A stretch of DNA of 64,000 bases from the NCBI GenBank assembly GCA_963844965.1, contig CAWJQC010000006.1, positions 32,001-96,000 on the forward strand, given 5' to 3'. The position numbers were made by a program, and so were the translations under genes. This DNA comes from an uncultured bacterium (GTDB lineage: Bacteria; Patescibacteriota; Minisyncoccia; UBA6257; 2-01-FULL-56-20). A model generated the notes under the pieces. That model was given only the letters and a program-made list of their open reading frames with translations, searched no databases and was not told where the DNA came from. Shown here piece by piece: positions 1 through 64,000 of the stretch (positions are counted from its first letter, which is position 1; the number at the start of each line of letters is the position of its first letter).

Positions 1-27
1 ATATTCTGAAAATTGATTGCTCCGCAA

Positions 28-531
28 TCAAACGTGCCTATCCGCCACGTTGGACGCCGCGTAACTTTCGGGCTTCGTCTTCGCTTCAAAATTGTTGGCG
101 CGGACCATATTCACCACCTCCTGAATCATCACTTTGGTCGGCCCATTTTCGCCAACGTCAACGTGTATCTCAAAACCAAACTTGGGCAGAGGAAACTTAT
201 TAAGTTCCAGAAGAACGTCCTTCGCGATATCCAGCGAAATCAAAACTTCTTTTATAATCCGGTCACGGAGCGTGTGCAGTTTGTCATGGCTCACCCTGCG
301 CCAAAAATACCGTCCGCCGTTTCCCACCCGATGCACAACGACCGCGGTGACAAAATCGGCCTTGTTGTTCTCGTAAAGCTCGGAGTCCGTCCCGATCGTA
401 ACTTTGTAATACCTGCCGGAATCGGCACGCATGAAGTTCACAATTTCCCGCACGACTTCGGCGGCGGTCAGTTTCAAGCCGAGTGAACTATATAAAAATT
501 CGGGCATCCCATACACTATAAGACCGACCAC
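28..531 (-). CDS. RNase H-fold DUF458/YkuK-like protein (167 aa)
   Basis: Minus-strand ORF with 'KVTIGTDSE...FVTAVVVHRVGNGGRYFW' pattern typical of the YkuK/DUF458 family. The overlapping plus ORF 13..486 looks like antisense noise. Confidence 0.45.
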   Translation of the reverse strand: MVGLIVYGMPEFLYSSLGLKLTAAEVVREIVNFMRADSGRYYKVTIGTDSELYENNKADFVTAVVVHRVGNGGRYFWRRVSHDKLHTLRDRIIKEVLISLDIAKDVLLELNKFPLPKFGFEIHVDVGENGPTKVMIQEVVNMVRANNFEAKTKPESYAASNVADRHV

Positions 532-534
532 TGT

Positions 535-1110
535 TTTTTGTCAATCACCGCGGGCTAAAGCCCGCGGCTTGTGTTCGGCTCCTGTTCCCACTGGTTTCTG
601 ATATATTCTCTCATCGCTTTTTCGTTTTGACGGCCAACGGTTTCGGCAAAGTAACCATCCTGCCACAAGCTGTCTCCCCAGAGGAATTCTTCCAGCTCGG
701 GAAATTCTTTTCTGACAGCCCTGGACGTACCGCCTTTGAGATAAAACACCGCTTTGGCAACCGTCAGGGTAGCAGGAATTTGAAGCAATAGATGGACATG
801 GTCGGGCATTATCTGCGCTTCATGGATGAACCATTTATTCATCTTGGCGGCTTGAAAGAACAATGTCTTGAGTCGCCCGACCATGTCCCCTCGCAGTATC
901 GAGCGGCGGTACTTTGGGCAGAAAACAACGTGGTACAAACATCGCGTATAGCTGTGGTTGCTTGGCCAGAATCCAGAGGGCATTATCTTCATTATCGCAC
1001 CGGCAGAAACCAGTGGGAACAGGCAAATAAGCCCTCCGCCCCTCGCTTCGCTCGGGGCTACGGGGTCGCCTTATCCTCGGCCTAAAGGCCGGGGCTTGCG
1101 GCGGAGCGGG
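535..1110 (-). mobile_element. IS200/IS605-family element (TnpA only) with terminal hairpins
   Basis: Encodes a Y1 HUH transposase. A perfect hairpin 'ccgcgggctaaagcccgcgg' lies at 548-571 just beyond the tnpA stop, and palindromes 'cggcctaaaggccg' occur around 1075-1095. The boundaries are approximate. Confidence 0.55.
555..992 (-). CDS. tnpA: IS200-type transposase TnpA (HUH Y1 transposase, 145 aa)
   Basis: Typical IS200 TnpA size with the 'HVHLL' HuH motif and conserved Tyr region 'YHVVFCPKYRR'. Confidence 0.8.
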   Translation of the reverse strand: MKIMPSGFWPSNHSYTRCLYHVVFCPKYRRSILRGDMVGRLKTLFFQAAKMNKWFIHEAQIMPDHVHLLLQIPATLTVAKAVFYLKGGTSRAVRKEFPELEEFLWGDSLWQDGYFAETVGRQNEKAMREYIRNQWEQEPNTSRGL

Positions 1111-1299
1111 TCAAACCTCCGCGTCTATACGAGAGCGCAAAACGCACCGCAGCTACCGCTCGCGCAATAGATGCGGCTTCGGTTGAATCATAGCCAATCA
1201 GTAAAACTTTGATTTCAAAAGATGCCCCCGCATAGGCACGGCGGCTAAACAAAAAATGTAGCGCAAGATAAACGGTTCTCTGCGCACAAATCAATATTC

Positions 1300-4200
1300 C
1301 TAATTCTGTACGGTCACCGTCAGATAATCCGACGCCTGGAAATTGCCGGCGGCATCATACGCCATAAGGTAAATAACGTGCGGACTATTGTCCTCTTTTG
1401 TCGTATCCCAGGAGAAACTATAAGGAGGCAACGTCTTGCTGTCTTTGAGCATCGCATCCACATAAAACTCAACTTTGGTAACTCCTACATTATCTGACGC
1501 ATTAGCAGATACTGTAACCACGCCCGACAGCGTGGAATTGTCGGCTGGACTCGTAACCGTTATCGTCGGCGGAATCGTGTCAAGCGGCGGGGGAGAAATA
1601 CTCACGTTGTTGGTCGGCGAAGTCCCGACGTTGCCGGCGGTATCGTAGGCCTTCGCGTAAAACGGATAAGGACCACCGCTCGGAAAGCCAGAGACGTTAA
1701 AGTTGGCGGCATAAGGGGACGAGGAAGCGAAAGAAATCAAAATGCCTTTGATGTAAAACCCCACCTTCGTCACGCCGCCATTCTTCATATAGTCCTCCTG
1801 CACCCAGCCGCTGGGACCGGAATCAAAATTAACATTCCACCACCAGGAAGCGTTGCTGTAAACCGGTCCGCCCACCACCGTCCCCTGCGCTCCGCCCATA
1901 TCCCACGCACTAGCGGTAAATTGAAGAGTATTGCTGTTCACCGTAGAGCCGTCTGCGGGAGAGGTCAGAGTAACCGTCGGCGGTACGGTATCCACGGTAT
2001 ACGTCTGCGTGCCGACGGGAGTTCCCGCAGCGCAGGTAGAAGGAGCTGACGTTACGGCAATGTTGGTAGCGCTGGACGTCAGTATCACCCGCTGGCCTAT
2101 TGTGAATTTTGTGGAAGGCGGCGGTGCAGTCGTCACGATGCTTACCGGCGTTGACGCGGACGAATTATTTCCGGCTGCGTCAAATGCGGAAACAGCATAA
2201 GTGTAACATGCCGAGCCGCTAACACTATTATCCGCATATGACGGGGTTGACGAAACGGTGGCGATAACAGAACCGTTGCGCATTATCTTATATCCAGCCA
2301 CGGCAATATTGTCGCTTGAAGGACTCCAGGTGAGATTGATCCGCGTCAACGAGACGACCTGGGCTACGAGACCGGTCGGCGTCGTGGGCGGAGTTCTGTC
2401 TATGCCGAACGTATTTGTCGTGGACGATGAGTTGTTGAATATATCGGTCGCTACCGCTTTAACGGTATGAATTCCCTCGGCGGTCCCGGAGGTATTCCAC
2501 GAATATGAATAAGGGGGCACTGTGGGGCTGGCGACAAGATTGCCATCAATGTAGATATCCACCTCTGAAACGGCGGTGTTGTCGGTTGCCGTCACGTAAA
2601 CGCTTGCCGTACCTCCCGGAATGAAAGAATTATTCTTCGGCGAGTTAATCACGACCGTCGGCGGAGTTGTATCCGCCGTCGGCAACGGCCCGTAATTGTA
2701 AAAACCGAGATCGTCAAACCAGGCGCTGCCGACGCCATCAGTGTCTTCGTCCGTAACAAGAAGGAAGCGCACGCTTTTCGCAGTCCAGGGAGCGGTAAAG
2801 TGATTGGAAAAATTGGTCCAACCTCCGCTACCCAGTATGCCGCCGACATAATCCACGCGCACTAGATTCCCCTGAGGATAAATCGAACTCATGGATGATA
2901 GAAGGGGGTAATAGGGCGTAGAACTTGAGGACCAAAGCAGGTAAATCCTCGCGCCAGAACCACCGACGCCACTTGCTTTTATCCATCCCGACGCCGTGTA
3001 GGAGGCTCCCGGAATTATATTCGTCACGTCTTGAGATACCATCTGCAGACCGGTACTCAGAACATCAATCTCTTCTGAGTGAGTTCCACCGTGGAAATCG
3101 GATGTCGTAACCGACCTGCCAGGAAAAGCCGAATCAGACCAAGCGGAACCGCCCAACTCAAAACCCGGGTCAATCAAAAGATTTTCGGAAATTCTCTCCA
3201 AGTAATTCTCGGCGACCCAACCTTCCGCTCCGGAGTCAAAACTTACCTCCCACCAGAAATAAGTGTCAGAATATTCTGAGCCGCCGATAACCGTCCCCAC
3301 AGAGCCCTCGGGTTCAACGGCAAGTGACGGCGCGAAAGTTGACGGCAGCGAACGGACATTCACCGAACTCATGGCCATGACGCGGTCGCCTATGGAAAAT
3401 TTGGTGCTCGGCGGAGGATTTTTCACGCCCACGATTACGGGCGGCGATGTGCCAAGATTATTAGAAGCGTCGTGGGCGATAGCGTTTAAAGTATGGCTAG
3501 CATTATTGGTAGCCAGATTCGTATCCCACAAAAACGTGTAGAACAAGCTTTTCACCGGCGAGCTCGTAACTGCCGGGCCGATGGCCGCGCCGTCAGCGAG
3601 AAGATTAATGTCCGCAACCGCGACGTTATCCGTGGCGCTCACGGACACTCTCGCAACGCCAGATACCGTCTGGCCGTTGAGCGGATAGGAAATGCGCGCG
3701 ACTGGCGGAGTTGTATCGGGATTATTGGTAGTCACGACAACGGGCAGGGAAGACGTCCCGTTTCCCGCGCCGTCATAAGCCACGGCAACAAGCGTATGGG
3801 TAGCATTCAATGTGCTTGAAGTATCCCAAACGAAAGAATATGGGAGTTGGGTGTCAGCACCCTTATACGTGCCGTCAACGTACAAGTAAACCCTGGCGAC
3901 GCCGACGTTGTCGGTGGCGTTAACTAAAACATTAAAAGTTCCCGATATGATCTCGCTGCTTGTGGGAGAAACTATGGAAACAACCGGCGGAGTCGTGTCC
4001 GGCGGCGGAACATATTTCTTCAGTGAATCTTCCGGACTCCAGCCGCTCGGGTCGGAATCATATTTTATGAACCACCAACCCTGGCCGTTCACGTAAACCG
4101 GACTGCTTGTTGATATAAAACCCAAAGTTCCCGAGGAATGCGTACCCAGCAGTTGTCCGAAAACCGACGGCCCCGAGCTTATTGTGCTCGACGGAGTGAT

Positions 4201-6153
4201 ATCCGCATAGACATTTGTGGTGGTTGTGGAAACCTGAACCCGGTCGCCGGCATTGAACTTTGAACTGTTGTTGATGTTAACGGTTACTGTCGGCGACGCG
4301 TAAGAATTTCCGGCGGAGTCATAGGCCTTTACGACAATGTCTTCTTTGCCATTAGCGAAGTTGAGCGTACTGATGGAGAACGAATAGGGCGGCGAATAAC
4401 CAACGAAATACACGCTTCCGCCCCAATAAAGCTCGACTCTGCTTATAGAGCCGCCGCCGGAAACTGTGGCTGTAATCGTTATGTCTCCCGAAACGGTCGC
4501 ACCATTAGTCGGCGAGGTGATATTTACGGTCGGTCCTCCGGTTACGGCGTTTGCCAAATAATTTTCTACGCTCCAGCCGGATGGACCGGAATCATAATTC
4601 ACATCCCACCACCAGTAGTTATCATAAAAATAGGAAATGCCGGTAATAGTTCCCTGCGCGCCGCTTGGCTGCGTACCCAATATGGTGCTCGATACCATCG
4701 GCAGAGTATGTATGTTCAAGTTGGCGGTGGTCTTGACGCGGTTACCGGCGGCGAATTTACTTGAAGAGGCGTTGAGCTCGCTCGCGGCAATTTTTATCAA
4801 GTAACCCTCGACGCTCCATCCCGAAACAGCGTCATCGTACGTCACTTGCCACCAATTATACGAGTTGGCATTAATGGGACCGCCGCTTACTATCCCCTGC
4901 GCTCCCGCGCTCTCCGTACCGACAATAGCGGCGGAAAGCGACTGACCAGCCCTGACGTTCAAATTCACCGTCGCTTGCACCTTATCGCCTATGGAAAATT
5001 TATCGGAAATAACAGCCTTGGCTAAACCCGACTCGTAGCACCACCCCGTAACCGCATCATTGAAAGTCACCTTCCACCAAATATAGCCATCGGCGGGCGT
5101 GGGACCACCGCTTATAGTGCCGCGCGCTCCCGCCTTTTCCGTCCCCACAGCCACGCCCACGGTCGTGGGAGTTGACAGAACACTCAAGTCCGAGTTTGTT
5201 TGCACAATGTCGCCCATTGAAAATTTATTGCTCGTGGTCGGCGCGATACTCACAAGATACTCCTCTATACTCCAGCCGCTTGTCGCATTATCGTCATACT
5301 TCACGTGCCACCAGACAAAACTGTCGGAACTCGTCGGGCCGCCGATAATACTGCCGAGAGAATTCGGCGCCTCTACCCAACCAATGGTGGATGAAAGCGA
5401 GGGGTCGGAACGAACATTCAGATTAGTTGTCGTCCGCACGCGGTCGCCCATTGAAAACGCCACGTAGGTACTCGTAGCCGTGACGGATTCCGTAATTTTC
5501 ACCAAATAATCCTCAACGCTCCACCCCGAGATGCCGTCATCATATATCACTTGCCACCAGGCATAGCCATCAGCGGCAACAGGGCCGCCCATAATGTGGC
5601 CGAGCGTCCCCGAAGCCTCAGACGTCACAATCGTGCCGGAAAGCGAAGGCGTTGAGCGCACATTCAAACTCTCCGTTGTTTGCACGCGATCGTTCTTTGA
5701 AAATTTCACGGAAACCGCCATTGTCGTCGCACTGACGGGCTCGGACCAAGCCGAGACATTTCCCGCGGAATCATAAGCGGCAATCACGTACGTGTACGTG
5801 GTGGCGGGCAGAAGACCTGTGTCAGCATACGTCGTTCCGACTATGCCACTTATGGGAGGAGGCGTACTGTCTCTCAGAATCGCGTAACCAGCCACTCCAA
5901 TATTGTCGGTTGCTGCATCCCAGCTGAGGTCAATTTCTGTGGTCGAAGCTTCCACTACCTTGAAATTAGTGGGGGTGGACGGCGGCGTAACATCTCTTGT
6001 GCTTGTGGCTTGCGCGTGCGCCGTGGCAAGAGAACAAAAAAGTGGGAATATGAAAAACAAAACAAAAACTCCGCACGTAAATAGCCGGAGGTTCTTTGCG
6101 CACCGCTTGTACGTCTTTAGAATAACCGCCGAGATAAAGAGAGTACTTGGCAT
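1300..6153 (-). CDS. Giant secreted or surface protein with FN3, bacterial SH3 and Ig-like repeats (1617 aa)
   Basis: N-terminal hydrophobic signal/anchor. FN3-like 'LSWDAATDNIGVAGY' modules are present. About seven repeats of 'NLNVRS.PSLS..I......G..G.I.GGP....GY.WW.V.YDDG.SGW' look like SH3b domains. Ig-like Big domains 'VSATDNVAV' are also present. Confidence 0.8.
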   Translation of the reverse strand: MPSTLFISAVILKTYKRCAKNLRLFTCGVFVLFFIFPLFCSLATAHAQATSTRDVTPPSTPTNFKVVEASTTEIDLSWDAATDNIGVAGYAILRDSTPPPISGIVGTTYADTGLLPATTYTYVIAAYDSAGNVSAWSEPVSATTMAVSVKFSKNDRVQTTESLNVRSTPSLSGTIVTSEASGTLGHIMGGPVAADGYAWWQVIYDDGISGWSVEDYLVKITESVTATSTYVAFSMGDRVRTTTNLNVRSDPSLSSTIGWVEAPNSLGSIIGGPTSSDSFVWWHVKYDDNATSGWSIEEYLVSIAPTTSNKFSMGDIVQTNSDLSVLSTPTTVGVAVGTEKAGARGTISGGPTPADGYIWWKVTFNDAVTGWCYESGLAKAVISDKFSIGDKVQATVNLNVRAGQSLSAAIVGTESAGAQGIVSGGPINANSYNWWQVTYDDAVSGWSVEGYLIKIAASELNASSSKFAAGNRVKTTANLNIHTLPMVSSTILGTQPSGAQGTITGISYFYDNYWWWDVNYDSGPSGWSVENYLANAVTGGPTVNITSPTNGATVSGDITITATVSGGGSISRVELYWGGSVYFVGYSPPYSFSISTLNFANGKEDIVVKAYDSAGNSYASPTVTVNINNSSKFNAGDRVQVSTTTTNVYADITPSSTISSGPSVFGQLLGTHSSGTLGFISTSSPVYVNGQGWWFIKYDSDPSGWSPEDSLKKYVPPPDTTPPVVSIVSPTSSEIISGTFNVLVNATDNVGVARVYLYVDGTYKGADTQLPYSFVWDTSSTLNATHTLVAVAYDGAGNGTSSLPVVVTTNNPDTTPPVARISYPLNGQTVSGVARVSVSATDNVAVADINLLADGAAIGPAVTSSPVKSLFYTFLWDTNLATNNASHTLNAIAHDASNNLGTSPPVIVGVKNPPPSTKFSIGDRVMAMSSVNVRSLPSTFAPSLAVEPEGSVGTVIGGSEYSDTYFWWEVSFDSGAEGWVAENYLERISENLLIDPGFELGGSAWSDSAFPGRSVTTSDFHGGTHSEEIDVLSTGLQMVSQDVTNIIPGASYTASGWIKASGVGGSGARIYLLWSSSSTPYYPLLSSMSSIYPQGNLVRVDYVGGILGSGGWTNFSNHFTAPWTAKSVRFLLVTDEDTDGVGSAWFDDLGFYNYGPLPTADTTPPTVVINSPKNNSFIPGGTASVYVTATDNTAVSEVDIYIDGNLVASPTVPPYSYSWNTSGTAEGIHTVKAVATDIFNNSSSTTNTFGIDRTPPTTPTGLVAQVVSLTRINLTWSPSSDNIAVAGYKIMRNGSVIATVSSTPSYADNSVSGSACYTYAVSAFDAAGNNSSASTPVSIVTTAPPPSTKFTIGQRVILTSSATNIAVTSAPSTCAAGTPVGTQTYTVDTVPPTVTLTSPADGSTVNSNTLQFTASAWDMGGAQGTVVGGPVYSNASWWWNVNFDSGPSGWVQEDYMKNGGVTKVGFYIKGILISFASSSPYAANFNVSGFPSGGPYPFYAKAYDTAGNVGTSPTNNVSISPPPLDTIPPTITVTSPADNSTLSGVVTVSANASDNVGVTKVEFYVDAMLKDSKTLPPYSFSWDTTKEDNSPHVIYLMAYDAAGNFQASDYLTVTVQN

Positions 6154-6260
6154 GACGGCTTACACACTTATTATAGCAAAATCAACTTGGGCGCCGTTTA
6201 ACAACTGCCGCGCCCGGCTGCGGTATCTAATGACGGAGGTTAAGAATCATATTTTCGCGC

Positions 6261-7745
6261 TCAAACCCAGCCGAGCTTGCCGGTGAGGGTGGCCACGGCG
6301 CCGCGGTTCAGCTTGTCGCCGATTTCGGGAAATTTCTCCAGCTCATCGGCAATAATGTTCTTCACACGGAGAACTTCGGCTTCGTTCCCACCTTCCGCGC
6401 GAACCGTGATATACGGCGACGTATTTGAGGCGCGCACCAATCCCCAACTTTTTTCTCCGACTTGAAAACGGACACCGTCAATCAAGGAGGACTTGAACCT
6501 GCCGCTCAAATCTTTTTGAATCTTGCCGATGATTTCAAATTTTTTCTCGTCGGCGCACGGCAATTTTATCTCCGGCGTGCTCAGGCGCTTGGGTATGCCC
6601 GCGAAGAGAGTGGAAAAGGGCGCACCACTCCGTGACAGGAGTTCAAGCATCTTTCCCGCTCCCCAGAGACCGTCGTCAATTTTAAAATAATCCTCCGTGA
6701 AATAAATATGGCCAGAAGTTTCGCCGCCCAAGATAATATCGTCGTCTTTTCTCAACGTTTCTTTTATCGGCGCGTGCCCCGTGCGGTGCATCAAGGGAAT
6801 GCCGCCATACGAAGGAATCAGCTCCGAAAGAAGTTGCGTACACTTGACGTCGTACAAAATTTTCTTACCGGGATGTCTGCTTAATACATCCTTCGCCAAA
6901 ACAAGAAGTGCTACGTCGCCGGATATAAACTCCCCTTTTTCCGAAATGAAACCGACGCGGTCGCCGTCAGCGTCAAAAGCAATGCCGACATCGGCTTTTT
7001 CCTCTACAACTTTCTTTTGCAAATCAACGAGCGATTCTCTGGCTTCTGGGTCGGGAATATGGTGCGGAAAAGTAGCATCAGGTTCTATGTAAAGGCCGAC
7101 GACGTCGCAGCCCAATGCCCCGAATAGGTCCGGCGCGAAAACTCCGGCGCTGCCATTGCCCGTATCAATCACTACCTTAAACGGCTTTGCGATCTTTATA
7201 TGCTCCAAGAAATACTCGCGGTATGATTTATAGCCGTCAAGCTTTTTAAGTTTTCCTATTTTATCATCCAATAATTTTCCCGACTCAATCATCCCGCGCA
7301 TTTTCTGCAACTCCTCTCCGAAAAGTGGCCAGTTGTCCTTTTTCATCAACTTAAAGCCGTTGAAAAAATAAACGTTGTGGCTGCCGGTCACGTTAACGCC
7401 GCCGTCAAAATGCACATACGCGGTTATAAAATAAACAATAGGAGTAAGCGCCACGCCCAAATCGGTTACATCGCAGCCGGTTTTCCGTACGCCCTCAATG
7501 AACGCTCCCGTAAGCTCGTCAGCAAACGGGCGCAATTCATGCCCGACGACGACATTTTTTCCACCCCCTCTGCGTATGATCGTGCCGTAGGCCTGACCGA
7601 TGGCCCTCGCGGCGTCAAGCGTAAGCGTTACGCCCGGAAACGGTCCGTACCACCTCTCGTATTCTTCCACTATTTTCTTATTAAACTCGCTGCCGGCAAT
7701 TCCGCGGATGTCGTACTCGCGGAAGATTGATTTATTGATTGTCAT
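6261..7745 (-). CDS. Phosphomannomutase/phosphoglucomutase (alpha-D-phosphohexomutase family, 495 aa)
   Basis: Active-site 'TGSHN' and sugar-phosphate-binding 'GGETSGHIYF' motifs. The listed ORF begins 123 codons earlier with low-complexity sequence. The plausible start is the ATG at 7743-7745 (MTINKSIFREYDIRGIAG). Confidence 0.85.
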   Translation of the reverse strand: MTINKSIFREYDIRGIAGSEFNKKIVEEYERWYGPFPGVTLTLDAARAIGQAYGTIIRRGGGKNVVVGHELRPFADELTGAFIEGVRKTGCDVTDLGVALTPIVYFITAYVHFDGGVNVTGSHNVYFFNGFKLMKKDNWPLFGEELQKMRGMIESGKLLDDKIGKLKKLDGYKSYREYFLEHIKIAKPFKVVIDTGNGSAGVFAPDLFGALGCDVVGLYIEPDATFPHHIPDPEARESLVDLQKKVVEEKADVGIAFDADGDRVGFISEKGEFISGDVALLVLAKDVLSRHPGKKILYDVKCTQLLSELIPSYGGIPLMHRTGHAPIKETLRKDDDIILGGETSGHIYFTEDYFKIDDGLWGAGKMLELLSRSGAPFSTLFAGIPKRLSTPEIKLPCADEKKFEIIGKIQKDLSGRFKSSLIDGVRFQVGEKSWGLVRASNTSPYITVRAEGGNEAEVLRVKNIIADELEKFPEIGDKLNRGAVATLTGKLGWV

Positions 7746-7902
7746 GCTTAAATATCTTGTCAAATTCAGTATAACTCCCCCCTTAAATAACAAAAGTGGC
7801 TTTCTTGTGGAGTGTGAAAAAAGTTGTTGCAATTTTATCAGGAATCTGCTTAAGTTAGCGTAGATTTTTCGAGAAGCAATCGGTAATAATCTGGAGGCGA
7901 AA

Positions 7903-8657
7903 ATGCCTAAGCGCAAGTTGCAATTGTTAGTGGATCCAAATAAGTGTCTTGATATATTTGGCGCACTAAACCTCCTCGTCAGTTCACAACCGCTGTCCCT
8001 ACGCGAGCAGGAACTACTTGCAAATCTCATAAAGAATCGCGCCCGAGTACTGGAATCATTGAATCTCTTGGTCAGCCCGATAGTAATGGTACACGTCCTG
8101 CCGGGAGGAATCATGCCCAGAAGGATGACGCCAGGCGCTATTGGTTATGATGTCGGTCTAAGGGCTCTGGTTTCTCCTTGGGACATGGAAGAAGAAACTC
8201 CCCATCTGAGAAAAAAAATTGTTCGGCTTTGATTGCAGAACGTCGGAATACCCGGAAATCATGAAAAGCGTGGCTGAGATAAGAAACGAGAACGACAAAC
8301 CGGAGTTGGTGTACCGACTCCATCCGGGAAAATCGGTGACGGTGGGCGTTGGATTTGTCACCGCAATGCCGTTCCCCATGTTTTACTGGGATACTCCCCG
8401 CAGCGGATTGGCGTCAAAATGGCTCATCACGCTCGGTAATGCTCCGGGGACGGTTGACCCCGATTACCGCGGAGAGGCTGGCGTAATTGTAGTAAATAAC
8501 AGCGATAAAGTTTACGAGCTCAGACACAACATGCGCATCGCCCAAATTATCTTTACTTTCGCGCTGATTCCTAAACTCATACCGGTCGCAAAATACGAAG
8601 TATCTGCCAAAAACCATCCGCGGCGCCGGTGGCTTCGGCTCAACCGGTATGCGATAA
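7903..8657 (+). pseudogene. dut: dUTPase (dut) interrupted by two single-nucleotide frameshifts
   Basis: Motif 1 'PGAIGYDVGLRA' is in frame 1. Motifs 2-4 'PRSGLA', 'GTVDPDYRGE', 'RIAQ' are in frame 2 (ORF 8219..8665). Motif 5 'RGAGGFGSTG' is in frame 3 (8619-8657). The shifts fall in an A8 run at 8211-8218 and an A4 run at 8610-8613. Confidence 0.75.
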
Positions 8658-8726
8658 AAAATTAAGGCGGTCGCCTGAGGCGACCGCTCTTTTGTTTCCA
8701 GTGCCAAATTCTTGACTCCCCTTCCG

Positions 8727-9020
8727 TTATTTTTTCGCCGCCGCCATAAAATCCCTCATCTCCGCGACAAGCTCATCAACTATTCCGTCTCTCATCTCGT
8801 CAAGGTCGGGAATTTTATTTTCCAGAAAAGAATTTATCTTTTCGGCGTCGCCTTCTTCGGTCAGCTTGTCAAACTCCTCCTGGTCTTTTTCGTTCAGCCT
8901 GTCGTAAACACGCAAAACGAGACGCTTCAAAAGCGAGTCCGCAAGTTGCACCATAATCGCATCTTTGTCTTCCTGGGTTAAGTTCTCACCCAGCCCAAGT
9001 TCTTTTATTAAGTCCCTCAT
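8727..9020 (-). CDS. Hypothetical acidic 97 aa protein
   Basis: Clean ORF with no recognised motif. Confidence 0.45.
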   Translation of the reverse strand: MRDLIKELGLGENLTQEDKDAIMVQLADSLLKRLVLRVYDRLNEKDQEEFDKLTEEGDAEKINSFLENKIPDLDEMRDGIVDELVAEMRDFMAAAKK

Positions 9021-9073
9021 TGTTATTTTTTTATTATACCATTACCAGTTATGAAGCCACAACAAATAACCCG

Positions 9074-10057
9074 TTACATGGTCGGCATCGGCACGTTCTT
9101 GTCAACAACGTCACCGACAACCTCTCCCACTGCACACTCCTTGGCAACGCTCCACGGCATTCCCGTCCTCTTTACGGTCTCGCGAAGAGCCGCCTCAAAG
9201 ATCCCTTCTTTGTAATTCTGGACGTCTTCAACCCTCGGACCAATTCCATAGCCATAAGGACCTCCCCAGCCGCCGTAAAGACTGCCGCCTATGCCCATTC
9301 GCCCGCCCATAAAACCGCGGTAGAACATGCCCCCGCCGTATCCTGTGCCATATACTTGCGGCTGTCCAAAATCAATGACCGAAGAAGACGACTTGAGGAA
9401 ATTCTTGGCGCTGTGCAAGAAATGATGACCCAATAATTTTCCCACTTTCATATGTTTTATGGCGTCATAATCCTGGAGTGTCATGCCGACCTTATCCGTT
9501 ACTTTAATCTTATCCAAAATCTCTGTCTGGAGATATTCTACGCGCGCCCTGAAGAGCGGCGTGTTCTCAGTATCGTTCAGCATCGCTTCGTACCAATTTT
9601 TAAGCGCGTGGTTGGATGTTTTCTTGACCAACTTGGCCAATCCATCCACGGTTTGGCTCTGTTCAGAGAAACTGGCGTGCGAAAATTCGCCTTCCATGTG
9701 GTTCTGGATATTGGCCTCAAAGTAAGCGAGAGCTTCGCCGCTCAACTTATGCGCCTCGGCGGATTTCATTTGGTTGGCCACATCAACAATGCTTTGAGAT
9801 TTTGAGAAGACACCGTTCAGATAATTGTCTATCGCGGCCCTCTGTGCCGGCGCGATTCCCCTCACTGCTTCTGCAGCCGCTTCGGCATGCAGAACGGGCG
9901 CGGCTTCGGCTCCCGGCGCCGTCATTTCCGTTTGTGGCGCAACCTCGTGGAACTTCGGCAATAACCTCCATAAGTTCCATTCCTCGCCTATACGTATACG
10001 CAACTCCGGCGCACAACTGGATCTTTCGCAAAATTTCCTATAAGATGGGAGCACCAA
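9074..10057 (-). CDS. Probable C-terminal continuation of the large protein (327 aa ORF, Gly/Tyr-rich tail)
   Basis: Shares the 'H.SFSEQ.Q' motif with the upstream ORF and has a 'GTGYGGGMFYRGFMGGRMGIGGSLYGGWGGPYGYGIG' low-complexity region. Its first ~25 residues are likely out-of-frame read-through. Confidence 0.5.
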   Translation of the reverse strand: MVLPSYRKFCERSSCAPELRIRIGEEWNLWRLLPKFHEVAPQTEMTAPGAEAAPVLHAEAAAEAVRGIAPAQRAAIDNYLNGVFSKSQSIVDVANQMKSAEAHKLSGEALAYFEANIQNHMEGEFSHASFSEQSQTVDGLAKLVKKTSNHALKNWYEAMLNDTENTPLFRARVEYLQTEILDKIKVTDKVGMTLQDYDAIKHMKVGKLLGHHFLHSAKNFLKSSSSVIDFGQPQVYGTGYGGGMFYRGFMGGRMGIGGSLYGGWGGPYGYGIGPRVEDVQNYKEGIFEAALRETVKRTGMPWSVAKECAVGEVVGDVVDKNVPMPTM

Positions 10058-13014
10058 TCCTTAAGCGAGGGGTCTGAAGATCTGACAAGAAAGCGGAGCA
10101 TTCCCTCATACATTTGTTGCTGCTCGGAAAAACTGCCGTGAGTAAACTTGTCTGCGATTTCCTGGATATTCTTATCCTCAAAATATTTCTGGGACGCGCT
10201 GTCCAATGTGTGCGCCGCCTGAAACTTCTCCAGGCTGTTTAAATGGTCATGCCAATCGGTAAATTTACGCGCATACTCAAAATACTGGTCTATTCCCGCC
10301 TTCATATTCGGGGCGTGCGCAATCCGAGCTGCCATTTCGTCGGGAGAAATCGTTCCGACGCCGCTCGCGTGCGCCGCCTCGGCGCCGGTCGGATGCGTCA
10401 CGGGGACTTCCGCTGTCGGATGAGCGCCGACAGCCGCTCCGTGCTCCGCCAATTTTCCGACGATAAGCTGTTTATGACCCGTGGCTTTCAGAAGCCAATC
10501 CGGCACGGGCTTATGCCCCTTCACGAACGCTTTATAAAGATCCTCATTGGTGCCGAAACGCAAATTTTTGGCATAATTGACAACTTCAAAATGTCCGCCT
10601 TGTGCGTCCGGCGTGAAAATAATCTGGTCATGCGCGTGGCTCAGGCCAACTTCGTTTATGGGAACCTTTATGCCGTTTATCTCCACAGTGGAATGCGCCC
10701 AAGCGTGCCTGAACTGTTCCTCATTTAAAGCCCTGCCGACAAACGAATGCGCCGCCTTCCAAATATTTCCTCCTTTCTCAATCGTCGCGACGTTGTGCGA
10801 CTCTTTGGCCACAGCTTCAAGATGCGAAGCTAACTTTGCGCCAGTGGGAATTTCGTGCTTTACGGCTGCGGCTTCCACCGCGAGCTTCGCAGCCGCGCCC
10901 TTATGCACCGCTGCCCCCGCACGCTTTACCCCGCTGTGTTCTTTCTCCCAAGCGGACCTCAGAAAATCGTAAGTGGCGCCCAATCTTTGCTTGAGCTCCA
11001 GCTTGCCAGACAGATAATCAACGGGGTGGATCCCGGTCATATCGGCGACGTTCCTGATAGCCAAGGCGGACGCGCCGGAACCAACCACCAATCCCGCCGC
11101 CCCCGCAAACAACCACCGGCGCTGTTTCAAGCGGCGCTCTTTTTCGCGCAAAGATGCTTCGCTGGATTCAAATTCTTTCAGCATGGCCGCATCCTCGCTT
11201 TTCAAAAACTGCGCCAGTCCTTCGGCAACCTTTCCTTTTTCGATTTTTTCCATAGCCTCGCCAATCTTGGAACCAATTAGGTGCTCGAGCTCCTTGGCGA
11301 TTTTTTGCTCGTGCCCTTTCCGCATGCCCTTCTCCAGGGCTACAGCGAGAGACGCGCCGCTCATCACTCTCAACGCAGCGATGCCTGCCCCACCCGACAA
11401 CGAACCGACCGCGACAGATATCACAACCTTCTTTTTCCAATCTACCTTGCCGTACCAATTCACGAAGTCATAGATCTTTTCTCTATATTTGTGCAGTTTT
11501 TTATTTTCCTCGATCTCCAGTGCCGTCTTCGTGTCGTAAAGCTGCTTGAATTCGCCGACCAGACCGAAGGTGGTAAATTTTTTAATCTCAGCTTCTTTCT
11601 CTTCCGCGGCAAACTCTCCGGCTTTGATTTTCCCATCAGCTTCTTTTTCAAAGAAACTCAATTTGTATTCAAACTCCTGCTTGCGCGCTTCCAAATATTC
11701 TTTTTGCGCCGCTTCCAGTCCTGTTTTCAATTTTTCCGCCTCTGCCCTCTCCTCCGGTTTTTTGCTTCCTTCAAGTTTTTTAATTTTGCGGCTTAGCTCA
11801 GCGTACTTCGCGCGCTCCTCGCCTAGATTTTTCTCTAATGCTTCGTATTTTTTGCGCTCCTCGCGCTCTTCCGGCGTTTCCGGCACTTTTTCTTTTTTGG
11901 CTTTCTCCTTGTCTCCGGCTTTTTCCTTGGCCCGAACTCCTCCCTCGGTCAGAACTGGCTCTTTTTCTGCAACTATTCCTTCTGCCGGTTTGGCCTCCGT
12001 TTTTTGACCGGCTGGTTGACCACCTTCGGACATGGCAACCTTAAGTCTGGCAATCAAATCCTCTGGCCGTCCTTTTTTTACTTCATCCTCAGTTGCCACT
12101 CCCAAAGTCAACAATACATGTTCCAATTTCTTACTTATAAAAGCTGGCACACCGCCCTTGTCCGTCGCGCTCAAAATTTCTCTCGCAATTTGCTTGGCTC
12201 GTTCAGCTTCTTTATCCTCAACAACCACCTGCTTCTGTTCCTTCTTTACAACGCCAGGCGCCCCTTCCTGCGCAAGCGGAACTTCGCCGGCTTCCGTTTC
12301 CGGTCTAGCTTCGGACCTGCTCGCTAACTTTTCCCTAATTATTGCGTACAATTCGTTTGGTGATTTCCCTTGTAATTCCGTGTCGCGGAATCCATAGGCT
12401 CTGAGAATTTCCTCTGCCCGCCTCGGCTGATACGATAAACCAGTATCTATTTCCGACAAAAGGCGGCGCGCGGCTTCGTCTGCCTGCTCTTCCAATGTTT
12501 TCGCCGGCGGCAGCTCAACGGCATATAACTCAGCCGACGGTTTTTCTCCGATTTCCGTCTCCGCAACCGCTTGTTTGACCTCTGCCGGCGCGGTTTCCAC
12601 GGGTGACTTCAGCGCGGTCAAAGCTTCTTTTGAGAATTGCTCCAGCTCTGCTTCGGAGATGCTCCCCTTCTCCTGGAGTTTAGCGGCCTCCTGCATAATT
12701 TCGTCATCGCGCACGTAATAATCTTCTTCGGAGAATTCCTGCTTTCCGTAAAAAGCTTCTGGAGCTCGTTGCGCTGGGAGCGAAGATCTTAACAATTCTG
12801 ATTTCTTCTCGGCTGGCGTAGGCACCACCTCCTGTGCCCGTTCCGTTTCCGACATCACAACTTTTCCGACGCTTTCCGGCACTGGAGCTTCCGCGGCAGG
12901 TTGTGCCGACTCGGCTCCCAAATCTAAATCAAGAATCTTATCGATTCTCTTGGGTCCTTCGGAGGTCGAGACGGCTTTTTTCTTCGCATGTCCCTCACCA
13001 AAAAGTTTTGCCAC
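9988..13014 (-). CDS. Large hypothetical coiled-coil/membrane protein (1008 aa), probably continuing into 9074..10057
   Basis: Long K/E-rich coiled-coil stretches and central hydrophobic helices 'VVISVAVGSLSGGAGIAAL'. The C-terminal 'HGSFSEQQQ' motif is repeated as 'HASFSEQSQ' in the next ORF, and the two ORFs overlap by 70 nt in different frames. Confidence 0.65.
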   Translation of the reverse strand: MAKLFGEGHAKKKAVSTSEGPKRIDKILDLDLGAESAQPAAEAPVPESVGKVVMSETERAQEVVPTPAEKKSELLRSSLPAQRAPEAFYGKQEFSEEDYYVRDDEIMQEAAKLQEKGSISEAELEQFSKEALTALKSPVETAPAEVKQAVAETEIGEKPSAELYAVELPPAKTLEEQADEAARRLLSEIDTGLSYQPRRAEEILRAYGFRDTELQGKSPNELYAIIREKLASRSEARPETEAGEVPLAQEGAPGVVKKEQKQVVVEDKEAERAKQIAREILSATDKGGVPAFISKKLEHVLLTLGVATEDEVKKGRPEDLIARLKVAMSEGGQPAGQKTEAKPAEGIVAEKEPVLTEGGVRAKEKAGDKEKAKKEKVPETPEEREERKKYEALEKNLGEERAKYAELSRKIKKLEGSKKPEERAEAEKLKTGLEAAQKEYLEARKQEFEYKLSFFEKEADGKIKAGEFAAEEKEAEIKKFTTFGLVGEFKQLYDTKTALEIEENKKLHKYREKIYDFVNWYGKVDWKKKVVISVAVGSLSGGAGIAALRVMSGASLAVALEKGMRKGHEQKIAKELEHLIGSKIGEAMEKIEKGKVAEGLAQFLKSEDAAMLKEFESSEASLREKERRLKQRRWLFAGAAGLVVGSGASALAIRNVADMTGIHPVDYLSGKLELKQRLGATYDFLRSAWEKEHSGVKRAGAAVHKGAAAKLAVEAAAVKHEIPTGAKLASHLEAVAKESHNVATIEKGGNIWKAAHSFVGRALNEEQFRHAWAHSTVEINGIKVPINEVGLSHAHDQIIFTPDAQGGHFEVVNYAKNLRFGTNEDLYKAFVKGHKPVPDWLLKATGHKQLIVGKLAEHGAAVGAHPTAEVPVTHPTGAEAAHASGVGTISPDEMAARIAHAPNMKAGIDQYFEYARKFTDWHDHLNSLEKFQAAHTLDSASQKYFEDKNIQEIADKFTHGSFSEQQQMYEGMLRFLVRSSDPSLKDWCSHLIGNFAKDPVVRRSCVYV

Positions 13015-13054
13015 GGCGGCTCCGCCTTTTTAGCCGCAGCTCCCGTCTTCTCAA

Positions 13055-13336
13055 TTAATCTGGCGCCGCTGCCTTTCGCCCGCCTCGCAAATTCAGCGAT
13101 TTGACTTTGCGTCGCGCCGGCATCCTCAGCCGCTGCCCTAACTTCAGTCGCACCATCTTTTGCTTTTTCTCCTGATCCGGAGTAGCCTCCCTGATTCTCC
13201 TTTCAACATCACTAAGAAACTTTTCCAGTCGGCTTTCTTCCTCCAAGGTTTCGGGAGGGCGGGTGCCGCCCGCCTCGGCGGTCCCCGCTTCGTGCTTTCC
13301 TATATTGACTTTAGGTAGAAGAGGTTTTTCTTTCAT
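13055..13336 (-). CDS. Hypothetical 93 aa protein
   Basis: ORF whose ATG overlaps the TGA of the upstream small ORF (ATGA). Confidence 0.4.
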   Translation of the reverse strand: MKEKPLLPKVNIGKHEAGTAEAGGTRPPETLEEESRLEKFLSDVERRIREATPDQEKKQKMVRLKLGQRLRMPARRKVKSLNLRGGRKAAAPD

Positions 13337-13503
13337 TGAATGTTATGCGCCTTTATGCGACGCTTTATATTCTGAAGCTTAAGCTCTTTTATTTCCTCCA
13401 ATATGTCATCAATCTCCTTTTTGTGCTCCTTTTTTAGGGCATCCACTTCCTTTATGAATTCATCAAGTATTTTCTTCAGAGTCGCCAATTTATTATCAGG
13501 CAT
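13333..13503 (-). CDS. Small coiled-coil protein (56 aa, MPDNKLATLKKILDEF...)
   Basis: Not in the ORF track because it is under 60 aa. It is a clean K/E heptad-like ORF translationally coupled (ATGA) to the next gene. Confidence 0.4.
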   Translation of the reverse strand: MPDNKLATLKKILDEFIKEVDALKKEHKKEIDDILEEIKELKLQNIKRRIKAHNIQ

Positions 13504-13765
13504 TGTATGTTAATTATAGCAAATAATAAGGCGAATCTTATGTTTCAATTTATGCTTCAATTATAGCAATTATCCATCAGAATGTCAAGTTCGGCTGGTA
13601 ACACGCGCCAGCCATCTGAAAATCGTTCAAATCATCGCAGATTGTTGTCGTAATTCAATTTTGCCCGCCGAACAAACTCCGCAATGTAAAAACCGCACTT
13701 ATCGGCGGGCGCTAAAGAGAAAATATTTACTTACCGACGGATGTGGAGGTAAAATATAAGTATCA

Positions 13766-15948
13766 ATGGCAAAAAGAAACGGCAAAAAGGAACGTAAAGA
13801 AAAAAACAATAGAAATGACGCGCGGCGCGAACCGCCGCGCGAAGAACGGCTCCATCCCGACACGAAAAAAAGCATCTGGGCGATAACTTTTTTGGGTCTC
13901 GCTGTTATTTTCACCCTGGCCGCCTTCGCTAAAGCGGGACCTTTCGGCGACTTTCTGCACGGAATATTCGCAACGCTTTTCGGAGCCGGCTACTTCATGC
14001 TGCCCCTCGGCCTCACACTCGCCGCGGCCATCCTGCTCCTCACAGAAAGGCAAAGGGTCGTTGGCATTACAACGCTCGGCGCCGCGCTTATAGTTTGCTC
14101 GGCGCTCGGGCTCATAGAACTTGCCTCCGCCGGCAAGGGCGGCTGGCTCGGCCTCGTTTTCGGCTCTCTTAGATTGCCGTTCGGGACAACGGCGGCCGTG
14201 GTATTGAACATCGCGATTCTTGTAATCGGCATCCTCATTACCGTCAATATCCCACTCAAGCTCAGAAGACAGAGGAAAGATCTGGCCGCTGGCGAGGAAG
14301 GGAAAACGCTCGTGGTCACCGGCGAAGAGGCGGATGAACGACAAGAGACAGGCGGCAAAGGACAAGGGACAAGTGGCGAAAAGACAAAGGATGCGGAAAC
14401 CGAAAGAAACGCAAGTAAAGCCGAGATCGTTGAAAACGCCGCGCTCGCCGTGGAACCGAAAAAGGTCAGTCCGCCAAAATTCGCGGACTACATCCCGCCG
14501 CCACTCTCGCTCCTCAAATCCACCGGCGAGAAACCGACGACCGGCGACCTTCTCGCGAACGCCAACGTAATCAAGCGCACGCTTGATTCTTTCGGCATCG
14601 CGGTGGAAATGGGCGAAATAAACGTGGGGCCGGCCGTGACACGCTACACACTGAAACCGGCGGAGGGAATGAAGCTCTCGCGCATTGAGGCGTTGCACAA
14701 TGATCTGGCGCTGGCCTTGGCCGCGCACCCGATAAGAATAGAGGCGCCGATTCCTGGAAAATCTTTGGTTGGGATTGAAGTGCCGAACAAAGCCGCCGCG
14801 CTCGTGCGGCTCGGCAGTTTAATGACCTATCCGGAATTCCAAAAATCCGGTCCCTTGGGCTTCGTCCTCGGCCGCGACGTCTCCGGCAATCCGGTCTTCG
14901 CCGATATAGAAAAGATGCCGCACATGCTCGTCGCCGGCGCGACCGGTTCGGGAAAATCCATTCTGATACATTCGCTTCTTGTATCGCTTTTGTACAAAAA
15001 CTCACCCGCCACGCTTAAACTCATCCTCATAGACCCGAAACGCGTTGAACTTTCGGTTTACGACCATATACCGCATTTAGTGGGTCCCGTAATCATGGAA
15101 AGCAAAAAGGCGCTTGGCGTTTTCCGCTGGGCAATAAACGAAATGGAACGGAGATATGACCTACTTCTCCATGCCGGCAGCCGCGACATCAAAAGCTACA
15201 ACCAAAACGGCGGTAAGGACGAACCGCTCCCCTACCTTCTTATAGTCATAGACGAACTCGCGGATATGATGGCTTCATACGGCCGCGAAGTTGAGGGCTC
15301 AATCGTGCGTTTGGCACAGATGGCGCGGGCGACGGGCTTCATCTCATACTCTCAACGCAAAGGCCGTCGGTTGAAGTTATCACGGGGCTCATCAAGGCGA
15401 ACATCACGTCCCGCGCGGCGCTGCAGGTCGCAAGCCAAGTTGACTCACGGACAATATTGGATATGGGCGGCGCGGAAAAACTTCTGGGCCACGGCGACTT
15501 GCTTTATGTTTCTTCGGAACTTTCAAAACCCAAGAGAATCCAGGGCTCTTACATCACGGAGGAAGAGATAAATAAGGTGGCGGACTTCATACGCGACAAC
15601 AACATCCCGGACATAACCGGAATGACCAGCTTCGCGCCTGCCGCGGATTCGGAGCCAGACGAGAAAGGCGGGGGCGGAATGTTTGATGAATACCTTGAAG
15701 ATGAGGATGACGAACTGTATGATGAGGCGGTTGAAGTCGTGCGCGAGGCGAAAAAAGCATCGGCTTCGCTCCTCCAGCGGCGGCTCAAGGTCGGCTATGC
15801 CCGGGCCGCGCGGCTTCTGGACATTATGGAGGGGCGCGGCATTATCGGGCCGGGCGAAGGCGCGAAACCACGGGATGTTTATTTAGAAAAAATACCTGGA
15901 GGCCATGACGCCACCGGCTACGGAAACGAAGCCGGCGAAGAAGAATGA
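13766..15948 (+). CDS. ftsK: DNA translocase FtsK/SpoIIIE, split by one frameshift near 15334-15340
   Basis: N-terminal TM helices, Walker A 'GATGSGKS', and 'RLAQMARATG' are present. After 'acgggcttc' the canonical 'HLILSTQRPSVEVITGLIKANI...LDMGGAEKLLGHGDLLY' and gamma domain continue in another frame (ORF 15457..15948). The likely cause is a g deleted from a G-run. Confidence 0.85.
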
Positions 15949-16081
15949 AAGGTGTCACAATGAATCCCGTTAGAAGCCGCGATCGCTAAATGCAATATAT
16001 CAATTTTTATAGAATGGATAATTGTTTCCGTAAGTTAATAAATTCTTGTGGGTCGCTGATCGCGAATCTGCTTCTAACGGG

Positions 16082-16771
16082 ATGAACCCCGAAGATAACT
16101 TGGAAAATCTCGATTTTGCGCAATTTTTGCGCGGGCGACTAAAAGAACGTGGATTCAATCTGAAAAAACTTTCGGAAGTTTCCGGTGTCTCCGCAAAGCA
16201 TCTGGAAGCGCTCGCATCCGGCAATTTCCAGCATCTTCCTTCAGCCCCCTACTTCCGCGGATATGTAGCGCGCCTCGGGCAAATTCTGGATTTTGACGGC
16301 GAGTTCTGGTGGAAAAAACTGAGGGAGGCCGAATCGGTAAAGAGTTCGGAAAAAAGCGACGAGCCGTCCGAAAACAGATTCGTGCGCGCGAAGAACAAAA
16401 AAATCGCGGCGTGGATCGCTGCCGCGGCGCTGATGATAATTTTATTTTTCGGATTCGGGCTCGCGAGAATATCCGGCAAGCCAGTCATAAAAATCACAAG
16501 TCCTTCGGGAAATCCGGCAATCGTGGACACCGCTCAAATTGACATCACGGGTACCCTGAAAAACGCGAGCGAACTTTACGTGAACGGCGAACTCGTAAAT
16601 CCGAGCCCGGACGGCTCATGGACCAAAACTGTTCTCTTGGGCGCCGGCGCCAATTCGTTTGAAATCCTCGCCAAAAAATTCCTCGGCGGCGAAACGAAGA
16701 TCGTAGAGCAGATCATTTATGAACCGCCGGCCACAACAACGACTTCAACCGTTGGCTTGAATCTGAGATAG
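16082..16771 (+). CDS. RodZ-like protein (XRE-type HTH, TM helix, C-terminal domain)
   Basis: HTH 'LKKLSEVSGVSAKHLEALASG' followed by a single TM helix 'IAAWIAAAALMIILFFGFGL'. Start chosen at MNPEDN (16082). Confidence 0.55.
   Translation: MNPEDNLENLDFAQFLRGRLKERGFNLKKLSEVSGVSAKHLEALASGNFQHLPSAPYFRGYVARLGQILDFDGEFWWKKLREAESVKSSEKSDEPSENRFVRAKNKKIAAWIAAAALMIILFFGFGLARISGKPVIKITSPSGNPAIVDTAQIDITGTLKNASELYVNGELVNPSPDGSWTKTVLLGAGANSFEILAKKFLGGETKIVEQIIYEPPATTTTSTVGLNLR
16651..16732 (+). repeat. Direct repeat copy 1 (3' end of the RodZ-like gene)
   Basis: Core 16673-16727 'aaaaaattcctcggcggcgaaacgaagatcgtagagcagatcatttatgaacc' recurs at 18576-18630 with about six mismatches. Confidence 0.7.
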
Positions 16772-16796
16772 ACAGCAAATGTGCTAATATAAAATA

Positions 16797-18530
16797 ATGA
16801 AACAGGCGGGGCAACTATTAATATTTTCCATTTTACTACTTTTGGCGGTAGGAAGTTTCGCGCGCGCGCAATCCGCGGACACCATCCCCCCGTCGGTTCC
16901 GACCGGCGTTACCGCGACCGTTCTTCCCGGCTTGCAAGTTCAGGTTTCCTGGACCGCATCAACTGACAATGTCGGCGTCGCCGGGTATTACGTTTACCGG
17001 AACGGCATGCTCATCGGCAGTACCTCAGATCTGACGTTCACCGATAAGGTGCCGTTTCAGGGATTATATTCCTACACCGTTTCCGCTTATGACGCGGCCG
17101 GGAATCTGTCGCCAAACCAATCACTTCCTTCCAGCATCGTAACAGTTGCGAGCGATACGACGCCTCCTTCCGTTCCCGCCAGCCTCGCGGTAACAACGAT
17201 AACCAGTTCATCCATCACCATTTCCTGGGCCGCGTCAACGGATAATGTCGGCGTCGCCGGATATTACGTTTACCGGAACGGCAGCCGGCTCGTCATCTCC
17301 ACATCAAGCGCCCTCACAGCGACAACCTATACCGACTCCGGACTCACTTGGGGCACCACCTACATCTATACCGTCGCCGCTTACGACGCATCGGGAAATA
17401 TTTCCAGTCAGTCAAGTCCGGTCACCGCGACCACAATATCCGACATCTATCCCCCCTCAACCCCGTTCCTTCTCTCAGCCACCACAAAATCGTCCGGCGA
17501 AATTGATATCACCTGGAGTCCTTCAACCGACAATGTCGGTGTGGCGGGATACTATATATACCGAGGCGGAAGTCAGATTGCGGCCGTTTCATCCACCCCA
17601 CTCGCCTACAAAGATACAGGCCTTTCCGCCGGAACCGATTATTCCTATTATATTGCCGCCTACGACGCAGCGGGAAATATTTCTCTGGACAGCAATTCGC
17701 TGGACACGACGACATTTCCTCCGGACACTATACCGCCATCAATGCCGGACGGCTTCACGGCCAAGGCCGTTTCCGCGTCGCAAATTCAGTTGAGCTGGAT
17801 GCCAGCATCGGACAACGTCGGCGTCGCCGGATATCATCTTTATAGAAGCGGCGGCCAACTCCCCAATTCCACCACCACTTTCAGCAGCAACAGCCAAATT
17901 TTAGACACCACATCCACTTCCTACATGGATACCGGCCTCGCTTCCGATACAATATACGTCTACGCGGTAGAGGCCTACGATGCAGCAGGAAATCTTTCGC
18001 CGCAATCCACCGTCACCGCGACGACACTTTCGTCTGGAACGATTGCCCCCACGACTACGTCGCCCGCTGTTACGAGCAATCCCACCGCCGTGAATCCACC
18101 AGCGACAACGGCTCCGACCGTCACGGCCACGGCACCCGCAAATAATGCCGCCGTTTTTACAACAACTTTATATATTGGACTGCGCAGCGATGAAGTGAAA
18201 ACTTTGCAGTCATTTTTAATACAGGAAGGTTATCTCGCGGCGGGAAATGACACGGGATTTTTCGGACAACTGACCCAGAGCGCGGTTCAGAAATTCCAGT
18301 GCGACCAGAACATTGTTTGCTCCGGCGATCCGCAGAGCACCGGCTGGGGATTGGTCGGCGCAAAAACGAGAAGCGCACTGAACGCGCTCTATTCCGCTCC
18401 CACTTCCGCGCAAGCGCCCGCCGCGAGCGGCGGCGCTCCATCAGTGGCACAGCTGCAGGCGCAAATTCAATCGCTTGAAGCGCTATTGCAATCGCTTGAA
18501 GCACAACTCAACAACCAAAACGCGAAATAG
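16797..18530 (+). CDS. Secreted protein with four FN3 domains, a peptidoglycan-binding domain and a coiled-coil tail (577 aa)
   Basis: Signal peptide. The 'W.ASTDNVGVAGYY.YR.G' FN3 module occurs four times. PG_binding_1-like 'LQSFLIQEGYLA...GFFGQLTQSAVQKFQ'. C-terminal 'QLQAQIQSLEALLQSLEAQL'. Confidence 0.8.
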   Translation: MKQAGQLLIFSILLLLAVGSFARAQSADTIPPSVPTGVTATVLPGLQVQVSWTASTDNVGVAGYYVYRNGMLIGSTSDLTFTDKVPFQGLYSYTVSAYDAAGNLSPNQSLPSSIVTVASDTTPPSVPASLAVTTITSSSITISWAASTDNVGVAGYYVYRNGSRLVISTSSALTATTYTDSGLTWGTTYIYTVAAYDASGNISSQSSPVTATTISDIYPPSTPFLLSATTKSSGEIDITWSPSTDNVGVAGYYIYRGGSQIAAVSSTPLAYKDTGLSAGTDYSYYIAAYDAAGNISLDSNSLDTTTFPPDTIPPSMPDGFTAKAVSASQIQLSWMPASDNVGVAGYHLYRSGGQLPNSTTTFSSNSQILDTTSTSYMDTGLASDTIYVYAVEAYDAAGNLSPQSTVTATTLSSGTIAPTTTSPAVTSNPTAVNPPATTAPTVTATAPANNAAVFTTTLYIGLRSDEVKTLQSFLIQEGYLAAGNDTGFFGQLTQSAVQKFQCDQNIVCSGDPQSTGWGLVGAKTRSALNALYSAPTSAQAPAASGGAPSVAQLQAQIQSLEALLQSLEAQLNNQNAK

Positions 18531-18552
18531 CAGGAGTTTCTCGGCTCAAACG

Positions 18553-18635
18553 CAAATTCCCTTGAGATCGGCGCGAAAAAATTCCTCGGCGGCGAAACGA
18601 AAATCATTGAGCAGATTATTTGCGAACCAACGGCG
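18553..18635 (+). repeat. Direct repeat copy 2 (non-coding duplicate of the RodZ-like 3' end)
   Basis: '...gcgaaaaaattcctcggcggcgaaacgaaaatcattgagcagattatttgcgaacc' lies directly after the FN3 gene stop. Confidence 0.7.
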
Positions 18636-18714
18636 ACATCTGCCACACCTTTCGGCCAAAATCCATAACCGCATAATTGTTTGAGAGGGTCGCGGAAGGA
18701 ATGAAAAACTGCCG

Positions 18715-19101
18715 TTACTGCGCGGCAGTTCCTTCTTCGGGGTTTCTGTGTGTCAACTTTTCGCCACACTCTTCGCATTTAAACCAATCGCTACACTTGC
18801 TACCATCCCATTCCAATCCCGGAACTATTATCCCGGAGCGGATTGCCCGCGGGGGGTCGTCGTTGCGTTGGCCAAAATGAACATGGGGTGTTTCTTTTTG
18901 GCACTTGCGGCAAAACAAAACTATAGTCATTTCGGATTTTGGGTCGCCGCCGACCGTCACCGTCTTCGCGTCTATCCTATTCCCGCGGCCTAAGCCACCT
19001 TTCATATATTGGGGCCATTCATCAACTTGCGCAGCAGTGATTTTCGCAAAATTCCAGAAACCTCTCTCTTTTTCATTTTCAAGACTCCTTCTCGTTCCCA
19101 T
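18715..19101 (-). CDS. Hypothetical Zn-ribbon-like protein (128 aa)
   Basis: Paired Cys motifs 'CRKCQKETPH' and 'CEECGEK'. Confidence 0.4.
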   Translation of the reverse strand: MGTRRSLENEKERGFWNFAKITAAQVDEWPQYMKGGLGRGNRIDAKTVTVGGDPKSEMTIVLFCRKCQKETPHVHFGQRNDDPPRAIRSGIIVPGLEWDGSKCSDWFKCEECGEKLTHRNPEEGTAAQ

Positions 19102-19329
19102 TTTGCTACCCCCTTTTCAGACAGATAAATTAACTTCTATTACTGTACACCTATTCAAAGACTTCATCAAGCTGTTGTACGCTGGATTCAAACTCCCACT
19201 TCGTTTGACAACCAAAACCATTGTTGTAAACTCAATACCATATAAATTAAATAAGCTTTTAGGTTTTAGCTGTTAGCTTTTAGGAAAAACCCGAAGGGCA
19301 ACTCAAAGCTAAAAGCTCAATAAATACAC

Positions 19330-20432
19330 ATGGTTCAAGCCGCCGCTCCAAAAAAATCCAAAGAAGGTACGCCGCAAAGTAAAGAAGAAAATCAAAAGCA
19401 GCTAGATAATCTTCTCTCTTCGCTCCAGGAAAAATACGGCGAAGGAGCGATTATGAAATTGGGCGAAGCGCGCAAAGTTGACGTGGCGGTCGTGCCAACC
19501 GGCTCGTTTTCGCTGGATATGGCGCTTGGCGTCGGCGGCTTGCCTCGCGGGAGAATTATTGAAATCTTCGGGCCGGAGATGAGCGGGAAAACCACACTCG
19601 CCTTGAATGTCGTCGCGCAGGCGCAAAAACAAGGCGGTAAAGCGGCTTTCATTGACGCCGAGCATGCCCTGGACCCGGAATATGCCGCTAAGCTCGGCGT
19701 GAAAGTCAATGAACTTTTGATATCGCAACCCGACAACGGCGAAGAAGCGCTGAATATTCTGGAAAGCCTGGTCAGGTCGGAGATGATTTCCGTTGTTGTC
19801 GTGGACTCCGTCGCCGCGCTCACGCCAAAAGCGGAACTTGAAGGAGAGATGGGCGAACAACATGTCGGGCGGCAGGCAAGGATGATGGGCCAAGCCATCA
19901 GAAAGCTGACAGCAATCGCCGCGAAGACGCAAACGATGGTGATTTTTATAAACCAGCTGAGGATGAAAATAGGGATAATGTTCGGCAATCCCGAAACGAC
20001 GCCGGGGGGGATGGCCTTGAAGTTCGCCGCCTCCGTCCGCATTGACGTCCGCCGCATGGCCCAGGTCAAAAAAGGAGAAGAGGTTGTCGGCAACCGCGTC
20101 AAGGCAAAAGTCGTTAAAAACAAAGTCGCGCCGCCGTTCAAGCTCGCGGAGTTTGACATTATGTTCAGCGAAGGAATTTCCTATGAAGCCGATGTGCTGA
20201 ACGCCGGGATAAGATACGGAGTCATCAAAAAATCCGGCGCGAGTTACGGCTTTTCCGCCCAAGGCGGATCCGCCTCTGGCGGAGAGACGATAAAATTGGG
20301 CACGGCTTTGATAATGTCCGCCTGAAGCTGAAAGAGGACAAGAAATTACTGAACGAGATCAAAAAGAAAGTGACGGAGACAGCGAAAACAGGAGTGATAG
20401 CGGCGAAGAGCGAAAAGGGAGAGGAAGAATAA
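19330..20432 (+). CDS. recA: RecA recombinase carrying a 30 bp palindromic in-frame insertion plus a frame change near its C-terminus
   Basis: Walker A '[10 protein letters not shown]' and the L2-region motif '[25 protein letters not shown]' are present. After 'KKSGASYGF' comes the insert '[10 protein letters not shown]'. The acidic C-terminus '[29 protein letters not shown]...EKGEEE*' is then in another frame, ending at 20430-20432. Confidence 0.85.
20254..20283. repeat. Coding-palindrome element copy E1 (in recA)
   Basis: tccgcccaaggcggatccgcctctggcgga, with 13 bp inverted ends 'tccgcc.a.ggcg' and 'cgcct.tggcgga'. It contains GGATCC. Confidence 0.8.
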
Positions 20433-20517
20433 CGCAACCGATAGAAAACAAAAAGAGGCGCAAAAGCGCCTCTTTAGTTTTTATATATCCAGTTCATAAA
20501 TTCTGGCGAAATCGGAA

Positions 20518-20784
20518 CTAATGCAAAAAGTGGTACGGGTATGCATCAGTGGCCGACGTCGGTTTCCTAACCGGCCTCGGATAATAATGTCCGAAGTACC
20601 AACCACCGCGATAGCGATATGTACGAACGTGGTCGTCAGGATGCGCACGCTTGAATGCAATCATCGCCGTAACCGCTTCGGTTTGCGTTTTGTATCGTTC
20701 TTTTCCGTCACATGCGTTTCTTCTAAGCCTGCGCTTGCTGGCCACAACCCCCTCCTTCCTTAGAGAATCAACGTACCGCGACAC
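20518..20784 (-). CDS. Hypothetical small basic protein (88 aa)
   Basis: ORF only. Confidence 0.35.
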   Translation of the reverse strand: MSRYVDSLRKEGVVASKRRLRRNACDGKERYKTQTEAVTAMIAFKRAHPDDHVRTYRYRGGWYFGHYYPRPVRKPTSATDAYPYHFLH

Positions 20785-20834
20785 GCTGGCCTTATCCTAA
20801 ACCACTCTTCCAAAATTAGCAACAGGAGCAAATT

Positions 20835-21909
20835 TTAAAGCCGCGCTATCGCCTGCTTCAGCCCGTCAAGCGAAGTGCTCATCATCAAGTATCCCTGATA
20901 CCAGCCGTAGACAAACGTTGCGCCCGGCTGCGAAAACGCAAGCGCTCGGAAAGACGAATTCGCCGCAGTGACATCTTGAAATCCCACAGCCGAAGGGTCG
21001 CCGGGAGAAACCAAAAAGAAATTTTCAATTTTGGTCGTCATTGCTTCAAGTTTCGCCACGTTGTCCTTAAGAAACAGCCAATTTTCCGCCGGCTTCAATT
21101 TCAAAACATACCCAGGCCAAATGCCGTTCGCGTCTTTGTAGGCAAAAACTGTGGCGTCGGGGTTAAAATGCGCGAGAACATACTGTGGGTCAAGAACGGC
21201 GGTATCCGCGGCGGAAAAAATATCGTTCACGTAGGCATCGGTGCCATCGGCTTTCTTCGCGTCAATTTCAAAAAATGTGGACGTGGGGCGGGCTCCGGCA
21301 AAGATACCCGAGAAGCGCTGCGGGAACGTCTGCAGATCCGAAGCGTTCTGCGCGGCGCTACTCAAAGTCAATGTTAGCGTCTGATCAACCGGCTTGCTGA
21401 ACAAAGTGGCGTGCGTGAAACTTGCGCCGACCGGCTGAGGATTGGTATATTGCTGTGTTTGACCTTGCGTCGCAGCCGGAGCCGACGTTCCGGAAACATT
21501 TCCACCGCCAAAGAATATGCTGTAAGCCAAATATATGATGGCCGCGAGAACTATAAGCGCTACAACGGCCACAAAAACAACGGGCCAGAAACATTTTGGG
21601 TCTTACCTCGCTTTCTTTGTTTTCCGGCGCGCGCTCTTTCTTCGCGACTGCCGCGGCTACATCCCCGCCGCCAAGCGCCGCGAATCTTTCCTCAAGCTGG
21701 TTGACCTCTTTGGACGGCTCTTCCTCACTGGCTATCTCGTCATAAGCCGGCAATTTCGGAGCTTTGACGCTTTTAAATTCCGGCCCTCCCCCAGGGCGAG
21801 ACATCGCCTCAAGATCGCTTTGCATCGTCCGCACCTTTACATCCGGCGGCGGAGGCGGAGCCGAAGGAATTTCGGCTATTCCCAAATTTTCGTTTGAAGT
21901 ATCGGCCAT
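20835..21909 (-). CDS. Hypothetical membrane-anchored protein (N-terminal cytoplasmic region, TM helix, extracellular domain), frameshifted near 21575-21595
   Basis: ORFs 21385..21909 and 20835..21572 overlap. The TM helix 'WPVVFVAVVALIVLAAIIYLAYSIFF' reads through from the upstream frame after an A-run. Confidence 0.5.
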
Positions 21910-22003
21910 TGCAATTTAATTTTAGCACGAAAGAACCACGCAAAAAAATAGTCGGCTCCCGAGAAGCCGACTAAATCCTCAATCTCCAGAAATAAACAGG
22001 GGG

Positions 22004-22867
22004 TCACGCAGCTATGGGATACTCAATTTCCTTAGGCAGCAACCCGACCAAAGCCAAGTCGGACCTAATCTCCCCGATAATATCATCATCGGGACGGCCG
22101 TCATTTACCACAACGGCTTTCTTCAACAGGGCATCCTCTTGACCGGGGAAAATCCTAATTGACCGATTAAAAATTTTGGCGGCCCAAACTGACGATTTGA
22201 CCTGGTAAATTATTCTTCCGACAGATTCGCCAGCTTCCCTCTTGACGCTCCATTTCAAACTAACATCTTCGCCATAGTGGTCGCTGATATCGATCTTGCC
22301 TTTCTTTGGACGATGCCTGCCGGAACGCACGCACTCCATCCACAAAACACCGGGCAGAAGTTCCTTAATTGAAGCAAGAAGCCGCTCCGCCAAACGATGA
22401 AATCTCTCCTCGTTGCGGTCGCCTTTCTCGTTCGCCTTGCGCAAACGCCTTAATACGCCCTTCTTACGAATACGAACCCTTGGAGTGTGAAGAATGTTCC
22501 GATTAGCAGAATGACCATAAGAACTCGGCCTATCTGGTGGCGGCGGCGCAACGACTTTTTCTGGTTCGGTTTGAGGCGGCGATGGTTCGACTCGCAGAGA
22601 TTCCTTTTTTACATCTGCGTTTGGTTTGACGACCATCACGCCGACCAGAACACCCCTCGCGTTGTATCTGCACTGAACTTTTCCGCTTTGTTCCAATACC
22701 CTGATGATAAACGCAGAGCGCCGTCTGCCGGTATTAATCGGCCAACCAAAATTATCGAGAAGCATATCACTCAGGCACTTGAGCGGATTTTTCAAATATT
22801 CGCCGGCATGCGCACTCAAATAAACTAAAACCGCGGCTCGTTCTTTATCCGGAATCGCATACAGCAC
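22004..22867 (-). CDS. Hypothetical protein (287 aa)
   Basis: ORF only. Confidence 0.5.
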   Translation of the reverse strand: MLYAIPDKERAAVLVYLSAHAGEYLKNPLKCLSDMLLDNFGWPINTGRRRSAFIIRVLEQSGKVQCRYNARGVLVGVMVVKPNADVKKESLRVEPSPPQTEPEKVVAPPPPDRPSSYGHSANRNILHTPRVRIRKKGVLRRLRKANEKGDRNEERFHRLAERLLASIKELLPGVLWMECVRSGRHRPKKGKIDISDHYGEDVSLKWSVKREAGESVGRIIYQVKSSVWAAKIFNRSIRIFPGQEDALLKKAVVVNDGRPDDDIIGEIRSDLALVGLLPKEIEYPIAA

Positions 22868-22962
22868 ACGACACCTCCGAAACTATAAGCTACCGACATC
22901 TTATCATAAACTAACTACTGCGTCAAGCCGGCTGGCTGGGCTAGACCGTGCCGTGCCAACCA

Positions 22963-25135
22963 CTATTGCAATTGTTTTATGGACAGCCCGATTCTGCCGT
23001 CTTCGTCGGCACGTATTATCTTTGCGCGGACGAAATCGCCCACCTTAACTACTTCGGTGACAGTTTTAACATAGCCGTTTTTAAGTTCGGAAACGTGGAT
23101 CATCCCGTCGCGACCGCCGCCCAAATCCACTATCGCGCCGAAATCCAGGGTTTTTATAACCGTTCCCTCAATGATGTCGCCGATCTTATATTCTTTGGTA
23201 AGCGCCGTGATTTCCGCGACCGCCGCGTCCGCCTTCGCGACATCCGGCCCGAGACGAACACGCCGCCGTCTTCCTCCACGTCAATACTCGTAAGCCCGTA
23301 TTTCGCGATCAAACCGTTGATCATCTTGCCGCCGGGACCGATAAGCGCGCCGATCTTCGACGGATCGATCTTAAGCTGGCGGATTATCGGGACGTACTTT
23401 GACAACTGCGGCCGCGGCTTGGCGATAACGGATCATCATGTATTTCAAGAATCTCAAGCCGCGCTTTCTTCGCCTGCTCAAGCGCTCTTTCCAGCATTTC
23501 GTGCGTCAAACCGTCAACTTTCACGTCCATCTGCAAGGCGTTCACGCCGTCTTCCGTACCAGCAGCCTTCAGATCCATGTCACCGTGATGGTCTTCCGGA
23601 CCCTGGATGTCGGTCAAAATCTTATATATATCCTTTCCGCCAAAGGCGGATCCGCCTTTGGCGGACATCATTAGCCCCATTGCCGTGCCCGCCGCCGGTT
23701 TTTTTATCGGCACACCAGCGTCCATAAGCGACAGAATGGAAGCGCAAACGGTCGCCATTGACGACGAACCGTTTGAGGACAAAATTTCGGAAACAACGCG
23801 GATCGTGTATGGAAATTCTTCTTTAGGAGGTATAAGGGGCTCAATTGCTTTACGCGCCAAATTGCCGTGGCCGATCTCTCTCCTGCCCGGACCGCGGAAA
23901 GCGCCGATTTCTCCGACCGAATATGGCGGGAAATTGTAATGCAGCATAAAACGCCGCTTGCCGGTCATTTCCATCGTCTCTATGAACTGCTCCTGCCCCG
24001 GAGGAGCGAGTGTCGTTATCCCCAAAGCATGCGTGTTTCCCCGCATGAATAAGGCCGACCCGTGCGTGCGCGGGAAAAGCCCGACTTCGGCGTTAAGTGC
24101 GCGTACTTCATCAAGCCGCCTGCCGTCGGGACGCTTTTCTTTTTCCAAAATATTCTTGTGGACAAGTTCGTTTATCGCTTCCTCAAATAAATAGTCCGCG
24201 TCCTTGAGGATGTGTTCTTCTCCGCCAAAGGCGAATCCCTGCCCGCCGGCAGGCGTGGCGCCTCTGGCGGAAAAATGCTCTTTGACATGCGCGCGCAATT
24301 CCTCGCGCAGTTTCCCAGTGGCGCCCGAAAATTCAACCTTGGTCTGTCTGTATACCGCTTCCTCAAGTTTGTCCGATAAGAATTTTTTAACCATAACCTT
24401 CAGCGGTTCGTCAAATTCGTGCAATATAAGCCCCTCTTTGGGCTTGCCGATCTCCTTTATTATCTTTTTCTGGAATTCTATCAGCTTGTCGTTCTCTTTC
24501 TGCGCCAGCGCGAACGCCGCGAGTATGTCTTTTTCGCCTGCCTCGTCGCCGCCAAGTTCTATCATGTTTATCCTTCCCAAAGAACCGGCGAGGAAGGCAT
24601 CAAACTTCGGTTTCGTTTCTTTTATTTCCGAATTTGTCGGATTGATGGCGAACCTGTCGCCGAACTGCGCCACGCGGACGCCGGCGACGGGACCTCCCCA
24701 GGGAATGTCGGAAATACCGAGCGCGGTTGAAGCGCCCGCGAGTCCCACGAATTCCGGGTCGTTCTCTTCGTCGTAAGCGAGAACGGTCACGACCACCTGG
24801 ATTTCGCGCCTGATGCGCTGGTCAAAAAGCGGGCGGATCGTTCTGTCAACCGTCCGTCCCGCCAAAATCGCGTCTTCTGACGGCCGTGATTCGCGGCGTA
24901 TGAAACGGCTGCCGATTATTTTTCCGGCGGCGTAAAATCTTTCCTCATAATCCACGCGGAGCGGCATATAATCCGCGTCAATGTCCTCTTTGGACATTAC
25001 AACGGTCGTGAGCACCGCCGTCTCGCCGTACTGTGCCAAAACAGCCGCGTTCGCTTGTTCGGCAATCGGCGAAATTTCAAGCGTCAAAGTTTTACCACCG
25101 ACATCGGTGGTGAATTTTTTGCGTGGTATTGGCAT
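22963..25135 (-). CDS. pnp: Polynucleotide phosphorylase (PNPase), split by two frameshifts and carrying two palindromic in-frame inserts
   Basis: The RNase PH core (ORF 23384..25135) has 'SSNGSSSMATVCASILSLMDAGVPI' and 'GPEDHHGDMDLKAAG'. The KH domain 'KIGALIGPGGKMING' is in ORF 23154..23405. The S1 domain '...IGDIIEGTVIKTLDFGAIVDLGGGRDGMIHVSEL...' lies in a third frame and ends at 22963. Shifts occur at about 23407-23416 (gcggccgc) and about 23245-23252 (ccggccc). Confidence 0.85.
23636..23665. repeat. Coding-palindrome element copy E2 (in pnp), a perfect 30 bp palindrome
   Basis: tccgccaaaggcggatccgcctttggcgga equals its own reverse complement and encodes SAKGGSAFGG in the pnp frame. E. 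coli PNPase has no counterpart at this position (...GLVKEGDNYVV...). Confidence 0.85.
24221..24271. repeat. Coding-palindrome element copy E3 (in pnp), 51 bp variant
   Basis: tccgccaaaggcg-aatccctgcccgccggcaggcgtg-gcgcctctggcgga. It has the same 13 bp inverted ends and encodes '...SARGATPAGGQGFAFGGE...' in frame. Confidence 0.7.
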
Positions 25136-25150
25136 AATTCAAAAAATTGT

Positions 25151-25714
25151 TTAATTTGATTTTTTTGACTTAAAATAATTACCGATTTTTGATTCGGCAT
25201 CGTCTAGCAACGCCTCGACGGAAGGAAACAGCTCTTCAATCTCTTCACTCTCGTCGGCCACCCACTCTGCCGGTTTTCCATACATTATCTTTGCCTGCAA
25301 ATGTGACATTCCCTCATGTATTGGGTCGAAAAGCGGTGAAAATTTCCAGAAAAACTCCGATGGCGCATCTTTCCACTTATGATAAATTGCATTATATCGT
25401 TGAACTATGGCATCCAATCGTTTCCTGGCGTAGCTTAAGTACTCTTCCTCCGATTTAAGCATCGCTATCTTTCCTTCTAACGAGGGTGTCTGTTTGACAA
25501 CGGGCGGCGCTACCGAAAGTTCATGCGTCAACTCGCCACTCTTGCCACTGATTTTCGCGGTCTCCGCACCTTCTTCCAAGCGCCTTTGCCATTCTTCAAA
25601 CTCCGCACGTTTTTTATCCTTTCTCTGCCTTTCGGCCCCATACTCCTGCTGAACGGCATTCAATTCATTCACGCTCAAATCATTTTCTTTTTTCCCCGCG
25701 CTTTTCCGTTCCAT
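25151..25714 (-). CDS. Hypothetical protein (187 aa)
   Basis: ORF only. Confidence 0.45.
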   Translation of the reverse strand: MERKSAGKKENDLSVNELNAVQQEYGAERQRKDKKRAEFEEWQRRLEEGAETAKISGKSGELTHELSVAPPVVKQTPSLEGKIAMLKSEEEYLSYARKRLDAIVQRYNAIYHKWKDAPSEFFWKFSPLFDPIHEGMSHLQAKIMYGKPAEWVADESEEIEELFPSVEALLDDAESKIGNYFKSKKSN

Positions 25715-25716
25715 GT

Positions 25717-26343
25717 TTAAATCGAAGCTCTCGTGCGCATTATCGCCCGCGGAATTTCCTCTATATTTATGAATTTGTCAGCGGCTTCCTGAAGTTTAGC
25801 AGACGCGCTGCGCTTGAATGCCGCTACTTCAACAAAACGACCCACGCCCCACTTCAGATAATCAATGAGCGGCAAATGATCTCCGTCGCCGGTGACAAGT
25901 ATTATAACATCAAGAAAAGACGACATACGGATGGCGTCAACCGCCATGCCGACATCCCAGTCCGCTTTTTTATAGCCGTCAGCGTAAATCTGAATATCCT
26001 TTAAACGAAGCTCCAAGCCGGCTTTTTCCAGCGCTTCAAAAAATGCCGCCTCGGATGAAAGCGCGTGCTCGCCGTCCGGACGCAAGACAGGCTGGGGTAC
26101 TACGCGGCGCTCCCCCGTAGGCCTGTGGTAAGGCTCAACTCCTTCGCTCTTCACGACATAGGCCAGGGCACGGATAAGCTGGCGGTCGCCCACGAGATAC
26201 TTAATAAGCTCGCTGTAATTTACGCGGCCGTGATAAAGATTCTTCGCGGAGTGGTAAAGATTTTGAACATCAACGAAAATACCGACGCGCTGATTGGAAT
26301 AACTGGGAGTGGACTTCATGCCTTGAGTATAATGCGAAACCAC
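25717..26343 (-). CDS. NYN-domain (LabA-like/PIN-like) protein
   Basis: 'GIFVDVQNLY', 'DVGMAVDAIR', 'IILVTGDGDHLPL' match NYN/LabA motifs. Confidence 0.7.
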   Translation of the reverse strand: MVSHYTQGMKSTPSYSNQRVGIFVDVQNLYHSAKNLYHGRVNYSELIKYLVGDRQLIRALAYVVKSEGVEPYHRPTGERRVVPQPVLRPDGEHALSSEAAFFEALEKAGLELRLKDIQIYADGYKKADWDVGMAVDAIRMSSFLDVIILVTGDGDHLPLIDYLKWGVGRFVEVAAFKRSASAKLQEAADKFINIEEIPRAIMRTRASI

Positions 26344-26418
26344 GAACTATACATGCGAATTATGCGAAAGGGATTCGCAGCATTCGCATATACATTCGCG
26401 GCATTCGCATTATGTTTT

Positions 26419-26684
26419 TTATTTTTTTAAGTCTAATTTTTTAATAAGCTTTTCGTATTCCTTGGGTTGTTTCTTCTTGAGATACGCCAAAAGCCGGCGC
26501 CTGTGACTCACCATCTTTAGAAGCCCGCGCCTTGAGTGGTGGTCCTTCGGATTTTTCTTCAGATGTTTCGCGAGTTCGTCAATCTGGCGGGAGATTACCG
26601 CGATCTGCACCTGTGCGGAGCCGTGTCTTTTTCGTGCGCCCGATGTTCGCTGATTATTTTGGATTTAACACGCTTGGTAAGCAT
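26419..26684 (-). CDS. rpsO: 30S ribosomal protein S15, with a 1-nt frameshift near 26620
   Basis: '[23 protein letters not shown]' is in ORF 26419..26610. The N-terminus '[21 protein letters not shown]' is in another frame from ATG 26682-26684. The expected 'acgggctcc' reads 'acggctcc'. Confidence 0.8.
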
Positions 26685-27129
26685 TCGGGTATTGCAACTT
26701 CAATCTGTATGTAAATATTATAACCAATTCGTTAAAAATAAACAAAGAAAGTATCGCGCTTATAAAAATAGGGAGGGCTCGCGGGCGCTTTAGTGAATTT
26801 GCCATTGCGCGGCGAGCCCTTCGTACATCGATACACACATAAGGGCTGGGGGGGCGGTTCGAATACTAGCCGCCGCCCTGCCCAATCTGCGCGCCTGCTA
26901 ACTCCGCCGAGGCCGCAGATCTACGCGGGGGCTCGGGCCGAGACCGCACCATTATCGGCCATTCTTACGATAATCCCTGGCCGAAAAACAGTCGGCTGCC
27001 GCTGCCCGCCGCAACTTGGATCCGAATCCAAAGAGCAACTACTTTACCTGCATTATACACGATGGAAAATATTTGTCAAGTGCCAATTTTGTGATAGATG
27101 AAACGCAACTTGTCCCCACACCAACGCCA

Positions 27130-27235
27130 TGTGCCGCGGGAGAGATTCGAACTCTCATAGTCTTACGACTGCTGGCTCATACTCGCCCCGTACCGAGCTT
27201 TGCTCCGGTGCGGGGAAGCCAGTGCGCCACGCACT
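27130..27235 (-). other. tRNA-like fragment (canonical T-arm GAGAG-TTCGAAT-CTCTC, no complete cloverleaf)
   Basis: The minus strand has a perfect T-arm followed by 'CCGCGGCA', but I could not find a matching 5' acceptor strand. Confidence 0.3.
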
Positions 27236-27245
27236 AAATTTTGCC

Positions 27246-27329
27246 GGTGCCGAGGGTGGGATTCGGACCCACAACCCTTTCGGGACAGCGTCCTAAGCGC
27301 TGCGCGTATTCCATTTCCGCCACCTCGGC
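27246..27329 (-). tRNA. tRNA-Leu (anticodon TAG), long variable arm
   Basis: Acceptor GCCGAGG/CCTCGGC. Anticodon stem CAGCG/CGCTG with loop CTTAGGA. Variable arm about 16 nt. T-arm GTGGG-TCCGAAT-CCCAC. Discriminator A followed by CC. Confidence 0.7.
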
Positions 27330-27639
27330 AAAATTTAGTGCGGTGTTCCGCCACCGCGACATTTGCGCGGGGATGAACCTGCCTACCAGCAAGCAGGCCC
27401 GCCAACCTGCCCGCACCGCTCCCATCACTGTTTATCTTAAATCCCGCCATCGTTTTATTCAACAACACGGCAGAATTCCGCAACGCCCATAAAAATGCCG
27501 GTGAGATAAAGCTCCATGGGCTTACCTGCGCTTCGCCGAGGCTGCGGCAAGGCGAGCGCCCGTGGTATCTGGAAGCTTTACCCCGCCCCGACCGCGGTCG
27601 GGGCGGGGTATTCAGCGGGGATTTAATATAAAAAACCAA

Positions 27640-27681
27640 AAGCCCCCTCCGGCGCAAGGCCGAAGGGGGCTTTTTTCTTTT
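27640..27681. terminator. Rho-independent terminator hairpin at the end of the pilin cluster
   Basis: aaaagccccctccggcgcaaggccgaagggggctttttt. Confidence 0.6.
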
Positions 27682-27706
27682 CTGATTTAATCTCTAAATC
27701 AGAAAT

Positions 27707-27892
27707 TTAGCAGCCGGTGAACGAAGCGCCGAGGAAGCTGCCGATGATCAGAGGAACGCCCTTCGCGAGAACGGCGATGACCACGGCGACTACGGCGTAG
27801 ATAAGCGTGCTCGAAGCGCCCTTAACCTTCTCCGGATCGCCAGAGGCAGTCAAATACTTGTAGGCGGCGACGAGTATGAAAACAATCGCCAA
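27707..27892 (-). CDS. T4SS-pilin-like (TrbC/VirB2-like) small protein A (61 aa)
   Basis: Two hydrophobic helices flank 'AAYKYLTASGDPEKVKGASSTLIYAVVAVVIAVLAKGVP'. The family-level resemblance to PF18895-type pilins is inference. Confidence 0.6.
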   Translation of the reverse strand: MAIVFILVAAYKYLTASGDPEKVKGASSTLIYAVVAVVIAVLAKGVPLIIGSFLGASFTGC

Positions 27893-28131
27893 AACGACGA
27901 GAAGCGTGAAAAGCCAGTTGACGGCGGTGCAGATAAGCGCGATAAATCCGGTTAAGCTCGTAACGGTCGTCGGCGCTGTCTGTTGGGTCCCGCCACAAAA
28001 GGCAGGGTCAACCCCAAAACCAGCGATTTTATTGACTTCATGTTAAGAATTCGGTATTGACCGGAATAATGTTTTTTTTCGACCTTTCTCCTTATATAAA
28101 AAGCATAGCACAAACCATGCAACACTACAAC

Positions 28132-28518
28132 CTAAGGACATAACGCTACCGCTGCCGAGTTCGCACCAAAGATATTAAGAACAATCAGCGGTACGGATTT
28201 CGCAAGCAATGCCACCACCAAGCCAACCACGGCGTAGGTAAGCATCTTCGTGGCTTCGCTTACTTTGGTCGGGTCGCCGGAAGAGGTCATATACTTATAC
28301 GCCGCGACAAGCACCAAAAGTATGACCAATGCCATGAGAATGTACCACATCCAGAAAGCAACCTCGCAAATCACATTGTCAATAAGCTGATCTGGAGTGC
28401 TATATGTCGGTACGGGAATTACCGATTGTGCGAAAACCTTATTCGCAGAAAGGAGCAGCAACTGGGATAGAAGCAGAACACCATACCGATATTTCACGGC
28501 TGAAAATAAATTTTTCAT
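28132..28518 (-). CDS. T4SS-pilin-like protein B (128 aa, signal peptide)
   Basis: 'LVAAYKYMTSSGDPTKVSEATKMLTYAVVGLVVALLAKSVPLIV' is paralogous to A. Confidence 0.65.
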   Translation of the reverse strand: MKNLFSAVKYRYGVLLLSQLLLLSANKVFAQSVIPVPTYSTPDQLIDNVICEVAFWMWYILMALVILLVLVAAYKYMTSSGDPTKVSEATKMLTYAVVGLVVALLAKSVPLIVLNIFGANSAAVALCP

Positions 28519-28644
28519 ACAATATTTTTTAACTTTATAACCGGCTGAAACGCTTATTTTCGGCCTTTTACGTTGTCTTTATCATACCACAAACTCCGAG
28601 AATTGCACTGGGGATAAAGGTGCTGCTTAACCTACCGCACCACC

Positions 28645-28992
28645 TCAACAGCCTCCACTGACGCTACTGGCACCGACTATACTGGCGACTATTGACGGGA
28701 CGGACTTCGCGAGAATTGCCACAATGATGCCTGCAGCGGCATAAGCAAGCGTCTTATGCGCCGAACTCACTCTTTCTGCGTTATCGCCGCCGGTAACATA
28801 GAGAAACCCGGCGTAAATTATCATAATCACGGAAAGCGCCATCAGAATGTAAAACATGGCAACGGCGATCGGGCAGAGAATTTTACTGGTAATATCCGAA
28901 ACGCCGCCGCTGAAAGTTATGCCGGAAACGTCGGCATAAGCGCCGCTTACGCCAAAAAGTTTCAGGAAACCGAGAATCAAAACCGGCGACAT
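28645..28992 (-). CDS. T4SS-pilin-like protein C (115 aa)
   Basis: 'YAGFLYVTGGDNAERVSSAHKTLAYAAAGIIVAILAKSVPSIV'. Confidence 0.65.
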   Translation of the reverse strand: MSPVLILGFLKLFGVSGAYADVSGITFSGGVSDITSKILCPIAVAMFYILMALSVIMIIYAGFLYVTGGDNAERVSSAHKTLAYAAAGIIVAILAKSVPSIVASIVGASSVSGGC

Positions 28993-29092
28993 TATGGTCC
29001 TCGTTTTCGGCGAGTTTCACAATGTAATTAACTATTTTCATAGTCCTTTCCTGCCTATTAATTTTAACACACCGGGCAAGTTATAAAACTAT

Positions 29093-30819
29093 TCACCCCC
29101 CGACCCCGAAAATCGCCTGGATAAGGCTGACCACGCCTTTCGCCGCGAGAACCGCCACAAAACCGATGGCCGCGTAAAGAATCGTGTTCCTGCCGTTCTT
29201 GAACTTTTCCGGATTGCCGCCGGCGGTTATTATCTGGAATCCGCCGTAAAGAACCATAATGGCGACTATGGGAACGGCTATCGTGATCAAAAGGTCAATG
29301 ATCTTATTGGCACAATCCGTGATGGTTGAGCACGCGCCCTGGAGAGGATTGGTAAGCGAGCCGCTGAGAGTCACGTTGCTGCCGGGTGATTGACCACTTG
29401 GCGACTGACCGCTGGGTGATTGACCGCTTGGCGACTGACCGCTGGGTGATTGACCGCCAGGCGTGCTCGCAGTCCATTGGCAAGCACCATTACCACCGAA
29501 AGCGCCAACACACGCACTCTGGGTCGTATAAAGCGTGCAGTTGGCGGACTGACAGTTCGCGCCAGTAGTATCTTGGGTACAAGTACCTCCGCTACACGCA
29601 GCAGTGCATGAAGCGACAGTATAAGAACAGCCACCAGTGCTGCAGTAATATGGCGTCACGGCGCTACACGTGCCGCCGCTGGTGCCAGCAGGCGATGTTG
29701 TAACACATTCACCGGTAGTAGTATTGCAGTAGGGGGCGTTACTGTATGCAGCGGCGCACTGACTGTTGCTGCTACACCCAACGCATGCATTATTAACGCA
29801 GATGGGCTGGGTCTCGACCGTGCATTTGGTGCTATCAGTGCCACAGCCGCTCGGCGCGGTCGTAACACATTCACCGGTAGTAGTATCGCAGTAGGGAGCA
29901 TTACTATATGCAGCGGCGCACTGACTATTACTGCTACATGCAGAGCATATATTATTGACGCAGATAGGTGCCGTCTCGCTCGTACAAATACACTACTATC
30001 ACCACTGCAACTGGTCGGCGAGGTTGTGACACATTCACCGGTATTAGTATTGCAGTAAGGAGCATTACTATATGCAGCGGCGCACTGACTATTACTGCTA
30101 CACCCAACGCACGTGCCACTAGAGCCACAGATGGGCTGGGTCTCGCTCGTGCATTGACTGCTATCGGTGCAGCTACCGCCGCCGCTGCATTGATTGGTGC
30201 TCGGCAAGCCGGGCGCCAGACAGCCCGAAGAACCATACCAGCCGCATCCCGCACTACAGCAGGTAGGTTGATCAATGCAATTACTGCAACTGGATAAGTT
30301 ACACGAACTGCCGCCGGTGCTCGCATTGCATACTTGCCCGCCGGCGCAACCACTATCGGAGCTGCAGGAGTTGCCAACGCCGCTACTATTGGCGTTATTT
30401 GACAGACAACTGCCAATCTGGGGGGATGCCACCGCGCAAGTGCAACCGACCCCAGTATAACAATTTCCCGCCGGCGAAGCGGAAGCGCAACTGCAAGTAA
30501 CCCCATCAGAATTAGTATTGCATACCTGGCCACCAGCGCAGCCGGAGTCGGTCGTGCAGTTTCCGCCGCCGTTGGATGGGTTGCAAGACACGGAACAATT
30601 ACTATCGGAGTAAGCGTTGGTTCCACAGCCTGCTGGATCTAAACAATTACCGGCCAGACAGTCATCGTTCGTCATGCAACTCGAACCGCAGGCTTCATAG
30701 AACGTACTGGGACAGGCCTGCGCGTGACTTACAGATGGTCGGCCAAAACCGAAAATAAAAGCGGCGATGACCACAAAAGCGAAAATCAGAAGCCGCTTCT
30801 TCATAATTTTATTATACAT
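29093..30819 (-). CDS. Cysteine-rich tandem-repeat secreted protein fused to a C-terminal T4SS-pilin-like domain (frame breaks inside the repeats)
   Basis: The N-terminal ORF (29656..30819) has a signal peptide and repeated 'S/TDSGCAGGQVCN' Cys modules, then runs out of frame through three ~130 bp DNA repeats. ORF 29093..29659 overlaps it by ATGA. It contains (GQSPS)x5 and ends 'LYGGFQIITAGGNPEKFKNGRNTILYAAIGFVAVLAAKGVVSLI'. Confidence 0.6.
29390..29462. repeat. 15-nt tandem repeat x5 encoding (GQSPS)n
   Basis: ccgctgggtgattga / ccgcttggcgactga units. Confidence 0.75.
29686..30110. repeat. Three tandem ~130 bp repeats inside the Cys-rich gene
   Basis: '...cattcaccggtagtagtattgcagtagggngcnttactntatgcagcggcgcactgact(a/g)tt(a/g)ctgctaca...' recurs three times with indels. 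Confidence 0.7.
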
Positions 30820-30828
30820 TATTTGGCG

Positions 30829-31347
30829 CTATTCGGGCAGAAACTTAGACCATAGTCCTTGCCAGACAGAGCTTTCGTTAACGAAAGCTGGCACCGTCAG
30901 GGCGACTTTCAATAGGCAGGCCTGCGGCTGCGTAATACCCAGGGCGCTGAGAAAATCAGATTCCGCCCGACTGCGCACTTCGTTGAAAGGATTGTTAAGT
31001 ATAGTGATGAGGAAGCTGCTGTCAGCAGGAAAGTAAAGAATGTGGTAATCTCCGGTGCTTCTGAACAAAACATAATCACCCGCTTCTACTCTCACGGCAT
31101 TTTTATAGGGATTTTTTACTTCCACGCTGCCGTTGGGCGTACCGATGGTAATCGTATCTCCCTCGGGGACGGGGATTGGCGGCGGAGGAGGCGTTGGTGA
31201 CGTGGGCGGGGAAATCGGCGGCAAGCCGCCGGGACCGGTACTTCCGGCAGGAGAGGTCTTGTTCCTGACAACCAAAACGACAACTACTCCGACGACTAGC
31301 ACAAGAAAAATTACCGCTATAATAATTATTCTTCTCGTTTTTAACAT
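30829..31347 (-). CDS. Membrane-anchored protein with a Pro-rich linker (172 aa)
   Basis: N-terminal TM helix 'IIIIAVIFLVLVVGVVVVLVV', then 'PISPPTSPTPPPPPIPVPEG'. Confidence 0.5.
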   Translation of the reverse strand: MLKTRRIIIIAVIFLVLVVGVVVVLVVRNKTSPAGSTGPGGLPPISPPTSPTPPPPPIPVPEGDTITIGTPNGSVEVKNPYKNAVRVEAGDYVLFRSTGDYHILYFPADSSFLITILNNPFNEVRSRAESDFLSALGITQPQACLLKVALTVPAFVNESSVWQGLWSKFLPE

Positions 31348-32366
31348 GATAACTTATGAGGACTTGGCGGGGTGAAATTGCATGTGCAGTTCACACTCCA
31401 GTTATCCCATGCCCGGGAATTGGCGGCAAGGGGACAAGCAGCGTTAATATTCGGGCTCGATTTTGTGGCGTCGGTGACACACTTTTTATACAGTGATGTA
31501 TTTACAACCTGACAATGGTAAACATGGTTTGTGCTGTCCCACTGAGCTGCGTGGTTAAAGGCGCTGGGACAGCCATCGCCGTTCACGTCATTTACGGTCA
31601 GGTTGATTTGGAACAGTCCCCACGAGAAAACACTGTTATCTTCCGCGCACTTATCCGACGTGCTCGGCGCCGTAGGATCGCCGCCACTTTCCTTGCTGGC
31701 AATGGAGGAAGCGTCATACGGACCATTACCGATACCGCCGAAACACGAACTGTTGAGGTTGTCTTGTGAAGCATCGCCGCTTGTAAGTGGCGCGCAATTT
31801 CCACTTGAATTGTTGCACGGACTGCCCGGATCGCAACTGCCCGGATAGCAATTTGAGGTTCCTCCGGCATTACTTTGACAATCTGCCTGGCTTGAGTAAT
31901 TAGCTACACACATATTTCCGGCGGCTGATACCTGACACAGTTGGTAAGATGTAGAGCCTCCGCTCGCCGTCGGCGCCGCCACCTGTACCGAAACACCAGG
32001 GAGCAGTAAATTCCAATTTGTCAGATTAGGATTGATGATGTTTAAAATCGTATAAGCTCCGACAAGGAGCAGGAGTCCGACTAATGCACCTTTCACCCAC
32101 TCTTTTCCTTCTGTTTGGCCAGTGGGGTTTCCGGCTGCCAGCGTGTATTTTATCCCGCCATAGACGATAGCTCCGAACGCCAGAATGCCGGCAAGCATCA
32201 TGGCAAATCTATAAAGATAGTCAACGAAGTTCCCCAGGCCGGAGCTGCCAGAAGGTTGACCGGGCAGATTTGTGTAGATAGTGACCTGCGCCCGCGCCAC
32301 CGCGGCGTAAAATAAACAGAAGGAAGCAAAGACCAGTGGACGTAATTTTTTAAACAAGGTTTTCAT
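31341..32366 (-). CDS. T4SS-pilin-like N-terminal domain fused to a Cys-rich lytic-transglycosylase-like (VirB1/SLT-like) domain (341 aa)
   Basis: Pilin-like 'FGAIVYGGIKYTLAAGNPTGQTEGKEWVKGALVGLLLLVGAY'. The C-terminal 'SKESGGDP...SVFSWGLFQIN' matches the SLT catalytic E-S ... GLxQ(I) pattern, with many Cys. Confidence 0.55.
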   Translation of the reverse strand: MKTLFKKLRPLVFASFCLFYAAVARAQVTIYTNLPGQPSGSSGLGNFVDYLYRFAMMLAGILAFGAIVYGGIKYTLAAGNPTGQTEGKEWVKGALVGLLLLVGAYTILNIINPNLTNWNLLLPGVSVQVAAPTASGGSTSYQLCQVSAAGNMCVANYSSQADCQSNAGGTSNCYPGSCDPGSPCNNSSGNCAPLTSGDASQDNLNSSCFGGIGNGPYDASSIASKESGGDPTAPSTSDKCAEDNSVFSWGLFQINLTVNDVNGDGCPSAFNHAAQWDSTNHVYHCQVVNTSLYKKCVTDATKSSPNINAACPLAANSRAWDNWSVNCTCNFTPPSPHKLSC

Positions 32367-32842
32367 TATCCCGAAACAGTGCAGTTAAACGGACCGCCGA
32401 ACCCCTGGATGAAACTTGAAAGGCTGAAAAAGTCCACGAACAATTTCACGATGACAAAGGCGAATATGACTATAAGCAAGCCGATTAAAGCGCCGGTCAG
32501 AATTTTTTTCGCGTTCTCGCGTCGAGCCGGACTGCCGCCGGAGGTAAGATACGTGATGCCGCCCCAAGCAAAGAGAATCGGCGTGAAAACGAAAAGTACG
32601 AGCGTTATGCCGAAATAAATTATGTTCACCATGGTCTGGATAATGTCGCAGACGCTCGTGCAGTATTTTTTCGCGGCTGCCTGTCCGCTGTAAATGCCCG
32701 TGCAGGACACAAGCCCGCCGGTGCCCCAATAACCACCGGGAAATATAGATGGCGTCTGAAGCACGTCGGCGGAAGCCACCAGCGGCGCGGCGAGAACGAT
32801 GACAAAAAACGAAACACAAGAGATTAGTAATAGTCTGCGCAT
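32366..32842 (-). CDS. T4SS-pilin-like protein F (158 aa)
   Basis: 'FTPILFAWGGITYLTSGGSPARRENAKKILTGALIGLLIVIFAFVIV'. Confidence 0.6.
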   Translation of the reverse strand: MRRLLLISCVSFFVIVLAAPLVASADVLQTPSIFPGGYWGTGGLVSCTGIYSGQAAAKKYCTSVCDIIQTMVNIIYFGITLVLFVFTPILFAWGGITYLTSGGSPARRENAKKILTGALIGLLIVIFAFVIVKLFVDFFSLSSFIQGFGGPFNCTVSG

Positions 32843-32894
32843 AATCGGAGAATTAATCTTTAACTTTTCATTTTTTACCTTTTATTTATTCCAG

Positions 32895-34217
32895 TTATTT
32901 CGTCGCGTGCATCAGCGCGGTTACCTGGTCCTGCGCCTGGCTCAGGGCGTGCCACGAATCAAGCTTCCCGACAAGGACGCTCTCTATCGCGCCGTTCATA
33001 ATGCCGTCTATCGCTTCGTCGTCCGCTTCGTACCACGAACGCGCGGTCAGGGCCTGCTTCGCAAAAATTCCCAGGGTCGGATCGTTTTCGTACGAAGCGA
33101 TAGAACTGCGAAGCGCCGGCGGTTCACCGGTGTCGTCCAAATAAGCCTTCGCGGCGTTGGCGTTCGTGGTCGCGTAGATCACAAAATCCCAAGCCCAGCC
33201 CGAAACCTTGGATTGTTTGGAAACCGCGAGTCCCGTGTACCGAGGGAAATTAACGGCCACATTCGCCCCCGTGGGTTGGGGCATGGGAGCAACGGCGAAA
33301 TTCAGGAACGGGCTGCGTCTTTTTATGTCCAACACAGCGCTCATGTAGTCAAAGATCATCGCGGTTTTCCCGTTCACAAAACTGTCAACAGAATTCTGCT
33401 GACTGTCGTTCCATGTGTAATAAGGAGAAGCGACGTTCGCGAATTGCAGGTAAAAGTTAAAAGCGGAAACGCCGGGATCGGTCCCGTCCTCTCTCGCGGA
33501 GGCGAAGGTCGCCCCATAATTGTCCGGAGTGGTCATGCCGGCGCCGTTTTGCATTATCAAAAGCTCCAATATGTCTGTCGCGGCATCCACGCTTTGCTCC
33601 GAACCGCCGATCGCCGCGGCGGCACGCGTAAGCTGCCGGCTTGAACCGACCGTGCGCAACTGCGGCACGATTTTCAAAAAGTCATCCCAGGTCGCCGGCG
33701 GATAAACAATGCCGGCATTGTCAAAATAACTTTTGTTGTAAATCAAGGCAAGCGTATCCAAATAAAAGGGCAGGGCGTAAACCTGACTGCCGGACGCCGA
33801 CGCAAAATCCTGCTCTATCGTGTATGGAAAAAGATTGCGCAACTTCACTATGTCAAATTGGCTCACGGGCGCGGGAAACAGTTTATCTTCCTGCTGCGGC
33901 AGTTCGTGGTTGGTAATTTCCAAAACATCCGGTCCTGTTCCGGCGGCAAGCGCGTTCAAAAGCGAAGTTCTATAGTCCGCGGCGTTGAGCTGCGTGTAAT
34001 CTATCGTCGCGCCGGGACGAAGAACTTTATAACCCTCAATAATCTTGTTGAAAATTCCCCTGCTTTCCGTCCCCCATACCGTCAGCTTGAAATCGGTGCT
34101 TATTATGGTCGGGCGCGAATACTTAACGACAAGAACCACGAGCGTTACCGCGATAGCGACGCCGACGACCGTTATAAAGATTTGATTTCGGGAAAGTTTC
34201 ATCAAAAAAATTTTCAA
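32895..34217 (-). CDS. ABC transporter substrate-binding protein (family 1, sugar-type), membrane-anchored
   Basis: N-terminal anchor followed by a MalE-like fold pattern. No permease or ATPase gene is adjacent. Confidence 0.7.
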   Translation of the reverse strand: MKIFLMKLSRNQIFITVVGVAIAVTLVVLVVKYSRPTIISTDFKLTVWGTESRGIFNKIIEGYKVLRPGATIDYTQLNAADYRTSLLNALAAGTGPDVLEITNHELPQQEDKLFPAPVSQFDIVKLRNLFPYTIEQDFASASGSQVYALPFYLDTLALIYNKSYFDNAGIVYPPATWDDFLKIVPQLRTVGSSRQLTRAAAAIGGSEQSVDAATDILELLIMQNGAGMTTPDNYGATFASAREDGTDPGVSAFNFYLQFANVASPYYTWNDSQQNSVDSFVNGKTAMIFDYMSAVLDIKRRSPFLNFAVAPMPQPTGANVAVNFPRYTGLAVSKQSKVSGWAWDFVIYATTNANAAKAYLDDTGEPPALRSSIASYENDPTLGIFAKQALTARSWYEADDEAIDGIMNGAIESVLVGKLDSWHALSQAQDQVTALMHATK

Positions 34218-34300
34218 TTTCTAATTTTCAATTTTCAATGCTTGAAAATATGGTGCTCGAAATTGTTTGAAAATTGTAAAATTGAAAATTAAAAATTTGA
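34200..34300. repeat. Inverted-repeat hairpin of TTTTCAATTTTCAAT units (downstream of gyrA)
   Basis: aaattttcaatttctaattttcaattttcaat...attgtaaaattgaaaattaaaaattt. Confidence 0.7.
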
Positions 34301-34301
34301 G

Positions 34302-36746
34302 TTATATAATCACTGTTCCCGCCAAACGATCGCCGGCCTTGAGATTCATGATCTTCACTCCTTGCGCCGCGCGGCCGGTAACGCGCACGCTCTCCAGGCT
34401 CGTTCTTATCATCTGGCCTTTTGCCGAGAGAGCGAAAATTTCTTTTTCTTCGCCCGTGACATGCGCCGAAACCAAGGAACCGGTTTTTGGCGTGATCTTC
34501 GCCGTCTTTATACCCGAACCGCCGCGACGCTGGATCTTGTATTCCTTGAGTCCGGTCTGCTTCGCGAAGCCGTTCTCCATGACGACGAGCAGCCTCAAAT
34601 CCTTTATCTTGTCGCCCAATTCCTCAACTTTAATTATATCAAACCCCGCGACAGCGTCTCCTTTTCTCAATCTGACGGCGCGGACGCCGGCCGCGGTCCT
34701 ACCCATCTCGCGCACGTCGCGTTCGTTGAATCTGATAGATTGGCCTAGTTTTGTGGTTAGGATTACCTGGTCTTTGCCGCCCGAGAGGCGCACCCATTTC
34801 AGGGAATCGCCTTTCTTGAGGGCAATAGCGATGATCCCCGTCCGGCGGATATTTTCAAAATCTTCAAGCAACGTCTTCTTTATCAGGCCGTCCTTCGTCG
34901 CCATCACCAAAAAATTCTTCTCCTTGCCTCTGGTCTTTTTCTCCGAATAGCTTATGAGAGCGCTGATATTCTCGTCCGTGGGGATCTCCAGGAAATTATG
35001 GACCGCCCTTCCCTTGGAAGTGCGGCTCGCGACCGGAATTTCGTGCACTTTTGTCTGAAAAACGCGGCCGCGATCCGTAAAGAAAAGCAGATTGTCGTGC
35101 GTATTCGCGCCGAAGAAATGGAGCAGGAAATCCTCTTCGGCGACCTCCGAACCGATCAGCCCCTTTCCGCCACGGCGCTGCGCGCGGAAGGTGTTCGGCG
35201 GCAGTCGCTTGATATAGCCGCCGGCGGAAAAAGTAACTATCACGTCCTCTTCCGGAATTAAATCTTCAACGCTCATGGCTTTGAGCGGAGTCCGCACGAC
35301 TTGGGTGCGCCTGTCGTCGCCGAATTTATTTTTCAAATCCGCTACTTCGTCCTTGATAATTTTCAATATCCGCGCCGGGCTTTTCAAAATCAAATTCAAA
35401 TCTTTTATCAATTCGCGTTTCTCTTTGAGCTCAGCTTCAATCCTGTGGCGCTCTAACGCCGCCAAACTTTGCAATTTCATCTCCAGGATCGCCGTCGCCT
35501 GGATGTCGGATAATTTGAAAATTTTGACCAGATTTCGGTGGGCGTCGTCGCGGTCTTTGGACTTTTTGATAGTCGCTATCACGCGGTCAATGGAGTCGAG
35601 CGCCTTGACCAGTCCTTCCAAAATGTGTGCCCGTTCCTCCGCTCTCTTCAAATCAAACTGCGTCCGTCTGCGGACAATCTGTTTCCTGTAATCCACGTAA
35701 GCCACGACCAAATCTTTAACAGAGAGAAGCTGCGGTTCTATGCCGTTCACGAGAGCGATGACGTTCAGGTGAAAATCTTTCTGCAGATCGGTGTGCTGGT
35801 AAAGCTGGTTCAAAATTTTCTGAGGCGGAACGTCGGACTTAAGCTCAATCACGATGCGCAATCCTTCCCTGTCCGACTCGTCTCGGATATCGCGTATGCC
35901 CTCTATCTTCTTGGCTTCGGCGAACCCCGCGATTTGCTGGATAAGCTCCGATTTGTTGACCTGATAGGGAATTTCCGTGACGACGATATCAAAGTTGCGG
36001 TTCTTCCTCTCAACTATTTCCGCCCGAGCCCGCGTCGTAATTCCTCCTTTGCCCGAAATGTATGCCTGTTTTATGGCTTTCTCGTCGTAAATTATTCCGC
36101 CGGTCGGAAAATCCGGACCTTTGATAAATTCCATTATGTCCTCACTTGAAGCGTCCGGATTGTCGGCAACATGAAGAATGGCGTCGGAAACTTCGCGGAG
36201 ATTGTGCGGGGGGATGTTAGTAGTCATGCCGACGGCTATTCCAACGCTGCCGTTCAGAAGTAAATTTGGAAGTTTAGCGGGCAAAACTTTCGGCTCCTGC
36301 CGCGTTCCGTCATAATTCGGTACCCAGTCAACTGTTTCCTTTTCAATATCCAAAAGCACTTCTTCGGAGATCCTTGAAAGCCTGGACTCCGTATAGCGGT
36401 AGGCAGCCGGAGGATCGCCATCAATTGAACCGAAATTACCCTGCCCCGTGATGAGCGGATAACGCAAAGAAAAATCCTGCGCCATGCGCACTAGGGCATC
36501 GTAAACCGACAGGTCGCCATGCGGGTGATAACGGCCGAGAACGTCGCCAACCACGGTAGCAGATTTCCTATATTTCGCGAGATGGGTGAGGCCGCTGGAC
36601 CACATGGACCACAAAATGCGGCGATGCACCGGCTTCAGGCCGTCCCGCACGTCGGGCAAGGCGCGCGCGACTATAACCGACATCGCGTAGTCAAGATATG
36701 ACTCCCTAAGCTCTTTTGTTATTTCACGAGGCTCGATGTTTAACAT
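34302..36746 (-). CDS. gyrA: DNA gyrase subunit A
   Basis: '[19 protein letters not shown]' and '[29 protein letters not shown]' with catalytic Tyr 'AAYRYTE'. The C-terminal beta-pinwheel repeats are present. Confidence 0.95.
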
Positions 36747-36749
36747 AAG

Positions 36750-36842
36750 TAAGCAATTCTACGATTTTTAATTTTCAATTTTCAATAAAAATTCATCTAC
36801 TGAAAATTGCAAAATTGAGAATTGAAAATTTTATTGCGGCGG
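36750..36842. repeat. Inverted-repeat hairpin of the same TTTTCAATTTTCAAT family (upstream of gyrA)
   Basis: gatttttaattttcaattttcaataaaaattcatctactgaaaattgcaaaattgagaattgaaaatttt. Confidence 0.7.
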
Positions 36843-37241
36843 TTTAATAATGTATTCCCTCGGCGCGTTCAGGATATCACCTAAGGCGCGGAGTTTTCCC
36901 GCGAAAACTTCGTAAAGATTGGCCACGGAACTTTTCAGTGTTTGCCAAAAAGACGCGCCGCCCGGAGAAGCCGCTGAATTCTTTTCCGGCAAAACCTGCC
37001 CAGCCTGCCCCGAATTTTCCTGAGACGAACCGGTCTGCGGTAAGCCGACGGAATCGGTTGGAGGCGCTTGCTCTGAGCTGGCCAAGGGTGGAGCTGACTG
37101 CTGGGAGAAAGCGGCAATGAGATTATTGAAATATGCGAGCCAAACGTATATCACCACAACCATAAGAACGGCGGTTATGACCACAAGCCAGCGCCGTTTT
37201 GCCGGTTCCGAAGCGGATTGAAGTTTTTCCAAAAAATTCAT
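36831..37241 (-). CDS. Hypothetical membrane protein (136 aa)
   Basis: One TM helix 'WLVVITAVLMVVVIYVWLAYF'. Confidence 0.45.
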   Translation of the reverse strand: MNFLEKLQSASEPAKRRWLVVITAVLMVVVIYVWLAYFNNLIAAFSQQSAPPLASSEQAPPTDSVGLPQTGSSQENSGQAGQVLPEKNSAASPGGASFWQTLKSSVANLYEVFAGKLRALGDILNAPREYIIKPPQ

Positions 37242-37253
37242 GAGTGTTATGGT

Positions 37254-37829
37254 TTATGCCCTTAACATCACGACCTTGTCTTTCGTTTCTTCCAAATCCT
37301 TTTTCTTGAAAACCAATTTCTCCACTTCCTCTCCCTTTTGGCCCATCGCTTTCAGAAATTCCGCCGGGTTTTTATAGAAGGTCGGGATGATAAAGCTTGG
37401 TTCAAGCTGTTTCGCGATTTTCGCGGCAACCGCGGCTTCCAGAAAATGCCCGCCGCCGACTGGAAGAATAAGCACATCGGGCTCATCAAGCTTGTCAATG
37501 ATTTCCGCAGAAAGCGGCCGTGAAACGTGGCCAAGCAGGGCAATTTTTATTTCTTCCCAATTCACGAGGTAAACGGTCTTTATAAATTTTTCGGTGGATT
37601 CTTCCAGAACGGGAATCCCCAAAACCTCGATCCCTTTCACCTCGTATTCGCCCGAGAAAGAGATATCGTTTTGCTCCGCAGGATCCTTTTGCGCGCCCAA
37701 AAGCTCCGCAGAGGCCAAAGTACGCAAAATCAAATCCGCCTTGAAACGCGCGTTTTCTGGGTTCACGAGAAGCGACATTTCCCCGCTCTGCAATTTGAAC
37801 GAACCGTTGCCTAAGTAGTTGATGACCAT
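37254..37829 (-). CDS. Metallo-beta-lactamase-fold hydrolase (UPF0173-like)
   Basis: 'MVINYLGNGSFKL' plus Asp/His-rich patterns typical of MBL-fold proteins. Confidence 0.6.
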   Translation of the reverse strand: MVINYLGNGSFKLQSGEMSLLVNPENARFKADLILRTLASAELLGAQKDPAEQNDISFSGEYEVKGIEVLGIPVLEESTEKFIKTVYLVNWEEIKIALLGHVSRPLSAEIIDKLDEPDVLILPVGGGHFLEAAVAAKIAKQLEPSFIIPTFYKNPAEFLKAMGQKGEEVEKLVFKKKDLEETKDKVVMLRA

Positions 37830-37971
37830 GCCATTACTGATAAATTTTAACAGAAATTTGCCGGAATTGCCAGTGCAGAAAAACCATTATTTGACCTCGC
37901 GCGACTCGATGTGGTAGCTTGGGGATAGTTCAATTAACACTAAGTCCCTGATTCGTCTGAAGGAGATTGCG

Positions 37972-38685
37972 ATGGATAAACCCTGCACATTCTGCGACAG
38001 GACACAATTTGAGGAACGGCTTATATACGAAAGCGATAATTTTAATATCATAGCCACGCTGGGACAGATAACCGACGGCGGCTACGTCCTGCTATCTCCA
38101 AAAGCCCATATTCTCTGTTGCGGCGCGTTTGGCAAAATCATTACTAGCGAATCGCTGTTTCTTGCCAAACGCATTTGCCGCGCACTAATCGCGGAATATA
38201 AACTATGCCGGACCAGAAAAACATTATGGCCAGTTATAATGTTCGAACACGGTATCGTAGGCCAGACAATAAAGCATGGCCACATGCATTTTATTCCGGC
38301 GATGATGGATCTTTCCAAAAAAATAAGGGCTGATTTCCCCGCGGCAGAGATTGACACCCTACAATACGCAGCGCACCTTCAGAAACTGTATTCCGAAAAT
38401 CCCGAACCATATCTCTTCTGGACAAACAAAGATGGGCGCGAAAACGTATGCTGGAATCCTCCGGCGCCGCCGCAATATCTGCGCATTCTTGCCGCGAAAG
38501 AACTCGGCCACCCAGAACGCGCCAACTGGCGCACCATGGACCAGGAACTTGACCGCAAACTGTGGCAAGAAACAGTACACCGTTTAAAACCTTATTTCAT
38601 CCGAAGCCCGAAGGGGCTTCATTTTATATTTAATCACAATTTGCCTATTTCTAACGTAATTCGTATAATCGTATTCATAACTTAA
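37972..38685 (+). CDS. HIT-family (histidine triad) protein
   Basis: 'CTFCDR' N-terminus and HxHxHxx 'HGHMHFIP'. Confidence 0.6.
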   Translation: MDKPCTFCDRTQFEERLIYESDNFNIIATLGQITDGGYVLLSPKAHILCCGAFGKIITSESLFLAKRICRALIAEYKLCRTRKTLWPVIMFEHGIVGQTIKHGHMHFIPAMMDLSKKIRADFPAAEIDTLQYAAHLQKLYSENPEPYLFWTNKDGRENVCWNPPAPPQYLRILAAKELGHPERANWRTMDQELDRKLWQETVHRLKPYFIRSPKGLHFIFNHNLPISNVIRIIVFIT

Positions 38686-39792
38686 ATGGCAGACGTAGCG
38701 GAACCAAACAACAAAACGCAGGGAACCATAACCCAGGCCATCAAAAACGAACTTCAGTCGGCCGACTGGCCGAAGGAGGGGATGGTTGTGGAGGCATTAC
38801 TAATCAAGAAACTGCCGCGGCGGGCGTATTTTGATCTGGGTCGCTTCGGCACGGGAATCGTCTACGGCGCTGAAACGCTGAATGCAAAAGAAATTATCCG
38901 CGGACTAAAGACCGGAGACAAACTGCCCGCGAAAATAATCAACATGGACGGAGAGGAAGGATATGTGGAGCTTTCCCTGGCGGAAGCCGGAAAACAAAAA
39001 TTGTGGCAGCAAATAAAGGAACTCGCGGAAGCCGGCGAAGTTGTAAAAGCGAAGATTCAGGGCGCGAACGCCGGCGGTCTCATAGCGACGATCGCCGACA
39101 TAGAACTTCAGACGTTCCTGCCCGTATCCCAGCTTTCGCTTGACCACTACCCGCGCGTGACCGACGCCGACCGCCAGAAGATCGCCGAGGAACTGAAGAA
39201 ATTCATCGGCCAGGAATTGAATGTGAAGATTATTGACGTCAACCCGCGTTCCAACAAAATCATCATCTCCGAGCGCGAGGTTCTCTCCGCGAACGTGAAG
39301 GAACTTCTTTCCAAATACGCAATCGGCCAGATCGTGGACGGCCTCGTCTCGGGCATTGCCGATTTTGGAGTATTCGTTCGCTTCGTGGACAATCCGGAAA
39401 TTGAAGGAATGATCCATATCTCCGAACTTGACCACCGGCTGGTTGACAGCCCGAAGGAGATAGTGAAAATAAACGACCAGCTGAAGGTTAAGATCGTGGA
39501 TATCAAAGAAGGCCGCGTTTTCCTTTCGCTCAAGGCGCTCAAGTCCGACCCCTGGGATAAGGTAAGCGAAATCTACAAAGCCGGCCAGGATATTTCGGGA
39601 AAACTTTACAAACTGAATCCCTTCGGCGCCGTAATCAATCTGGACGGTGGCCTGCAGGGCCTTATCCACGTTTCCGAATTCGGCGGCCAGGATGAAATGA
39701 AAGCCGCGCTCGCGCCCGACGTCTCACATAAATTCATGATTGATTCCATAAAGCCGGAAGAAAAAAGAATAATCCTGAAGGTGAAGAAATAA
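38686..39792 (+). CDS. rpsA: 30S ribosomal protein S1-like (four S1 domains)
   Basis: Repeated 'G.V..I...G.FV....G..G..H.SE' S1 folds. Confidence 0.7.
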   Translation: MADVAEPNNKTQGTITQAIKNELQSADWPKEGMVVEALLIKKLPRRAYFDLGRFGTGIVYGAETLNAKEIIRGLKTGDKLPAKIINMDGEEGYVELSLAEAGKQKLWQQIKELAEAGEVVKAKIQGANAGGLIATIADIELQTFLPVSQLSLDHYPRVTDADRQKIAEELKKFIGQELNVKIIDVNPRSNKIIISEREVLSANVKELLSKYAIGQIVDGLVSGIADFGVFVRFVDNPEIEGMIHISELDHRLVDSPKEIVKINDQLKVKIVDIKEGRVFLSLKALKSDPWDKVSEIYKAGQDISGKLYKLNPFGAVINLDGGLQGLIHVSEFGGQDEMKAALAPDVSHKFMIDSIKPEEKRIILKVKK

Positions 39793-39802
39793 AAAAGGAG
39801 GG

Positions 39803-40039
39803 CTAATGGACGCCCTCGCCTTTTGTTACTATTCGCCTATTACCCCGCTTCTCAAGATGCCAATGATGGCCTGCCTCGCATTCGTAATCCTCAATTGGAC
39901 ACAGACAACCTCTTATCGCTTTGCGCCCGCAACCGGGTTCGGGACAAAGATAATAACTCTTCTTCTTGCTCCATGGCATCAATCTCTCGCCATACTTGTA
40001 TGGAACTCGGCCCTTTGTAACCTTGTCAATCCATCTCAT
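39803..40039 (-). CDS. Small Cys-rich hypothetical protein (78 aa)
   Basis: 'CPEPGCGRKAIRGCLCPIEDYEC'. Confidence 0.35.
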   Translation of the reverse strand: MRWIDKVTKGRVPYKYGERLMPWSKKKSYYLCPEPGCGRKAIRGCLCPIEDYECEAGHHWHLEKRGNRRIVTKGEGVH

Positions 40040-40155
40040 CCAAGCACCTCGCTAAAGGTTTCTGGTATTTAGTATAAACCAACGGCGGCAAAAATAAAAG
40101 CGGCGCTTTACTTTTTCCCAAAATTTTATATTCTATATTCTGTATCCTGCCTTAT

Positions 40156-40230
40156 GCCTGGGTAGCTCAGTGGTAGAGCGCAGCCCCGAAGAGGCTGGCG
40201 TCCGGTGTTCGATTCACCGCCCAGGCACCA
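40156..40230 (+). tRNA. tRNA-Phe (GAA), CCA encoded
   Basis: GCCTGGG acceptor. D-arm TAGCTCAGTGGTAGAGC. Anticodon stem CAGCC/GGCTG with loop CCGAAGA. T-arm CGGTG-TTCGATT-CACCG. Confidence 0.8.
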
Positions 40231-40232
40231 AA

Positions 40233-40260
40233 AGAAAAACCCACGTTTAGTGGGTTTTTC
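40233..40260 (+). terminator. Terminator hairpin after tRNA-Phe
   Basis: aaaaacccacgtttagtgggttttt. Confidence 0.6.
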
Positions 40261-40261
40261 T

Positions 40262-40370
40262 TTTGTTCGGTCGGGCTGCCCGGATTCGAACTGGGACTAA
40301 ATTTTACCCCGTAGCATCCGGCTTTAGTCGGATTGCTTCGGGGCCTCCCACCCCGCACTAAAAATTTACA
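40262..40370. other. tRNA-like or tmRNA-like fragment carrying hairpin element copy 1 (40307..40343)
   Basis: 'GGGCTGCCCGGATTCGAACTGGG' resembles a tmRNA 5' 'GGGGCUG..GGAUUCGAC' motif. It equally resembles the reverse complement of a T-arm plus 3' acceptor. No complete cloverleaf is found on either strand. It is followed by 'ccccgtagcatccggctttagtcggattgcttcgggg'. Confidence 0.3.
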
Positions 40371-40371
40371 T

Positions 40372-40442
40372 TCGGACTGCTGGGAGTCGAACCCAGGCCG
40401 CGTGCTCCCAAAGCACGTATACTACCGCTATACGACAGTCCG
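40372..40442 (-). tRNA. tRNA-Pro (TGG)
   Basis: Acceptor CGGACTG/CAGTCCG. Anticodon stem CGTGC/GCACG with loop TTTGGGA (U33, G37). T-arm CTGGG-TTCGACT-CCCAG. Confidence 0.8.
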
Positions 40443-40628
40443 ATAAATTTTAATCGCTTAGCTCATAAAATCGGTTCATTCGGAGAAAATGAAAACCGAA
40501 TTTTCATTTTCTCCTCACTGCCAATTTTAGTATGGGGCAAGAAGGACTCGTGCTAGCCGTTACACTACAGCCCGTCTCGCGCCCCTTTAACTTATTCGAT
40601 TTTTGATTTAAAATCAATGCGAGCTTCT

Positions 40629-40656
40629 GCCCCTATAGCTCAATATGGATAGACCT
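40629..40656 (+). other. Partial degenerate copy of the tRNA-Arg 5' half
   Basis: 'gcccctatagctcaatatggatagacc' compared with the tRNA-Arg 5' half 'gccctcgtagttcaatggatagaactcc'. Confidence 0.45.
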
Positions 40657-40702
40657 ATCTGCCGGCAGGCGGGGTAGCGCTCTTCCCAGCCCACCATAAT
40701 TT

Positions 40703-40774
40703 GCCCTCGTAGTTCAATGGATAGAACTCCGGACTTCTAAGCCGGATATGGGGGTTCGATTCCTCCCGAGGGCG
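40703..40774 (+). tRNA. tRNA-Arg (TCT)
   Basis: Acceptor GCCCTCG/CGAGGGC. D-stem GTTC/GAAC. Anticodon loop CTTCTAA. T-arm GGGGG-TTCGATT-CCTCC. Confidence 0.75.
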
Positions 40775-40809
40775 CGAAAACAGATATCGACTTTTTCGCA
40801 AAATTAGGT

Positions 40810-41601
40810 ATGAAACTAATCTCCCTGAACATCTGGGGCGGCAAAGTATACGAACCGCTCATAAAATTCGTAAAAGAATCGGCGCCGAGCACCGACATTT
40901 TTTACTTTCAGGAAGTTTTTTTCTCAAAATCAGGCATAAAAGAGAGCCATGGCACACGGGTGAATATATTGGAAGATCTTGCCGCGGTTCTTCCCGATTT
41001 CCGTTCTTTTGTCGCGCCCACGGCGAGCGGTTACGACAACGCAGGCCCCGTGGATTTTGACATAACCGAAGCGAAGGTGGTTTTTCTGAAAAAAAATCCG
41101 GCCTATCTCGCAACGGCCGACGGAAATGTCTTCACCTCGGGAAACTATCGGCGTCTAAGCAGAAACGAAAAAATGGAGAATGTACCGACCAACTTTCAAT
41201 ACCTGCGATTGTCAGCGAATGGCAAAAAATTTGCCATTTTAAACGTCCACGGTGTATCTAGGCCTGGCGACAAGCTTGACACGTCGGAACGCCTCGCGCA
41301 GTCGCAAAAAATAGTGGACTTCCTGCGCGGCGAAGACGGCGCGAAAATTATCTGCGGCGATTTCAACTTACTGCCGCAAACGAAAAGCATCGCGATGATT
41401 GAGAACGCGGGGATGATAAATCTGATAAAAAAATTCAATATTGAGCTTACGCGCAGCCGACTGTCCCCATTCTTCGGCAAGCCCGATTTTCAAAAATTCG
41501 CCGATTACGCGTTTGTCTCGCGGGACGTCAATGTGATAAACTTCACCGTCCCGGACATTCCGGTTTCCGACCACCTTCCGCTTGTGCTGGAGTTTTCATA
41601 G
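40810..41601 (+). CDS. Endonuclease/exonuclease/phosphatase (EEP) family protein
   Basis: 'LNIWGG', 'ICGDFNL', 'SDHLPLVLEF' motifs. Confidence 0.75.
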   Translation: MKLISLNIWGGKVYEPLIKFVKESAPSTDIFYFQEVFFSKSGIKESHGTRVNILEDLAAVLPDFRSFVAPTASGYDNAGPVDFDITEAKVVFLKKNPAYLATADGNVFTSGNYRRLSRNEKMENVPTNFQYLRLSANGKKFAILNVHGVSRPGDKLDTSERLAQSQKIVDFLRGEDGAKIICGDFNLLPQTKSIAMIENAGMINLIKKFNIELTRSRLSPFFGKPDFQKFADYAFVSRDVNVINFTVPDIPVSDHLPLVLEFS

Positions 41602-41750
41602 AATATATAATGCGAATAGGGCGCGGAAAGCGCGCTTAGGGCCGACGCCCCGACTAAAACAGCGCGGGGGTCGGCCTCCCGACGCCGACCAATGTCGGGC
41701 GTCGGGACTCAATGGCGGGGCGACTCGTTTATTCACCCCGTTAGATTTAT

Positions 41751-41821
41751 GGGCACTTAGCTCAGTGGCAGAGCGACTCGCTTACACCGAGTAGGTCGGA
41801 GGTTCAATCCCTCCAGTGCCC
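41751..41821 (+). tRNA. tRNA-Val (TAC)
   Basis: GGGCACT acceptor. Anticodon stem ACTCG/CGAGT with loop CTTACAC. T-arm GGAGG-TTCAATC-CCTCC. Confidence 0.85.
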
Positions 41822-41872
41822 ACTAAAAAATCTAATGGGGCAAGCCGAGAAGGCTGCAGGTCCGATTCCTGC

Positions 41873-41976
41873 GTCGCCCACAGTGGCAGAGCGACCGCCT
41901 TACACGCGGTAGGTCGTAGGCTCGCCCCGTAGCAAACCGAAGGTTTTGCTTCGGGGTTCAATCCCTACAGCGCGCA
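41873..41976 (+). other. 5'-truncated tRNA-Val(TAC)-like pseudo-copy with a 36-nt hairpin insertion (41921..41956) between the T-stem and T-loop
   Basis: 'CAGTGGCAGAGCGACCGCCTTACACGCGGTAGGTCGTAGG[ctcgccccgtagcaaaccgaaggttttgcttcgggg]TTCAATCCCTACAGCGCGCA'. No matching 5' acceptor or D-stem is present. Confidence 0.55.
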
Positions 41977-42025
41977 CAAAAACAAAAACGTCCAACTGGG
42001 CCGTTTTTATTTTTGTGCGCTTCAG
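41977..42025 (+). terminator. Long inverted-repeat terminator
   Basis: gcgcacaaaaacaaaaacg...cgtttttatttttgtgcgc. Confidence 0.6.
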
Positions 42026-42133
42026 AACCCTCGGTTCTGAATAATCTCCGACACGGGAGGAACCTCATACTTTCTCGCGCCAATTTCTGAAGAAATTGGC
42101 GGCGCAAGGATTAATCAATATAATAACTAGAAT

Positions 42134-43072
42134 ATGCTCAAAGTCGGCATTTTAGGAGGCGGGCCGTCGGTGGAGCACAAAGTGTCGCTCGCAAGCGCGA
42201 GAAATGTCTACGAGTCCACTGACCGGACGAAATACGAACCGCATCTTCTGATTCTTCGGCGCGACAAAAAATTGTTTTCGGGCAAAAAAGAGCTGCCGTT
42301 CCCGCACGGGCTGAAGCAGTTTGACATCGTATTCAATGCGCTTCACGGAATGTTCGGCGAAGACGGCAAATTGCAGAAAATTTTTGATCGCACGGGCATT
42401 AAATATACCGGCTCCGGCAGCCGCGCCTCCGCGCTCGGCATGGACAAGTGGCGAAGCAAAAAACTATTCGGAAAAGTCGGCTTAGCGGTACCACAATCAA
42501 AACTGATTACGAGCCGGAAACATTCCAACATTCTGCAGAATATTAGAATATTTCCCGTTGTTTTAAAACCCAGGAATGGCGGCTCATCTGTCGGTGTTTG
42601 CATAACGCATTCGCCGGAAGAATTAAAAAGAAAAGTGGATCGGATTCTCGAGAGCGATGACGCCCTTGTTGAACAATACCTGCCAGGCAGAGAATTCGCG
42701 GGTGGCGTTTTGAAATACAACGACGAACTGCGGCCGTTTCCCATCGTGGAAATAAAACCGAAAGCAAAATACAAATTTTTTGACTATGAAGCAAAATACA
42801 AAACGGGCGCGAGCGAAGAAATAGTTCCGGCCCGCATCGATACCGCACTCGCGCGAAAAATCCAAAAAGCCGCGCTCTTGGCCCACAAAGTTATCGGCGC
42901 TAAAACATATTCCCGAAGCGATTTCATCATGCACAACGGAAAAATTTATATTCTTGAAATCAATACCCTGCCCGGCCTAACGAAAAATTCTCTCGTTCCG
43001 AAAGCCGCGCGTGCTACGGGAATTCCCTTCACGAAATTTATAAGCATCGTCATTGATTCTGCTTTAAAATAA
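42134..43072 (+). CDS. ddl: D-alanine--D-alanine ligase
   Basis: ATP-grasp protein with C-terminal 'EINTLPGLT'. Confidence 0.85.
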   Translation: MLKVGILGGGPSVEHKVSLASARNVYESTDRTKYEPHLLILRRDKKLFSGKKELPFPHGLKQFDIVFNALHGMFGEDGKLQKIFDRTGIKYTGSGSRASALGMDKWRSKKLFGKVGLAVPQSKLITSRKHSNILQNIRIFPVVLKPRNGGSSVGVCITHSPEELKRKVDRILESDDALVEQYLPGREFAGGVLKYNDELRPFPIVEIKPKAKYKFFDYEAKYKTGASEEIVPARIDTALARKIQKAALLAHKVIGAKTYSRSDFIMHNGKIYILEINTLPGLTKNSLVPKAARATGIPFTKFISIVIDSALK

Positions 43073-43108
43073 AATGCGCATTTTTCTATAATCGGTTAAG
43101 ATGAGATT

Positions 43109-43546
43109 ATGCAAGTTATTGCGGAAAATCGGCGGGCTAGGTTTGACTACACGATAACTGAAACCCTTGAAGCCGGCATTGAACTTCTGGGCCACGAAGT
43201 GAAAAGCGCGAAAGCTGGCCGGCTAAATCTGGCCGGAAGTTACGTGATTGTCCGCGCGGGCGAGGCCTGGCTCATAAATTCGCAAATCCCGCCCTACCAG
43301 CCGAAAAATACTGCGGCGGATTACGACCCTTCGCGCTCGCGGCGGCTCTTGCTGCAAAAGGATGAGATTGCGAAACTTGCCGGCGCGTTCAAGGCAAAGC
43401 AATTTCTGATTCCCCTCCACGCCTACATAAAAAATAATTTCATAAAAATAGAACTCGGCCTCGGAAAATCCAGAAAGAAATCCGACAAACGGGAAATTTT
43501 GAAGAAACGCGCCGCCGAAAAGGAAATAAAACAACTTGCCCCGTAG
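43109..43546 (+). CDS. smpB: SsrA-binding protein SmpB
   Basis: 'IAENRRARFDYTITETLEAGIELLGHEVKSAKAGRLNL'. Confidence 0.85.
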   Translation: MQVIAENRRARFDYTITETLEAGIELLGHEVKSAKAGRLNLAGSYVIVRAGEAWLINSQIPPYQPKNTAADYDPSRSRRLLLQKDEIAKLAGAFKAKQFLIPLHAYIKNNFIKIELGLGKSRKKSDKREILKKRAAEKEIKQLAP

Positions 43547-43612
43547 TCCCAACTATGGGGTTAGCGGTTTCCACGCACAAAAACAAAGAAGTGGTATAAC
43601 GCCCGAAACACA

Positions 43613-44257
43613 ATGAGCAGCAAAGCCATCGTTTTTCTCGTTTTAACGTTTGTGGCAGTTGTTTTGATTAACTGGTTGATCACCGGTCTTAGAAACCTCT
43701 CGCTTAACTATGCACCAGCCAATTATGGGAATAGCGGCCTCACGGAAATCGATTTCAACTTCTTTTCCAAAAAAGAAAGCCGCAACTACATAACGCAGGG
43801 ATACGGCTCCACGTATTTCTCGTTCCTTAATTACGCCGGACATTGGCACAACGGCATAGATATCGCCGCCAATTACGGCGCGCCGGTTCTGGCCGCGGCT
43901 TCGGGTGATGTTATAGCCACCGGCAATCAGGACAATTTCTGCTACAAACGCGGCTTCGGAAAATTTGTCGCCGTAAAATCCGATAACCTCGGCCTCGTCA
44001 CTTTCTACGCCCACCTGGGAACGATTGACGTAAAAACCGGGCAAGAAATAAAAAAGAGCGGCCGAATCGGAACGGTCGGCGCGACCGGCTACGAAACGGG
44101 CACGCATCTCCACTTCTCCGTCTTCAGCGCGAGCAGCTTCAGGATGGAAAATAAAAACGGCTGCGGGCCGGACCCTGTCGGCCAAGATTTGGACCCGTTG
44201 CAATACATAAATAAATTCATAATGTCTATCGCGCCAGTGCTACAGGTAAATTCTTAA
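43613..44257 (+). CDS. M23-family peptidase (LytM-like)
   Basis: 'HWHNGIDIAA...GDVIATG...FYAHL...GATGYETGTHLHFSV'. Confidence 0.75.
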   Translation: MSSKAIVFLVLTFVAVVLINWLITGLRNLSLNYAPANYGNSGLTEIDFNFFSKKESRNYITQGYGSTYFSFLNYAGHWHNGIDIAANYGAPVLAAASGDVIATGNQDNFCYKRGFGKFVAVKSDNLGLVTFYAHLGTIDVKTGQEIKKSGRIGTVGATGYETGTHLHFSVFSASSFRMENKNGCGPDPVGQDLDPLQYINKFIMSIAPVLQVNS

Positions 44258-44564
44258 ATCAAAACTCTGATTGCGCACAATATTCGTATACTTGCGCCCG
44301 TAGGTAATCCACGCTAAAATCACAGAGGCATAAAAAGCGGTACGATTCATGGGTGGAAAGGAGGCCTGAATCGCTTGCGGAAAATAGAATGGTGGAGGAG
44401 GGTGATGATGGGACGAATCCCTAGGAAAAAGAGAGCATAAGAAGTGAAGGAGGTGATCCAGATTCTAGAAGGACGTTGACGGCGTCCTTCGATCCCGCGT
44501 AACCCCAACAAGGCACGCGGGAATTTTATTTTTGAAATGAGACGTTGATTATATAATTCTTAAA

Positions 44565-45068
44565 ATGATTTTAGCTACACACGCCATAGCCGGAGCCGCC
44601 ATTGGGCGGCTGACTAAAAATCCCCTGATCGCCTTTGCGCTCGGTTTCATGAGCCACTTCGTTTTGGACGCTATCCCGCACTGGCAATATGAACTCAAAT
44701 CAAGGATATCAAGCGAAGATATAATGGCGGAAGACATGACGTTAAACGCCAAATTCATCCGCGACATATTTTTCGTCGCCCTAGATCTTGCTATCGGAAT
44801 ATTTGTGTCCCTTCTCGTCTTCGGCGGATGGGGCGCATTCATAAATCCGCCGGCGCCGATTATCGCCGGCATAGCGGGCGGCGTCCTTCCAGACGCCCTG
44901 CAATTCGTTTTCTGGAAATTCAGGCATGAACCGCTTACTACGCTCCAAAAATTCCACTCCTGGGCCCATGCCAAAGGAAGTTTCGGCTATAAATCAAAAC
45001 TCGGGATTGCATTGCAGGTCGCTATCGCGGCGGTAATTATATCCGCTTCGTTGACCGTGGTTCGTTAA
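44565..45068 (+). CDS. Membrane-bound metal-dependent hydrolase-like protein (YdjM/DUF457-like)
   Basis: 'HAIAGAAIG...HFVLDAIPHW' pattern. Confidence 0.5.
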   Translation: MILATHAIAGAAIGRLTKNPLIAFALGFMSHFVLDAIPHWQYELKSRISSEDIMAEDMTLNAKFIRDIFFVALDLAIGIFVSLLVFGGWGAFINPPAPIIAGIAGGVLPDALQFVFWKFRHEPLTTLQKFHSWAHAKGSFGYKSKLGIALQVAIAAVIISASLTVVR

Positions 45069-45114
45069 GATTCCAAGTATTCCCATTCCGCTTCAACCAG
45101 CTTAAACTAAAAGT

Positions 45115-45663
45115 ATGCGCACGATTTACTTCATAACCGGCAGTGAGGGAAAATTCAGGGAGGTGGAACATTTTTTGCGCGCGAAAAACATAAAGATAAA
45201 ACGGATTAAGCTGAGTCTGGACGAAATTCAGGAACTGGACGCGGAAAAAATAATCAGGCACAAGGCGCGCGAGGCGGCAAGTAAAATAAGCGACGACTTC
45301 ATCCTTGAAGACACCTCGCTCTATATAAACGGACTGGGCGGACTGCCCGGCCCATTGATCAGATGGTTCCTGCAAGAATTAGGCAATGAAGGAATAAATT
45401 GGTTGGCGTCGCGGGTCGGCAACGGCAAAGCCCGCGCGGAAACTATTCTGGCATGCGCCAGAGGTGGCCGCGTTTTCTATTTCAAGGGCGCTACGAACGG
45501 AAAAGTTGTCAAACCAAAAGGCAGGAATGATTTCGGCTGGGGGCCACTCTTCAAACCGAACGGCGCGCGCGAAACTTTCGGTGAGATGTCGGGAGACGAA
45601 AAAAATAAATGGAGTATGAGAATCAAAGCCGTTAAAAAATTAGCGGAATTTCTCGGCAGGTAA
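45115..45663 (+). CDS. rdgB: Non-canonical purine NTP pyrophosphatase (RdgB/HAM1)
   Basis: 'FITGSEGKFREVE', 'FGWGPLFKPNGARETFGEMSGDEKNKWSMR'. Confidence 0.8.
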   Translation: MRTIYFITGSEGKFREVEHFLRAKNIKIKRIKLSLDEIQELDAEKIIRHKAREAASKISDDFILEDTSLYINGLGGLPGPLIRWFLQELGNEGINWLASRVGNGKARAETILACARGGRVFYFKGATNGKVVKPKGRNDFGWGPLFKPNGARETFGEMSGDEKNKWSMRIKAVKKLAEFLGR

Positions 45664-45667
45664 ATCA

Positions 45668-46405
45668 ATGGAGCATGCTTTTTTGGAAATAGGCCACAGG
45701 GGCATGCCCGGCTGGCCAAGAAAAGGAGAAAACACGATGAGATCCTTTCGGCTGGCGCTAGCAAAAGGAGCCGACGCGCTTGAGTTTGACGTCCGCAAAA
45801 CCAAAGACGGTCAACTCGTCGTAATCCATGATTCAACAATTGACCGGACAACTGACGGCCACGGCAATGTCCACGATCTTTCTTACGGCGAACTTATGAA
45901 ATTTGACGCGGGATTCGGCGAGCGCATCCCCCGCCTCGCCGACATGCTTGATGAATTCGGCGGGAAGTGCCTCCTTAATATTGAACTCAAAGAACAAGGT
46001 ATAGAAAAAGCCGTCAAAAGTGAAATCCTCGGCCACGGGCTGCAAAAGCTTCCGTACGTCAAGTCAGTCATCGTTTCCGCTTTTGACGCGGACGACAACG
46101 CTCCCAGCGCAAACTCTTCGTGGGAACAACTCAAAGTATTCGCGCCGGAAATTCCCATCGCCTTAATCGCACGAATGTCAAAAATAGAACGGCTGGGAGA
46201 CGAAGTATTTGTGCGAATCGCGAAGGAATACCGCGCCAAGGCAATCGTCCCAATGGCCGATGCCGCAACGACTGCGCTCGTGGAGCTGGCGCACGAAGAG
46301 GGACTGCTCGTTTACACGGGTACGATTAACAACGCCGACGAAGCGGAACTCTTCCGCAAAATGGGGGTTGATGGCATCTTTTCGGATTGCGTGGAACGTT
46401 TGTGA
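45668..46405 (+). CDS. Glycerophosphoryl diester phosphodiesterase family protein
   Basis: 'LEIGHRG...ENTMRSFRLALAKGADALEFDVRKTKDGQLVVIHDSTIDRTTDGHG'. Confidence 0.8.
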   Translation: MEHAFLEIGHRGMPGWPRKGENTMRSFRLALAKGADALEFDVRKTKDGQLVVIHDSTIDRTTDGHGNVHDLSYGELMKFDAGFGERIPRLADMLDEFGGKCLLNIELKEQGIEKAVKSEILGHGLQKLPYVKSVIVSAFDADDNAPSANSSWEQLKVFAPEIPIALIARMSKIERLGDEVFVRIAKEYRAKAIVPMADAATTALVELAHEEGLLVYTGTINNADEAELFRKMGVDGIFSDCVERL

Positions 46406-46470
46406 CACTTGCCTTTTTGTTAAAATTAGATTATAATCGTAGCGACGATTACGGTTTGATGTTTTGACAT

Positions 46471-46787
46471 GGGGATGATCGGCTTCGATAAGGATAAGTC
46501 CTGAACTGGCAAGCCAAGAGCTAACTTGTAAATCTGGCAAAAAATCAATAACTGCCAACTCAAAAGTTGCAGCTCCAGCATTCGCTTACGCGTAACGTTG
46601 GACATCGGCTGATCCGGGCTTCTTGGGTTAATACCGGTGTTATATAAGGAAGCTCGTTCCGAGTTGACGATTCTACGCTCGGCACTAAACACAGAATCAT
46701 TTCTGTCTAGTTTAACTGGACTACGCTTGTAGAAGGTTTAAGCGATTTTATCCTTACACGGCGGTTCAATTCCGCCCATCTCCACTA
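46471..46787 (+). ncRNA. ssrA: tmRNA (ssrA), tag ORF 46554..46592 (ANSKVAAPAFAYA*)
   Basis: 5' 'GGGGATGATCGGCTTCGATAAGG' matches the tmRNA consensus GGGGxxG....GGxUUCGA. The 3' T-arm is GGCGG-TTCAATT-CCGCC. The 3' strand CATCTCC pairs with GGGGATG, including a G3-U70 pair. The internal frame starts at a GCC resume codon and ends at TAA. Confidence 0.8.
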
Positions 46788-46960
46788 AAACAAAAATACT
46801 CGCTCCTTGTGAGCGGGTGTTTTTGTTTCTTGTAAAATGGTCTGGCGGAATTGAACGAGGGGTGGGCCGGAGGGGAAACTCGGTGTCCCCTCCGTGTAGG
46901 AAATTACTCAAAACCGAGGGTTGTGAGAGAGCGAGTTGCTGTATAGCGACTCGCGACGTG

Positions 46961-46980
46961 AAATTCCGCCCATCTCCACA
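46961..46980 (+). repeat. Direct repeat of the tmRNA 3' end, about 180 bp downstream of ssrA
   Basis: 'aattccgcccatctccac' is identical to tmRNA positions 46767-46784. Confidence 0.7.
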
Positions 46981-47186
46981 TAACCAGAATTGAACTTTAG
47001 AAAACCCTCCAGAAGGGTTGAAAAATCTAGCCCGACCCTGATTTTTTCTTGGTTTTCCATTTTGCGTTTTTGAAACAGTATCACGCGAGGGAGTGAATAT
47101 AAAAAAAACCGACACCTATTAGTGCCGGTTGTAAAGGATAGGTTTCTTTAGACAGTGATTCGACGGCTTTTTGCCGTTTTTTTTCG

Positions 47187-47969
47187 TTAAGCCGCAATCT
47201 TCTCGGCAAACACGGACGGCGGCATCTTGAGGGCGGAGTGGATCCGCGTGTGGTTGTACTGCCACAAGGTGCTGTAGATCTCCGCCACGAGCTCGCCGAA
47301 GGTCCCGAACCGGTTGGGATCACCGAGGTCAATCTTGAACTTGTCATAGAACGATTCCTGGTAGCCGTTTTCCCATGGGGCACCGGGCCGCGACCGCGAG
47401 ATCGTGATGCCACAGTCCCCCAGTGTATCGGTGAACGCTCGTGCCTTGTACTCGCTGCCGTTGTCCGAATGGAAGATGACCGGATGCGGATGGTGGAAAA
47501 GCGCGTTGGCCAGGGTCTGTATCGTGAGGGGCGATCCTTTCCGCAACGCCACATGGACGCCCATCAATCGTCTCGTGAAAAGATCGAGTATCGTGGACAC
47601 GTACACTTTCTTGCCGCGATACAGGAACTCCGTGAAATCGGTTGCCCAGACGTGGTTCGCGTACGAGGGCATGATGGCAAGTAAGAGGTTCGGAAAGGCC
47701 CGCGATGCCTTTGATTTCCGGTATTTCCTGCCTCGCCTCCGGTACGGCCTTATGCCGAAGATTCGCATGACGCGCTGCGCTCGCGGACGGCTCACGCCCA
47801 GAGCTTGTCCCAAGCGCCGGGAACCGTATGCCGGATGGCGCTGCAATTCTTCTTCCATGCGGATCTTGAGCGCCCAATCTTTCTTGTCCTGCCGTGATAC
47901 GTAGTAGAGCGATGCCCGCGAGACGCCCATGGCCCGCGCCATGGCGGACTTGTTCCGCTTTTCCGTCAA
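47187..47969 (-). CDS. IS3 transposase OrfB (rve integrase core, DDE)
   Basis: 'HSDNGSEY' integrase-core motif. It has a TTG start and is normally made as an OrfAB fusion. Confidence 0.8.
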   Translation of the reverse strand: MTEKRNKSAMARAMGVSRASLYYVSRQDKKDWALKIRMEEELQRHPAYGSRRLGQALGVSRPRAQRVMRIFGIRPYRRRGRKYRKSKASRAFPNLLLAIMPSYANHVWATDFTEFLYRGKKVYVSTILDLFTRRLMGVHVALRKGSPLTIQTLANALFHHPHPVIFHSDNGSEYKARAFTDTLGDCGITISRSRPGAPWENGYQESFYDKFKIDLGDPNRFGTFGELVAEIYSTLWQYNHTRIHSALKMPPSVFAEKIAA

Positions 47970-48229
47970 TTCTTTTTTTGGGCCTGGGAGAGCTTCACGG
48001 TGAGCTCGCCCACCACTTCAAACAGCTCCCTGTTCTGCTTCTGGAGACGGCTGAACTCGCCCCAGGAAGGGACGCCCGATGCTCCTGCGCCTAGCCAATT
48101 GTAGATGGTGGACTCGTGCAAACCGTGGTCCTTCGCAGCCTGCGCTACGGGGACTCCTTCTTCCTTCACCCGGCGGAGGATGTCCGCCTTCACTTCCTTC
48201 GCAATCCGATGCCCTTTTTTGTTGCTCAT
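47966..48229 (-). CDS. IS3 transposase OrfA (HTH)
   Basis: 'GVPVAQAAKDHGLHESTIYNW' HTH. It ends '...AQKKN*' across the A7G site. Confidence 0.75.
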   Translation of the reverse strand: MSNKKGHRIAKEVKADILRRVKEEGVPVAQAAKDHGLHESTIYNWLGAGASGVPSWGEFSRLQKQNRELFEVVGELTVKLSQAQKKN

Positions 48230-48257
48230 GACACAATGGTAGTTTGTTTCGACCTTT

Positions 48258-48467
48258 GTGTCTAAATTATCCTATCCGGGTCAAAGCTTCAAGATTCGCC
48301 CACCGGTCTTTATACCAATTTATAATAACAGCAATAAATTACACAAACAGTTATCAGAACTCTCCAAGGAGGCTCATAAAAACTATTCCAATGAAAAAGT
48401 TATTGCCGAAATCGACCAAGAGATAAACGAAGTTTACTTGAAAGTTTGCCAGCAAGAAAATAAATAG
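48258..48467 (+). CDS. Small AT-rich hypothetical ORF (69 aa) upstream of the recombinase
   Basis: ORF only. It partly overlaps the IS right end. Confidence 0.25.
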   Translation: MSKLSYPGQSFKIRPPVFIPIYNNSNKLHKQLSELSKEAHKNYSNEKVIAEIDQEINEVYLKVCQQENK

Positions 48468-48529
48468 CAATGAAAATACTCTTATAACTCTTCGAAGAAA
48501 TGATGGGGATACTTAATTTAAACTAAGCC

Positions 48530-50041
48530 ATGAAAGCAATAATCTTATCTCGCGTATCAACGAAAGAGCAGGCCGATGAGGGGCAATCCATACCAGCGCA
48601 AACGGGACGGCTCACTGAATACGTTAATAAAAAACAACTTGATCATTGGAAGGTTTTTGAGATCGCCGAAAGTTCTACGCACGATACAAGGAAAAAGTTT
48701 GATAAGGTTTTGGAGCTTATTAAGAAATCGCACGAGCCGCTTGCGCTTGTGGTTGAAACCGTTGACCGGCTGCAGCGGAGCTTTAAGGAAAGCGTTATTT
48801 TGGACGATCTGCGCAAAGAAGGCAAAGTTGAAATCCACTTTGTCCGCGAGGGCTTGATATTAACGAAGGATTCGAACAGCGCCCAGCTTTTACAATGGGA
48901 TATGGGCGTGATGTTTGCCCGCAGCTACGTTTTGCAATTAAGCGATAACGTGAAGCGCAGCAATGAGCAGAAACTGAAGAACGGCGAATGGATAAGCAAA
49001 GCGCCGATAGGTTATCGAAATATCAGGGATGAAAACGACAAGCCGGATATAGAAGTTGACCCCGAAGCATCGCCTTTTATCGTCAAGGTTTTCGAGCGCT
49101 ACGCCACTGGCAATTACTCGATGATTACGTTGGCCAAACAGATGCGCGAAGAAGGTTTTACCGGAAAACAACACGGCAATCCGATCACCGTTAGCCAGAT
49201 AGAGCGCATACTTAAAAATTCTTTTTACTACGGCGTTATGGAGGTTCACGGCAAACAATATCAGCACCGCTACCCACCGCTTATCTCAATGCACCTGTTT
49301 TTGAAATGCCGCAAGGTTATAGAAAGTTGGAATAAAAAACCGTTTCAACACGCCGCGAGGCCATTTATCTTTCGAGGTATCCTATCGTGTGCAACCTGCG
49401 GTTGCGCCATTACCGCAGAAATGGCAAAGGGCAAGTATATTTATTATCATTGCACGAATTTCAGGGGTATATGCGAGAAGGTATACGTGCCCGAAAAAGA
49501 CCTTTTAAAGCCCATAAAACGCTATCTGCGCAAGTTTGTGCTGCCGCAGGAAGGAATTGACTACGTTGTCGGTAAACTACGCACAACGACAGAAATCGAG
49601 CAGGAATACCACAATCAGGCGATGGCTACCCTAAAAGCCGAATATGACCGCTACGAGGCCAGAATCAGCAAAATGACCGATGACAAATACGACGGCAGTA
49701 TTACGCCCGAAATCTACGACAAAAAATTGAAAGAGTATAAGGCAAAGCAGGCCGACTTATTGAATCAGATGCAGGATCACAGCAAAGCCGACGAGCAGCA
49801 TCACCTTACGGCTACGAAATTACTTGATGTTTGCAAACGCGCCGATTCAATCTTCGAAAGTTCTGAACCGGCTGAAAAACGGCAATTTTTGAATTTCGTA
49901 TTTCAGAACTCGACGCTAAACCGAAATAAGCCAATGTTTATGCTGAAACCCGTGTTTGCGGGCATAGTAAAAGCGCACGAAACTCATAAATGGGGTGCCT
50001 ATCGGGATTCGAACCCGAGCCGAGAGTGCCACAGACTCTAG
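48530..50041 (+). CDS. Large serine recombinase (resolvase N-domain, recombinase domain, zinc ribbon)
   Basis: 'AIILSRVSTKEQ' catalytic Ser region and a Cys cluster 'CATCGCAITAE...YYHC'. The last ~17 codons run antisense through tRNA-His. Confidence 0.85.
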   Translation: MKAIILSRVSTKEQADEGQSIPAQTGRLTEYVNKKQLDHWKVFEIAESSTHDTRKKFDKVLELIKKSHEPLALVVETVDRLQRSFKESVILDDLRKEGKVEIHFVREGLILTKDSNSAQLLQWDMGVMFARSYVLQLSDNVKRSNEQKLKNGEWISKAPIGYRNIRDENDKPDIEVDPEASPFIVKVFERYATGNYSMITLAKQMREEGFTGKQHGNPITVSQIERILKNSFYYGVMEVHGKQYQHRYPPLISMHLFLKCRKVIESWNKKPFQHAARPFIFRGILSCATCGCAITAEMAKGKYIYYHCTNFRGICEKVYVPEKDLLKPIKRYLRKFVLPQEGIDYVVGKLRTTTEIEQEYHNQAMATLKAEYDRYEARISKMTDDKYDGSITPEIYDKKLKEYKAKQADLLNQMQDHSKADEQHHLTATKLLDVCKRADSIFESSEPAEKRQFLNFVFQNSTLNRNKPMFMLKPVFAGIVKAHETHKWGAYRDSNPSRECHRL

Positions 50042-50064
50042 TGCTGCCGTTACACCATAGGCAC
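49990..50064 (-). tRNA. tRNA-His (GTG) with encoded G-1 and CCA
   Basis: 8-bp acceptor GGTGCCTA/TAGGCACC. Anticodon stem AGAGT/ACTCT with loop CTGTGGC. T-arm CTCGG-GTTCGAAT-CCCGA. Confidence 0.8.
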
Positions 50065-50162
50065 CATTATTCCTACACTTGAAAATTTACCCGAATTCCG
50101 CATATTTTTCAAGTAAGCTGGGAAAGTTTCTGGGGCTTTGCTATAATGAATTCCAACTGAAT

Positions 50163-50858
50163 ATGTCCGTCATTTTGACGAACCTTGGGCTTCTGGCGAG
50201 CCAAAACATGTTTTTGGCTTATTTCATTATATATATCGCCACGATTTTTTTGGGTAACATTTCCGCCTTTGCCGCGTTCTGGGTAGTGTTCCACGGAGTT
50301 CTGGGATTCTGGGGCGTCCCGCTTCTTATACTCACGATTTTCGCGGCCGATATTAGCGGCGATCTCCTGTGGTATTCATTGGGTCGCGCACTTCGCGACA
50401 CACGCTTCGGCAACTTCGTAAAAAATCATCTGCGGCACCACGAAAAAATAGAACGCTCCGTGCAAAAGAACGGCGCGGGCTGGATAATCATGGCGAAGTT
50501 TCTATACGCTTCCGCCTTCCCTGTGATATTTCTAATCGGCTGGACGAGAATAAAATTCAAAAAGTTTTTCAAGACATCGCTTTTGTCGGTCGCGATTTGG
50601 CTGCCGATCCTCGCCGGCCTCGCCTACGGACTATTCTCCGGCCTCTCGCCCCTTGGCGCCGTAAGCATTTTCAAACACTTTGAACTCATCCTCTTAATCG
50701 GCTTGGTGATTTTCTTCGTGGCCGATTACTTCATTGCCAAACTCGCCAGAAAAATTCTCGGCAGGAAGCTGGGCATTCTGAATGGCAATGGCAACGGTAA
50801 TAATCAATGTCCTGAAGCAAAATCAGGCGTAAATCCTAGGAGCGCCGATTGCACTTGA
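50163..50858 (+). CDS. DedA/SNARE-associated family membrane protein
   Basis: Multi-TM protein with a 'VPLLILTIFAADISGDLLWYSLGR' DedA-like region. Start chosen at MSVILTNLG. The listed ORF starts at 50079. Confidence 0.55.
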   Translation: MSVILTNLGLLASQNMFLAYFIIYIATIFLGNISAFAAFWVVFHGVLGFWGVPLLILTIFAADISGDLLWYSLGRALRDTRFGNFVKNHLRHHEKIERSVQKNGAGWIIMAKFLYASAFPVIFLIGWTRIKFKKFFKTSLLSVAIWLPILAGLAYGLFSGLSPLGAVSIFKHFELILLIGLVIFFVADYFIAKLARKILGRKLGILNGNGNGNNQCPEAKSGVNPRSADCT

Positions 50859-50985
50859 CTTTTATTAAAATGTAGTCTATCATATGGACAGCCTGGGCCA
50901 ACGGTCAATCTCAATTAATCAACAGAAAAACCGAACCTGAGGCGTAACTTTGATAATGTAACAACGCAGAGGAGAGAGGTATGAG

Positions 50986-51648
50986 ATGAGATTCAAACTA
51001 TCTTCGGTTGGCGGCGAGTATGCCAGCGTCTTTGAATTGACACACGGCGATCGGCAAATGTTGATTCTTAATCTGCGGACATTTCATAAACTTCCTGAAA
51101 ATATTCCGGTTGGTGCTTCAACCGTAGTAGCCGGCATCGCGATCCCCCATTTCGGGAAAGTGGTGAAGACTGGGAGGAAACCAATCGTTTCTCATGGTGA
51201 GCGGATGCTCCCGGTCGGCAGTGAATGTTATGTTTTTTCTCCTGCCTCGTCGGGCTTTCTGACCGCGATGTTGGCCGCTGCGGCCGCCTCCGAATCGCCA
51301 GATTCATCGTTCACTGTCCATCCGGTGATGATGCGGCAAGTTCCAAATGGAAACGGGAACGGCAATCATAAAGCCATTAAGCACGCCCTGACGGAAGCAT
51401 TCGGAACTTGTTCCGAAGGATGGGGCGGCAACTTCCATATTTTCATCTGGGGAAAGATTGACGAGCCCGTCGCGCTACTTGTCCTTTGTAAGGAAGAATT
51501 TGAAGAGGAAGCGGCGCTACTGGTAGCTACTAAGGCCGCCGCGGGCGCGCTAACCCCCCTCATTGAGTCCTCCGAGTTTGAAGACTTGAAGGAAAAACGG
51601 GGATTAACGGCGTACAACCGTGGTCCCCTCTGCCTTCTGGGGGACTAA
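50986..51648 (+). CDS. Hypothetical protein (220 aa)
   Basis: ORF preceded by a GGAGAG RBS. Confidence 0.5.
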   Translation: MRFKLSSVGGEYASVFELTHGDRQMLILNLRTFHKLPENIPVGASTVVAGIAIPHFGKVVKTGRKPIVSHGERMLPVGSECYVFSPASSGFLTAMLAAAAASESPDSSFTVHPVMMRQVPNGNGNGNHKAIKHALTEAFGTCSEGWGGNFHIFIWGKIDEPVALLVLCKEEFEEEAALLVATKAAAGALTPLIESSEFEDLKEKRGLTAYNRGPLCLLGD

Positions 51649-51689
51649 AATCAGAGGTTAAAGTTTAAACGTACCGAGGCCTGTCCGCA

Positions 51690-51718
51690 CTTGACAGGCC
51701 TTTTTGTTTGCTGTATAA
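51690..51718 (+). promoter_or_regulatory. Sigma70-like promoter (TTGACA-17-TATAAT) overlapping the terminator hairpin of the previous gene
   Basis: cttgacaggcctttttgtttgctgtataatg. The upstream 'aggcctgtccgcacttgacaggcct' forms a hairpin followed by a T-run. Confidence 0.55.
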
Positions 51719-51799
51719 TGTACACAGATTTAGTTAGACGTGGAATCCCAGCAACGGGATCACCACAAATTTGATAGCCAATACAAGGAGGGCCTAACC

Positions 51800-53801
51800 A
51801 TGGCCAGTAATGTAAAGAAAGCATTTGAGGAAGCTGGAATTGATGTTCCCGAAGTTCCCACCTCCGGCATCGCCGGAACGGAAACGACGGTACCACCTTC
51901 TGCTCCGGCGGACGCAACTGCAACCGCTACAACACCGGCACCTTCCGTACCAGCAGCTACCGACACCACACCAACTGCCGACAAACAACCAGTTGTTCTT
52001 TCTTTCGGCAGAGTTGACCGGGAAGCCGCTGCCAAACTCCGCGAGCAGAAGAAGACGGAATTGGAAGCAATCCCGTCCTTCGTCGCGGAACTCGTTGTCT
52101 TGCTCAAGAACCCCCGCGAAGAGACCATACTGTCTATGACCGACGGCACCGAGCGTTCGCTCACCCTCGAAGAATTCGAGGCATACATCGCCACCGTCGT
52201 AAACGGGACCCAGCATCGCGGCGTCCGCCAATCGTTTACAACTGCCGTCGTGGAACAGATGTTGGGGCAATTTCCACCGTCTGATCATCTGTTCGGCGTC
52301 GCGTTCACGAGGGTTTCAACAGCGCTAACAGATACCGACGGAAGGGGCTTTTTCTTCGAAGTAGAGAAGGATTGGGCCCTGAAGAACCCCGGCAACGTAA
52401 TCTGGATGTACAGGAGCGACGGGAGCGGCAAGGCGCCGTTCGCCTCGGTCGCACCGGACTCCACTCGTCTCATGATTGCCACCAAAAAGTGGCTGGACGA
52501 GATTGAGCGGGCGGAGAAATCCCGCATCAAAACCGGGACCAAGCCGTTCCTAGAAGCGTTTTACCAGGGCGGGGAAACCGCTTTCTTCCTCAAGAAGAAG
52601 GAGATTCCCCGCAGGGACGGCGGCACTATAATCCGAAAGGCCGGTCACTTCCGCATTCACATCGAAGACGGCAAAAACGGGAGAATCCGCCCAGTGGAGG
52701 CACTGGAATCGCCTCACCACGACCTGTTTGAGGAAATGACCTCTCGCAGGGAGTGGGTATCAATCGGCGTCCTAGCGCCGGAAATCGTCGGCGCCGACCC
52801 GGAAAATAGGCAGAAAATGATCGCCGCCTATTTCCGGGACGTGGAGAACTATGAGCAGCGCAAGCGGTTCATCCGTTTCGCGCACATCATAATCGATGGC
52901 TACATCGACGCCCTGGCATCCGAGAAGAAGGCGGCCGAGGCGCACGAAGGTGGCCGAGAAGCCGGTACCTGCGGCCAAAACTGCCGAAACCAAACCCACC
53001 GGAGAGCACCGTGATTCGGCAAAAGCCGATTACATGAAGCTCGAGGAGCTGAAGCGGAGGGGGGGATACATTTCCTCGCGAAGCTTCATGCTCGACCGCA
53101 AGCCGGGCGTGGCTCTCTTCTCCGCGAAAACGGAGGAGAAGCCATCTCGCCACAAGAACAATCGTGGCGAGATGGTTGTTATCCCTGCGCTCATGGTGCG
53201 GGACAGCAGCGGCAAGAAAGTCGCCGTCTACCACAGGCTCGGTGCCGCGCTGGAACAGAACGAGAAAGGGGAGATTCGCATGATTGATTGCATCCCCTCT
53301 AACGCAAAACTTTTCGCTCCGCTCAAGGAATTTATCACCCCGGGCGAGAAGTTTGCGAATATTCCGGAGCCAGCCGCTGCCGCTCTGCGGAAGTTCTACG
53401 GCCACGAAGCTGGAGACAAGTGGAAGGACAGCTTGCGGGAAAAGCGGGCGGCACAAGCGGCACAAAATGCCGCTGGCCAGCCAGCAACTACCCCCACCCC
53501 TCCACCCGAAGCCGCGCCATCACCTGCCGCCGACAATACAATCAACACGACTGCGGCGGACGAAACAGCGGCGACGGAAGCCAATACCGCTACGGGGGAG
53601 GCTAGCCCGACCATGGAGGAGGCCCGGGAGCCACAACCGGAAGTGGGATCTGCCGAAGTTGCTCTGACACCGCCGGTGGAAGCCACCGAGGTGATGTCGG
53701 GCAACGACACGTTGTCTGCGGCGCCGATAAAACTCGACGAAGGACGAAGGCGCCGTCGGGACAATAACCGCCGGCACCAGCAGCGCGGTCTGGCGGCGTA
53801 A
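51800..53801 (+). CDS. Hypothetical ~670 aa protein (Thr/Pro/Ala-rich linkers), apparently frameshifted near 52940-52950
   Basis: ORFs 51740..53014 and 52896..53801 overlap. Both turn to low-complexity read-through at 'gaaggtggccgagaagccg', so a single-nucleotide shift would join '...AEAHE' to 'VAEKPVPAAKTAETKP...'. Confidence 0.5.
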
Positions 53802-53938
53802 GTAGCTTTTTCCGCTAGAGCTCCTATGGAGTTTTAGCACAACCCGTGTGGTTTTCCGAGTGCAAACTCGGAAAACCCACGGGTCTTTTATTTGTCCAAG
53901 TGAAGAAAAAGACGGGGAATGGTTGGGGTAGCTTTGAC

Positions 53939-53969
53939 TTGACAGGTTGGAAATAAGTATGCTATAATA
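53939..53969 (+). promoter_or_regulatory. Putative promoter (TTGACA-19-TATAAT) upstream of the NUDIX gene
   Basis: ttgacaggttggaaataagtatgctataat. It shares the 'cttgacagg' start with the 51690 promoter. Confidence 0.4.
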
Positions 53970-54040
53970 CCAAGCAGTGGGTAGCTGACGGAATTGCTTC
54001 CGCTGGCGGCCGACAAATTCATCAGCAAAGGAGGTGGCCC

Positions 54041-54670
54041 ATGGCCGCCAAAGGAATACGATCATCGGAAGCGATGCGTGTGTTGGAAGCGGACGACCCG
54101 CTTCCCTGGGAAACCTTTTCCCGAGTCGTTCGCTTACTGATTATTGACACGAAGCTGGACGATGCCGGGAAACCCCTTCTGGATAAAAGCGGCTGGCCCG
54201 TGGAGGAGGTGTACTTCGCCTACAACTCCTCCGACCAGACCGGTCATCGCCCGGCCGGTTACGGCCTGCCCGGGGGGCGCGCCAAGAAAAGGGAGGGGTC
54301 TCTAGACGCTCTTGAACGAGAGGTCTCCGAGGAAGTTCCGTACCCAATCTTGGGCGAACCGATCTTCCTCCTGTCCTATCGTAAGTCAATCGGAGGGCAG
54401 AGGATCGAGAAGGTTGACCTATACTTGGCGAAAGTGGACCGGACCAACACTCACGCTCTTAAAAAGGGCAGCGAGGTCGGCGACGGCCGCTTCTGGGATA
54501 AAAGGGAAATATGGAGTCAGCCCGTAGTTGACACCCGGCCTGACGCACAGGAAGCGGAAGAATCTCCGGAAAGCAAAAGAAGGGGATTCTACAAGTCGCA
54601 CCTTGACTTGTGTCGGCTCGGCCTCAAAAAACGGGGCGAGCTAATAGAGGAGGGAATTATTAGGCCCTGA
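54041..54670 (+). CDS. NUDIX hydrolase
   Basis: Nudix box-like 'GLPGGRAKKREGSLDALEREVSEEV'. Confidence 0.65.
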   Translation: MAAKGIRSSEAMRVLEADDPLPWETFSRVVRLLIIDTKLDDAGKPLLDKSGWPVEEVYFAYNSSDQTGHRPAGYGLPGGRAKKREGSLDALEREVSEEVPYPILGEPIFLLSYRKSIGGQRIEKVDLYLAKVDRTNTHALKKGSEVGDGRFWDKREIWSQPVVDTRPDAQEAEESPESKRRGFYKSHLDLCRLGLKKRGELIEEGIIRP

Positions 54671-54799
54671 CAACTTTCTCCGCGCGCAAGCTCGTGAGCT
54701 TGCGCGCGGAGAACGAACTTTTTTATAATGACGGGAAACAATTTACGTTTTAAGATACTTGCTTAAAACGTTTTTTCATACTAAAATACTTCATTAGGA

Positions 54800-55075
54800 A
54801 TGACCGACGAGCTTATAAAACAATTGAAGGACGCGGGGTTCCCGCTCCACAAGGAAGCGGGCGCAACGCGGCCGCCCACGCTATCCGAACTTATCGCGGC
54901 GTGCAGCAAAGGTTTTTGGAGCTTGCGCCGGACGCCGGAGGACAAATGGCTCGCCTCCGGCCATTTTTCCGCGAAAGAAGGCCAAATTCCTTACTATGAA
55001 TCGGTCGCGTATGACGAACCGGAGGTAGCGGTCGCGGAACTGTACTTGGCAATAAAGCTGTATGAATCAGAGTAA
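54800..55075 (+). CDS. Hypothetical 91 aa protein
   Basis: ORF only. Confidence 0.4.
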   Translation: MTDELIKQLKDAGFPLHKEAGATRPPTLSELIAACSKGFWSLRRTPEDKWLASGHFSAKEGQIPYYESVAYDEPEVAVAELYLAIKLYESE

Positions 55076-55511
55076 GTGCGGAAACGAACCCACTCAACAA
55101 ACTTGGGGCAGGATGGAAGCTTCGCGCGGCCACGCCGTAGCCGTACTTATAATTACGCCGCAGGGGATACCACTGATACGCGATCCCAAAAAACCTCCGC
55201 CGGTTTTTTGGAAAGCGCCGGGAGGACGCAGCGACGCGAGCGAAACGGCAAAAAGCGCCGCGGTGCGCGAGGTGCGCGAAGAAATCGGCGCGAAACTTTC
55301 CGAAAATGACCTCGCGATTGTTTCCGAAGAAGACAGAGATTCGCACATTCTCACGCTCTTTGCGGCCAAACTTCCGTCTTTGCCCGCTATAAAAGACCGT
55401 GGCGACGAAGGCGAAGAGATCCGCATATTTTCTCCGAGCGAAATTCTTGCCATGCACGATTTCTTCCCAAATCACAGGAAAGTATATGAAAAAACACTCA
55501 AGGCTCTATAG
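55062..55511 (+). CDS. NUDIX hydrolase
   Basis: 'APGGRSDASETAKSAAVREVREEIG' Nudix box. An alternative start is at 55113 (MEASRG). Confidence 0.7.
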   Translation: MNQSKCGNEPTQQTWGRMEASRGHAVAVLIITPQGIPLIRDPKKPPPVFWKAPGGRSDASETAKSAAVREVREEIGAKLSENDLAIVSEEDRDSHILTLFAAKLPSLPAIKDRGDEGEEIRIFSPSEILAMHDFFPNHRKVYEKTLKAL

Positions 55512-55659
55512 AACCTCCATCAGCGTGCACAACGCCAGCCCGCTATGCTAAAATTAATAAATAACCGCGCCGCAAGCGGCGGGGTATTCGCGGGCAGATA
55601 ACAAATTATACACAAATCAGCGTCTATCATTTAAATTAACCAACTTATTAAAAATAACC

Positions 55660-57492
55660 GTGTCCAATTTCGTTAAAAACATAATCTGGGCGATAATCGC
55701 CCTTCTTGTGATTTCGGTCATATTCTCGCTGTTCATAGAACCACAAAAGCAACCGGCAACGCTAAGCTTGAGCCAACTTGCGACCAAAATAAACGCCGGC
55801 GAAATCACAAAAATAGACGTGAACGGCGACGACCTGAACGTAACCCTGAAGGACGGAACGCAAGCGACTTCAAAAAAGGAAGCGGAACTCGGAATTACGG
55901 AAACGTTGAAAAATCTCGGCGTGGATCCCGCGGCGCTCGATAAAATTAACATCGCGATAGTCAGCCAGTCCGGCTGGCAGTTTTGGGCCGGGATTTTGAT
56001 ACCGACATTGCTTCCGCTCATCGCCATCGGCGTAATTTTCTGGCTGATGTTTCGCCAGGCGAGAACTGGAGTAAATCAAGCGTTCAGTTTCGGCCGCTCC
56101 AATCTCCGCCTCTCAACGTTCAGGGACAAAGTCACGTTCAAAGACGTCGCCGGCCTGAAGGAGACGAAGGAAGAATTGATAGAAATCGTGGACTTCCTCA
56201 AAAACCCGAAAAAGTTTTTGGATTTGGGAGCGCGCATCCCGCGCGGAATACTTTTGATGGGGCTACCGGGAACCGGAAAAACGCTGATAGCGCGCGCGGT
56301 CGCCGGCGAGAGCAATGTGCCGTTCTTTTTCATCTCGGCGTCGGAGTTCGTGGAAATGTTCGTGGGAGTGGGCGCGAGCCGCACCAGAGACGCTTTCATG
56401 ACTGCGAAGCGCGCGGCACCGTCAATTCTCTTCATTGACGAAATAGACGCCGTGGGACGCCAGCGCGGCGCGGGCCTCGGCGGCGGCAACGACGAGCGCG
56501 AGCAAACCCTTAACCAGATCCTCGTTGAGCTGGATGGTTTTGACCGCGACACGCGCGTGATAGTTCTTGCCGCCACGAACCGCCCGGACATTCTTGACCC
56601 GGCGCTCCTCCGGCCCGGACGCTTTGACAGACGCGTTGTGCTTGATTTGCCGGATATAAACGACAGGGAAGCGATCCTCCACATCCACGCACAGGGCAAG
56701 GTGCTGGACAAAAACGTTGACTTAAGAAAAGTGGCGGTGCGCACTCCGGGATTTTCCGGTGCCGACTTGGCGAATCTCATGAATGAGAGCGCGCTACTCG
56801 CGGCCCGCAGAGGTAAAAAAGCGGCCGGACAAGACGAGCTTTATGAGGCCGTAGAGAAAGTAATTCTCGGACCGGAGCGCAGAAGCCGCGTCATTTCGGA
56901 GAAAGAAAAGAAAATCACGGCTTTTCACGAAGGCGGACACGCGCTCGTGGCGGCATCCCTAAAGGATGCCGATCCGGTGCACAAAGTTTCCATCGTCAGC
57001 CGCGGTTTTGCCGGCGGCTACACCATGAATATGCCCAACGAGGAACAACGCCTGAAAACCAAAAAGCAGTTCCTCGCGAACATGACCATGATGCTCGGCG
57101 GCTACGCTTCCGAAAAGCTCGTTTTCGGCGATGTATCCACCGGCGCTTCAAGCGACCTACGCGAGGCCTCGGAACTTGCCCGCAGGCTCGTGACAAAATA
57201 CGGCATGAGCGAATCGCTGGGTCCGCAAACATTCGGTAAAACCGAGGAATTGATATTCCTGGGACGCGAAATCGCCACCGAAAAAAATTACTCGGAGGAT
57301 ACGGCGAAAAAGATAGACGGAGAAGTGGAGAAATTCATTGAACGCGCGCACAAAACCGCCCAGAAGATTTTACGGAAACACAAGAACGCCCTGGAGAAAG
57401 TGGCGAAAACGCTTATGGAAAAAGAAACGCTGGAACAGGAGGACTTCTACGCGCTTTTGAAGCCATTCAGAATAAAACCGATTGGGGTGTGA
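55660..57492 (+). CDS. ftsH: ATP-dependent zinc metalloprotease FtsH
   Basis: N-terminal TM helices. AAA+ Walker A 'GLPGTGKT', Walker B 'ILFIDEIDA', SRH, and zinc-binding 'HEGGHAL'. Confidence 0.95.
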
Positions 57493-57500
57493 TAGCAATT

Positions 57501-57530
57501 GAAAAACCGCCACTCGTGGCGGTTTTTCAA
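57501..57530. terminator. Bidirectional terminator hairpin
   Basis: gaaaaaccgccactcgtggcggtttttc. Confidence 0.6.
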
Positions 57531-57533
57531 CTT

Positions 57534-57608
57534 TGGTGCGCGCGCCTGGATTCGAACCAGGAACCTGCCGTGTATAAGACGGATGCTCTGCCGTTGAGCT
57601 ACGCGCGC
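57534..57608 (-). tRNA. tRNA-Ile (TAT anticodon), CCA encoded
   Basis: Acceptor GCGCGCG/CGCGCGC. D-stem GCTC/GAGC. Anticodon stem TCCGT/ACGGC (27:43 U.C) with loop CTTATAC. T-arm CCTGG-TTCGAAT-CCAGG. Confidence 0.6.
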
Positions 57609-57835
57609 TTCCTTTCCCCTATTCCCATTTTACAAAATAGACTCTGGTTTTGTAAGTCCTACGCGCCGCTTTTTGTTTTTAGGAAGCTGTCGGAGGCGAC
57701 GCAAGCTTGGTTCCGCTGAAAGCGGATTGCGCCGCCGACCTGCCTGCCAGGCAGGGATGCAGAGCCGATTCGCCGCTGGAGCGAATCGAGCTCGATTCTC
57801 AAAAACAAAAACCGGCGCGGTTACAAAACGAGGGT

Positions 57836-58423
57836 CTACTTGCTTACTATCTTGTCAAATCTGTCCATCGCTTGCCCAGCCTGGTCGTTGAAATTATTTA
57901 TGGCTTGGACTTCGGCGTTGATCTGGTCCACTAAAAGCGCGACTGTTTTGCTGTCGTAGGTCTTGCCGGTGAAATTGCTGCGCAAGGCGTCCAGAAGCTG
58001 GCCCAGGTAGCCGCTGTAATTTATGAGGCGGGAGAGAAGCGCCAGGCGATTGGAAATTGATTCAAGCGCGGCCTGTCTGGCATCAAGCGAATCTATATCG
58101 GAGAGCGCCTTTGTCATTTCCTCCACCTGACCCGAGAGCTCCACGGCCTGGTCGCGTATCTCCTGGCTTTGCTTCACGACGTCGGTGGATAAATTCAGGG
58201 CCTCGGTATAATTTCCCTGCATGTCGTATTCGTCTATTTTTGCCAAGTCAAGCGTTGACTGATTGGAAAGGTTAACGATATTTTGGGATATGAGCGCCCC
58301 CTTCATCCGCGCGTCGGTGAAGGCCTGCGGCACACCACCCGAATTCCACAAAAAATGCACGGCTGTGTAACCACCGCCTACGAGCAGAACAAAAACAATA
58401 AGCAATATTGTTCTCCGAGACAT
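57836..58423 (-). CDS. Hypothetical membrane-anchored coiled-coil protein (195 aa)
   Basis: N-terminal TM helix, remainder helical and Q/A/L-rich. Confidence 0.5.
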   Translation of the reverse strand: MSRRTILLIVFVLLVGGGYTAVHFLWNSGGVPQAFTDARMKGALISQNIVNLSNQSTLDLAKIDEYDMQGNYTEALNLSTDVVKQSQEIRDQAVELSGQVEEMTKALSDIDSLDARQAALESISNRLALLSRLINYSGYLGQLLDALRSNFTGKTYDSKTVALLVDQINAEVQAINNFNDQAGQAMDRFDKIVSK

Positions 58424-58758
58424 CTGAAAAATGTTTCCGTTTAATTCCTTTTAGCAGATTCCGCGGAAAAAATCAATAACCGCCACTTGAGAATATACGC
58501 CTTGGAATGTAAAATGAAGTTGGTCGGAACTGCGAACTGGCGCGATTATTACATAACTAATACGACAGAAAACATCCGTTCGGTTCGGCTCGCGGCAATT
58601 AACATTTAACGCACAAGCGGGCCCCGCACCGAGCCGGGCACTTCGTTTTCTACAACGTCGGTGGTAAGATATTGTAACCACACCAAATTCAAAACTTGGC
58701 ATCGGCAGTTTTTTTCAGGAAAATGTAAAAGTGTTGCGGTGCCCGATCTGGTGACGGG

Positions 58759-58797
58759 GCGGGTGTAGCACGGCGGTTAGTGCGGACCTTCCAAGCC
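58759..58797 (+). other. tRNA 5'-half-like fragment (acceptor GCGGGTG + D-arm) upstream of tRNA-Gly
   Basis: 'GCGGGTG TA GCAC GGCGGTTA GTGC G GACCTTCCAAG' has a perfect D-stem and a CTTCCAA-like anticodon remnant. Confidence 0.45.
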
Positions 58798-58829
58798 CCG
58801 CACCAAAGAAGGACTTGGTGAGTCATCTT

Positions 58830-58900
58830 GCGGGCGTAGTATAGCGGCAATACGTCACCCTTCCAAGGTGAAGTCGTGGGTTCAACTCCCATCGCCCGCT
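58830..58900 (+). tRNA. tRNA-Gly (TCC)
   Basis: Acceptor GCGGGCG/CGCCCGC. Anticodon stem TCACC/GGTGA with loop CTTCCAA. T-arm GTGGG-TTCAACT-CCCAT. Confidence 0.85.
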
Positions 58901-58944
58901 CACAAAACGCAAGCAGTCCTTCTTATGGTGACAGGGCAAGCAAC

Positions 58945-58977
58945 ATACGGCGGTTCGACTCCGCTCACCCGCTCAGA
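58945..58977 (+). other. tRNA 3'-half-like fragment (T-arm + acceptor CACCCGC) downstream of tRNA-Gly
   Basis: 'AC GGCGG TTCGACT CCGCT CACCCGC TCA'. Its acceptor strand is exactly complementary to GCGGGTG in the upstream fragment. Confidence 0.45.
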
Positions 58978-59010
58978 AGAAGGGGGTTGGGGGATAATTA
59001 CCACGCAAAC

Positions 59011-59481
59011 ATGATTAGGTGCACATTTGAAAACGGCAGTGAGGCCTTCATGCGGCACACCGTAGTAGACACCATCGTGCTTAAGGACGGCAAGGTCCTT
59101 TTGGTCAAGAGAGCAAAAAAATTTCTTGAGGGCGGCAAATGGGCGCTTGTCGGAGGATTTATGGAAAAGAACTAAACTATCAAGGAGGCGGTGGCGCGGG
59201 AGGTCCTTGAAGAGACGGGGTATGAGGTGGGCGGCATTACCCTGTTCCGCATAATCGATAATCCCAATCATCCGGGCGAGGACAGGCAAAATGTTTGTTT
59301 TGTCCACTACTGCAACGCCCTCAAAAAAACCGGCGCGCCGGATTTGGAAAATGATGAACAACGGTGGTTTTCTTTTTCAGAACTGCCGCCCAAAGACGAA
59401 ATGGCCTTTGATCACCTGGAAGATATTTGCCTCTATCGGGAGTACACCGAGAAACCCCTCATTTTACCGAGAATCGGATAA
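59011..59481 (+). pseudogene. NUDIX hydrolase with an in-frame TAA at the conserved Nudix-box Glu codon
   Basis: 'GGFMEKN*TIKEAVAREVLEETGY' spans ORFs 58876..59175 and 59191..59481 in the same frame. The TAA (59173-59175) sits where GX5EX7REUXEEXGU expects GAA. Confidence 0.6.
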
Positions 59482-59545
59482 TGTTTTCTGCTATAATCTA
59501 TAAATAAAGAAGTTAACGAAAACGAAAGTCGCCAAACAAACTACC

Positions 59546-60041
59546 ATGGACATATTCGCTTCGGTTAAGGACGTTATGATAAAGAAGGTGGTAACCGCCG
59601 CGTCTGACACGCCGCTGATTGAGGCCGTAAACCGCATGCTGGCCAACAAGTATCTCCGGGCTTCCTGTGGTTGATAAGAACAACAAAGTTATCGGGATTG
59701 TCACTGAATACGACATAACGACGAAAGGATCTCTCGCGAATCTAACGACGTATGTGAGGCTTCTGCAAGAGTCGCGTGTGTACAAGCACGGACACGAGGA
59801 AGATTCTATTTTGGGCAGCATAAAAAGGGTGCTAAGCGCAACCGTGGGCCAAGTAATGAATCCCGAGCCGTTGGTCTTGAAACAAGATGCCTCCATCAAT
59901 CAGGCGGTGCAGACATTTGTTGAACACCACAGCGTAAACCCGATACCGATCGTTGACGACGCCGGCAAGCTGGTCGGCGTTTTAAGCAGGCACGACCTCA
60001 TAAAACTTTTTTATATTTCATCCGTTCGTCCCGGCAAGTAG
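59546..60041 (+). CDS. CBS-domain pair protein, frameshifted near 59655
   Basis: 'MDIFASVKDVMIKKVVTAASDTPLIEAVNRMLANK' then shifts (tatctccggg) into 'SGLPVVDKNNKVIGIVTEYDI...' with a second CBS 'VNPIPIVDDAGKLVGVLSRHDL'. Confidence 0.6.
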
Positions 60042-60353
60042 ATCCGAAATACAGCATGGCTAAAAAATAAGGCCCTTCCGCAAGGGAAGGGACCTATTGA
60101 GTGTGGCGCGTTTGCGCCGAAGAGTTTGCCCGGCAATACGCTGGGCGTATTAGTGCGAACTTTTCAGTTGTCAGTGAGCCTAATTTAATGATAGCCAAAC
60201 CCGTTAACCCGTCAAACCCCGCCCTGTGGATAACTTTTTATATCATAAATCAGTCATTAATTAACGAGTTAAAGAGCTAACGAGTTGAAAAACACAATCC
60301 AACCAACCCGTGAACTCGTTAACGCGTTAACTCATTAATCAAAAATTTATAAC

Positions 60354-61088
60354 TTACCCGTTCTCGCTCGTCGGGGCTTTTTCAACTTTGAGCGTGCCGT
60401 CATCCTCAACCGTCACAAAAAAGAAAATGTTGGAGTTGCCGCCAGTTGTAAGCGTAAATTGGGTATCATCTTCCGAAACGACGAATACCACCTCCTGATT
60501 GTCATAACTTTCCTGTGGGCCAAGCTGCGCACCGCCACTCGTGGAAAATTGAAATTGTAAGGTGTCCGGCGGCGTCATATCCCCTTCCTCGTTGAGGAGA
60601 CGGCGGATTGTGAGCCCGACATCTTTATAGTCATTGGTCGGATTGGAAATTTTCAGATATAAAGTCAAAGCATCAACAACTTCGTCCGCTTTTCTGTATG
60701 CCCCGCTTGAAGCGTTGAAAACCGGCAAATTACCAACCATTCTTTCGCCCAAGGTAACACCCATAAGAGAAAAATTCACTTCGTCTTCGGTCCAAGAAAC
60801 AGGATAAGGATAAGCGAAATACGCCGATTTCACGGATGACGTCGCAGCCTGCGCCGGAGTGGAGGTCACGACCTGCGTCGTAGAAGATGCCGTCTGGGGT
60901 GCATTTGCGGCCGGCGCCGATTCCTGATTCTCGGCTGTCTCCCCGACGGTTATATTTTCAACCGTCCGGCCTCTTACAAATAAAATTATAATAACGCCCA
61001 GAAGCAGAATGACGGCGATGGATAAAATACGTATGAGTATTTTCTGCCCGTGAACCTTGTTTTCGTCCATAATTATTGATTCTACCAA
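60354..61088 (-). CDS. Hypothetical membrane-anchored extracellular protein (244 aa)
   Basis: TM helix 'ILIRILSIAVILLLGVIIILFV' followed by a Thr/Ala-rich linker. Confidence 0.5.
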   Translation of the reverse strand: MVESIIMDENKVHGQKILIRILSIAVILLLGVIIILFVRGRTVENITVGETAENQESAPAANAPQTASSTTQVVTSTPAQAATSSVKSAYFAYPYPVSWTEDEVNFSLMGVTLGERMVGNLPVFNASSGAYRKADEVVDALTLYLKISNPTNDYKDVGLTIRRLLNEEGDMTPPDTLQFQFSTSGGAQLGPQESYDNQEVVFVVSEDDTQFTLTTGGNSNIFFFVTVEDDGTLKVEKAPTSENG

Positions 61089-61103
61089 AATGGCTAATCA
61101 GCT

Positions 61104-62315
61104 TCAAATTTTCACCCTAAAGAAGTTTTTCTTGCCGATCTTCACGATTTCGCCGCCCTCTAAATCCAACCATTCGGCCGAATCTTTCTTGACAACGCCA
61201 CCAATCTCAACCGCGCCCTGCTCAATCAAACGGCGCGCTTCGCTCTTGCTTTTCGCAGCACCCGAAGCGAGGACGATATCCAAAACAGCCGCACTGCTTT
61301 TTATTTTCAGTTCCGGCAAATTTGCCGGCATTTCTTTTTTGGAGAAAACTTCTATAAATTTTTCACGCGCGGCGGCAGCGGTTTCTTTTCCGTAAATCGT
61401 CTCAACAACAACCTCGGCGATATCCAATTTCGCGTCGCGCGGATTCAATTTCCCGGAAGCAACGCCCTTGCGTAATTTTTCCAAATCGGCAAGCGGCATC
61501 TCCGTGCAAAACTCGGCGACGGGGAACATGGAAACGTCGTCAAACGCCATAACCTTGCCGAAGATATCTTCGGGCGCGTCATCAAGATTTATCATTCCGC
61601 CCTCGCTCTTGTTCATCAGTTTTTTTCCGGTCTTCGGATGCTCGAGTAGTTTTGTCGTGAGGACGAACTTTTCTTTGTTCTTGTAGATTTTCATCAGGTT
61701 GCGGCCGACAAGCATATTGAAGGTCTGGTCTGTGCCGCCGATTTCCATATCCACGTCAAGCGCGACGGAATCGTATCCCTGCATCAAGGGATAAGAAAAT
61801 TCGCTGACGGCAATCGGTTTGCCGGCCTTCAGCCGCTCGCTGAACATATCGCGTTCAATCATTTGCTGAACGGTAACGTTCGCGGAGAGTTTGAGCCAGT
61901 CGGCGAGGTTCATTTTGGCCAGCCACTTGGAATTAAAGGCGGTTTTCGCGGCGTTTTCGCCGCCAAATCTGATGATTTTGCCGACCTGCTCCCTAAATGT
62001 CCTCATATTTTCGGCAACCTCTTTTTCAGTAAGTGCTTTCCTCGTCGCAAGTTTGTCCGTCGGGTCGCCGATGCGGGCGGTGAAATCGCCGATGAGGAAT
62101 ATTATCTCATGTCCGAGCGCCTGCAGTCTCTTTAGAACCAAAAGGTTTGTGAGCTGGCCCAAATGCAAATGCGGGCCGGTAGGGTCAACGCCAAGATAAA
62201 CGCGGAGTTTCTTGCCAGAAAGCAAAACCTTCTCCGGCGCCTCCCGCGATGGGTATACTTTATCAACCGAACGCTCAAGGACTTCCTTTATTTTTTCCTC
62301 GGCGGTTCTCATCAC
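61104..62315 (-). CDS. tyrS: Tyrosine--tRNA ligase
   Basis: 'HLGQL' (HIGH-class) and 'KMSKS'-like 'KLMNKSEGG' motifs, with a C-terminal S4-like domain. Confidence 0.9.
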   Translation of the reverse strand: MMRTAEEKIKEVLERSVDKVYPSREAPEKVLLSGKKLRVYLGVDPTGPHLHLGQLTNLLVLKRLQALGHEIIFLIGDFTARIGDPTDKLATRKALTEKEVAENMRTFREQVGKIIRFGGENAAKTAFNSKWLAKMNLADWLKLSANVTVQQMIERDMFSERLKAGKPIAVSEFSYPLMQGYDSVALDVDMEIGGTDQTFNMLVGRNLMKIYKNKEKFVLTTKLLEHPKTGKKLMNKSEGGMINLDDAPEDIFGKVMAFDDVSMFPVAEFCTEMPLADLEKLRKGVASGKLNPRDAKLDIAEVVVETIYGKETAAAAREKFIEVFSKKEMPANLPELKIKSSAAVLDIVLASGAAKSKSEARRLIEQGAVEIGGVVKKDSAEWLDLEGGEIVKIGKKNFFRVKI

Positions 62316-62359
62316 AAAAACTTTACCACGAAACCGCTTTTTATTAAAATCTAACTTAT

Positions 62360-63217
62360 ATGGGCATACTACTTGCTGTTACCGCGTTGTTTTCGTGGGG
62401 CCTCGGCGATTTTCTCATCCAACGAAGCACAAGAAGGTTCGGCGATTGGGTGGCGCTATTTTACATCGCGGCTTTTGGGACCATTATCCTATTCCCTTTC
62501 GCCTATCCAAATCTTAGGACCGCTCTTGAAAACCATCCAACTTTGTTGCTGGTTGCCTGCCTTGTTCTTTTACTTGCCGCCCTGTTTGATTTTGAAGCAA
62601 TGCGCATTGGCAAGATCTCCGTAGTGGAACCGATTTACGCTTTCGAAATACCCATCGCTGCATTCCTAGCAGCATATTTCATTAAAGAGCTGCTTACGCC
62701 AGAACAGATCTTTTTCACGGCAACTTTAATAGCGGGCATCTTTCTTGTTTCTGTTCGCTCGTTTTCCTACCTCAAAAATATTCACCTTGAAAAGGGTGTG
62801 TGGTACGCCGCCGTCGGCACTATTGGCTTGGGAGCATCCAGCTTTCTTTTCGGCTTGGGGTCGCGAGAAACAAGCCCTCTTGTGATCAACTGGTTCACGG
62901 ACGCCTTTCTCACAATAGCGACCGTTTTTTATTTGGCGGCTACTTCTCGGCTCGGAGAAATCAGATCCGGTTTTAGGAACAACAAGCGGCTGATCCTGAA
63001 TGTCAGCTTCTTTGACAAGCTCGCGTGGGTTACGTTTTCTTATGCGACGCTTTTTATCCCCATCGCGGTCGTGACCGGCATCAGCGAGGGATATATCGCT
63101 TTCGCGGCGGGATTGGGACTGTTATTCAACAAGGAAAGGCTCCGACTTCACCAGTGGATCGGCCTCATTCTCGCAACGATTTCCGTGATACTCCTTGCAT
63201 TCGTCACCGTGGGATAG
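62360..63217 (+). CDS. EamA/DMT-family transporter
   Basis: Ten predicted TM helices in two EamA-like halves. Confidence 0.7.
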   Translation: MGILLAVTALFSWGLGDFLIQRSTRRFGDWVALFYIAAFGTIILFPFAYPNLRTALENHPTLLLVACLVLLLAALFDFEAMRIGKISVVEPIYAFEIPIAAFLAAYFIKELLTPEQIFFTATLIAGIFLVSVRSFSYLKNIHLEKGVWYAAVGTIGLGASSFLFGLGSRETSPLVINWFTDAFLTIATVFYLAATSRLGEIRSGFRNNKRLILNVSFFDKLAWVTFSYATLFIPIAVVTGISEGYIAFAAGLGLLFNKERLRLHQWIGLILATISVILLAFVTVG

Positions 63218-63325
63218 GTGTAAAACCACTTTGAACTCCTGATAATCTAGCGATGACCCACAGAAAGTAAACACACCGCCGAAAGGGCGGCACGGACGTA
63301 GCGGAGAGCGCGCGGAAATGGGATT

Positions 63326-63925
63326 CTATTTATGATTCTTGATAATCTGGTCAATGATGCCGTATTCTCTGGCCTCTTCCGCTGAAAGCCAAAAGTCGCG
63401 GTCGGTGTCTTTCTCTATTTTCGCGAGCGGCTGGCCGGTATGCTTTGCCAAAAGCTGGTTGATCTTCTCCTTGGTCTTGATGATCTGTTTTGCCGCGATT
63501 TCCACCTCCACTGCCTGCCCTTCGGCCCCGCCCATAACCTGGTGCAAAAGCACTTCGGAATTCGGCAGAGCCAAACGCTTGCCCTTCTCGCCGGCGGCCA
63601 AAAGGAACGCTCCCATGGAGGCCGCGATGCCCACACACATCGTCGCCACGTCCGGCTTCACATATTGCATTGAATCGTAGATTGCCATCCCGGCCGTAAC
63701 CGAGCCACCCGGAGAATTGATGTAAATCTGGATATCTTTCTTCGGGTCCTCGTGCTCCAAAAACAAGAGCTGGGCGATCACCGTGTTCGCCACCGGATCA
63801 GTGATTGGCCCGCCCAAGAAGATAATGCGTTCTTTGAGCAGGCGCGAATAAATATCATAAGCCCGCTCGCCGAATTGCGATTTCTCTATGACCGTCGGGA
63901 TTAAATATTGATCGAATTCATCCAT
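63326..63925 (-). CDS. clpP: ATP-dependent Clp protease proteolytic subunit
   Basis: '[16 protein letters not shown]', catalytic '[11 protein letters not shown]' Ser, and the His/Asp region. Confidence 0.9.
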
Positions 63926-64000
63926 AGTTGTAATTATAAAGGTTTTTAAAATTTAAATCAATTTCCAAAAACCGCCGAATCATCAAATTCGGCGGTTTTG

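Follow-up and report, generated by a model that had tools for sequence, protein, structure and literature searches.

The DNA analyzed in this work, a stretch of 64 kb from the genome of an uncultured member of Patescibacteria (hereafter the window), contains two convergent RNA genes, ssrA and tRNA-His, which enclose an IS3-family insertion sequence, the remnant of a restriction-modification (R-M) gene and the ORF of a large serine recombinase (LSR). The tmRNA gene ssrA (46471-46785, plus strand) was identified using ARAGORN and Rfam (RF00023, 119.5 bits, E = 6e-47), the Rfam match being full-length over positions 1-374 of the tmRNA model and covering the tRNA-like domain, the tag frame and the pseudoknot architecture. 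According to ARAGORN, the tag peptide is ANSKVAAPAFAYA, followed by a stop codon, and the promoter scan revealed a promoter-like site for the gene at 46409-46437. Directly 3' of ssrA lies an intrinsic terminator composed of a hairpin and a T-run (46788-46828, plus strand), as detected by repeat search, terminator scan and folding.

The 18-mer AATTCCGCCCATCTCCAC, with which ssrA ends, has exactly two occurrences. Copy 1 (46768-46785, plus strand) comprises, as follows from the Rfam structure line, 4 nt of the T-loop, the 3' strands of the T-stem and the acceptor stem, A73 and C74 of tmRNA; copy 2 (46962-46979, plus strand) is an exact match of this 3' end and represents an att-type scar. The identity of the copies stops at C74 on the right and within the T-loop on the left, while window shuffles gave on average 0.06 matches to the 18-mer when up to 3 mismatches were allowed. 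The gap between the copies is 176 nt (194 nt from start to start), which corrects the 177 bp given in the first-pass annotation. This spacer (46786-46961), analyzed by folding and sequence comparison, is presumed to be the leftover of an integrated element. It holds two G+C-rich hairpins, and 13 nt of the tmRNA T-arm recur in it exactly, in inverted orientation (46844-46856). Folding of the spacer jointly with copy 2 gave z = -6.8; a homologue of the spacer was present in none of the fetched loci. The next 150 bp (46980-47129), extending from copy 2 to the insertion sequence, revealed no homology in the searches performed, and a minus-strand terminator-like hairpin (47107-47130, terminator scan) adjoins the IS3 end. 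The ssrA gene, the exact 18-nt duplicate of its 3' terminus, the IS3 element and the LSR, all of which had been reported in the first-pass annotation, are real according to ARAGORN and Rfam, repeat search and Pfam.

The IS3 element

The insertion sequence of 1154 bp (47130-48283, minus strand) was assigned to the IS3 family by Pfam, and the homology of over 20 independent relatives served to set its ends. It comprises orfA with the HTH_Tnp_1 domain (47966-48229, minus strand) and orfB with the rve and rve_3 domains (47187-47969, minus strand; all by Pfam). The slippery heptamer A_AAA_AAG at 47978-47972 (minus strand) is in the correct X_XXY_YYZ phase, and a -1 frameshift there leads to an OrfAB fusion of 347 aa. 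Programmed -1 frameshifting at A_AAA_AAG is typical of IS150/IS911-type elements, to which the element is further similar in the HTH of orfA, the DDE (rve) domain of orfB and the TG...CA inverted repeats. These repeats are imperfect (19 of 30 positions matching), and conservation of the ends was seen among the relatives. The TIRs, orfA/orfB and slippery site are those of the intact element initially proposed. Of the short (3-5 bp) target-site duplication expected in the family, no trace was detected between the flanks of this copy (ggt and aag), nor was a clear one seen in 11 related copies, so this feature is uninformative. The G+C content of the element is 0.57 vs 0.475 in the flanks. Its relatives are plentiful in groundwater and peat metagenomes, where 301 related stretches were found, with amino acid identity of at most 83%.

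The serine integrase and its junction with tRNA-His

The LSR ORF (48530-50041, plus strand) encodes a protein of 503 aa with the Pfam domains Resolvase (PF00239, E = 1e-15, residues 3-154, the catalytic domain), Recombinase (PF07508, E = 3.5e-13) and Zn_ribbon_recom (PF13408, E = 6e-8). In an alignment of 30 sequences R8 and S10 (RVSTKEQ) as well as C287, C290 and C308 were invariant, and all 61 family-invariant residues, R8, S10 and the zinc-ribbon cysteines among them, are kept in the window protein. By sequence search, the catalytic domain of TP901-1 was the only match among known integrases (E = 4e-4). Structural analysis was performed with the homologue P0006 (71% identical) in place of the window protein. 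Its AlphaFold model (mean pLDDT 86.6) contains the helices 346-394 and 399-442, forming a long coiled-coil insertion, and its top Foldseek matches were the full-length structures of the SPbeta, Bxb1, phiC31 and LI integrases, with E-values of about 1e-19 to 1e-12. The fold in this model ends at approximately residue 491, the tail having pLDDT below 50. Taken together, the window protein is a large serine recombinase, for which catalysis of attP x attB recombination is predicted.

The conserved part of the protein, residues 1-487 (48530-49990, plus strand), delimited by Pfam, invariant columns and 1539 homologues, is followed by the tail WGAYRDSNPSRECHRL and a stop codon (49991-50041, plus strand), which are encoded antisense to the 3' half of tRNA-His(gtg). 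The tRNA gene (49991-50064, minus strand; ARAGORN; Rfam tRNA, 57.7 bits) is intact, with its CCA end encoded. The overlap of 51 nt corresponds to 17 codons, in agreement with the earlier count of about 17 final codons antisense to the tRNA, and starts with the codon TGG (Trp488, 49991-49993), antisense to the CCA of the tRNA gene. We interpret 49991-50041 as a putative attR junction, the recombination core lying around TGGGGT; the ~25 bp at the end of the conserved coding region would be the P arm of the former attP, and tRNA-His the B' half of the former attB.

Between the IS3 element and the LSR, the last 60 codons and the stop codon of an Eco57I-like type IIG R-M gene are preserved (48285-48467, plus strand). 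They were recognized by homology to a gene of the complete Kazan-group genome L022, being 47% identical (E = 8e-20) to the C-terminus of its 1086-aa Eco57I/N6_Mtase product (L022:6744-10004). In the intact element of L022 this Eco57I-like cargo gene is located directly upstream of the integrase, and in the window the homology begins exactly at the right end of IS3. In our judgment, the region 48285-49990 is very probably the right-hand stump of an integrative plasmid-like element of ~8-11 kb, inserted at tRNA-His by its own LSR. The element would have lost its replication gene, most of the restriction-modification cargo and attL, with the endpoint of the deletion coinciding with the right end of IS3; a role of IS3 in this deletion is suggested by the coincident endpoints. 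Neither the P' motif nor an FRTxDW-type tail (see below) is present throughout the 64-kb window and no attL was found there, leaving attR as the sole att site of the LSR. The integrase gene looks intact and is the only complete gene of the element left; the stump is probably immobile, as the 64-kb window holds no partner site for the integrase. Of the “decayed or minimal” element hot spot proposed in the first-pass annotation, the decay is well seen in what amounts to a mobile-element graveyard, but the element is truncated rather than minimal, its 60 cargo codons ending at IS3. A second tRNA-His 3' repeat, suggested there as a mark of the element end, was searched for in the window and is absent; nor is it expected, because the elements of this clade are flanked by cores of ~5-15 nt and a conserved P' motif. 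In the databases, no close relative of the genome was found that could show an empty tRNA-His site or, at ssrA, an empty site or an intact island.

One could also suppose that the host has domesticated or fixed the integrase gene at tRNA-His, or that its overlap with the tRNA is a gene-calling artefact due to the lack of an earlier stop codon, with no mobile element involved. The intact ORF with all invariant residues kept, its position as the sole complete element gene in the window and the absence of attL agree with such explanations. They are nevertheless largely refuted, and we regard them as highly improbable: the upstream 60 codons belong to a truncated cargo gene in the same position as in the intact element, the closest relatives reside within 8-11-kb cassettes that differ in their host flanks and have a recognizable attL, the clade includes free circles and forms on viral contigs, and reading into the tRNA is systematic, being accounted for by the integration junction.

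Integrase-tRNA junctions in the LSR family

The closest homologues of the window integrase (L001, L004/L009 and L010 with 81%, 74% and 74% identity, respectively) are all located at tRNA-His in differing genomic contexts. For the family-wide survey, 80 loci were taken from GTDB species genomes, with one species representative per genome, and classified by regular expressions of our own. In 46 of these loci a tRNA or tmRNA abuts, with its 3' end, the end of the conserved integrase ORF and further 20 encode a tRNA-like antisense tail, which in total gives about 66 of 80 reading into a t(m)RNA 3' end; six loci are of attP type, and approximately eight are unclear. The integrase of L022 reads into a sequence that is not called a tRNA by ARAGORN. 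Among the C-termini of 120 homologous proteins, 38 are of the W..DSN type, corresponding to the antisense CCA followed by the antisense T-loop, and a further 38 extend past that Trp by 1-4 residues. The targets in the family include tRNA-His, Asn, Gln, Tyr, Arg, Glu, Trp and Leu, and tmRNA. The hosts of the clade belong to Patescibacteria, Chlamydiota, Verrucomicrobiota, Babeliales and Bdellovibrionales, and its more distant relatives occur on IMG/VR viral contigs.

Free forms were also represented among the loci. L007 is a 9875-bp contig with an exact terminal overlap of 141 bp, i.e., a circle of 9.7 kb, and L008 from an independent sample is the same sequence, circularly permuted. Both have no tRNA, and their integrase runs on as ...WLPLLVAFRTIDW..., extending, as in free forms generally, into a ...FRTxDW tail. 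Two IMG/VR viral contigs displayed both states of the gene: in L174 the integrase ORF reads into tRNA-Gln, while L175 has an attP-type tail and no tRNA, the two integrase genes showing 100% identity for 1606 nt, as far as TGGCTG, beyond which they diverge. In more than 35 loci attL sites coding for the tail were found 5-11 kb upstream of the integrase. Since the same FRTxDW tail is present in the free forms and at the far end of the integrated copies, attP would be situated inside the 3' end of the integrase gene.

The common cores of attL and attR are 5-15 nt long and overlap the TGG. In the B' arm the motif TTCGAAC is located at +17 or +14 from TGG, and in the P' arm TTYAGAAC is located at +22 or +19, so that P' is shifted by exactly 5 bp relative to B' in every attL/attR pair read as well as in the attR/attP pair of L174 and L175. 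The same shift was described for LI integrase, where, compared with attB, attP has the motif of the zinc-ribbon domain 5 bp farther out (PMC3783163). Downstream of the tRNA, in the flank that forms the B arm, no conserved motif was found. The crossover probably falls within tRNA positions ~70-76; of the candidate dinucleotides, 74/73 fits every attL/attR pair, and 72/71 is closer to the geometry of the LI integrase structure, yet misfits L004. The initial suggestion that the integrase abuts its tRNA attachment site is supported. Judging by sequence comparison, the LSR-tRNA overlap is the architecture that defines a large clade of LSRs with a predicted attP inside the integrase ORF, and is not peculiar to the window.

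Proposed mechanism of integration

In the free circle, the integrase ORF would pass through attP, the P arm being the final ~25 bp of conserved coding sequence, which end in the Trp codon TGG, and the P' arm coding for a short tail ...(L)LDxFRTxDW.... The attB used by the integrase in recombination with this attP would have the t(m)RNA 3' end (the 3' strand of the acceptor stem plus the T-arm) as its B' arm. With a short crossover core that overlaps tRNA positions ~70-76, integration would leave the mature tRNA intact, its CCA end presumably being re-supplied in many cases by the TGG codon of the integrase. Once the element is integrated, the integrase ORF would read the antisense tRNA, and the tail-coding P' arm would be found 5-11 kb away, at attL; as attP lies inside the ORF, integration would replace the last 10-35 codons. 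The zinc-ribbon domain probably reads the near-universal T-loop sequence, since TTCGAAC occurs at +17/+14 in B' and TTYAGAAC exactly 5 bp farther in P', and such recognition would explain why many different tRNAs and tmRNA are targets of sister integrases. That we are dealing with a broad, apparently undescribed clade of LSRs, which target t(m)RNA 3' ends by zinc-ribbon reading of the T-loop, carry attP in frame, have their C-terminus rewritten at each integration and often supply the CCA, appears to us about evenly balanced between right and wrong.

A change of element gene 3' ends upon integration is known from other systems. SSV1-type archaeal integrases are split by integration, and in mycobacteriophage integration-dependent immunity attP lies within the repressor gene. 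As in our clade, the C-termini of the proteins differ there between the free and integrated states; in contrast to the serine enzymes considered here, both systems rely on tyrosine recombinases, and the folded part of the clade integrase ends just before the junction. It is conceivable that loss or regain of the FRTxDW tail at integration, excision or tandem second integration tunes the direction of recombination, but we consider this quite doubtful; a regulatory role of the C-terminal swap stays hypothetical because the integrase fold ends just before the junction.

Origin of the tmRNA repeat

The first-pass annotation had treated the recombinase as part of a tmRNA-associated region. The recombinase belongs to tRNA-His, and the tmRNA 3'-end repeat with its 176-bp spacer forms, at the convergent ssrA, an att-type scar that is older and distinct; the scar and the LSR stump are the products of separate events. 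The reading that we favour, which is at odds only with the view of the whole region as one element, is that the repeat marks where a classical tyrosine-integrase island once sat in the ssrA T-loop, nearly all of it having been deleted, down to 176 bp. We give this reading roughly an even chance. The island would have brought its own copy of the 3' end and a terminator, and the scar would be unrelated to the serine recombinase. For ssrA, an exact 18-nt direct repeat of the target's 3' part is indeed present, and the identity block 46768-46785 begins in the T-loop and covers the rest of the gene, resembling the sublocation pattern of tyrosine integrases at t(m)RNA genes that Williams reportedly described in 2002. 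Additionally, a functional terminator is situated in the spacer; copy 2 is similar to true tmRNA, with 21 of 26 positions matching after leftward extension, and is dissimilar to a P' arm, TTYAGAAC being absent at the expected distance. Analogous tRNA 3' fragments adjoin integrases of the tRNA-targeting LSR clade elsewhere, as in L040, where a 53-nt tRNA-Tyr fragment adjoins the integrase and the full tRNA-Tyr gene is 3.85 kb off. Against the tyrosine-integrase origin, neither a tyrosine integrase nor any island gene is left: the ORFs between ssrA and tRNA-His submitted to Pfam (orfA, orfB, a 69-aa ORF over the R-M remnant, a 58-aa ORF at 46817-46993, and the LSR) gave no match to Phage_integrase, and 176 bp is too little room for an integrase gene and extremely small for a remnant keeping both att sites.

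Alternatively, the repeat could have been made by an ssrA-targeting LSR of the same clade as the window LSR, copy 2 being either a tRNA-mimicking inner P' arm or the junction with a degraded integrase gene to its right. Clade members do target tmRNA (L043, L052, L056, L059, L060 and L084), L060 is flanked by 15 nt of the tmRNA 3' end in direct repeat, and the identity of the window copies ends exactly at C74, inside the inferred crossover core. To the right of copy 2 there is a minus-strand frame ...QPFWRVF*SSILVMW, in which PF precedes the Trp by 13 residues, as is family-like, and a second frame, RFFNPSGGFSKVQFWLCG, aligns with the C-terminus of P0092. These two suggestive frames, however, exclude each other, the blastx E-value was 2.4, and the candidate ranked 30th among 1871 Trp-terminated peptides of the window by the C-terminal HMM. 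Moreover, the FRT/TTYAGAAC motif is absent on the side needed for a P' arm, and the 4 nt of T-loop identity go beyond any P' mimic found in the family. Considering both sides, we find the involvement of a same-clade LSR unlikely and keep the tyrosine-integrase island as the favoured source of the scar.

Comparison with known integration systems

The clade shares with LSRs such as the phage serine integrases of phiC31, Bxb1, A118/LI, SPbeta and TP901-1 the domain order (resolvase catalytic domain, recombinase domain, zinc ribbon with a coiled-coil insertion), the short att sites, the small core and the 5-bp shift of the outer motif as in LI integrase. Its sequence similarity to the phage enzymes is remote, and it differs from them in that its attP lies inside the integrase ORF and that t(m)RNA 3' ends are targeted without disrupting the genes. 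To our knowledge, the characterized serine integrases target protein-coding genes or intergenic sites. The overlap of a serine recombinase with a tRNA was considered unusual already in the first-pass annotation, and this impression agrees with the TIGER data, where t(m)RNA genes are used by 44.5% of tyrosine vs about 4.9% (14 of 297) of serine integrases, the latter use being called previously unreported (PMC7192596). Tyrosine-integrase islands and prophages (Islander/TIGER, P4-like) differ from the clade in the family and chemistry of the enzyme, which are unrelated, and in the flank identity, which is long there, starting from the anticodon loop or T-loop, and comprises ~5-15 nt at the extreme 3' end in the clade. 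Both groups of elements nonetheless land at RNA genes, keep the function of the latter and carry the integrase at the junction, and in both the elements pile up in tandem at one tRNA.

A large serine recombinase ending within tRNA-His and the remnant of its element

The 503-aa product of the forward-strand ORF at 48530-50041 contains Resolvase, Recombinase and Zn_ribbon_recom domains; all residues that 30 aligned members have in common, among them R8, S10 and the zinc-ribbon cysteines, are present. Its sequence similarity to structurally solved large serine recombinases (LSRs) is remote; the AlphaFold model of a 71%-identical homologue (mean pLDDT 86.6) matches the full-length structures of the SPbeta, Bxb1, phiC31 and LI integrases with E values of 3e-19 to 1e-12, and because of these matches of the modelled fold the assignment to LSRs can be considered secure. 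The final 17 codons, WGAYRDSNPSRECHRL, are the antisense of tRNA-His(gtg), which ARAGORN and Rfam in agreement placed at 49991-50064 on the minus strand, so that the overlap of about 17 codons reported by the first-pass annotation is real; Trp488 (TGG, 49991-49993) corresponds to the encoded CCA in antisense.

The region upstream of the integrase at first displayed no homology to the fetched relative loci (L001-L088), and tblastn later matched 60 codons at 48285-48467 (47% identity, E 8e-20) to the C-terminus of a 1086-aa Eco57I-like restriction-modification (R-M) gene, located directly upstream of the integrase in a complete Kazan-group genome (L022). This homology begins exactly at the right end of the IS3 element described below, and unrelated sequence lies to the left of the IS. 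The remainder of the Eco57I-like gene, the remaining element and its far end (attL) are absent across the 64-kb window, in which no attL was found by tblastn of three tail peptides, by a regular expression at the protein level or by the DNA motif TTYAGAACNNTNRAYTGG; nor does the window contain a second tRNA-His 3' repeat, which the first-pass annotation had suggested as a means of defining the element ends. Since the remaining element and attL are missing from the window, the stump can be bounded at 48285-49990, with an apparently intact integrase and no partner site. The earlier reading of a decayed or minimal integrative element was right in spirit and mis-assigned in detail. With the GDPD protein adjoining ssrA as a query for relatives in which an empty site might be seen, a scan of genome contigs gave no match, and a database of 5.8 billion proteins contained no relative above 62% identity, none of the three best contigs yielding syntenic DNA.

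Overlap with tRNA and tmRNA genes across the recombinase family

A protein search revealed 1539 LSR homologues, the named ones being annotated as Patescibacteria, Parcubacteria or Falkowbacteria. The C-terminal sequence is conserved as far as ...K/N-W and varies beyond it, most tails reading W-x(2-5)-D/E-S/L-N, that is, antisense CCA and then antisense T-loop GGTTCGAATCC. Scanning of one genome per GTDB species gave 228 relatives, from which 80 loci were kept, belonging to Patescibacteria, Chlamydiota, Verrucomicrobiota, Babeliales, Bdellovibrionales and some gammaproteobacterial bins. In 46 of the 80, the conserved ORF ends directly against the 3' end of a tRNA or tmRNA gene on the minus strand. 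A tRNA-like tail is present in 20 further loci, where in some cases the alignment stopped early and in others the tRNA is a 3' fragment or the contig ends there; of the remainder, six show another kind of tail and no tRNA, and eight are of unclear class. The targets within the clade comprise tRNA-Asn, His, Gln, Tyr, Arg(tct), Glu, Trp and Leu as well as tmRNA, and tRNA-His is also the site of each of the three nearest homologues (81%, 74% and 74% identity), in differing host contexts. The overlap of LSR and tRNA is a trait of the family. In L022 (CP011216), a clear attL with an FRTVDW tail is seen, and at the integrase-tRNA junction (attR; 11440-11500) the integrase reads into TGGCTCAACAGGTCGGTTCAGATTGG, where ARAGORN called no tRNA; this target may be degenerate or a non-tRNA one.

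The architecture of the family is apparently undescribed; the locus in the window, taken alone, is a dead or decayed stump of modest biological interest. Genomic insertion of large DNA is done mainly with serine integrases, whose natural sites are idiosyncratic; non-model hosts often need a site to be installed first. A clade landing harmlessly on tRNA and tmRNA 3' ends would provide ready-made landing pads in almost any bacterium, including tool-poor lineages such as Patescibacteria and Chlamydiota. In the published TIGER survey of integrase sites, 14 of 297 serine integrases use t(m)RNA genes, such targeting being far commoner among tyrosine integrases, for which a specific mechanistic reason was suggested (PMC7192596). 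A serine clade that targets t(m)RNA and recognises it in another way would demonstrate that the preference does not depend on tyrosine chemistry. Full-text literature searches, with subscription journals mostly outside their coverage, returned no description of this LSR clade or of LSRs targeting tRNA or tmRNA, and a prior description is possible; one candidate (PMC6764341) was in fact about a tyrosine integrase.

Free and integrated forms and the geometry of the attachment sites

One homologue, P0006, is encoded on a circular contig of 9875 bp (L007) with a 141-bp exact terminal overlap and no tRNA, and the identical sequence, circularly permuted, was obtained from an independent sample (L008). 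Past the Trp, this integrase continues as WLPLLVAFRTIDWRALSTEMAQMSFT. On the integrase strand of more than 35 integrated loci, the same tail motif, [FL]RTx[DN]W, is found 5-11 kb upstream of the integrase; these positions mark attL and put the element size at about 5-11 kb. More distant relatives (33-39% identity) are carried by IMG/VR viral contigs. In two of these contigs, L174 and L175, the integrase genes show 100% identity through 1606 nt, as far as TGGCTG; from there L174 enters tRNA-Gln and L175 an attP-type tail, and the two form a natural matched attR/attP pair.

The common cores of attL and attR measure 5-15 nt and overlap the TGG, examples being GTGGCTG, ATGGCAGAGC and GAATGGGGGCGG and, for tmRNA, TTGGAGGTGGAGAGA. 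This TGG is the antisense of CCA in the tRNA-His, Gln, Asn, Arg and Trp targets, and of C71-C72-A73 in the tRNA-Tyr and tmRNA targets. Relative to TGG, the tRNA arm has TTCGAAC, the antisense T-loop motif, at +17 or +14, and the tail-coding arm has TTYAGAAC at +22 or +19, giving a constant outward shift of 5 bp in every attL/attR pair read and in L174/L175. The same attB/attP relation of the motifs of the zinc-ribbon domain has been established for LI integrase, with the motif TTTAGTATC (PMC3783163), which the clade resembles in this respect. As far as the aligned pairs indicate, the crossover must fall within the common core, at tRNA positions of about 70-76: a dinucleotide at 74/73 is compatible with every pair, and 72/71 is closer to the LI numbering and fails for locus L004. 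Lying at the very 3' end, the crossover leaves the mature tRNA intact. Together with the conserved 5-bp shift, the matching of free and integrated forms supplies many natural attP/attB pairs for testing the structural model of att-site discrimination.

Occupied tRNA-His genes were seen in two states: the full CCA is encoded, C75 and A76 being within the TGG codon of the integrase (L001:11462-11473, L004:11468-11479 and the window at 49991-49993), versus just ...CACCCA, with ATG, CTG, TTG or GTG as the integrase codon (L018, L019, L021, L025 and L083). A tRNA gene lacking an encoded CCA may therefore, in some hosts, acquire one through integration.

Regarding the tail itself, the modelled homologue is folded up to about residue 491, immediately ahead of the Trp, and with a pLDDT below 50 in the tail the AlphaFold model gives no structural support for a functional C-terminal switch; such a regulatory switch is speculation. 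The universal conservation of FRTxDW coincides with that of the nucleotides (Arg is always AGA, and TGG is fixed), and because of this match it probably reflects the DNA site. Crude synonymous/non-synonymous counts on the tail do not inform on protein-level selection, the divergence being too high. Only one subgroup of Patescibacteria displays clear synonymous variation with conservation past the motif (WTxIKxELQFSxIL), and a protein-level function of the tail is possible in some lineages.

Cargo, accretion and arrays in relatives

Intact relatives encode a 371-385-aa protein homologous across L001, L007 and L022, the L022 member matching the rolling-circle initiator family Phage_CRI, as well as type III or type IIG R-M systems, SpoVG and a small HTH_17 protein. 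Toxin-antitoxin-type genes are represented by a PemK-family toxin in L008 and a SocA/Panacea-family antitoxin in L022. The elements look like integrative plasmids or episomes. To our knowledge, the mobile elements of Patescibacteria are little characterised, and these integrative replicons of about 10 kb, carrying R-M systems and toxin-antitoxin-type genes, look like a significant route of defence-gene traffic in the group.

In L060 (Chlamydiales; 1170-1260 and 11380-11500), the attL of a tmRNA element is preceded by an apparent older integrase 3' end, ...EGCPNSW|RWRDKFRTFDW. The attR of a first element thus seems to have received a second one, which restored an attP-type tail to the older integrase; this would be tandem accretion. 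Two or three copies of the tail and outer-arm (P') motif occur at L063:4281-5620, L062:5867-8170, L025:3600-4290 and L040:2062-3960, the three in L063 being about 640 bp apart and each encoding ...IRDxFRTFDWVRFRFEN; either decayed elements in an array, or short non-autonomous ones with little besides attP that the integrase moves in trans, could account for them.

The IS3 element

The IS3 element was delimited to 47130-48283 (1154 bp) from the limits of its similarity to more than 20 independent relatives in groundwater and peat metagenomes, and its ends are conserved as TG...CA. It encodes an orfA with an HTH domain and an orfB with an rve domain, and the slippery heptamer A_AAA_AAG at 47978-47972 (minus strand) is in the X_XXY_YYZ phase yielding a 347-aa fusion protein; these features bear out the first-pass description of an IS3-family element with terminal repeats, both frames and a slippery site. 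Its GC content is 0.57 versus 0.475 in the flanks. A target-site duplication is visible neither here nor in 11 relatives with both flanks, and since those relatives also lack one, its absence says nothing on IS-mediated deletion. The element displayed no homology to loci L001-L088 and no nucleotide match in a plasmid collection. In JGI and ENA metagenomes (contigs L091-L170), 301 related stretches were found (OrfB amino acid identity up to 83%), many of them from Hainich groundwater and from peat. Many IS-bearing contigs are just 1.1-1.3 kb long, about the length of the IS itself; contigs of this kind are the usual sign of a multi-copy repeat breaking assemblies. Directly outside the left IS end, on the transposase strand, 47107-47130 (minus) forms a terminator-like hairpin with a 10-bp stem and eight T, which either stops read-out from the IS or is a relic of a deleted minus-strand gene.

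The repeat of the ssrA 3' end

The tmRNA gene ssrA (46471-46785, plus strand; ARAGORN and Rfam in agreement) is convergent with tRNA-His, 3.2 kb away. Its final 18 nt, AATTCCGCCCATCTCCAC (46768-46785), have an exact second copy at 46962-46979, confirming the recurrence noticed previously. The block comprises four bases of the T-loop, the 3' strand of both T-stem and acceptor stem, discriminator base A73 and position C74, directly after which the flanks of both copies diverge. Shuffles of the window gave a mean of 0.06 matches to the 18-mer even with three mismatches allowed, and the repeat is certainly not a chance one. It is also separate from the strong terminator at 46788-46828 that opens the 176-bp spacer, so the alternative that it is a piece of a terminator structure did not hold. 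A three-mismatch match, TATTTCGCCCATTTCCAC, at 14603-14620 (minus), where no tRNA was called, is probably due to chance.

Within the spacer, 13 nt of the tmRNA T-arm, GGCGGAATTGAAC, recur exactly and in inverted orientation at 46844-46856; this inverted copy pairs with the second copy of the repeat and closes a predicted three-hairpin structure (46786-46990; MFE -88 kcal/mol, z = -6.8, none of 200 shuffles being as stable). Rfam contained no family above threshold for this region, and neither the spacer nor the 150-bp segment between the second repeat copy and the IS showed homology to loci L001-L088.

Insertions by tyrosine integrases that supply a new 3' end classically leave a repeat extending from the T-loop to the end of the gene. 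We favour this origin for the ssrA repeat, giving it about an even chance: the repeat has precisely this extent in tmRNA, although the genes of the presumed island are all gone. That a tmRNA-targeting member of the LSR clade made the repeat is rather improbable. Such members do exist, the one in L060 having the tmRNA 3' end on either side as a 15-nt direct repeat, and the exact end of identity at C74 is in line with their action; however, the expected P' motif is absent, and a candidate degraded integrase right of the second copy is without statistical support (blastx E 2.4; HMM rank 30 of 1871). As to 46962-47010, a role as the cognate attL of the tRNA-His element, suggested by TTTAGAA 17-18 nt from the repeat end, was rejected because the central dinucleotide would be CA or AC and not GG, a stop codon follows immediately and the remaining motif is missing.

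A pattern paralleling the repeat at ssrA is seen in L040, where a 58-nt repeat (11459-11516 and 15312-15369, 97% identical) covers the 3' part of tRNA-Tyr and adjoins the integrase; the complete tRNA-Tyr is 3.85 kb away, and the interval encodes an ankyrin-repeat protein and a nucleotidyltransferase, with no integrase.

In the window itself, the intact tRNA-Val(tac) (41751-41823) is followed, about 10-240 nt downstream (41830-42060), by several tRNA-like pieces called by neither ARAGORN nor Rfam. One is a T-arm and acceptor fragment, GCAGGTCCGATTCCTGCGTCGCCCAC, and another a second tRNA-Val-like body with a 36-nt insert ahead of the T-loop; after them come a long A/T-rich hairpin terminator (41958-42010), similar to that after ssrA, and TTCAGAACCCTCGGTTCTGAA. 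Positions 42026-42056 match the ssrA spacer at 46892-46922 in inverted orientation (27 of 31 positions), and the region could represent another tRNA-associated scar of this genome.

What the first reader, a model, noticed from the sequence alone, without database searches (positions are those of the whole stretch)
58759..58977. Intact tRNA-Gly nested between the two halves of a second tRNA-like gene
Upstream of tRNA-Gly(TCC) is a 5' half with a perfect acceptor and D-arm (GCGGGTG..GCAC-GGCGGTTA-GTGC..TTCCAAG). Downstream is a 3' half with a canonical T-arm and CACCCGC. The two acceptor strands are perfectly complementary to each other, not to the intact gene. Both halves end or start in CAAG microhomology. 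Either a tRNA-Gly gene of about 145 bp with its flanks was inserted into another tRNA-Gly gene, or this is a split tRNA with a giant intervening sequence.
Basis: seen in the sequence. Interest (0 to 1): 0.6.

Follow-up and report, generated by a model that had tools for sequence, protein, structure and literature searches.

The report
tRNA gene inserted inside older tRNA
A working glycine tRNA gene sits inside the anticodon loop of an older, now broken glycine tRNA gene, and the same "new tRNA inside old tRNA of the same kind" pattern recurs for several other tRNAs in this tiny-genome (CPR/Parcubacteria) bacterium and its relatives, which points to an undescribed way of overwriting tRNA genes in place.

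Summary
Window 58759-58796 and 58937-58973 are the two parts of a second tRNA-Gly(UCC) gene. A profile built from other genomes' tRNA-Gly genes aligns them to positions 1-40 (E 3.7e-4) and 36-72 (E 5.3e-6). Their acceptor strands pair 7/7. Rejoined, they are 90% identical to an uninterrupted Candidatus Yanofskybacteria gene. Between them lie 140-145 bp: a complete tRNA-Gly(UCC) (Rfam 67.8 bits) with about 35 nt arms on each side that pair with each other. CAAGC (positions 36-40) is present at both junctions.

The locus is identical in an independent assembly. It is conserved, with divergence, in a relative whose FtsH is 89% identical. In this window the outer gene is dead: the 5' strand of its anticodon stem is lost, A14 is G, and ARAGORN rejects the precise rejoin. 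So this is a DNA insertion into a tRNA gene, not a spliced split tRNA.

It is not a one-off. Pro, Val and Leu in the window, and reciprocal tRNA-Ile(UAU) nests in relatives, show the same pattern, usually at position 35/36. Close relatives carry five different tRNA-Gly(UCC) sequences at this one site. The insert ends match a small hairpin repeat found only inside tRNA relics. The insertion mechanism is unresolved. I found no prior description in the literature I could search.

The parts
58487..58515 (+). Promoter-like site (TTGAGA-17-TAAAAT), followed by a leader (58516-58615) that is conserved in relatives. In those relatives the leader runs directly into the tRNA-Gly gene.
   Evidence: Promoter scan. 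Homologous 'GGAATGTAAAATG...AATTAACATTTAA..CACA' leader directly upstream of tRNA-Gly in L024 and L027.
58616..58628 (+). Stump of a still older tRNA-Gly gene: GCGGG C CCCGC, the two acceptor strands with nothing between them. It lies exactly where the tRNA starts in relatives.
   Evidence: Covariance model local hit joining model positions 1-5 and 68-72. Position relative to the conserved leader.
58696..58724 (+). Second promoter-like copy (TTGGCA-17-GAAAAT; GGAAAATGTAAAAGTGTTGCGG). It resembles the promoter and leader start of L024 and L011 and probably arrived together with the outer gene.
58759..58796 (+). Outer tRNA-Gly(UCC) 5' part, tRNA positions 1-40. Acceptor strand, D-arm and anticodon loop CTTCCAA are intact. 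The anticodon-stem 5' strand is reduced to GAC, and position 14 is G instead of A.
   Evidence: Sequence. nhmmer E 3.7e-4, profile 1-40. Covariance model 8.6 bits. Comparison with L003 and L011.
58792..58796 (+). CAAGC, first copy (tRNA positions 36-40), duplicated at the other junction.
   Evidence: profile positions 36-40 are covered by both halves.
58797..58829 (+). Left arm of the insert: CCCGCACCAAAGAAGGACTTGGTGAGTCATCTT. It serves as the 5' leader of the inner tRNA. Its 3' part is homologous to the native leader of the un-nested inner-type gene in L019. Its start, CCCCGCACC, matches the small hairpin repeat family.
58806..58815 (+). Inverted-repeat core AAGAAGGACT. It pairs with 58915-58924 (AGTCCTTCTT), 10/10.
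   Evidence: the repeat finder I5. The minimum-free-energy fold puts the arms in one long helix with the inner tRNA at its tip.
58830..58901 (+). Inner, intact tRNA-Gly(UCC); presumably the functional gene.
   Evidence: ARAGORN. Rfam RF00005, 67.8 bits. 72/72 identical in L011 and L015, and one difference in L019 and L027.
58902..58936 (+). Right arm of the insert: ACAAAACGCAAGCAGTCCTTCTTATGGTGACAGGG. It serves as the 3' trailer of the inner tRNA. Its end, GGTGACAGGG, matches the 3' end of the small hairpin repeat family and the 12 nt just upstream of the outer gene (58749-58760).
   Evidence: (D4).
58937..58973 (+). Outer tRNA-Gly(UCC) 3' part, tRNA positions 36-73. It begins with the second CAAGC and continues with the anticodon-stem 3' strand GCAAC, variable loop ATAC, T-arm GGCGG-TTCGACT-CCGCT, acceptor strand CACCCGC and discriminator T.
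   Evidence: nhmmer E 5.3e-6. Covariance model 14.8 bits, E 4e-4. 38/39 identical to L011.

Best explanation
This is a tRNA gene replaced in place, at the DNA level.

The older gene was an ordinary tRNA-Gly(UCC), here called T1, the type found intact in Candidatus Yanofskybacteria. A 140-145 bp piece of DNA was inserted into its anticodon loop, somewhere between positions 35/36 and 40/41. CAAGC is now present on both sides of the insert. The piece carries a complete tRNA-Gly(UCC) of a different sequence type (T2) with about 35 nt of leader and trailer that pair with each other.

The inner gene now does the decoding. It is probably transcribed from the upstream promoter-like sites through the dead 5' half, then released by RNase P and the 3' processing enzymes. 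That step is inferred. The outer halves are a decaying relic: in this genome the anticodon stem can no longer form.

The event belongs to a recurrent process in this Parcubacteria (Paceibacteria-like) lineage. tRNA genes are repeatedly overwritten by a gene with the same anticodon landing in a loop of the resident gene. The landing site is most often position 35/36 and sometimes the D-loop. Only inserts that bring a working copy of the same tRNA can survive, because they destroy the resident copy.

The enzyme or repair route that makes the insertion is not established. My leading guess is a hairpin-bounded cassette related to the small CCCC...GGGG repeats that sit only in tRNA relics, possibly moved by a single-strand (HUH/Y1, IS200/IS605-type) transposase such as the one encoded at 555-992. 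Capture of DNA from a relative's allelic locus during break repair or transformation is about equally plausible.
For: Shown by tool results:
1. The halves are a real tRNA-Gly gene split at the anticodon loop. Rejoined, they are 90% identical to the intact L003 gene but only 68% identical to the inner gene.
2. The locus is not an assembly artefact. An independent Logan assembly (L026) is identical across the upstream spacer, the nest and the first 160 bp or so of the Nudix gene. L011, from a JGI metagenome with FtsH 89% identical, has the same nest with the same junctions but diverged arms.
3. The outer gene is decaying. In the window the precise rejoin is not called a tRNA. In L011 it carries a 33-nt insertion in the D-loop. 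In L015 only a 5' half of yet another type is left.
4. Between the window and L011, the inner gene shows 0/72 differences against 10/76 in the arms (Fisher p 0.0015). The inner gene is therefore the constrained one.
5. The same syntenic site, next to the 195-aa gene, holds five different tRNA-Gly(UCC) sequences that are 64-86% identical to each other. The genomes carrying four of them have FtsH at least 81% identical to the window's; the fifth came in through a 195-aa protein about 84% identical.
6. The pattern recurs. In the window: tRNA-Pro(UGG) (halves with 7/7 complementary acceptor strands; profile E 2.9e-6 and 0.058), tRNA-Val(UAC) and tRNA-Leu (17-nt perfect inverted repeat around the inner gene). 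In relatives: reciprocal tRNA-Ile(UAU) nests in L011, L012 and L015 with precise junctions CTTA|...|TAA.
7. The left arm is homologous to the native leader of the un-nested T2 gene in L019. The right arm shares only a short CAAGCAG motif with the L027 trailer.
8. The insert ends, CCCCGCACC...GGTGAC(A/G)GGG, match a hairpin repeat of about 30-37 nt. All three window copies of that repeat lie inside tRNA relics.
9. An IS200/IS605 TnpA gene is in the window.
Against: - No transcript data: neither the expression of the inner gene nor the fate of the outer halves was observed.
- The acceptor, variable-loop and T-arm parts of the outer gene are better conserved between the window and L011 (1/52 differences) than the arms (10/76; p 0.028). 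A purely neutral relic would not show this.
- Outer genes in relatives (L011 Gly, L011 Ile-A, L012 and L015 Ile-B) become callable tRNAs once the insertions are removed. In those genomes function after some unknown excision cannot be excluded.
- The mechanism is weakly supported. The flanks of the small repeats show no common target sequence. The Gly junction has a 5-nt duplication while the Ile junctions have none. The IS200-like element shares only a 9-mer with the repeats.
- The 35/36 assignment for Gly is ambiguous within 35/36-40/41 because of the duplication.
- The insert ends also resemble the outer gene's own leader and trailer (D2 and D4). I cannot explain that.
Confidence: 0.74

Rival explanations
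1. Split or intron-containing tRNA. The outer halves are exons, and the 145-nt segment including the inner tRNA is an intervening sequence removed from the RNA, so both tRNAs are made from one transcript.
For: - The arms and halves fold into one long helix with the inner tRNA at the tip (z = -2.3).
- Outer acceptor, variable-loop and T-arm parts are conserved between the window and L011 (1/52 differences against 10/76 in the arms).
- Outer genes in L011, L012 and L015 are restorable tRNAs with complementary stems.
- Position 35/36 is a known site of group I introns in Patescibacteria tRNAs (PMC13011429).
Against: - In the window the outer anticodon stem cannot form, and ARAGORN rejects the precise rejoin.
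- There is no bulge-helix-bulge motif: both junctions lie directly opposite each other at the base of the arm helix.
- There is no group I or group II ribozyme hit, 145 nt is too short, and the 5' exon ends in C, not U.
- This is a bacterium (tmRNA and SmpB), and no splicing endonuclease was found among the window ORFs scanned.
- Every nest holds an intact inner gene with the same anticodon, which splicing would not require.
- Outer genes show a decay series.
Confidence: 0.06
2. Exapted processing scaffold. The outer gene is dead as a tRNA, but its paired acceptor and T-arm parts plus the arms are kept because the long helix helps maturation, stability or termination of the inner tRNA transcript.
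For: - The outer acceptor, variable-loop and T-arm parts are more conserved than the arms (p 0.028).
- The arm helix is conserved in L011 and somewhat better paired there (CCCC/GGGG).
- No promoter-like site lies in the left arm, so the 5' half must be transcribed as leader.
- Inner genes of the Leu, Val and Gly nests are all flanked by 10-17 nt inverted repeats.
Against: - Only one comparison pair and few sites were available.
- Relatives with un-nested T2 (L027, L019) do without the halves.
- L015 has lost the 3' half altogether.
- D-arm and anticodon-stem parts are wrecked differently in the window and in L011.
Confidence: 0.12
3. Footprint of classical integrase-mediated integration. A phage or island integrated into the tRNA-Gly gene by site-specific recombination and was later almost entirely deleted, leaving att-site duplicates and a passenger tRNA.
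For: - tRNA anticodon loops and T-loops are known crossover sites of integrases (established knowledge; tRNA gene fragments from integrating elements reviewed in PMC9897764).
- The 5-nt CAAGC present at both junctions would fit a crossover core.
- A large serine recombinase (48530-50041) and a DDE transposase lie next to tRNA-His and tmRNA in the window.
- Relatives L012 and L019 show the classical pattern of an intact tRNA followed about 190 bp later by a duplicated 3' end.
Against: - Classical integration restores the tRNA by fusing the resident 5' part to an element-borne 3' part and leaves only one fragment. Here both halves are displaced and nothing is fused.
- The Ile nests have no duplicated core at all.
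- No integrase lies in or beside the insert.
- The same compact size (tRNA plus 15-40 nt arms) in several independent nests argues against random deletion of large islands.
Confidence: 0.1
4. Artefact or chance. The nest is an assembly chimera of two strain alleles, or the halves are chance look-alikes.
For: The window comes from a metagenome-assembled genome, and strain variants of this locus coexist in related samples.
Against: - The locus is identical in an independent assembly (L026), and a diverged copy with the same junctions exists in L011.
- The two tRNA types share at most 9 identical bases, too few to mislead a k-mer assembler.
- Profile E-values are 3.7e-4 and 5.3e-6, and the split-tRNA scan gave 0 hits in shuffles.
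Confidence: 0.01

Closest known systems
tRNA gene fragments left by integrating mobile elements (attL/attR duplicates; van der Gulik et al. 2023, PMC9897764; sublocation preference of integrases for anticodon loop, T-loop and 3' end, from my own knowledge)
   Same: - Foreign DNA has landed inside a tRNA gene at a loop.
- Partial tRNA genes are left next to an intact one.
- tRNA function is preserved after the event.
   Different: - Function is preserved by carrying a whole replacement gene, not by rebuilding a chimeric gene from an element-borne 3' part.
- Both halves of the target are displaced.
- The insert is only 140-145 bp and has no integrase.
- The Ile junctions have no duplicated core.
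Group I introns at position 35/36 of tRNA genes in Patescibacteria (Nakagawa et al. 2026, PMC13011429)
   Same: Same phylum and the same unusual position in the anticodon loop (35/36) for most nests. Standard tRNA finders miss the interrupted gene.
   Different: - No ribozyme core (no RF00028 hit; 145 nt of which 72 are a tRNA).
- The 5' exon ends in C (Gly), A (Ile) or G (Pro), not U.
- The interrupted gene is decayed here.
- The insert carries a tRNA.
Archaeal disrupted tRNA genes: multiple-intron, split and permuted tRNAs processed at bulge-helix-bulge motifs (reviewed in PMC4390854, PMC4090602)
   Same: tRNA genes are interrupted in the anticodon loop, D-arm and T-arm by short, related, apparently mobile sequences. 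Several interruptions can occur in one gene (L012 outer tRNA-Ile has three).
   Different: - Bacterial host.
- No bulge-helix-bulge geometry, and no endonuclease found.
- The interrupted genes always accompany an intact gene with the same anticodon, and they show decay.
Hairpin-bounded non-autonomous elements moved by HUH/Y1 transposases (IS200/IS605 derivatives called PATEs; REP/REPIN elements with RAYT), and IStrons as an IS that neutralises its own insertion (from my own knowledge)
   Same: - Short GC-rich hairpin repeats, with short and long forms sharing the same ends.
- Insertions without target duplication (Ile nests).
- An IS200/IS605 TnpA gene in the same window.
- Like an IStron, the insert carries its own remedy for the damage it does.
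   Different: - No common target tetranucleotide next to the copies.
- Only a 9-mer is shared with the resident IS.
- A tRNA gene as cargo, with the cognate tRNA gene as target, has not been described for these families as far as I could find.

Membership tests
Split or intron-containing tRNA spliced by a protein endonuclease (archaeal type) | Exons join into a canonical cloverleaf | tested here: not met
   The precise rejoin of 58759-58791 with 58937-58976 is not called a tRNA by ARAGORN. The anticodon-stem 5' strand is GAC facing GCAAC.
Split or intron-containing tRNA spliced by a protein endonuclease (archaeal type) | Bulge-helix-bulge motif at both exon-intron junctions | tested here: not met
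   The fold and direct reading show both junctions opposite each other at the base of a continuous arm helix, next to an internal loop. There are no 3-nt bulges 4 bp apart.
Split or intron-containing tRNA spliced by a protein endonuclease (archaeal type) | Splicing endonuclease and ligase encoded by the organism | tested here: inconclusive
   No such domain was found in the 52 window ORFs scanned with Pfam. That covers only 64 kb of the genome. The organism is a bacterium (tmRNA, SmpB).
Group I intron in a tRNA gene | Group I catalytic core | tested here: not met
   No RF00028 hit at E up to 10 in 58500-59200, nor in the window or relatives. The insert is 145 nt, of which 72 are a tRNA.
Group I intron in a tRNA gene | U at the last position of the 5' exon and G at the last position of the intron | tested here: not met
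   The 5' exon would end in C35 (or C40). The last base of the insert is G. The criterion is taken from PMC13011429.
Integrase-mediated island in a tRNA gene | Direct repeat of a tRNA segment (att core) at both ends, with the tRNA restored by fusion | tested here: not met
   Only 5 nt (CAAGC) are repeated. No chimeric restored gene exists, and the intact gene lies wholly inside the insert.
Integrase-mediated island in a tRNA gene | Integrase gene within or beside the inserted DNA | tested here: not met
   The insert is 140-145 bp and non-coding. The neighbours are a 195-aa membrane protein and a Nudix gene. Recombinases exist elsewhere in the window, at 47187-50041.
MITE / PATE / REPIN-like hairpin element | Terminal or subterminal inverted repeats forming a hairpin | tested here: met
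   CCCCGCACCAAAGAAGGACT pairs with AGTCCTTCTTATGGTGACAGGG, with a 10/10 core. The same kind of flanking repeat occurs around the inner Leu (17/17), Val and Ile genes.
MITE / PATE / REPIN-like hairpin element | Multiple related copies in the genome | tested here: inconclusive
   Short forms with the same ends occur at 27186-27215, 40307-40343 and 41925-41956, and in L011 and L012. Similarity to the Gly arms is limited to about 9 nt at each end. No second copy of the long form is present in the window.
MITE / PATE / REPIN-like hairpin element | Cognate transposase acting on these ends | not testable with these tools
   An IS200/IS605 TnpA is encoded at 555-992 (PF01797 E 9e-39; NF033573 130.8 bits). 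Only the 9-mer CCCCGTAGC links it to the repeats.
Ordinary bacterial tRNA gene (inner gene) | Full cloverleaf scoring above the Rfam gathering threshold, with a conserved sequence in relatives | tested here: met
   67.8 bits against a threshold of 29. Identical in L011 and L015, and 99% identical in L019 and L027.

The most novel reading that the evidence does not exclude
These nests may be the work of a previously unrecognised kind of selfish or mobile unit: a compact hairpin-bounded cassette whose cargo is a tRNA gene. It inserts site-specifically into a loop of the resident tRNA gene with the same anticodon, usually between anticodon positions 35 and 36. That destroys the resident gene and makes the cell dependent on the incoming copy. 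tRNA alleles would then spread horizontally and replace one another, even reciprocally, as the A-in-B and B-in-A tRNA-Ile nests suggest. The short CCCC...GGGG and CCTGCC...GGCAGG hairpins in tRNA relics would be cargo-less members or footprints of the same system.
Probability: 0.3. Interest if true: 0.88.

Novelty: new variant of a known kind. Interest (0 to 1): 0.72.

Why it matters
tRNA genes are normally among the most stable and vertically inherited sequences in a genome. Here close relatives carry five different tRNA-Gly(UCC) sequences at one site, and the remains of earlier genes lie around the current one like layers.

If this is general in CPR bacteria, four things follow:
1. tRNA genes in these reduced genomes turn over horizontally and fast, perhaps under pressure from tRNA-targeting nucleases or from elements that integrate into tRNA genes.
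2. Insertion into an essential single-copy gene can be tolerated when the insert brings a replacement. That is a simple route to genetic addiction.
3. Standard annotation misses the relics, so the history goes unseen, and it may mis-call them as pseudo or split tRNAs.
4. The recurring 35/36 site, shared with Patescibacteria group I introns, hints at a common vulnerability or a common enzyme acting on the anticodon-loop DNA.

All of this is directly testable with tRNA-seq and long-read metagenomes.

Tried and rejected
- ARAGORN with intron options and lowered thresholds on 58600-59100 found only the inner gene.
- Brute-force joins are uninformative. ARAGORN accepts many joins because the acceptor, D-arm and T-arm are strong. 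The same problem made the Leu reconstruction useless.
- Rfam at E up to 10 reported no half-tRNA hits, because its models are not local, and no intron families.
- Single-sequence nhmmer with each window tRNA as query was too insensitive to find relics. Profiles built from other genomes worked.
- The viral contig scan for the inner tRNA found nothing.
- The metagenome scan returned only 3 loci, because exact matching is strict.
- Serine or tyrosine recombinase model: checked for a duplicated crossover core at the Ile junctions, and found none.
- IS200/IS605 target model: listed the 4 nt on each side of six repeat copies, and found no common target.
- Homology between the IS200-like element and the arms or repeats is limited to one 9-mer.
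- A tandem-duplication-plus-two-deletions origin was considered, because the insert ends resemble the outer gene's own trailer and leader (D2 and D4). I judged it less likely than a single insertion because of the clean Ile junctions, but it is not excluded.
- Literature searches for nested tRNA genes, tRNA introns in CPR, and IS200 with tRNA cargo found no description of this arrangement.
Full report
**1. The observation**

The sequence at 58759-58977 reads as follows:
- GCGGGTG TA GCAC GGCGGTTA GTGC G GAC CTTCCAA GC
- a 33-nt spacer
- a complete tRNA-Gly(UCC) at 58830-58901
- a 35-nt spacer
- CAA GCAAC ATAC GGCGG TTCGACT CCGCT CACCCGC T

ARAGORN and Rfam report only the inner gene (67.8 bits). 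ARAGORN's intron mode does not find the outer one.

To test the halves independently, I built a profile from 13 tRNA-Gly(UCC) genes of other genomes. It aligned 58759-58796 to positions 1-40 (E 3.7e-4) and 58937-58973 to positions 36-72 (E 5.3e-6), searching the whole window. A covariance model of 11 of those genes gave local hits to the D-arm plus anticodon 5' part (8.6 bits, E 0.019) and to the variable loop plus T-arm (14.8 bits, E 4e-4).

A purpose-written scan required paired acceptor strands, a D-arm and a T-arm up to 600 nt apart. It recovered the pair at 58759-58972 and found nothing in shuffled sequence.

This includes the microhomology, which is 5 nt long: CAAGC, tRNA positions 36-40, present at both junctions.

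**2. What the halves are**

A pattern scan of species-representative genomes returned nine CPR loci. One of them, from Candidatus Yanofskybacteria (L003), carries an uninterrupted tRNA-Gly(UCC):

GCGGGTGTAGCACAGCGGTTAGTGCGCTTGCCTTCCAAGCAAGATACGGCGGTTCGATTCCGCTCACCCGCT

The rejoined window halves are 90% identical to it and only 68% identical to the inner gene. So the outer gene (type T1) is a bona fide tRNA-Gly(UCC) that has been interrupted. The inner gene (type T2) is a different allele class, also seen in other Parcubacteria (L006, L007).

Compared with L003 the window's outer gene has two defects:
- G at the universally conserved position A14.
- The 5' strand of its anticodon stem is lost: GAC where GTTGC would be needed to pair with GCAAC.

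ARAGORN does not call the precisely rejoined sequence a tRNA.

**3. Relatives**

The window is a CPR bacterium. It has a tmRNA of 119.5 bits and SmpB, and its FtsH is closest to Liptonbacteria, Paceibacterota and Minisyncoccia entries. I fetched syntenic loci through FtsH homologues and through homologues of the adjacent 195-aa protein. The tRNA-Gly site next to the 195-aa gene looks like this:

| Locus | Similarity to the window | State of the tRNA-Gly site |
|---|---|---|
| L026 (independent Logan assembly) | 195-aa protein 99% | Identical to the window across the upstream spacer, the nest and the first 160 bp or so of the Nudix gene |
| L011 | FtsH 89% | Same nest, same junctions; inner gene 72/72 identical; arms 10/76 different; outer anticodon stem intact (GCTGC/GCAGC); extra 33-nt insertion in the outer D-loop |
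| L015 | not measured (locus from the metagenome scan) | 5' half of yet another type (GCGGGTATCGTATAATGGCATTACC TCGGC TTTC|), 40 nt, then T2; no 3' half |
| L019 | FtsH 82% | Un-nested T2; its leader is homologous to the window's left arm |
| L027, L028 | 195-aa protein 84% | Un-nested T2; the trailer shares only a short CAAGCAG motif with the window's right arm |
| L010 | FtsH 88% | Single gene, type T4 |
| L024 | 195-aa protein 83% | Single gene, type T4 |
| L012, L014, L018 | FtsH 82-83% | Single gene, type T3 |
| L020 | FtsH 81% | Single gene, type T5 |

The five types are 64-86% identical to each other. That is far more divergent than vertical descent of a tRNA would allow in genomes this close.

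The window also keeps older layers:
- The conserved promoter and leader, which in L024 and L027 run straight into the tRNA, end in the window at a stump, GCGGG-C-CCCGC (58616-58628).
- A second copy of the promoter and leader start follows at 58696-58752. Only then comes the T1 gene.

**4. Insertion, not splicing**

Arguments against an RNA-level intron in this window:
- The outer anticodon stem is broken.
- There is no bulge-helix-bulge motif. Both junctions sit opposite each other at the foot of the arm helix.
- There is no group I or group II hit. The 5' exon would end in C rather than U, the criterion given in PMC13011429.
- The organism is bacterial.
- No splicing endonuclease appears in the 52 ORFs scanned.

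Arguments for decay of outer genes in general. They form a series:
- Pristine: L011 outer tRNA-Ile.
- Interrupted again: L012 outer tRNA-Ile with three insertions; L011 outer Gly.
- Point-damaged: the window's outer Gly; L015 outer Ile with T54C.
- Half-deleted: L015 Gly; the outermost Ile 3' piece in L011.

The inner gene is the constrained one: 0/72 differences against 10/76 in the arms (p 0.0015).

One caveat. The outer acceptor, variable-loop and T-arm parts differ at only 1 of 52 sites between the window and L011, against 10/76 in the arms (p 0.028). This leaves room for a secondary role of the paired halves, for example in processing.

**5. The pattern recurs**

In the window:
- tRNA-Pro(UGG) (40371-40443, minus strand) lies between a 5' half at 40574-40538 and a 3' piece at about 40301-40270. 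Their acceptor strands, CGGGCTG and CAGCCCG, pair 7/7. A Pro profile gives E 0.058 for the 5' half and 2.9e-6 for the 3' piece.
- tRNA-Val(UAC) (41751-41823) lies between GCGCGCTTAG (41630) and the rest of a second tRNA-Val(UAC) (41880-41977). ARAGORN calls that second gene once the nest and a 36-nt insertion are removed.
- tRNA-Leu (27246-27329, minus strand) is flanked by a perfect 17-nt inverted repeat and by the two parts of a second type II tRNA.
- tRNA-Arg has a 5' half upstream.

In relatives, tRNA-Ile(UAU) of type A (GGGCCAG...) sits inside type B (GCGCCTG...) in L012 and L015. A fresh type B sits inside type A in L011, which also retains the old outer B 3' piece, making three layers. 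The junctions are exact, CTTA|...|TAA, and the arms are homologous: CCTGCCCGCC..ACAT and CA..GGCAGGCGGG.

The break is at 35/36 in Ile (both directions), Pro, L015 Gly, and, within the ambiguity of the duplication, the window's Gly. It is in the D-arm or D-loop for Val, Leu and L029 Gly.

In every complete nest where the outer anticodon loop can still be read (Gly, the Ile nests and Val), inner and outer genes carry the same anticodon. For Pro the outer retains only the first anticodon bases (TG), and for Leu the outer anticodon cannot be read.

**6. The ends of the inserts**

The Gly insert begins CCCCGCACC and ends GGTGAC(A/G)GGG. The same ends bound a hairpin repeat of about 30-37 nt, for example CCCCGCACCGGAGCAAAGCTCGGTACGGGG.

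Its three window copies all lie inside tRNA relics: Leu 27186-27215, Pro 40307-40343 and Val 41925-41956. Further copies sit in the T-loop of the outer Ile of L012 and in the D-loop of the outer Gly of L011.

Likewise, the Ile arms share their ends with short palindromes such as CCTGCCTGCCGGCAGGCAGG. These occur in the L012 D-arm, at window 57739-57755, and in the window's Arg relic.

So there are long forms with a tRNA inside and short forms without one.

The window encodes an IS200/IS605 Y1 transposase at 555-992 (PF01797 E 9e-39; NF033573 130.8 bits) with TTTA-loop hairpins at both ends of the gene. This enzyme class moves hairpin-ended single-stranded DNA without target duplication. The link to the nests is only circumstantial: one shared 9-mer and no common target sequence.

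The homology of the Gly left arm to the native leader of the un-nested T2 gene, and the duplicated promoter, also fit another route: capture of DNA from a relative's allelic locus by illegitimate recombination.

**7. Unexplained**

- Why 35/36?
- Why does the Gly insert's left end also resemble the outer gene's own 3' end plus trailer (CCCGCACCAAAGAAGG against CCCGCTCAGAAGAAGG), and its right end the outer gene's own leader (TGGTGACAGGGC against TGGTGACGGGGC)?
- Why are the short hairpins confined to tRNA relics?
- Why do the outer B alleles of L012 and L015 differ strongly in their 3' halves while the arms and the inner gene are nearly identical?

**8. Comparison with known systems, and novelty**

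The arrangement works like a tRNA-targeted insertion that preserves function. That is a known theme for integrating elements. But it fails the defining features of integrase islands, of group I introns and of archaeal disrupted tRNAs (see the membership tests).

Seven full-text searches and four papers read gave no description of a tRNA gene nested in a tRNA gene with the same anticodon in bacteria. The library lacks most subscription journals, so absence is not proof.

I rate it a new variant of a known kind. There is a substantial chance, about 0.3, that a dedicated and undescribed mobile cassette underlies it.

**9. Verdict**

- The insertion reading is supported, and the split-tRNA reading is not supported for this genome.
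- Confidence is about 0.74 that the outer gene is a relic and the inner gene is the working tRNA.
- The insertion mechanism is open.

Noticed in passing
window 40270-40574 (minus strand): tRNA-Pro(UGG) at 40371-40443 is nested between the two parts of a second tRNA-Pro. The 5' half is at 40574-40538 and ends ...CTTG|, i.e. at position 35/36. The 3' piece is at about 40301-40270. The acceptor strands CGGGCTG and CAGCCCG pair 7/7. The right-hand spacer holds a copy of the small hairpin repeat (40307-40343).
   Followed up: partly
window 41630-41977 (+): tRNA-Val(UAC) at 41751-41823 lies between GCGCGCTTAG (41630-41640, followed by GC-rich hairpins) and the rest of a second tRNA-Val(UAC) (41880-41977). 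That second gene has a 36-nt insertion between T-stem and T-loop. Here the split is in the D-arm. The inner gene is flanked by CCCCGTTAGATTT / AAATCTAATGGGG. A T-arm-like relic sits at 41852-41880.
   Followed up: partly
window 27130-27360 (minus strand): tRNA-Leu(UAG) at 27246-27329 is flanked by a perfect 17-nt inverted repeat (27230-27246 / 27326-27342). Outside that lie GTCGCGGTGGCGGAA (27360-27346) and a 3' piece with a long variable arm, T-arm and CCGCGGC (27229-27133). That 3' piece contains the hairpin repeat at 27186-27215. The outer anticodon could not be reconstructed.
   Followed up: partly
window 40630-40702 (+): A 5' half of another tRNA, GCCCCTATAGCTCAATATGGATAGA[CCTATCTGCCGGCAGGCGGGGTA]GC..., lies just upstream of tRNA-Arg(UCU) (40703-40775). 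It has a palindromic insertion at the same D-stem position as in the outer tRNA-Ile of L012. No 3' half was seen downstream.
   Followed up: no
L011 2830-3170, L012 3225-3530 and L015 6680-6900: Reciprocal nests of two tRNA-Ile(UAU) types: type A inside B in L012 and L015, and type B inside A inside an old B remnant in L011. Junctions are exact at 35/36 and the arms are homologous. The outer B of L012 carries two more insertions, one in the D-arm and one in the T-loop.
   Followed up: partly
window 57534-57608 and relatives: The lineage uses tRNA-Ile with anticodon UAU, which is uncommon in bacteria. They normally read AUA with a lysidine-modified CAU tRNA. At least four sequence types occur at the syntenic site beside FtsH.
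   Followed up: no
window 59011-59481 (+), stop at 59173-59175: The Nudix hydrolase gene just downstream has an in-frame TAA exactly at the conserved Glu of the Nudix box (GGFMEKN*TIKEAVAREVLEETGY). The same TAA is present in the independent assembly L026. It is either a pseudogene or a read-through or recoding site.
   Followed up: partly
window 500-1200 (minus strand): IS200/IS605-family Y1 transposase gene (555-992), with hairpins CCGCGGGC-TTTA-GCCCGCGG downstream and CCCCGGCC-TTTA-GGCCGAGG upstream. The upstream region contains CCCCGTAGC, the first 9 bases of the small hairpin repeats. An RNaseH-like (PF04308) gene follows at 28-531.
   Followed up: partly
window 46471-50064: Between the tmRNA (46471-46787) and tRNA-His (49991-50064, minus strand) lie an rve-type DDE transposase (47187-47969) and a large serine recombinase (48530-50041). 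The recombinase reading frame runs about 50 nt into tRNA-His on the opposite strand. This looks like an integrated element bounded by two RNA genes.
   Followed up: no
L012 4279-4475; L019 6810-7010; L003 1443-1640; L005; L009 3486-3640: Several tRNA-Gly genes are followed about 150-190 bp later by a duplicate of their last 15-24 nt, which is the classical att-like pattern. The stretch right after the gene (CCAAGATTTGAC..GGGCGGCA..TGCCGCCCA) is similar in Yanofskybacteria and Saccharibacteria, and the first dozen bases also in the Paceibacteria-like L019. This suggests a small element shared across CPR classes. It has no Rfam match.
   Followed up: partly
window 58616-58760: Between the conserved leader and the outer tRNA-Gly lie an acceptor-only stump (GCGGGCCCCGC), a partial copy of the hairpin repeat start (CCCCGCACCGAGCC) and a second copy of the promoter and leader start. 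These are signs of at least one earlier replacement at this site.
   Followed up: partly
L029 1-60 (minus strand reading): Another relative has a tRNA-Gly 5' start, GCGGGTATCGTATAAC, interrupted in the D-loop by the hairpin CCCTCCCAAAATTTT..AAAATTTTGGAGGG. The contig ends inside it.
   Followed up: no
window 28132-32842 (minus strand): A cluster of four genes with type IV secretion pilin domains (PF18895), next to unannotated genes.
   Followed up: no

Follow-up and report, generated by a model that had tools for sequence, protein, structure and literature searches.

Proteins of the Nudix superfamily (PF00293) are recognised by a Nudix box of the form GX5EX7REUXEEXGU. The glutamates of the REUXEE portion of the box bind metals, whereas the role generally ascribed to the Glu of GX5E is stabilisation of the loop-helix-loop for cation binding (PMC5389931). 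Within the superfamily, the system closest to the gene described here is an uncharacterised 156-aa subfamily that is common in metagenome-assembled genomes (MAGs) of the Patescibacteria/CPR. Members of this subfamily share the consensus MIxCxFExG...GKWALVGGF...REUXEETGY...EDRQN...AFDH, and none of them has a known substrate. Two other kinds of known case are relevant to an interrupted gene of this type. One is provided by ordinary bacterial nonsense pseudogenes and segregating loss-of-function alleles, with which the present gene would share a single inactivating point mutation, a non-essential function with paralogues and an otherwise undecayed reading frame, but from which it differs in that the assembly hosting it has demonstrable consensus errors. 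The other is provided by Nanopore assemblies of methylated DNA, for which single-base errors linked to GATC and to homopolymers have been documented (PMC12392509). Catalogues of soil MAGs built from Nanopore reads only, with one round of Medaka polishing, exist (PMC12313526), and the closest genome match to the locus described here is one such MAG.

The gene lies in a stretch of 64 kb, referred to below as the window, and its coordinates are given in the table together with those of the other features discussed. Its frame opens with an ATG and runs to a terminal TAA at 59479-59481, and the sole defect within it is the TAA at codon 55; translation reveals no further stop and no shift of frame. 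Codon 55 corresponds to the first Glu of the Nudix box, which is the Glu of GX5E. The joined translation consists of MIRCTFENGSEAFMRHTVVDTIVLKDGKVLLVKRAKKFLEGGKWALVGGFMEKN, the codon 55 stop and then TIKEAVAREVLEETGY, and the residues that immediately precede the stop read GKWALVGGFMEKN. G49, R63, E64, V65, E67, E68, G70 and Y71 are all present with the correct spacing, and the box is incomplete in that its GX5E glutamate codon is TAA. With Glu supplied at codon 55, the joined product matches the Pfam NUDIX model over residues 14-131 with an E-value of 1.9e-21 (76.9 bits against a cut-off of 21.1), which indicates that the two ORFs are parts of one gene cut by one codon and do not lie side by side by chance. 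The preliminary description of this DNA had placed a TAA at the Nudix-box Glu of this gene and had considered the frame otherwise intact through both ORFs; translation agrees with it on the coordinates and the box, and the Pfam match of the joined product bears out the second point. No uninterrupted full-length frame exists for gene finders to report, and they call a 41-aa and a 96-aa piece. Proteins identical to these two fragments are on record in NCBI, ENA and Logan.

Table. Features of the window that bear on the interrupted Nudix gene (positions in the window; c., approximate position)
Feature	Position	Strand	Basis or remark
dUTPase gene	8219-8665
FtsK gene, frame lost at 15333 (one G lost, GGGG to GGG)	13766-15948	+	ORF/domain survey
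PNPase gene, lesions at c. 23431 and c. 23245	22963-25135	-	domains spread over three frames
Ham1/ITPase gene	45115-45663
Nudix paralogue	54041-54670	+	Pfam, E=1e-4
Nudix paralogue	55062-55511	+	Pfam, E=5.5e-16
tRNA-Gly(UCC), directly upstream of the Nudix gene	58830-58901	+	ARAGORN, Rfam
Nudix hydrolase gene, 156 codons, one in-frame stop	59011-59481	+	translation, Pfam, full-length alignment
N-terminal fragment as called by gene finder, 41 aa (P0217)	59050-59175	+	gene call on Logan contig L001
Nudix box, G49-Y71: G-FMEKN-[TAA]-TIKEAVA-R-E-V-L-E-E-T-G-Y	59155-59223	+	translation
In-frame TAA, codon 55 (family residue Glu)	59173-59175	+	translation and homologue alignment
C-terminal fragment as called by gene finder, 96 aa from GTG (P0011)	59191-59481	+	gene call
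CBS-pair gene (context only, not a functional partner)	59546-60041	+	1-nt insertion

An Rfam search over positions 58400-59560 detected nothing besides the tRNA-Gly. A fragment resembling a tRNA 3' end, GCGGTTCGACTCCGCTCACCCGCTCA, which comprises a T-arm and the 3' strand of an acceptor stem, is present on the plus strand at 58950-58975, about 50 nt downstream of the tRNA-Gly and about 35 nt before the start of the Nudix gene. The fragment, which was called by neither ARAGORN nor Rfam, could be what is left of a tRNA or of an integration event.

A search of 5.8 billion proteins at E<=1e-10 returned 474 hits, most of which are 155-160 aa in length and begin with the motif M-I-x-C-x-F-E. The best full-length homologue shares 72% identity with the Nudix protein, and the search found none above that value. 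A scan of GTDB genomes, a set without the source genome, gave a best match of 63%, and no JGI metagenome contig was hit in an exact-pattern scan with N allowed at 59173. The 156-aa product agrees with its homologues in length and at both termini, and it carries the features that mark the 156-aa CPR-type subfamily, namely a length of about 156 aa, the M-I-x-C-x-F-E start, GKW, EDRQN and AFDH. In an alignment of 29 sequences (28 homologues, which are 53-72% identical to the window protein, together with the window protein itself), all 31 invariant columns are kept by the window protein; G48, G49, R63, E64, E67, E68 and G70 are among the positions that are invariant in the family alignment. The window gene thus resembles the subfamily in its length, its termini and every canonical Nudix-box position except Glu55, and departs from it in the stop at codon 55 and in four conservative changes elsewhere. 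The best homologues of both the Nudix protein and the neighbouring CBS protein come from Patescibacteria/CPR-type MAGs, and together with the multiple T4SS-pilin-like genes and the DUF5663 gene of the window they make an uncultured host of that type probable.

The column that corresponds to codon 55 is Glu in 28 of 28 aligned close homologues and in 118 of 118 homologues of at least 140 aa. Glu is likewise found at 75 of 79 loci from GTDB species genomes, encoded by GAA at 51 and by GAG at 24, and the remaining four loci, which are divergent, carry other residues. The preliminary description had proposed a comparison with orthologues, and this comparison identifies GAA as the commonest codon in the relatives, so that a single G to T change at 59173 accounts for the TAA. 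The four divergent loci (L045, L046, L050 and L069; match from 4001 onwards) are 40-55% identical to the window protein and have the Nudix-box Glu replaced by Phe, Lys, Arg or Gly. At one of them, L069, only residues 1-56 align, and the four may be degenerate or truncated copies. The preliminary description had also called the lost Glu catalytic. Its position is strictly conserved, but a stabilising role is generally given to it and metal binding to the REUXEE glutamates. The exact role of the GX5E Glu is moot for a stop codon, since the product ends at residue 54 and includes no part of the REUXEE helix.

Four other positions that are conserved in at least 90% of the family are altered in the window protein (L14M, L38F, R53K and R87H). 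This number of departures places it in the top 9% of the family, as judged from the 118 homologues of at least 140 aa, and could be taken as a weak hint of relaxed constraint.

Assignment of a substrate by way of NCBIfam or PDB was attempted and yields generic Nudix similarity only. The models for the MutT 8-oxo-dGTP diphosphatase score 29.9 bits against a cut-off of 97.9 (TIGR00586) and 33.8 bits against 148 (NF008044). The PRK05379 models of NCBIfam, which represent NadM-Nudix/ADP-ribose pyrophosphatase, reach at best 43 bits against 409 and align to the Nudix domain region only. Every NCBIfam equivalog score of the protein is far under its cut-off, and the best PDB matches are unnamed MutT/Nudix proteins with E-values of only about 1e-10. 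The labels "8-oxo-dGTP diphosphatase" and "ADP-ribose pyrophosphatase YjhB" that members of the subfamily bear in the source databases are generic.

The interruption is probably a real nonsense allele or a young pseudogene. A GAA to TAA change through a G to T transversion at 59173 would inactivate the Nudix hydrolase gene, as translation would end after 54 residues, before the metal-binding REUXEE helix, and no active enzyme would be expected. Because everything else in the gene is intact, the lesion would have to be recent, and the gene would be either a young pseudogene or a loss-of-function allele that is dominant in the sampled population. Loss of the enzyme is probably tolerated by virtue of related house-cleaning enzymes that are encoded nearby. 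Candidates for such redundancy in the window are two Nudix paralogues located 3.5-5 kb upstream of the broken gene, a Ham1/ITPase and a dUTPase. On this account the T would be present in the DNA rather than being a base-call error, the gene would be non-functional and the paralogues would compensate for it.

Evidence that the T is real comes from a second assembly. Logan unitigs are built from the reads of one run, and k-mers that were seen only once are dropped (PMC12424806). Logan contig L001 (run ERR10755942; 2009 bp) is 100% identical to positions 57641-59649 of the window, TAA included. Since singleton k-mers are dropped, the T must be present in two reads or more, and no rival path was preferred to it. 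The agreement of L001 with the window makes an artefact of the assembler or polisher, or a random read error, unlikely at 59173. The character of the change points in the same direction. Comparison of the window with seven Logan contigs (13,416 bp) shows five discrepancies, of which three are transitions and two are 1-nt indels, one in a run of G and one in a GATC. The stop mutation is a G to T transversion that lies 237 nt from the nearest GATC and outside homopolymers, which places the TAA outside the error classes seen in the draft.

The principal alternative, which is possible though clearly less likely than a real lesion, is that the gene is intact with GAA at codon 55 and that the T stems from a systematic error of the reads or the consensus that went uncorrected, in what would probably be an error-prone, Nanopore-only metagenome assembly. 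The preliminary description had left the choice between a one-base nonsense pseudogene and a substitution error, and that choice stands, with L001 now repeating the T. The agreement of the two assemblies disposes of random error, which could not have reached a majority of the reads, and is compatible with a systematic base-calling error. GATC-linked indels occur in both assemblies, suggesting that error-prone long reads of one kind, possibly of a single run, underlie both; if the reads are of one type, as is likely, the agreement does not amount to independent sequencing evidence. A literature search for the platform or project of run ERR10755942 returned no mention of it.

The case for a sequence error rests on the quality of the draft, which contains at least four 1-nt frameshifts in conserved genes within 64 kb: one in FtsK (15333), two in PNPase (c. 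23431 and c. 23245) and one in the CBS gene (59651). With several consensus errors in a window of this size, a stop arising by chance would not be very improbable. In FtsK, the 601-aa ORF spans 13766-15571, and past the lesion the gamma domain is encoded in a different frame. An intact FtsK of 727 aa is encoded by Logan contig L082, also from run ERR10755942, showing that consensus errors do occur in the window sequence. Compared with the window, L082 has one G more in the G run and shows two transitions, of which that at 14745 exchanges Ala and Val in the conserved APIPGK motif of FtsK and that at 15339 is synonymous. PNPase is divided into a 583-aa RNase PH part, an 83-aa KH ORF and a 55-aa S1 ORF, which requires the loss of one nucleotide from each of two short C runs, the one at c. 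23431 being inside a GATC. A search for Logan contigs across these two sites yielded none, the available one (L086) covering only the first 284 nt of the gene, which encode its N-terminal part. Elsewhere in the window, a further pair of plus-strand ORFs at 51740-53014 and 52896-53801 lacks any Pfam match, overlaps by 119 nt in different frames and has 58% GC. It may be another split gene, as its layout resembles that of the FtsK frameshift. The RecA gene (19330-20325) differs between the assemblies at position 20056, where ATG (Met243) in the window corresponds to GTG (Val) in Logan contig L087, and this transition could be either a strain variant or an error.

The frameshift nearest to the stop is that in the CBS gene, where an extra T at about 59651 (AAC AAG T ATC TCC) destroys a GATC; intact 164-aa homologues (P0121, P0122 and P0124) read NKISGLPVVD at this place. 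Contig L001 reaches only to 59649, which is one or two bases short of the insertion, and the next contig, L083, starts at 60044. The end of L001 at this point fits heterogeneous base calls at the CBS GATC. The preliminary description mentioned neither this frameshift nor those in other core genes. A decaying operon of the Nudix and CBS genes was considered and rejected: CBS adjoins the Nudix gene at 0 of 80 related loci, and because it is not a conserved neighbour, the adjacent lesions provide no evidence for such an operon. The lesion in CBS is one of the GATC-linked errors.

Errors or variants are found in both assemblies, as shown by Logan contig L084, which corresponds to window positions 53665-55503. 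In this contig an extra A at 55184, inside a GATC (GCGAT-A-CCC), disrupts the second Nudix paralogue, whose frame is unbroken in the window. Since GATAC on one strand reads GTATC on the other, the CBS and L084 lesions are of the same error type. Three of the five indels known in either assembly are inside a GATC (PNPase at 23431, CBS and the GAT-A-C of L084), whereas sequence no more than 2 nt from such a site makes up just 1.8% of the window. GATC is also rarer in the window than expected, with 148 sites against about 249 predicted from base composition. Together, the depletion of GATC and the concentration of indels within it suggest Dam-type methylation and motif-linked base-calling errors, and these indels look like Nanopore error at methylated sites.

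The window is thus like documented Nanopore drafts in its 1-nt indels at GATC and homopolymers and in its transition disagreements (PMC12392509). The TAA is unlike them, being a transversion outside GATC and homopolymers that is identical in both assemblies, where the T was obtained by two different assembly procedures with no break or alternative path. A methylation motif at the stop would have to overlap AACGAAAC/AACTAAAC. The assemblies disagree by substitution at three places, each time through a transition, and this too argues against counting the T among the errors of the draft. A real nonsense mutation remains the preferred reading of the TAA.

It is very improbable that the two halves of the protein are made separately, as 54 aa and as 96 aa re-initiated at the GTG at 59191, and reassemble as a working split enzyme. 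Both pieces are called by gene finders, and an AAGGAGG is found just upstream of the GTG. This Shine-Dalgarno-like sequence, however, is only 2 nt from the GTG, and it derives from the K-E-A codons of the conserved TIKEAVA, which full-length relatives possess as well. The break falls inside the Nudix box and residues 55-60 would be lost. None of about 470 family members was found to be divided at codon 55.

Decoding of the TAA, either by reassignment or by programmed readthrough, would yield a full-length Nudix protein, but there is scarcely any likelihood of it. The only point in its favour is the intactness of the rest of the frame. Genome-wide recoding of TAA was considered and rejected on the basis of the stop-codon usage and tRNA complement of the window. 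Among 73 long, non-overlapping ORFs in the window, TAA is the terminator of 33, TGA of 22 and TAG of 18, so that each of the three stop codons is used for termination, and ORFs as long as 1617 aa can be read normally with code 11. Reassignment would be expected to leave TAA unused as a terminator and frequent within conserved genes, which is not the pattern observed. None of the eight tRNAs that ARAGORN identifies in the 64-kb window has a stop-reading anticodon, and no other in-frame stop was seen in the scanned window genes with Pfam matches. A readthrough-promoting RNA structure is not indicated either, as shuffled sequences fold at least as well as the 101 nt that surround and follow the stop (z=+0.98). 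Insertion of a residue other than Glu would moreover substitute a residue that is invariant in 118 of 118 homologues. Reassignment is effectively excluded because TAA is the main terminator, the window encodes no suppressor tRNA and the RNA near the stop has no unusual structure, in keeping with the view in the preliminary description that a recoded stop is unlikely. The chance is equally slight that low-frequency readthrough, for example by near-cognate decoding, gives a trace of full-length enzyme, which if true would mean leaky or regulated house-cleaning activity from an apparently dead gene in a bacterium with a reduced genome.

The finding is ordinary. In biological terms it is minor, as it amounts to the loss, or the mis-sequencing, of a further dispensable Nudix house-cleaning gene that has paralogues nearby. 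The wider lesson concerns data quality: single-base errors linked to motifs and homopolymers break FtsK, PNPase and CBS in this draft, and apparent pseudogenes in this and similar long-read-only MAGs should be given no biological reading without checks at the level of the reads.

Several other features of the window can be recorded. Along with a DUF5663 gene, it contains multiple T4SS-pilin-like genes, including a cluster of five with the T4SS_pilin domain (PF18895) on the minus strand at 28132-32842. An IS200-like Y1 transposase gene is located at 555-992 on the minus strand. A tRNA-Ile gene with the uncommon anticodon TAT (UAU) is found at 57534-57608, also on the minus strand. An IS3-type element on the same strand at 47187-48229 has two ORFs, for an HTH transposase and an rve integrase, with an overlap of 4 nt, which is the arrangement usual for programmed frameshifting.
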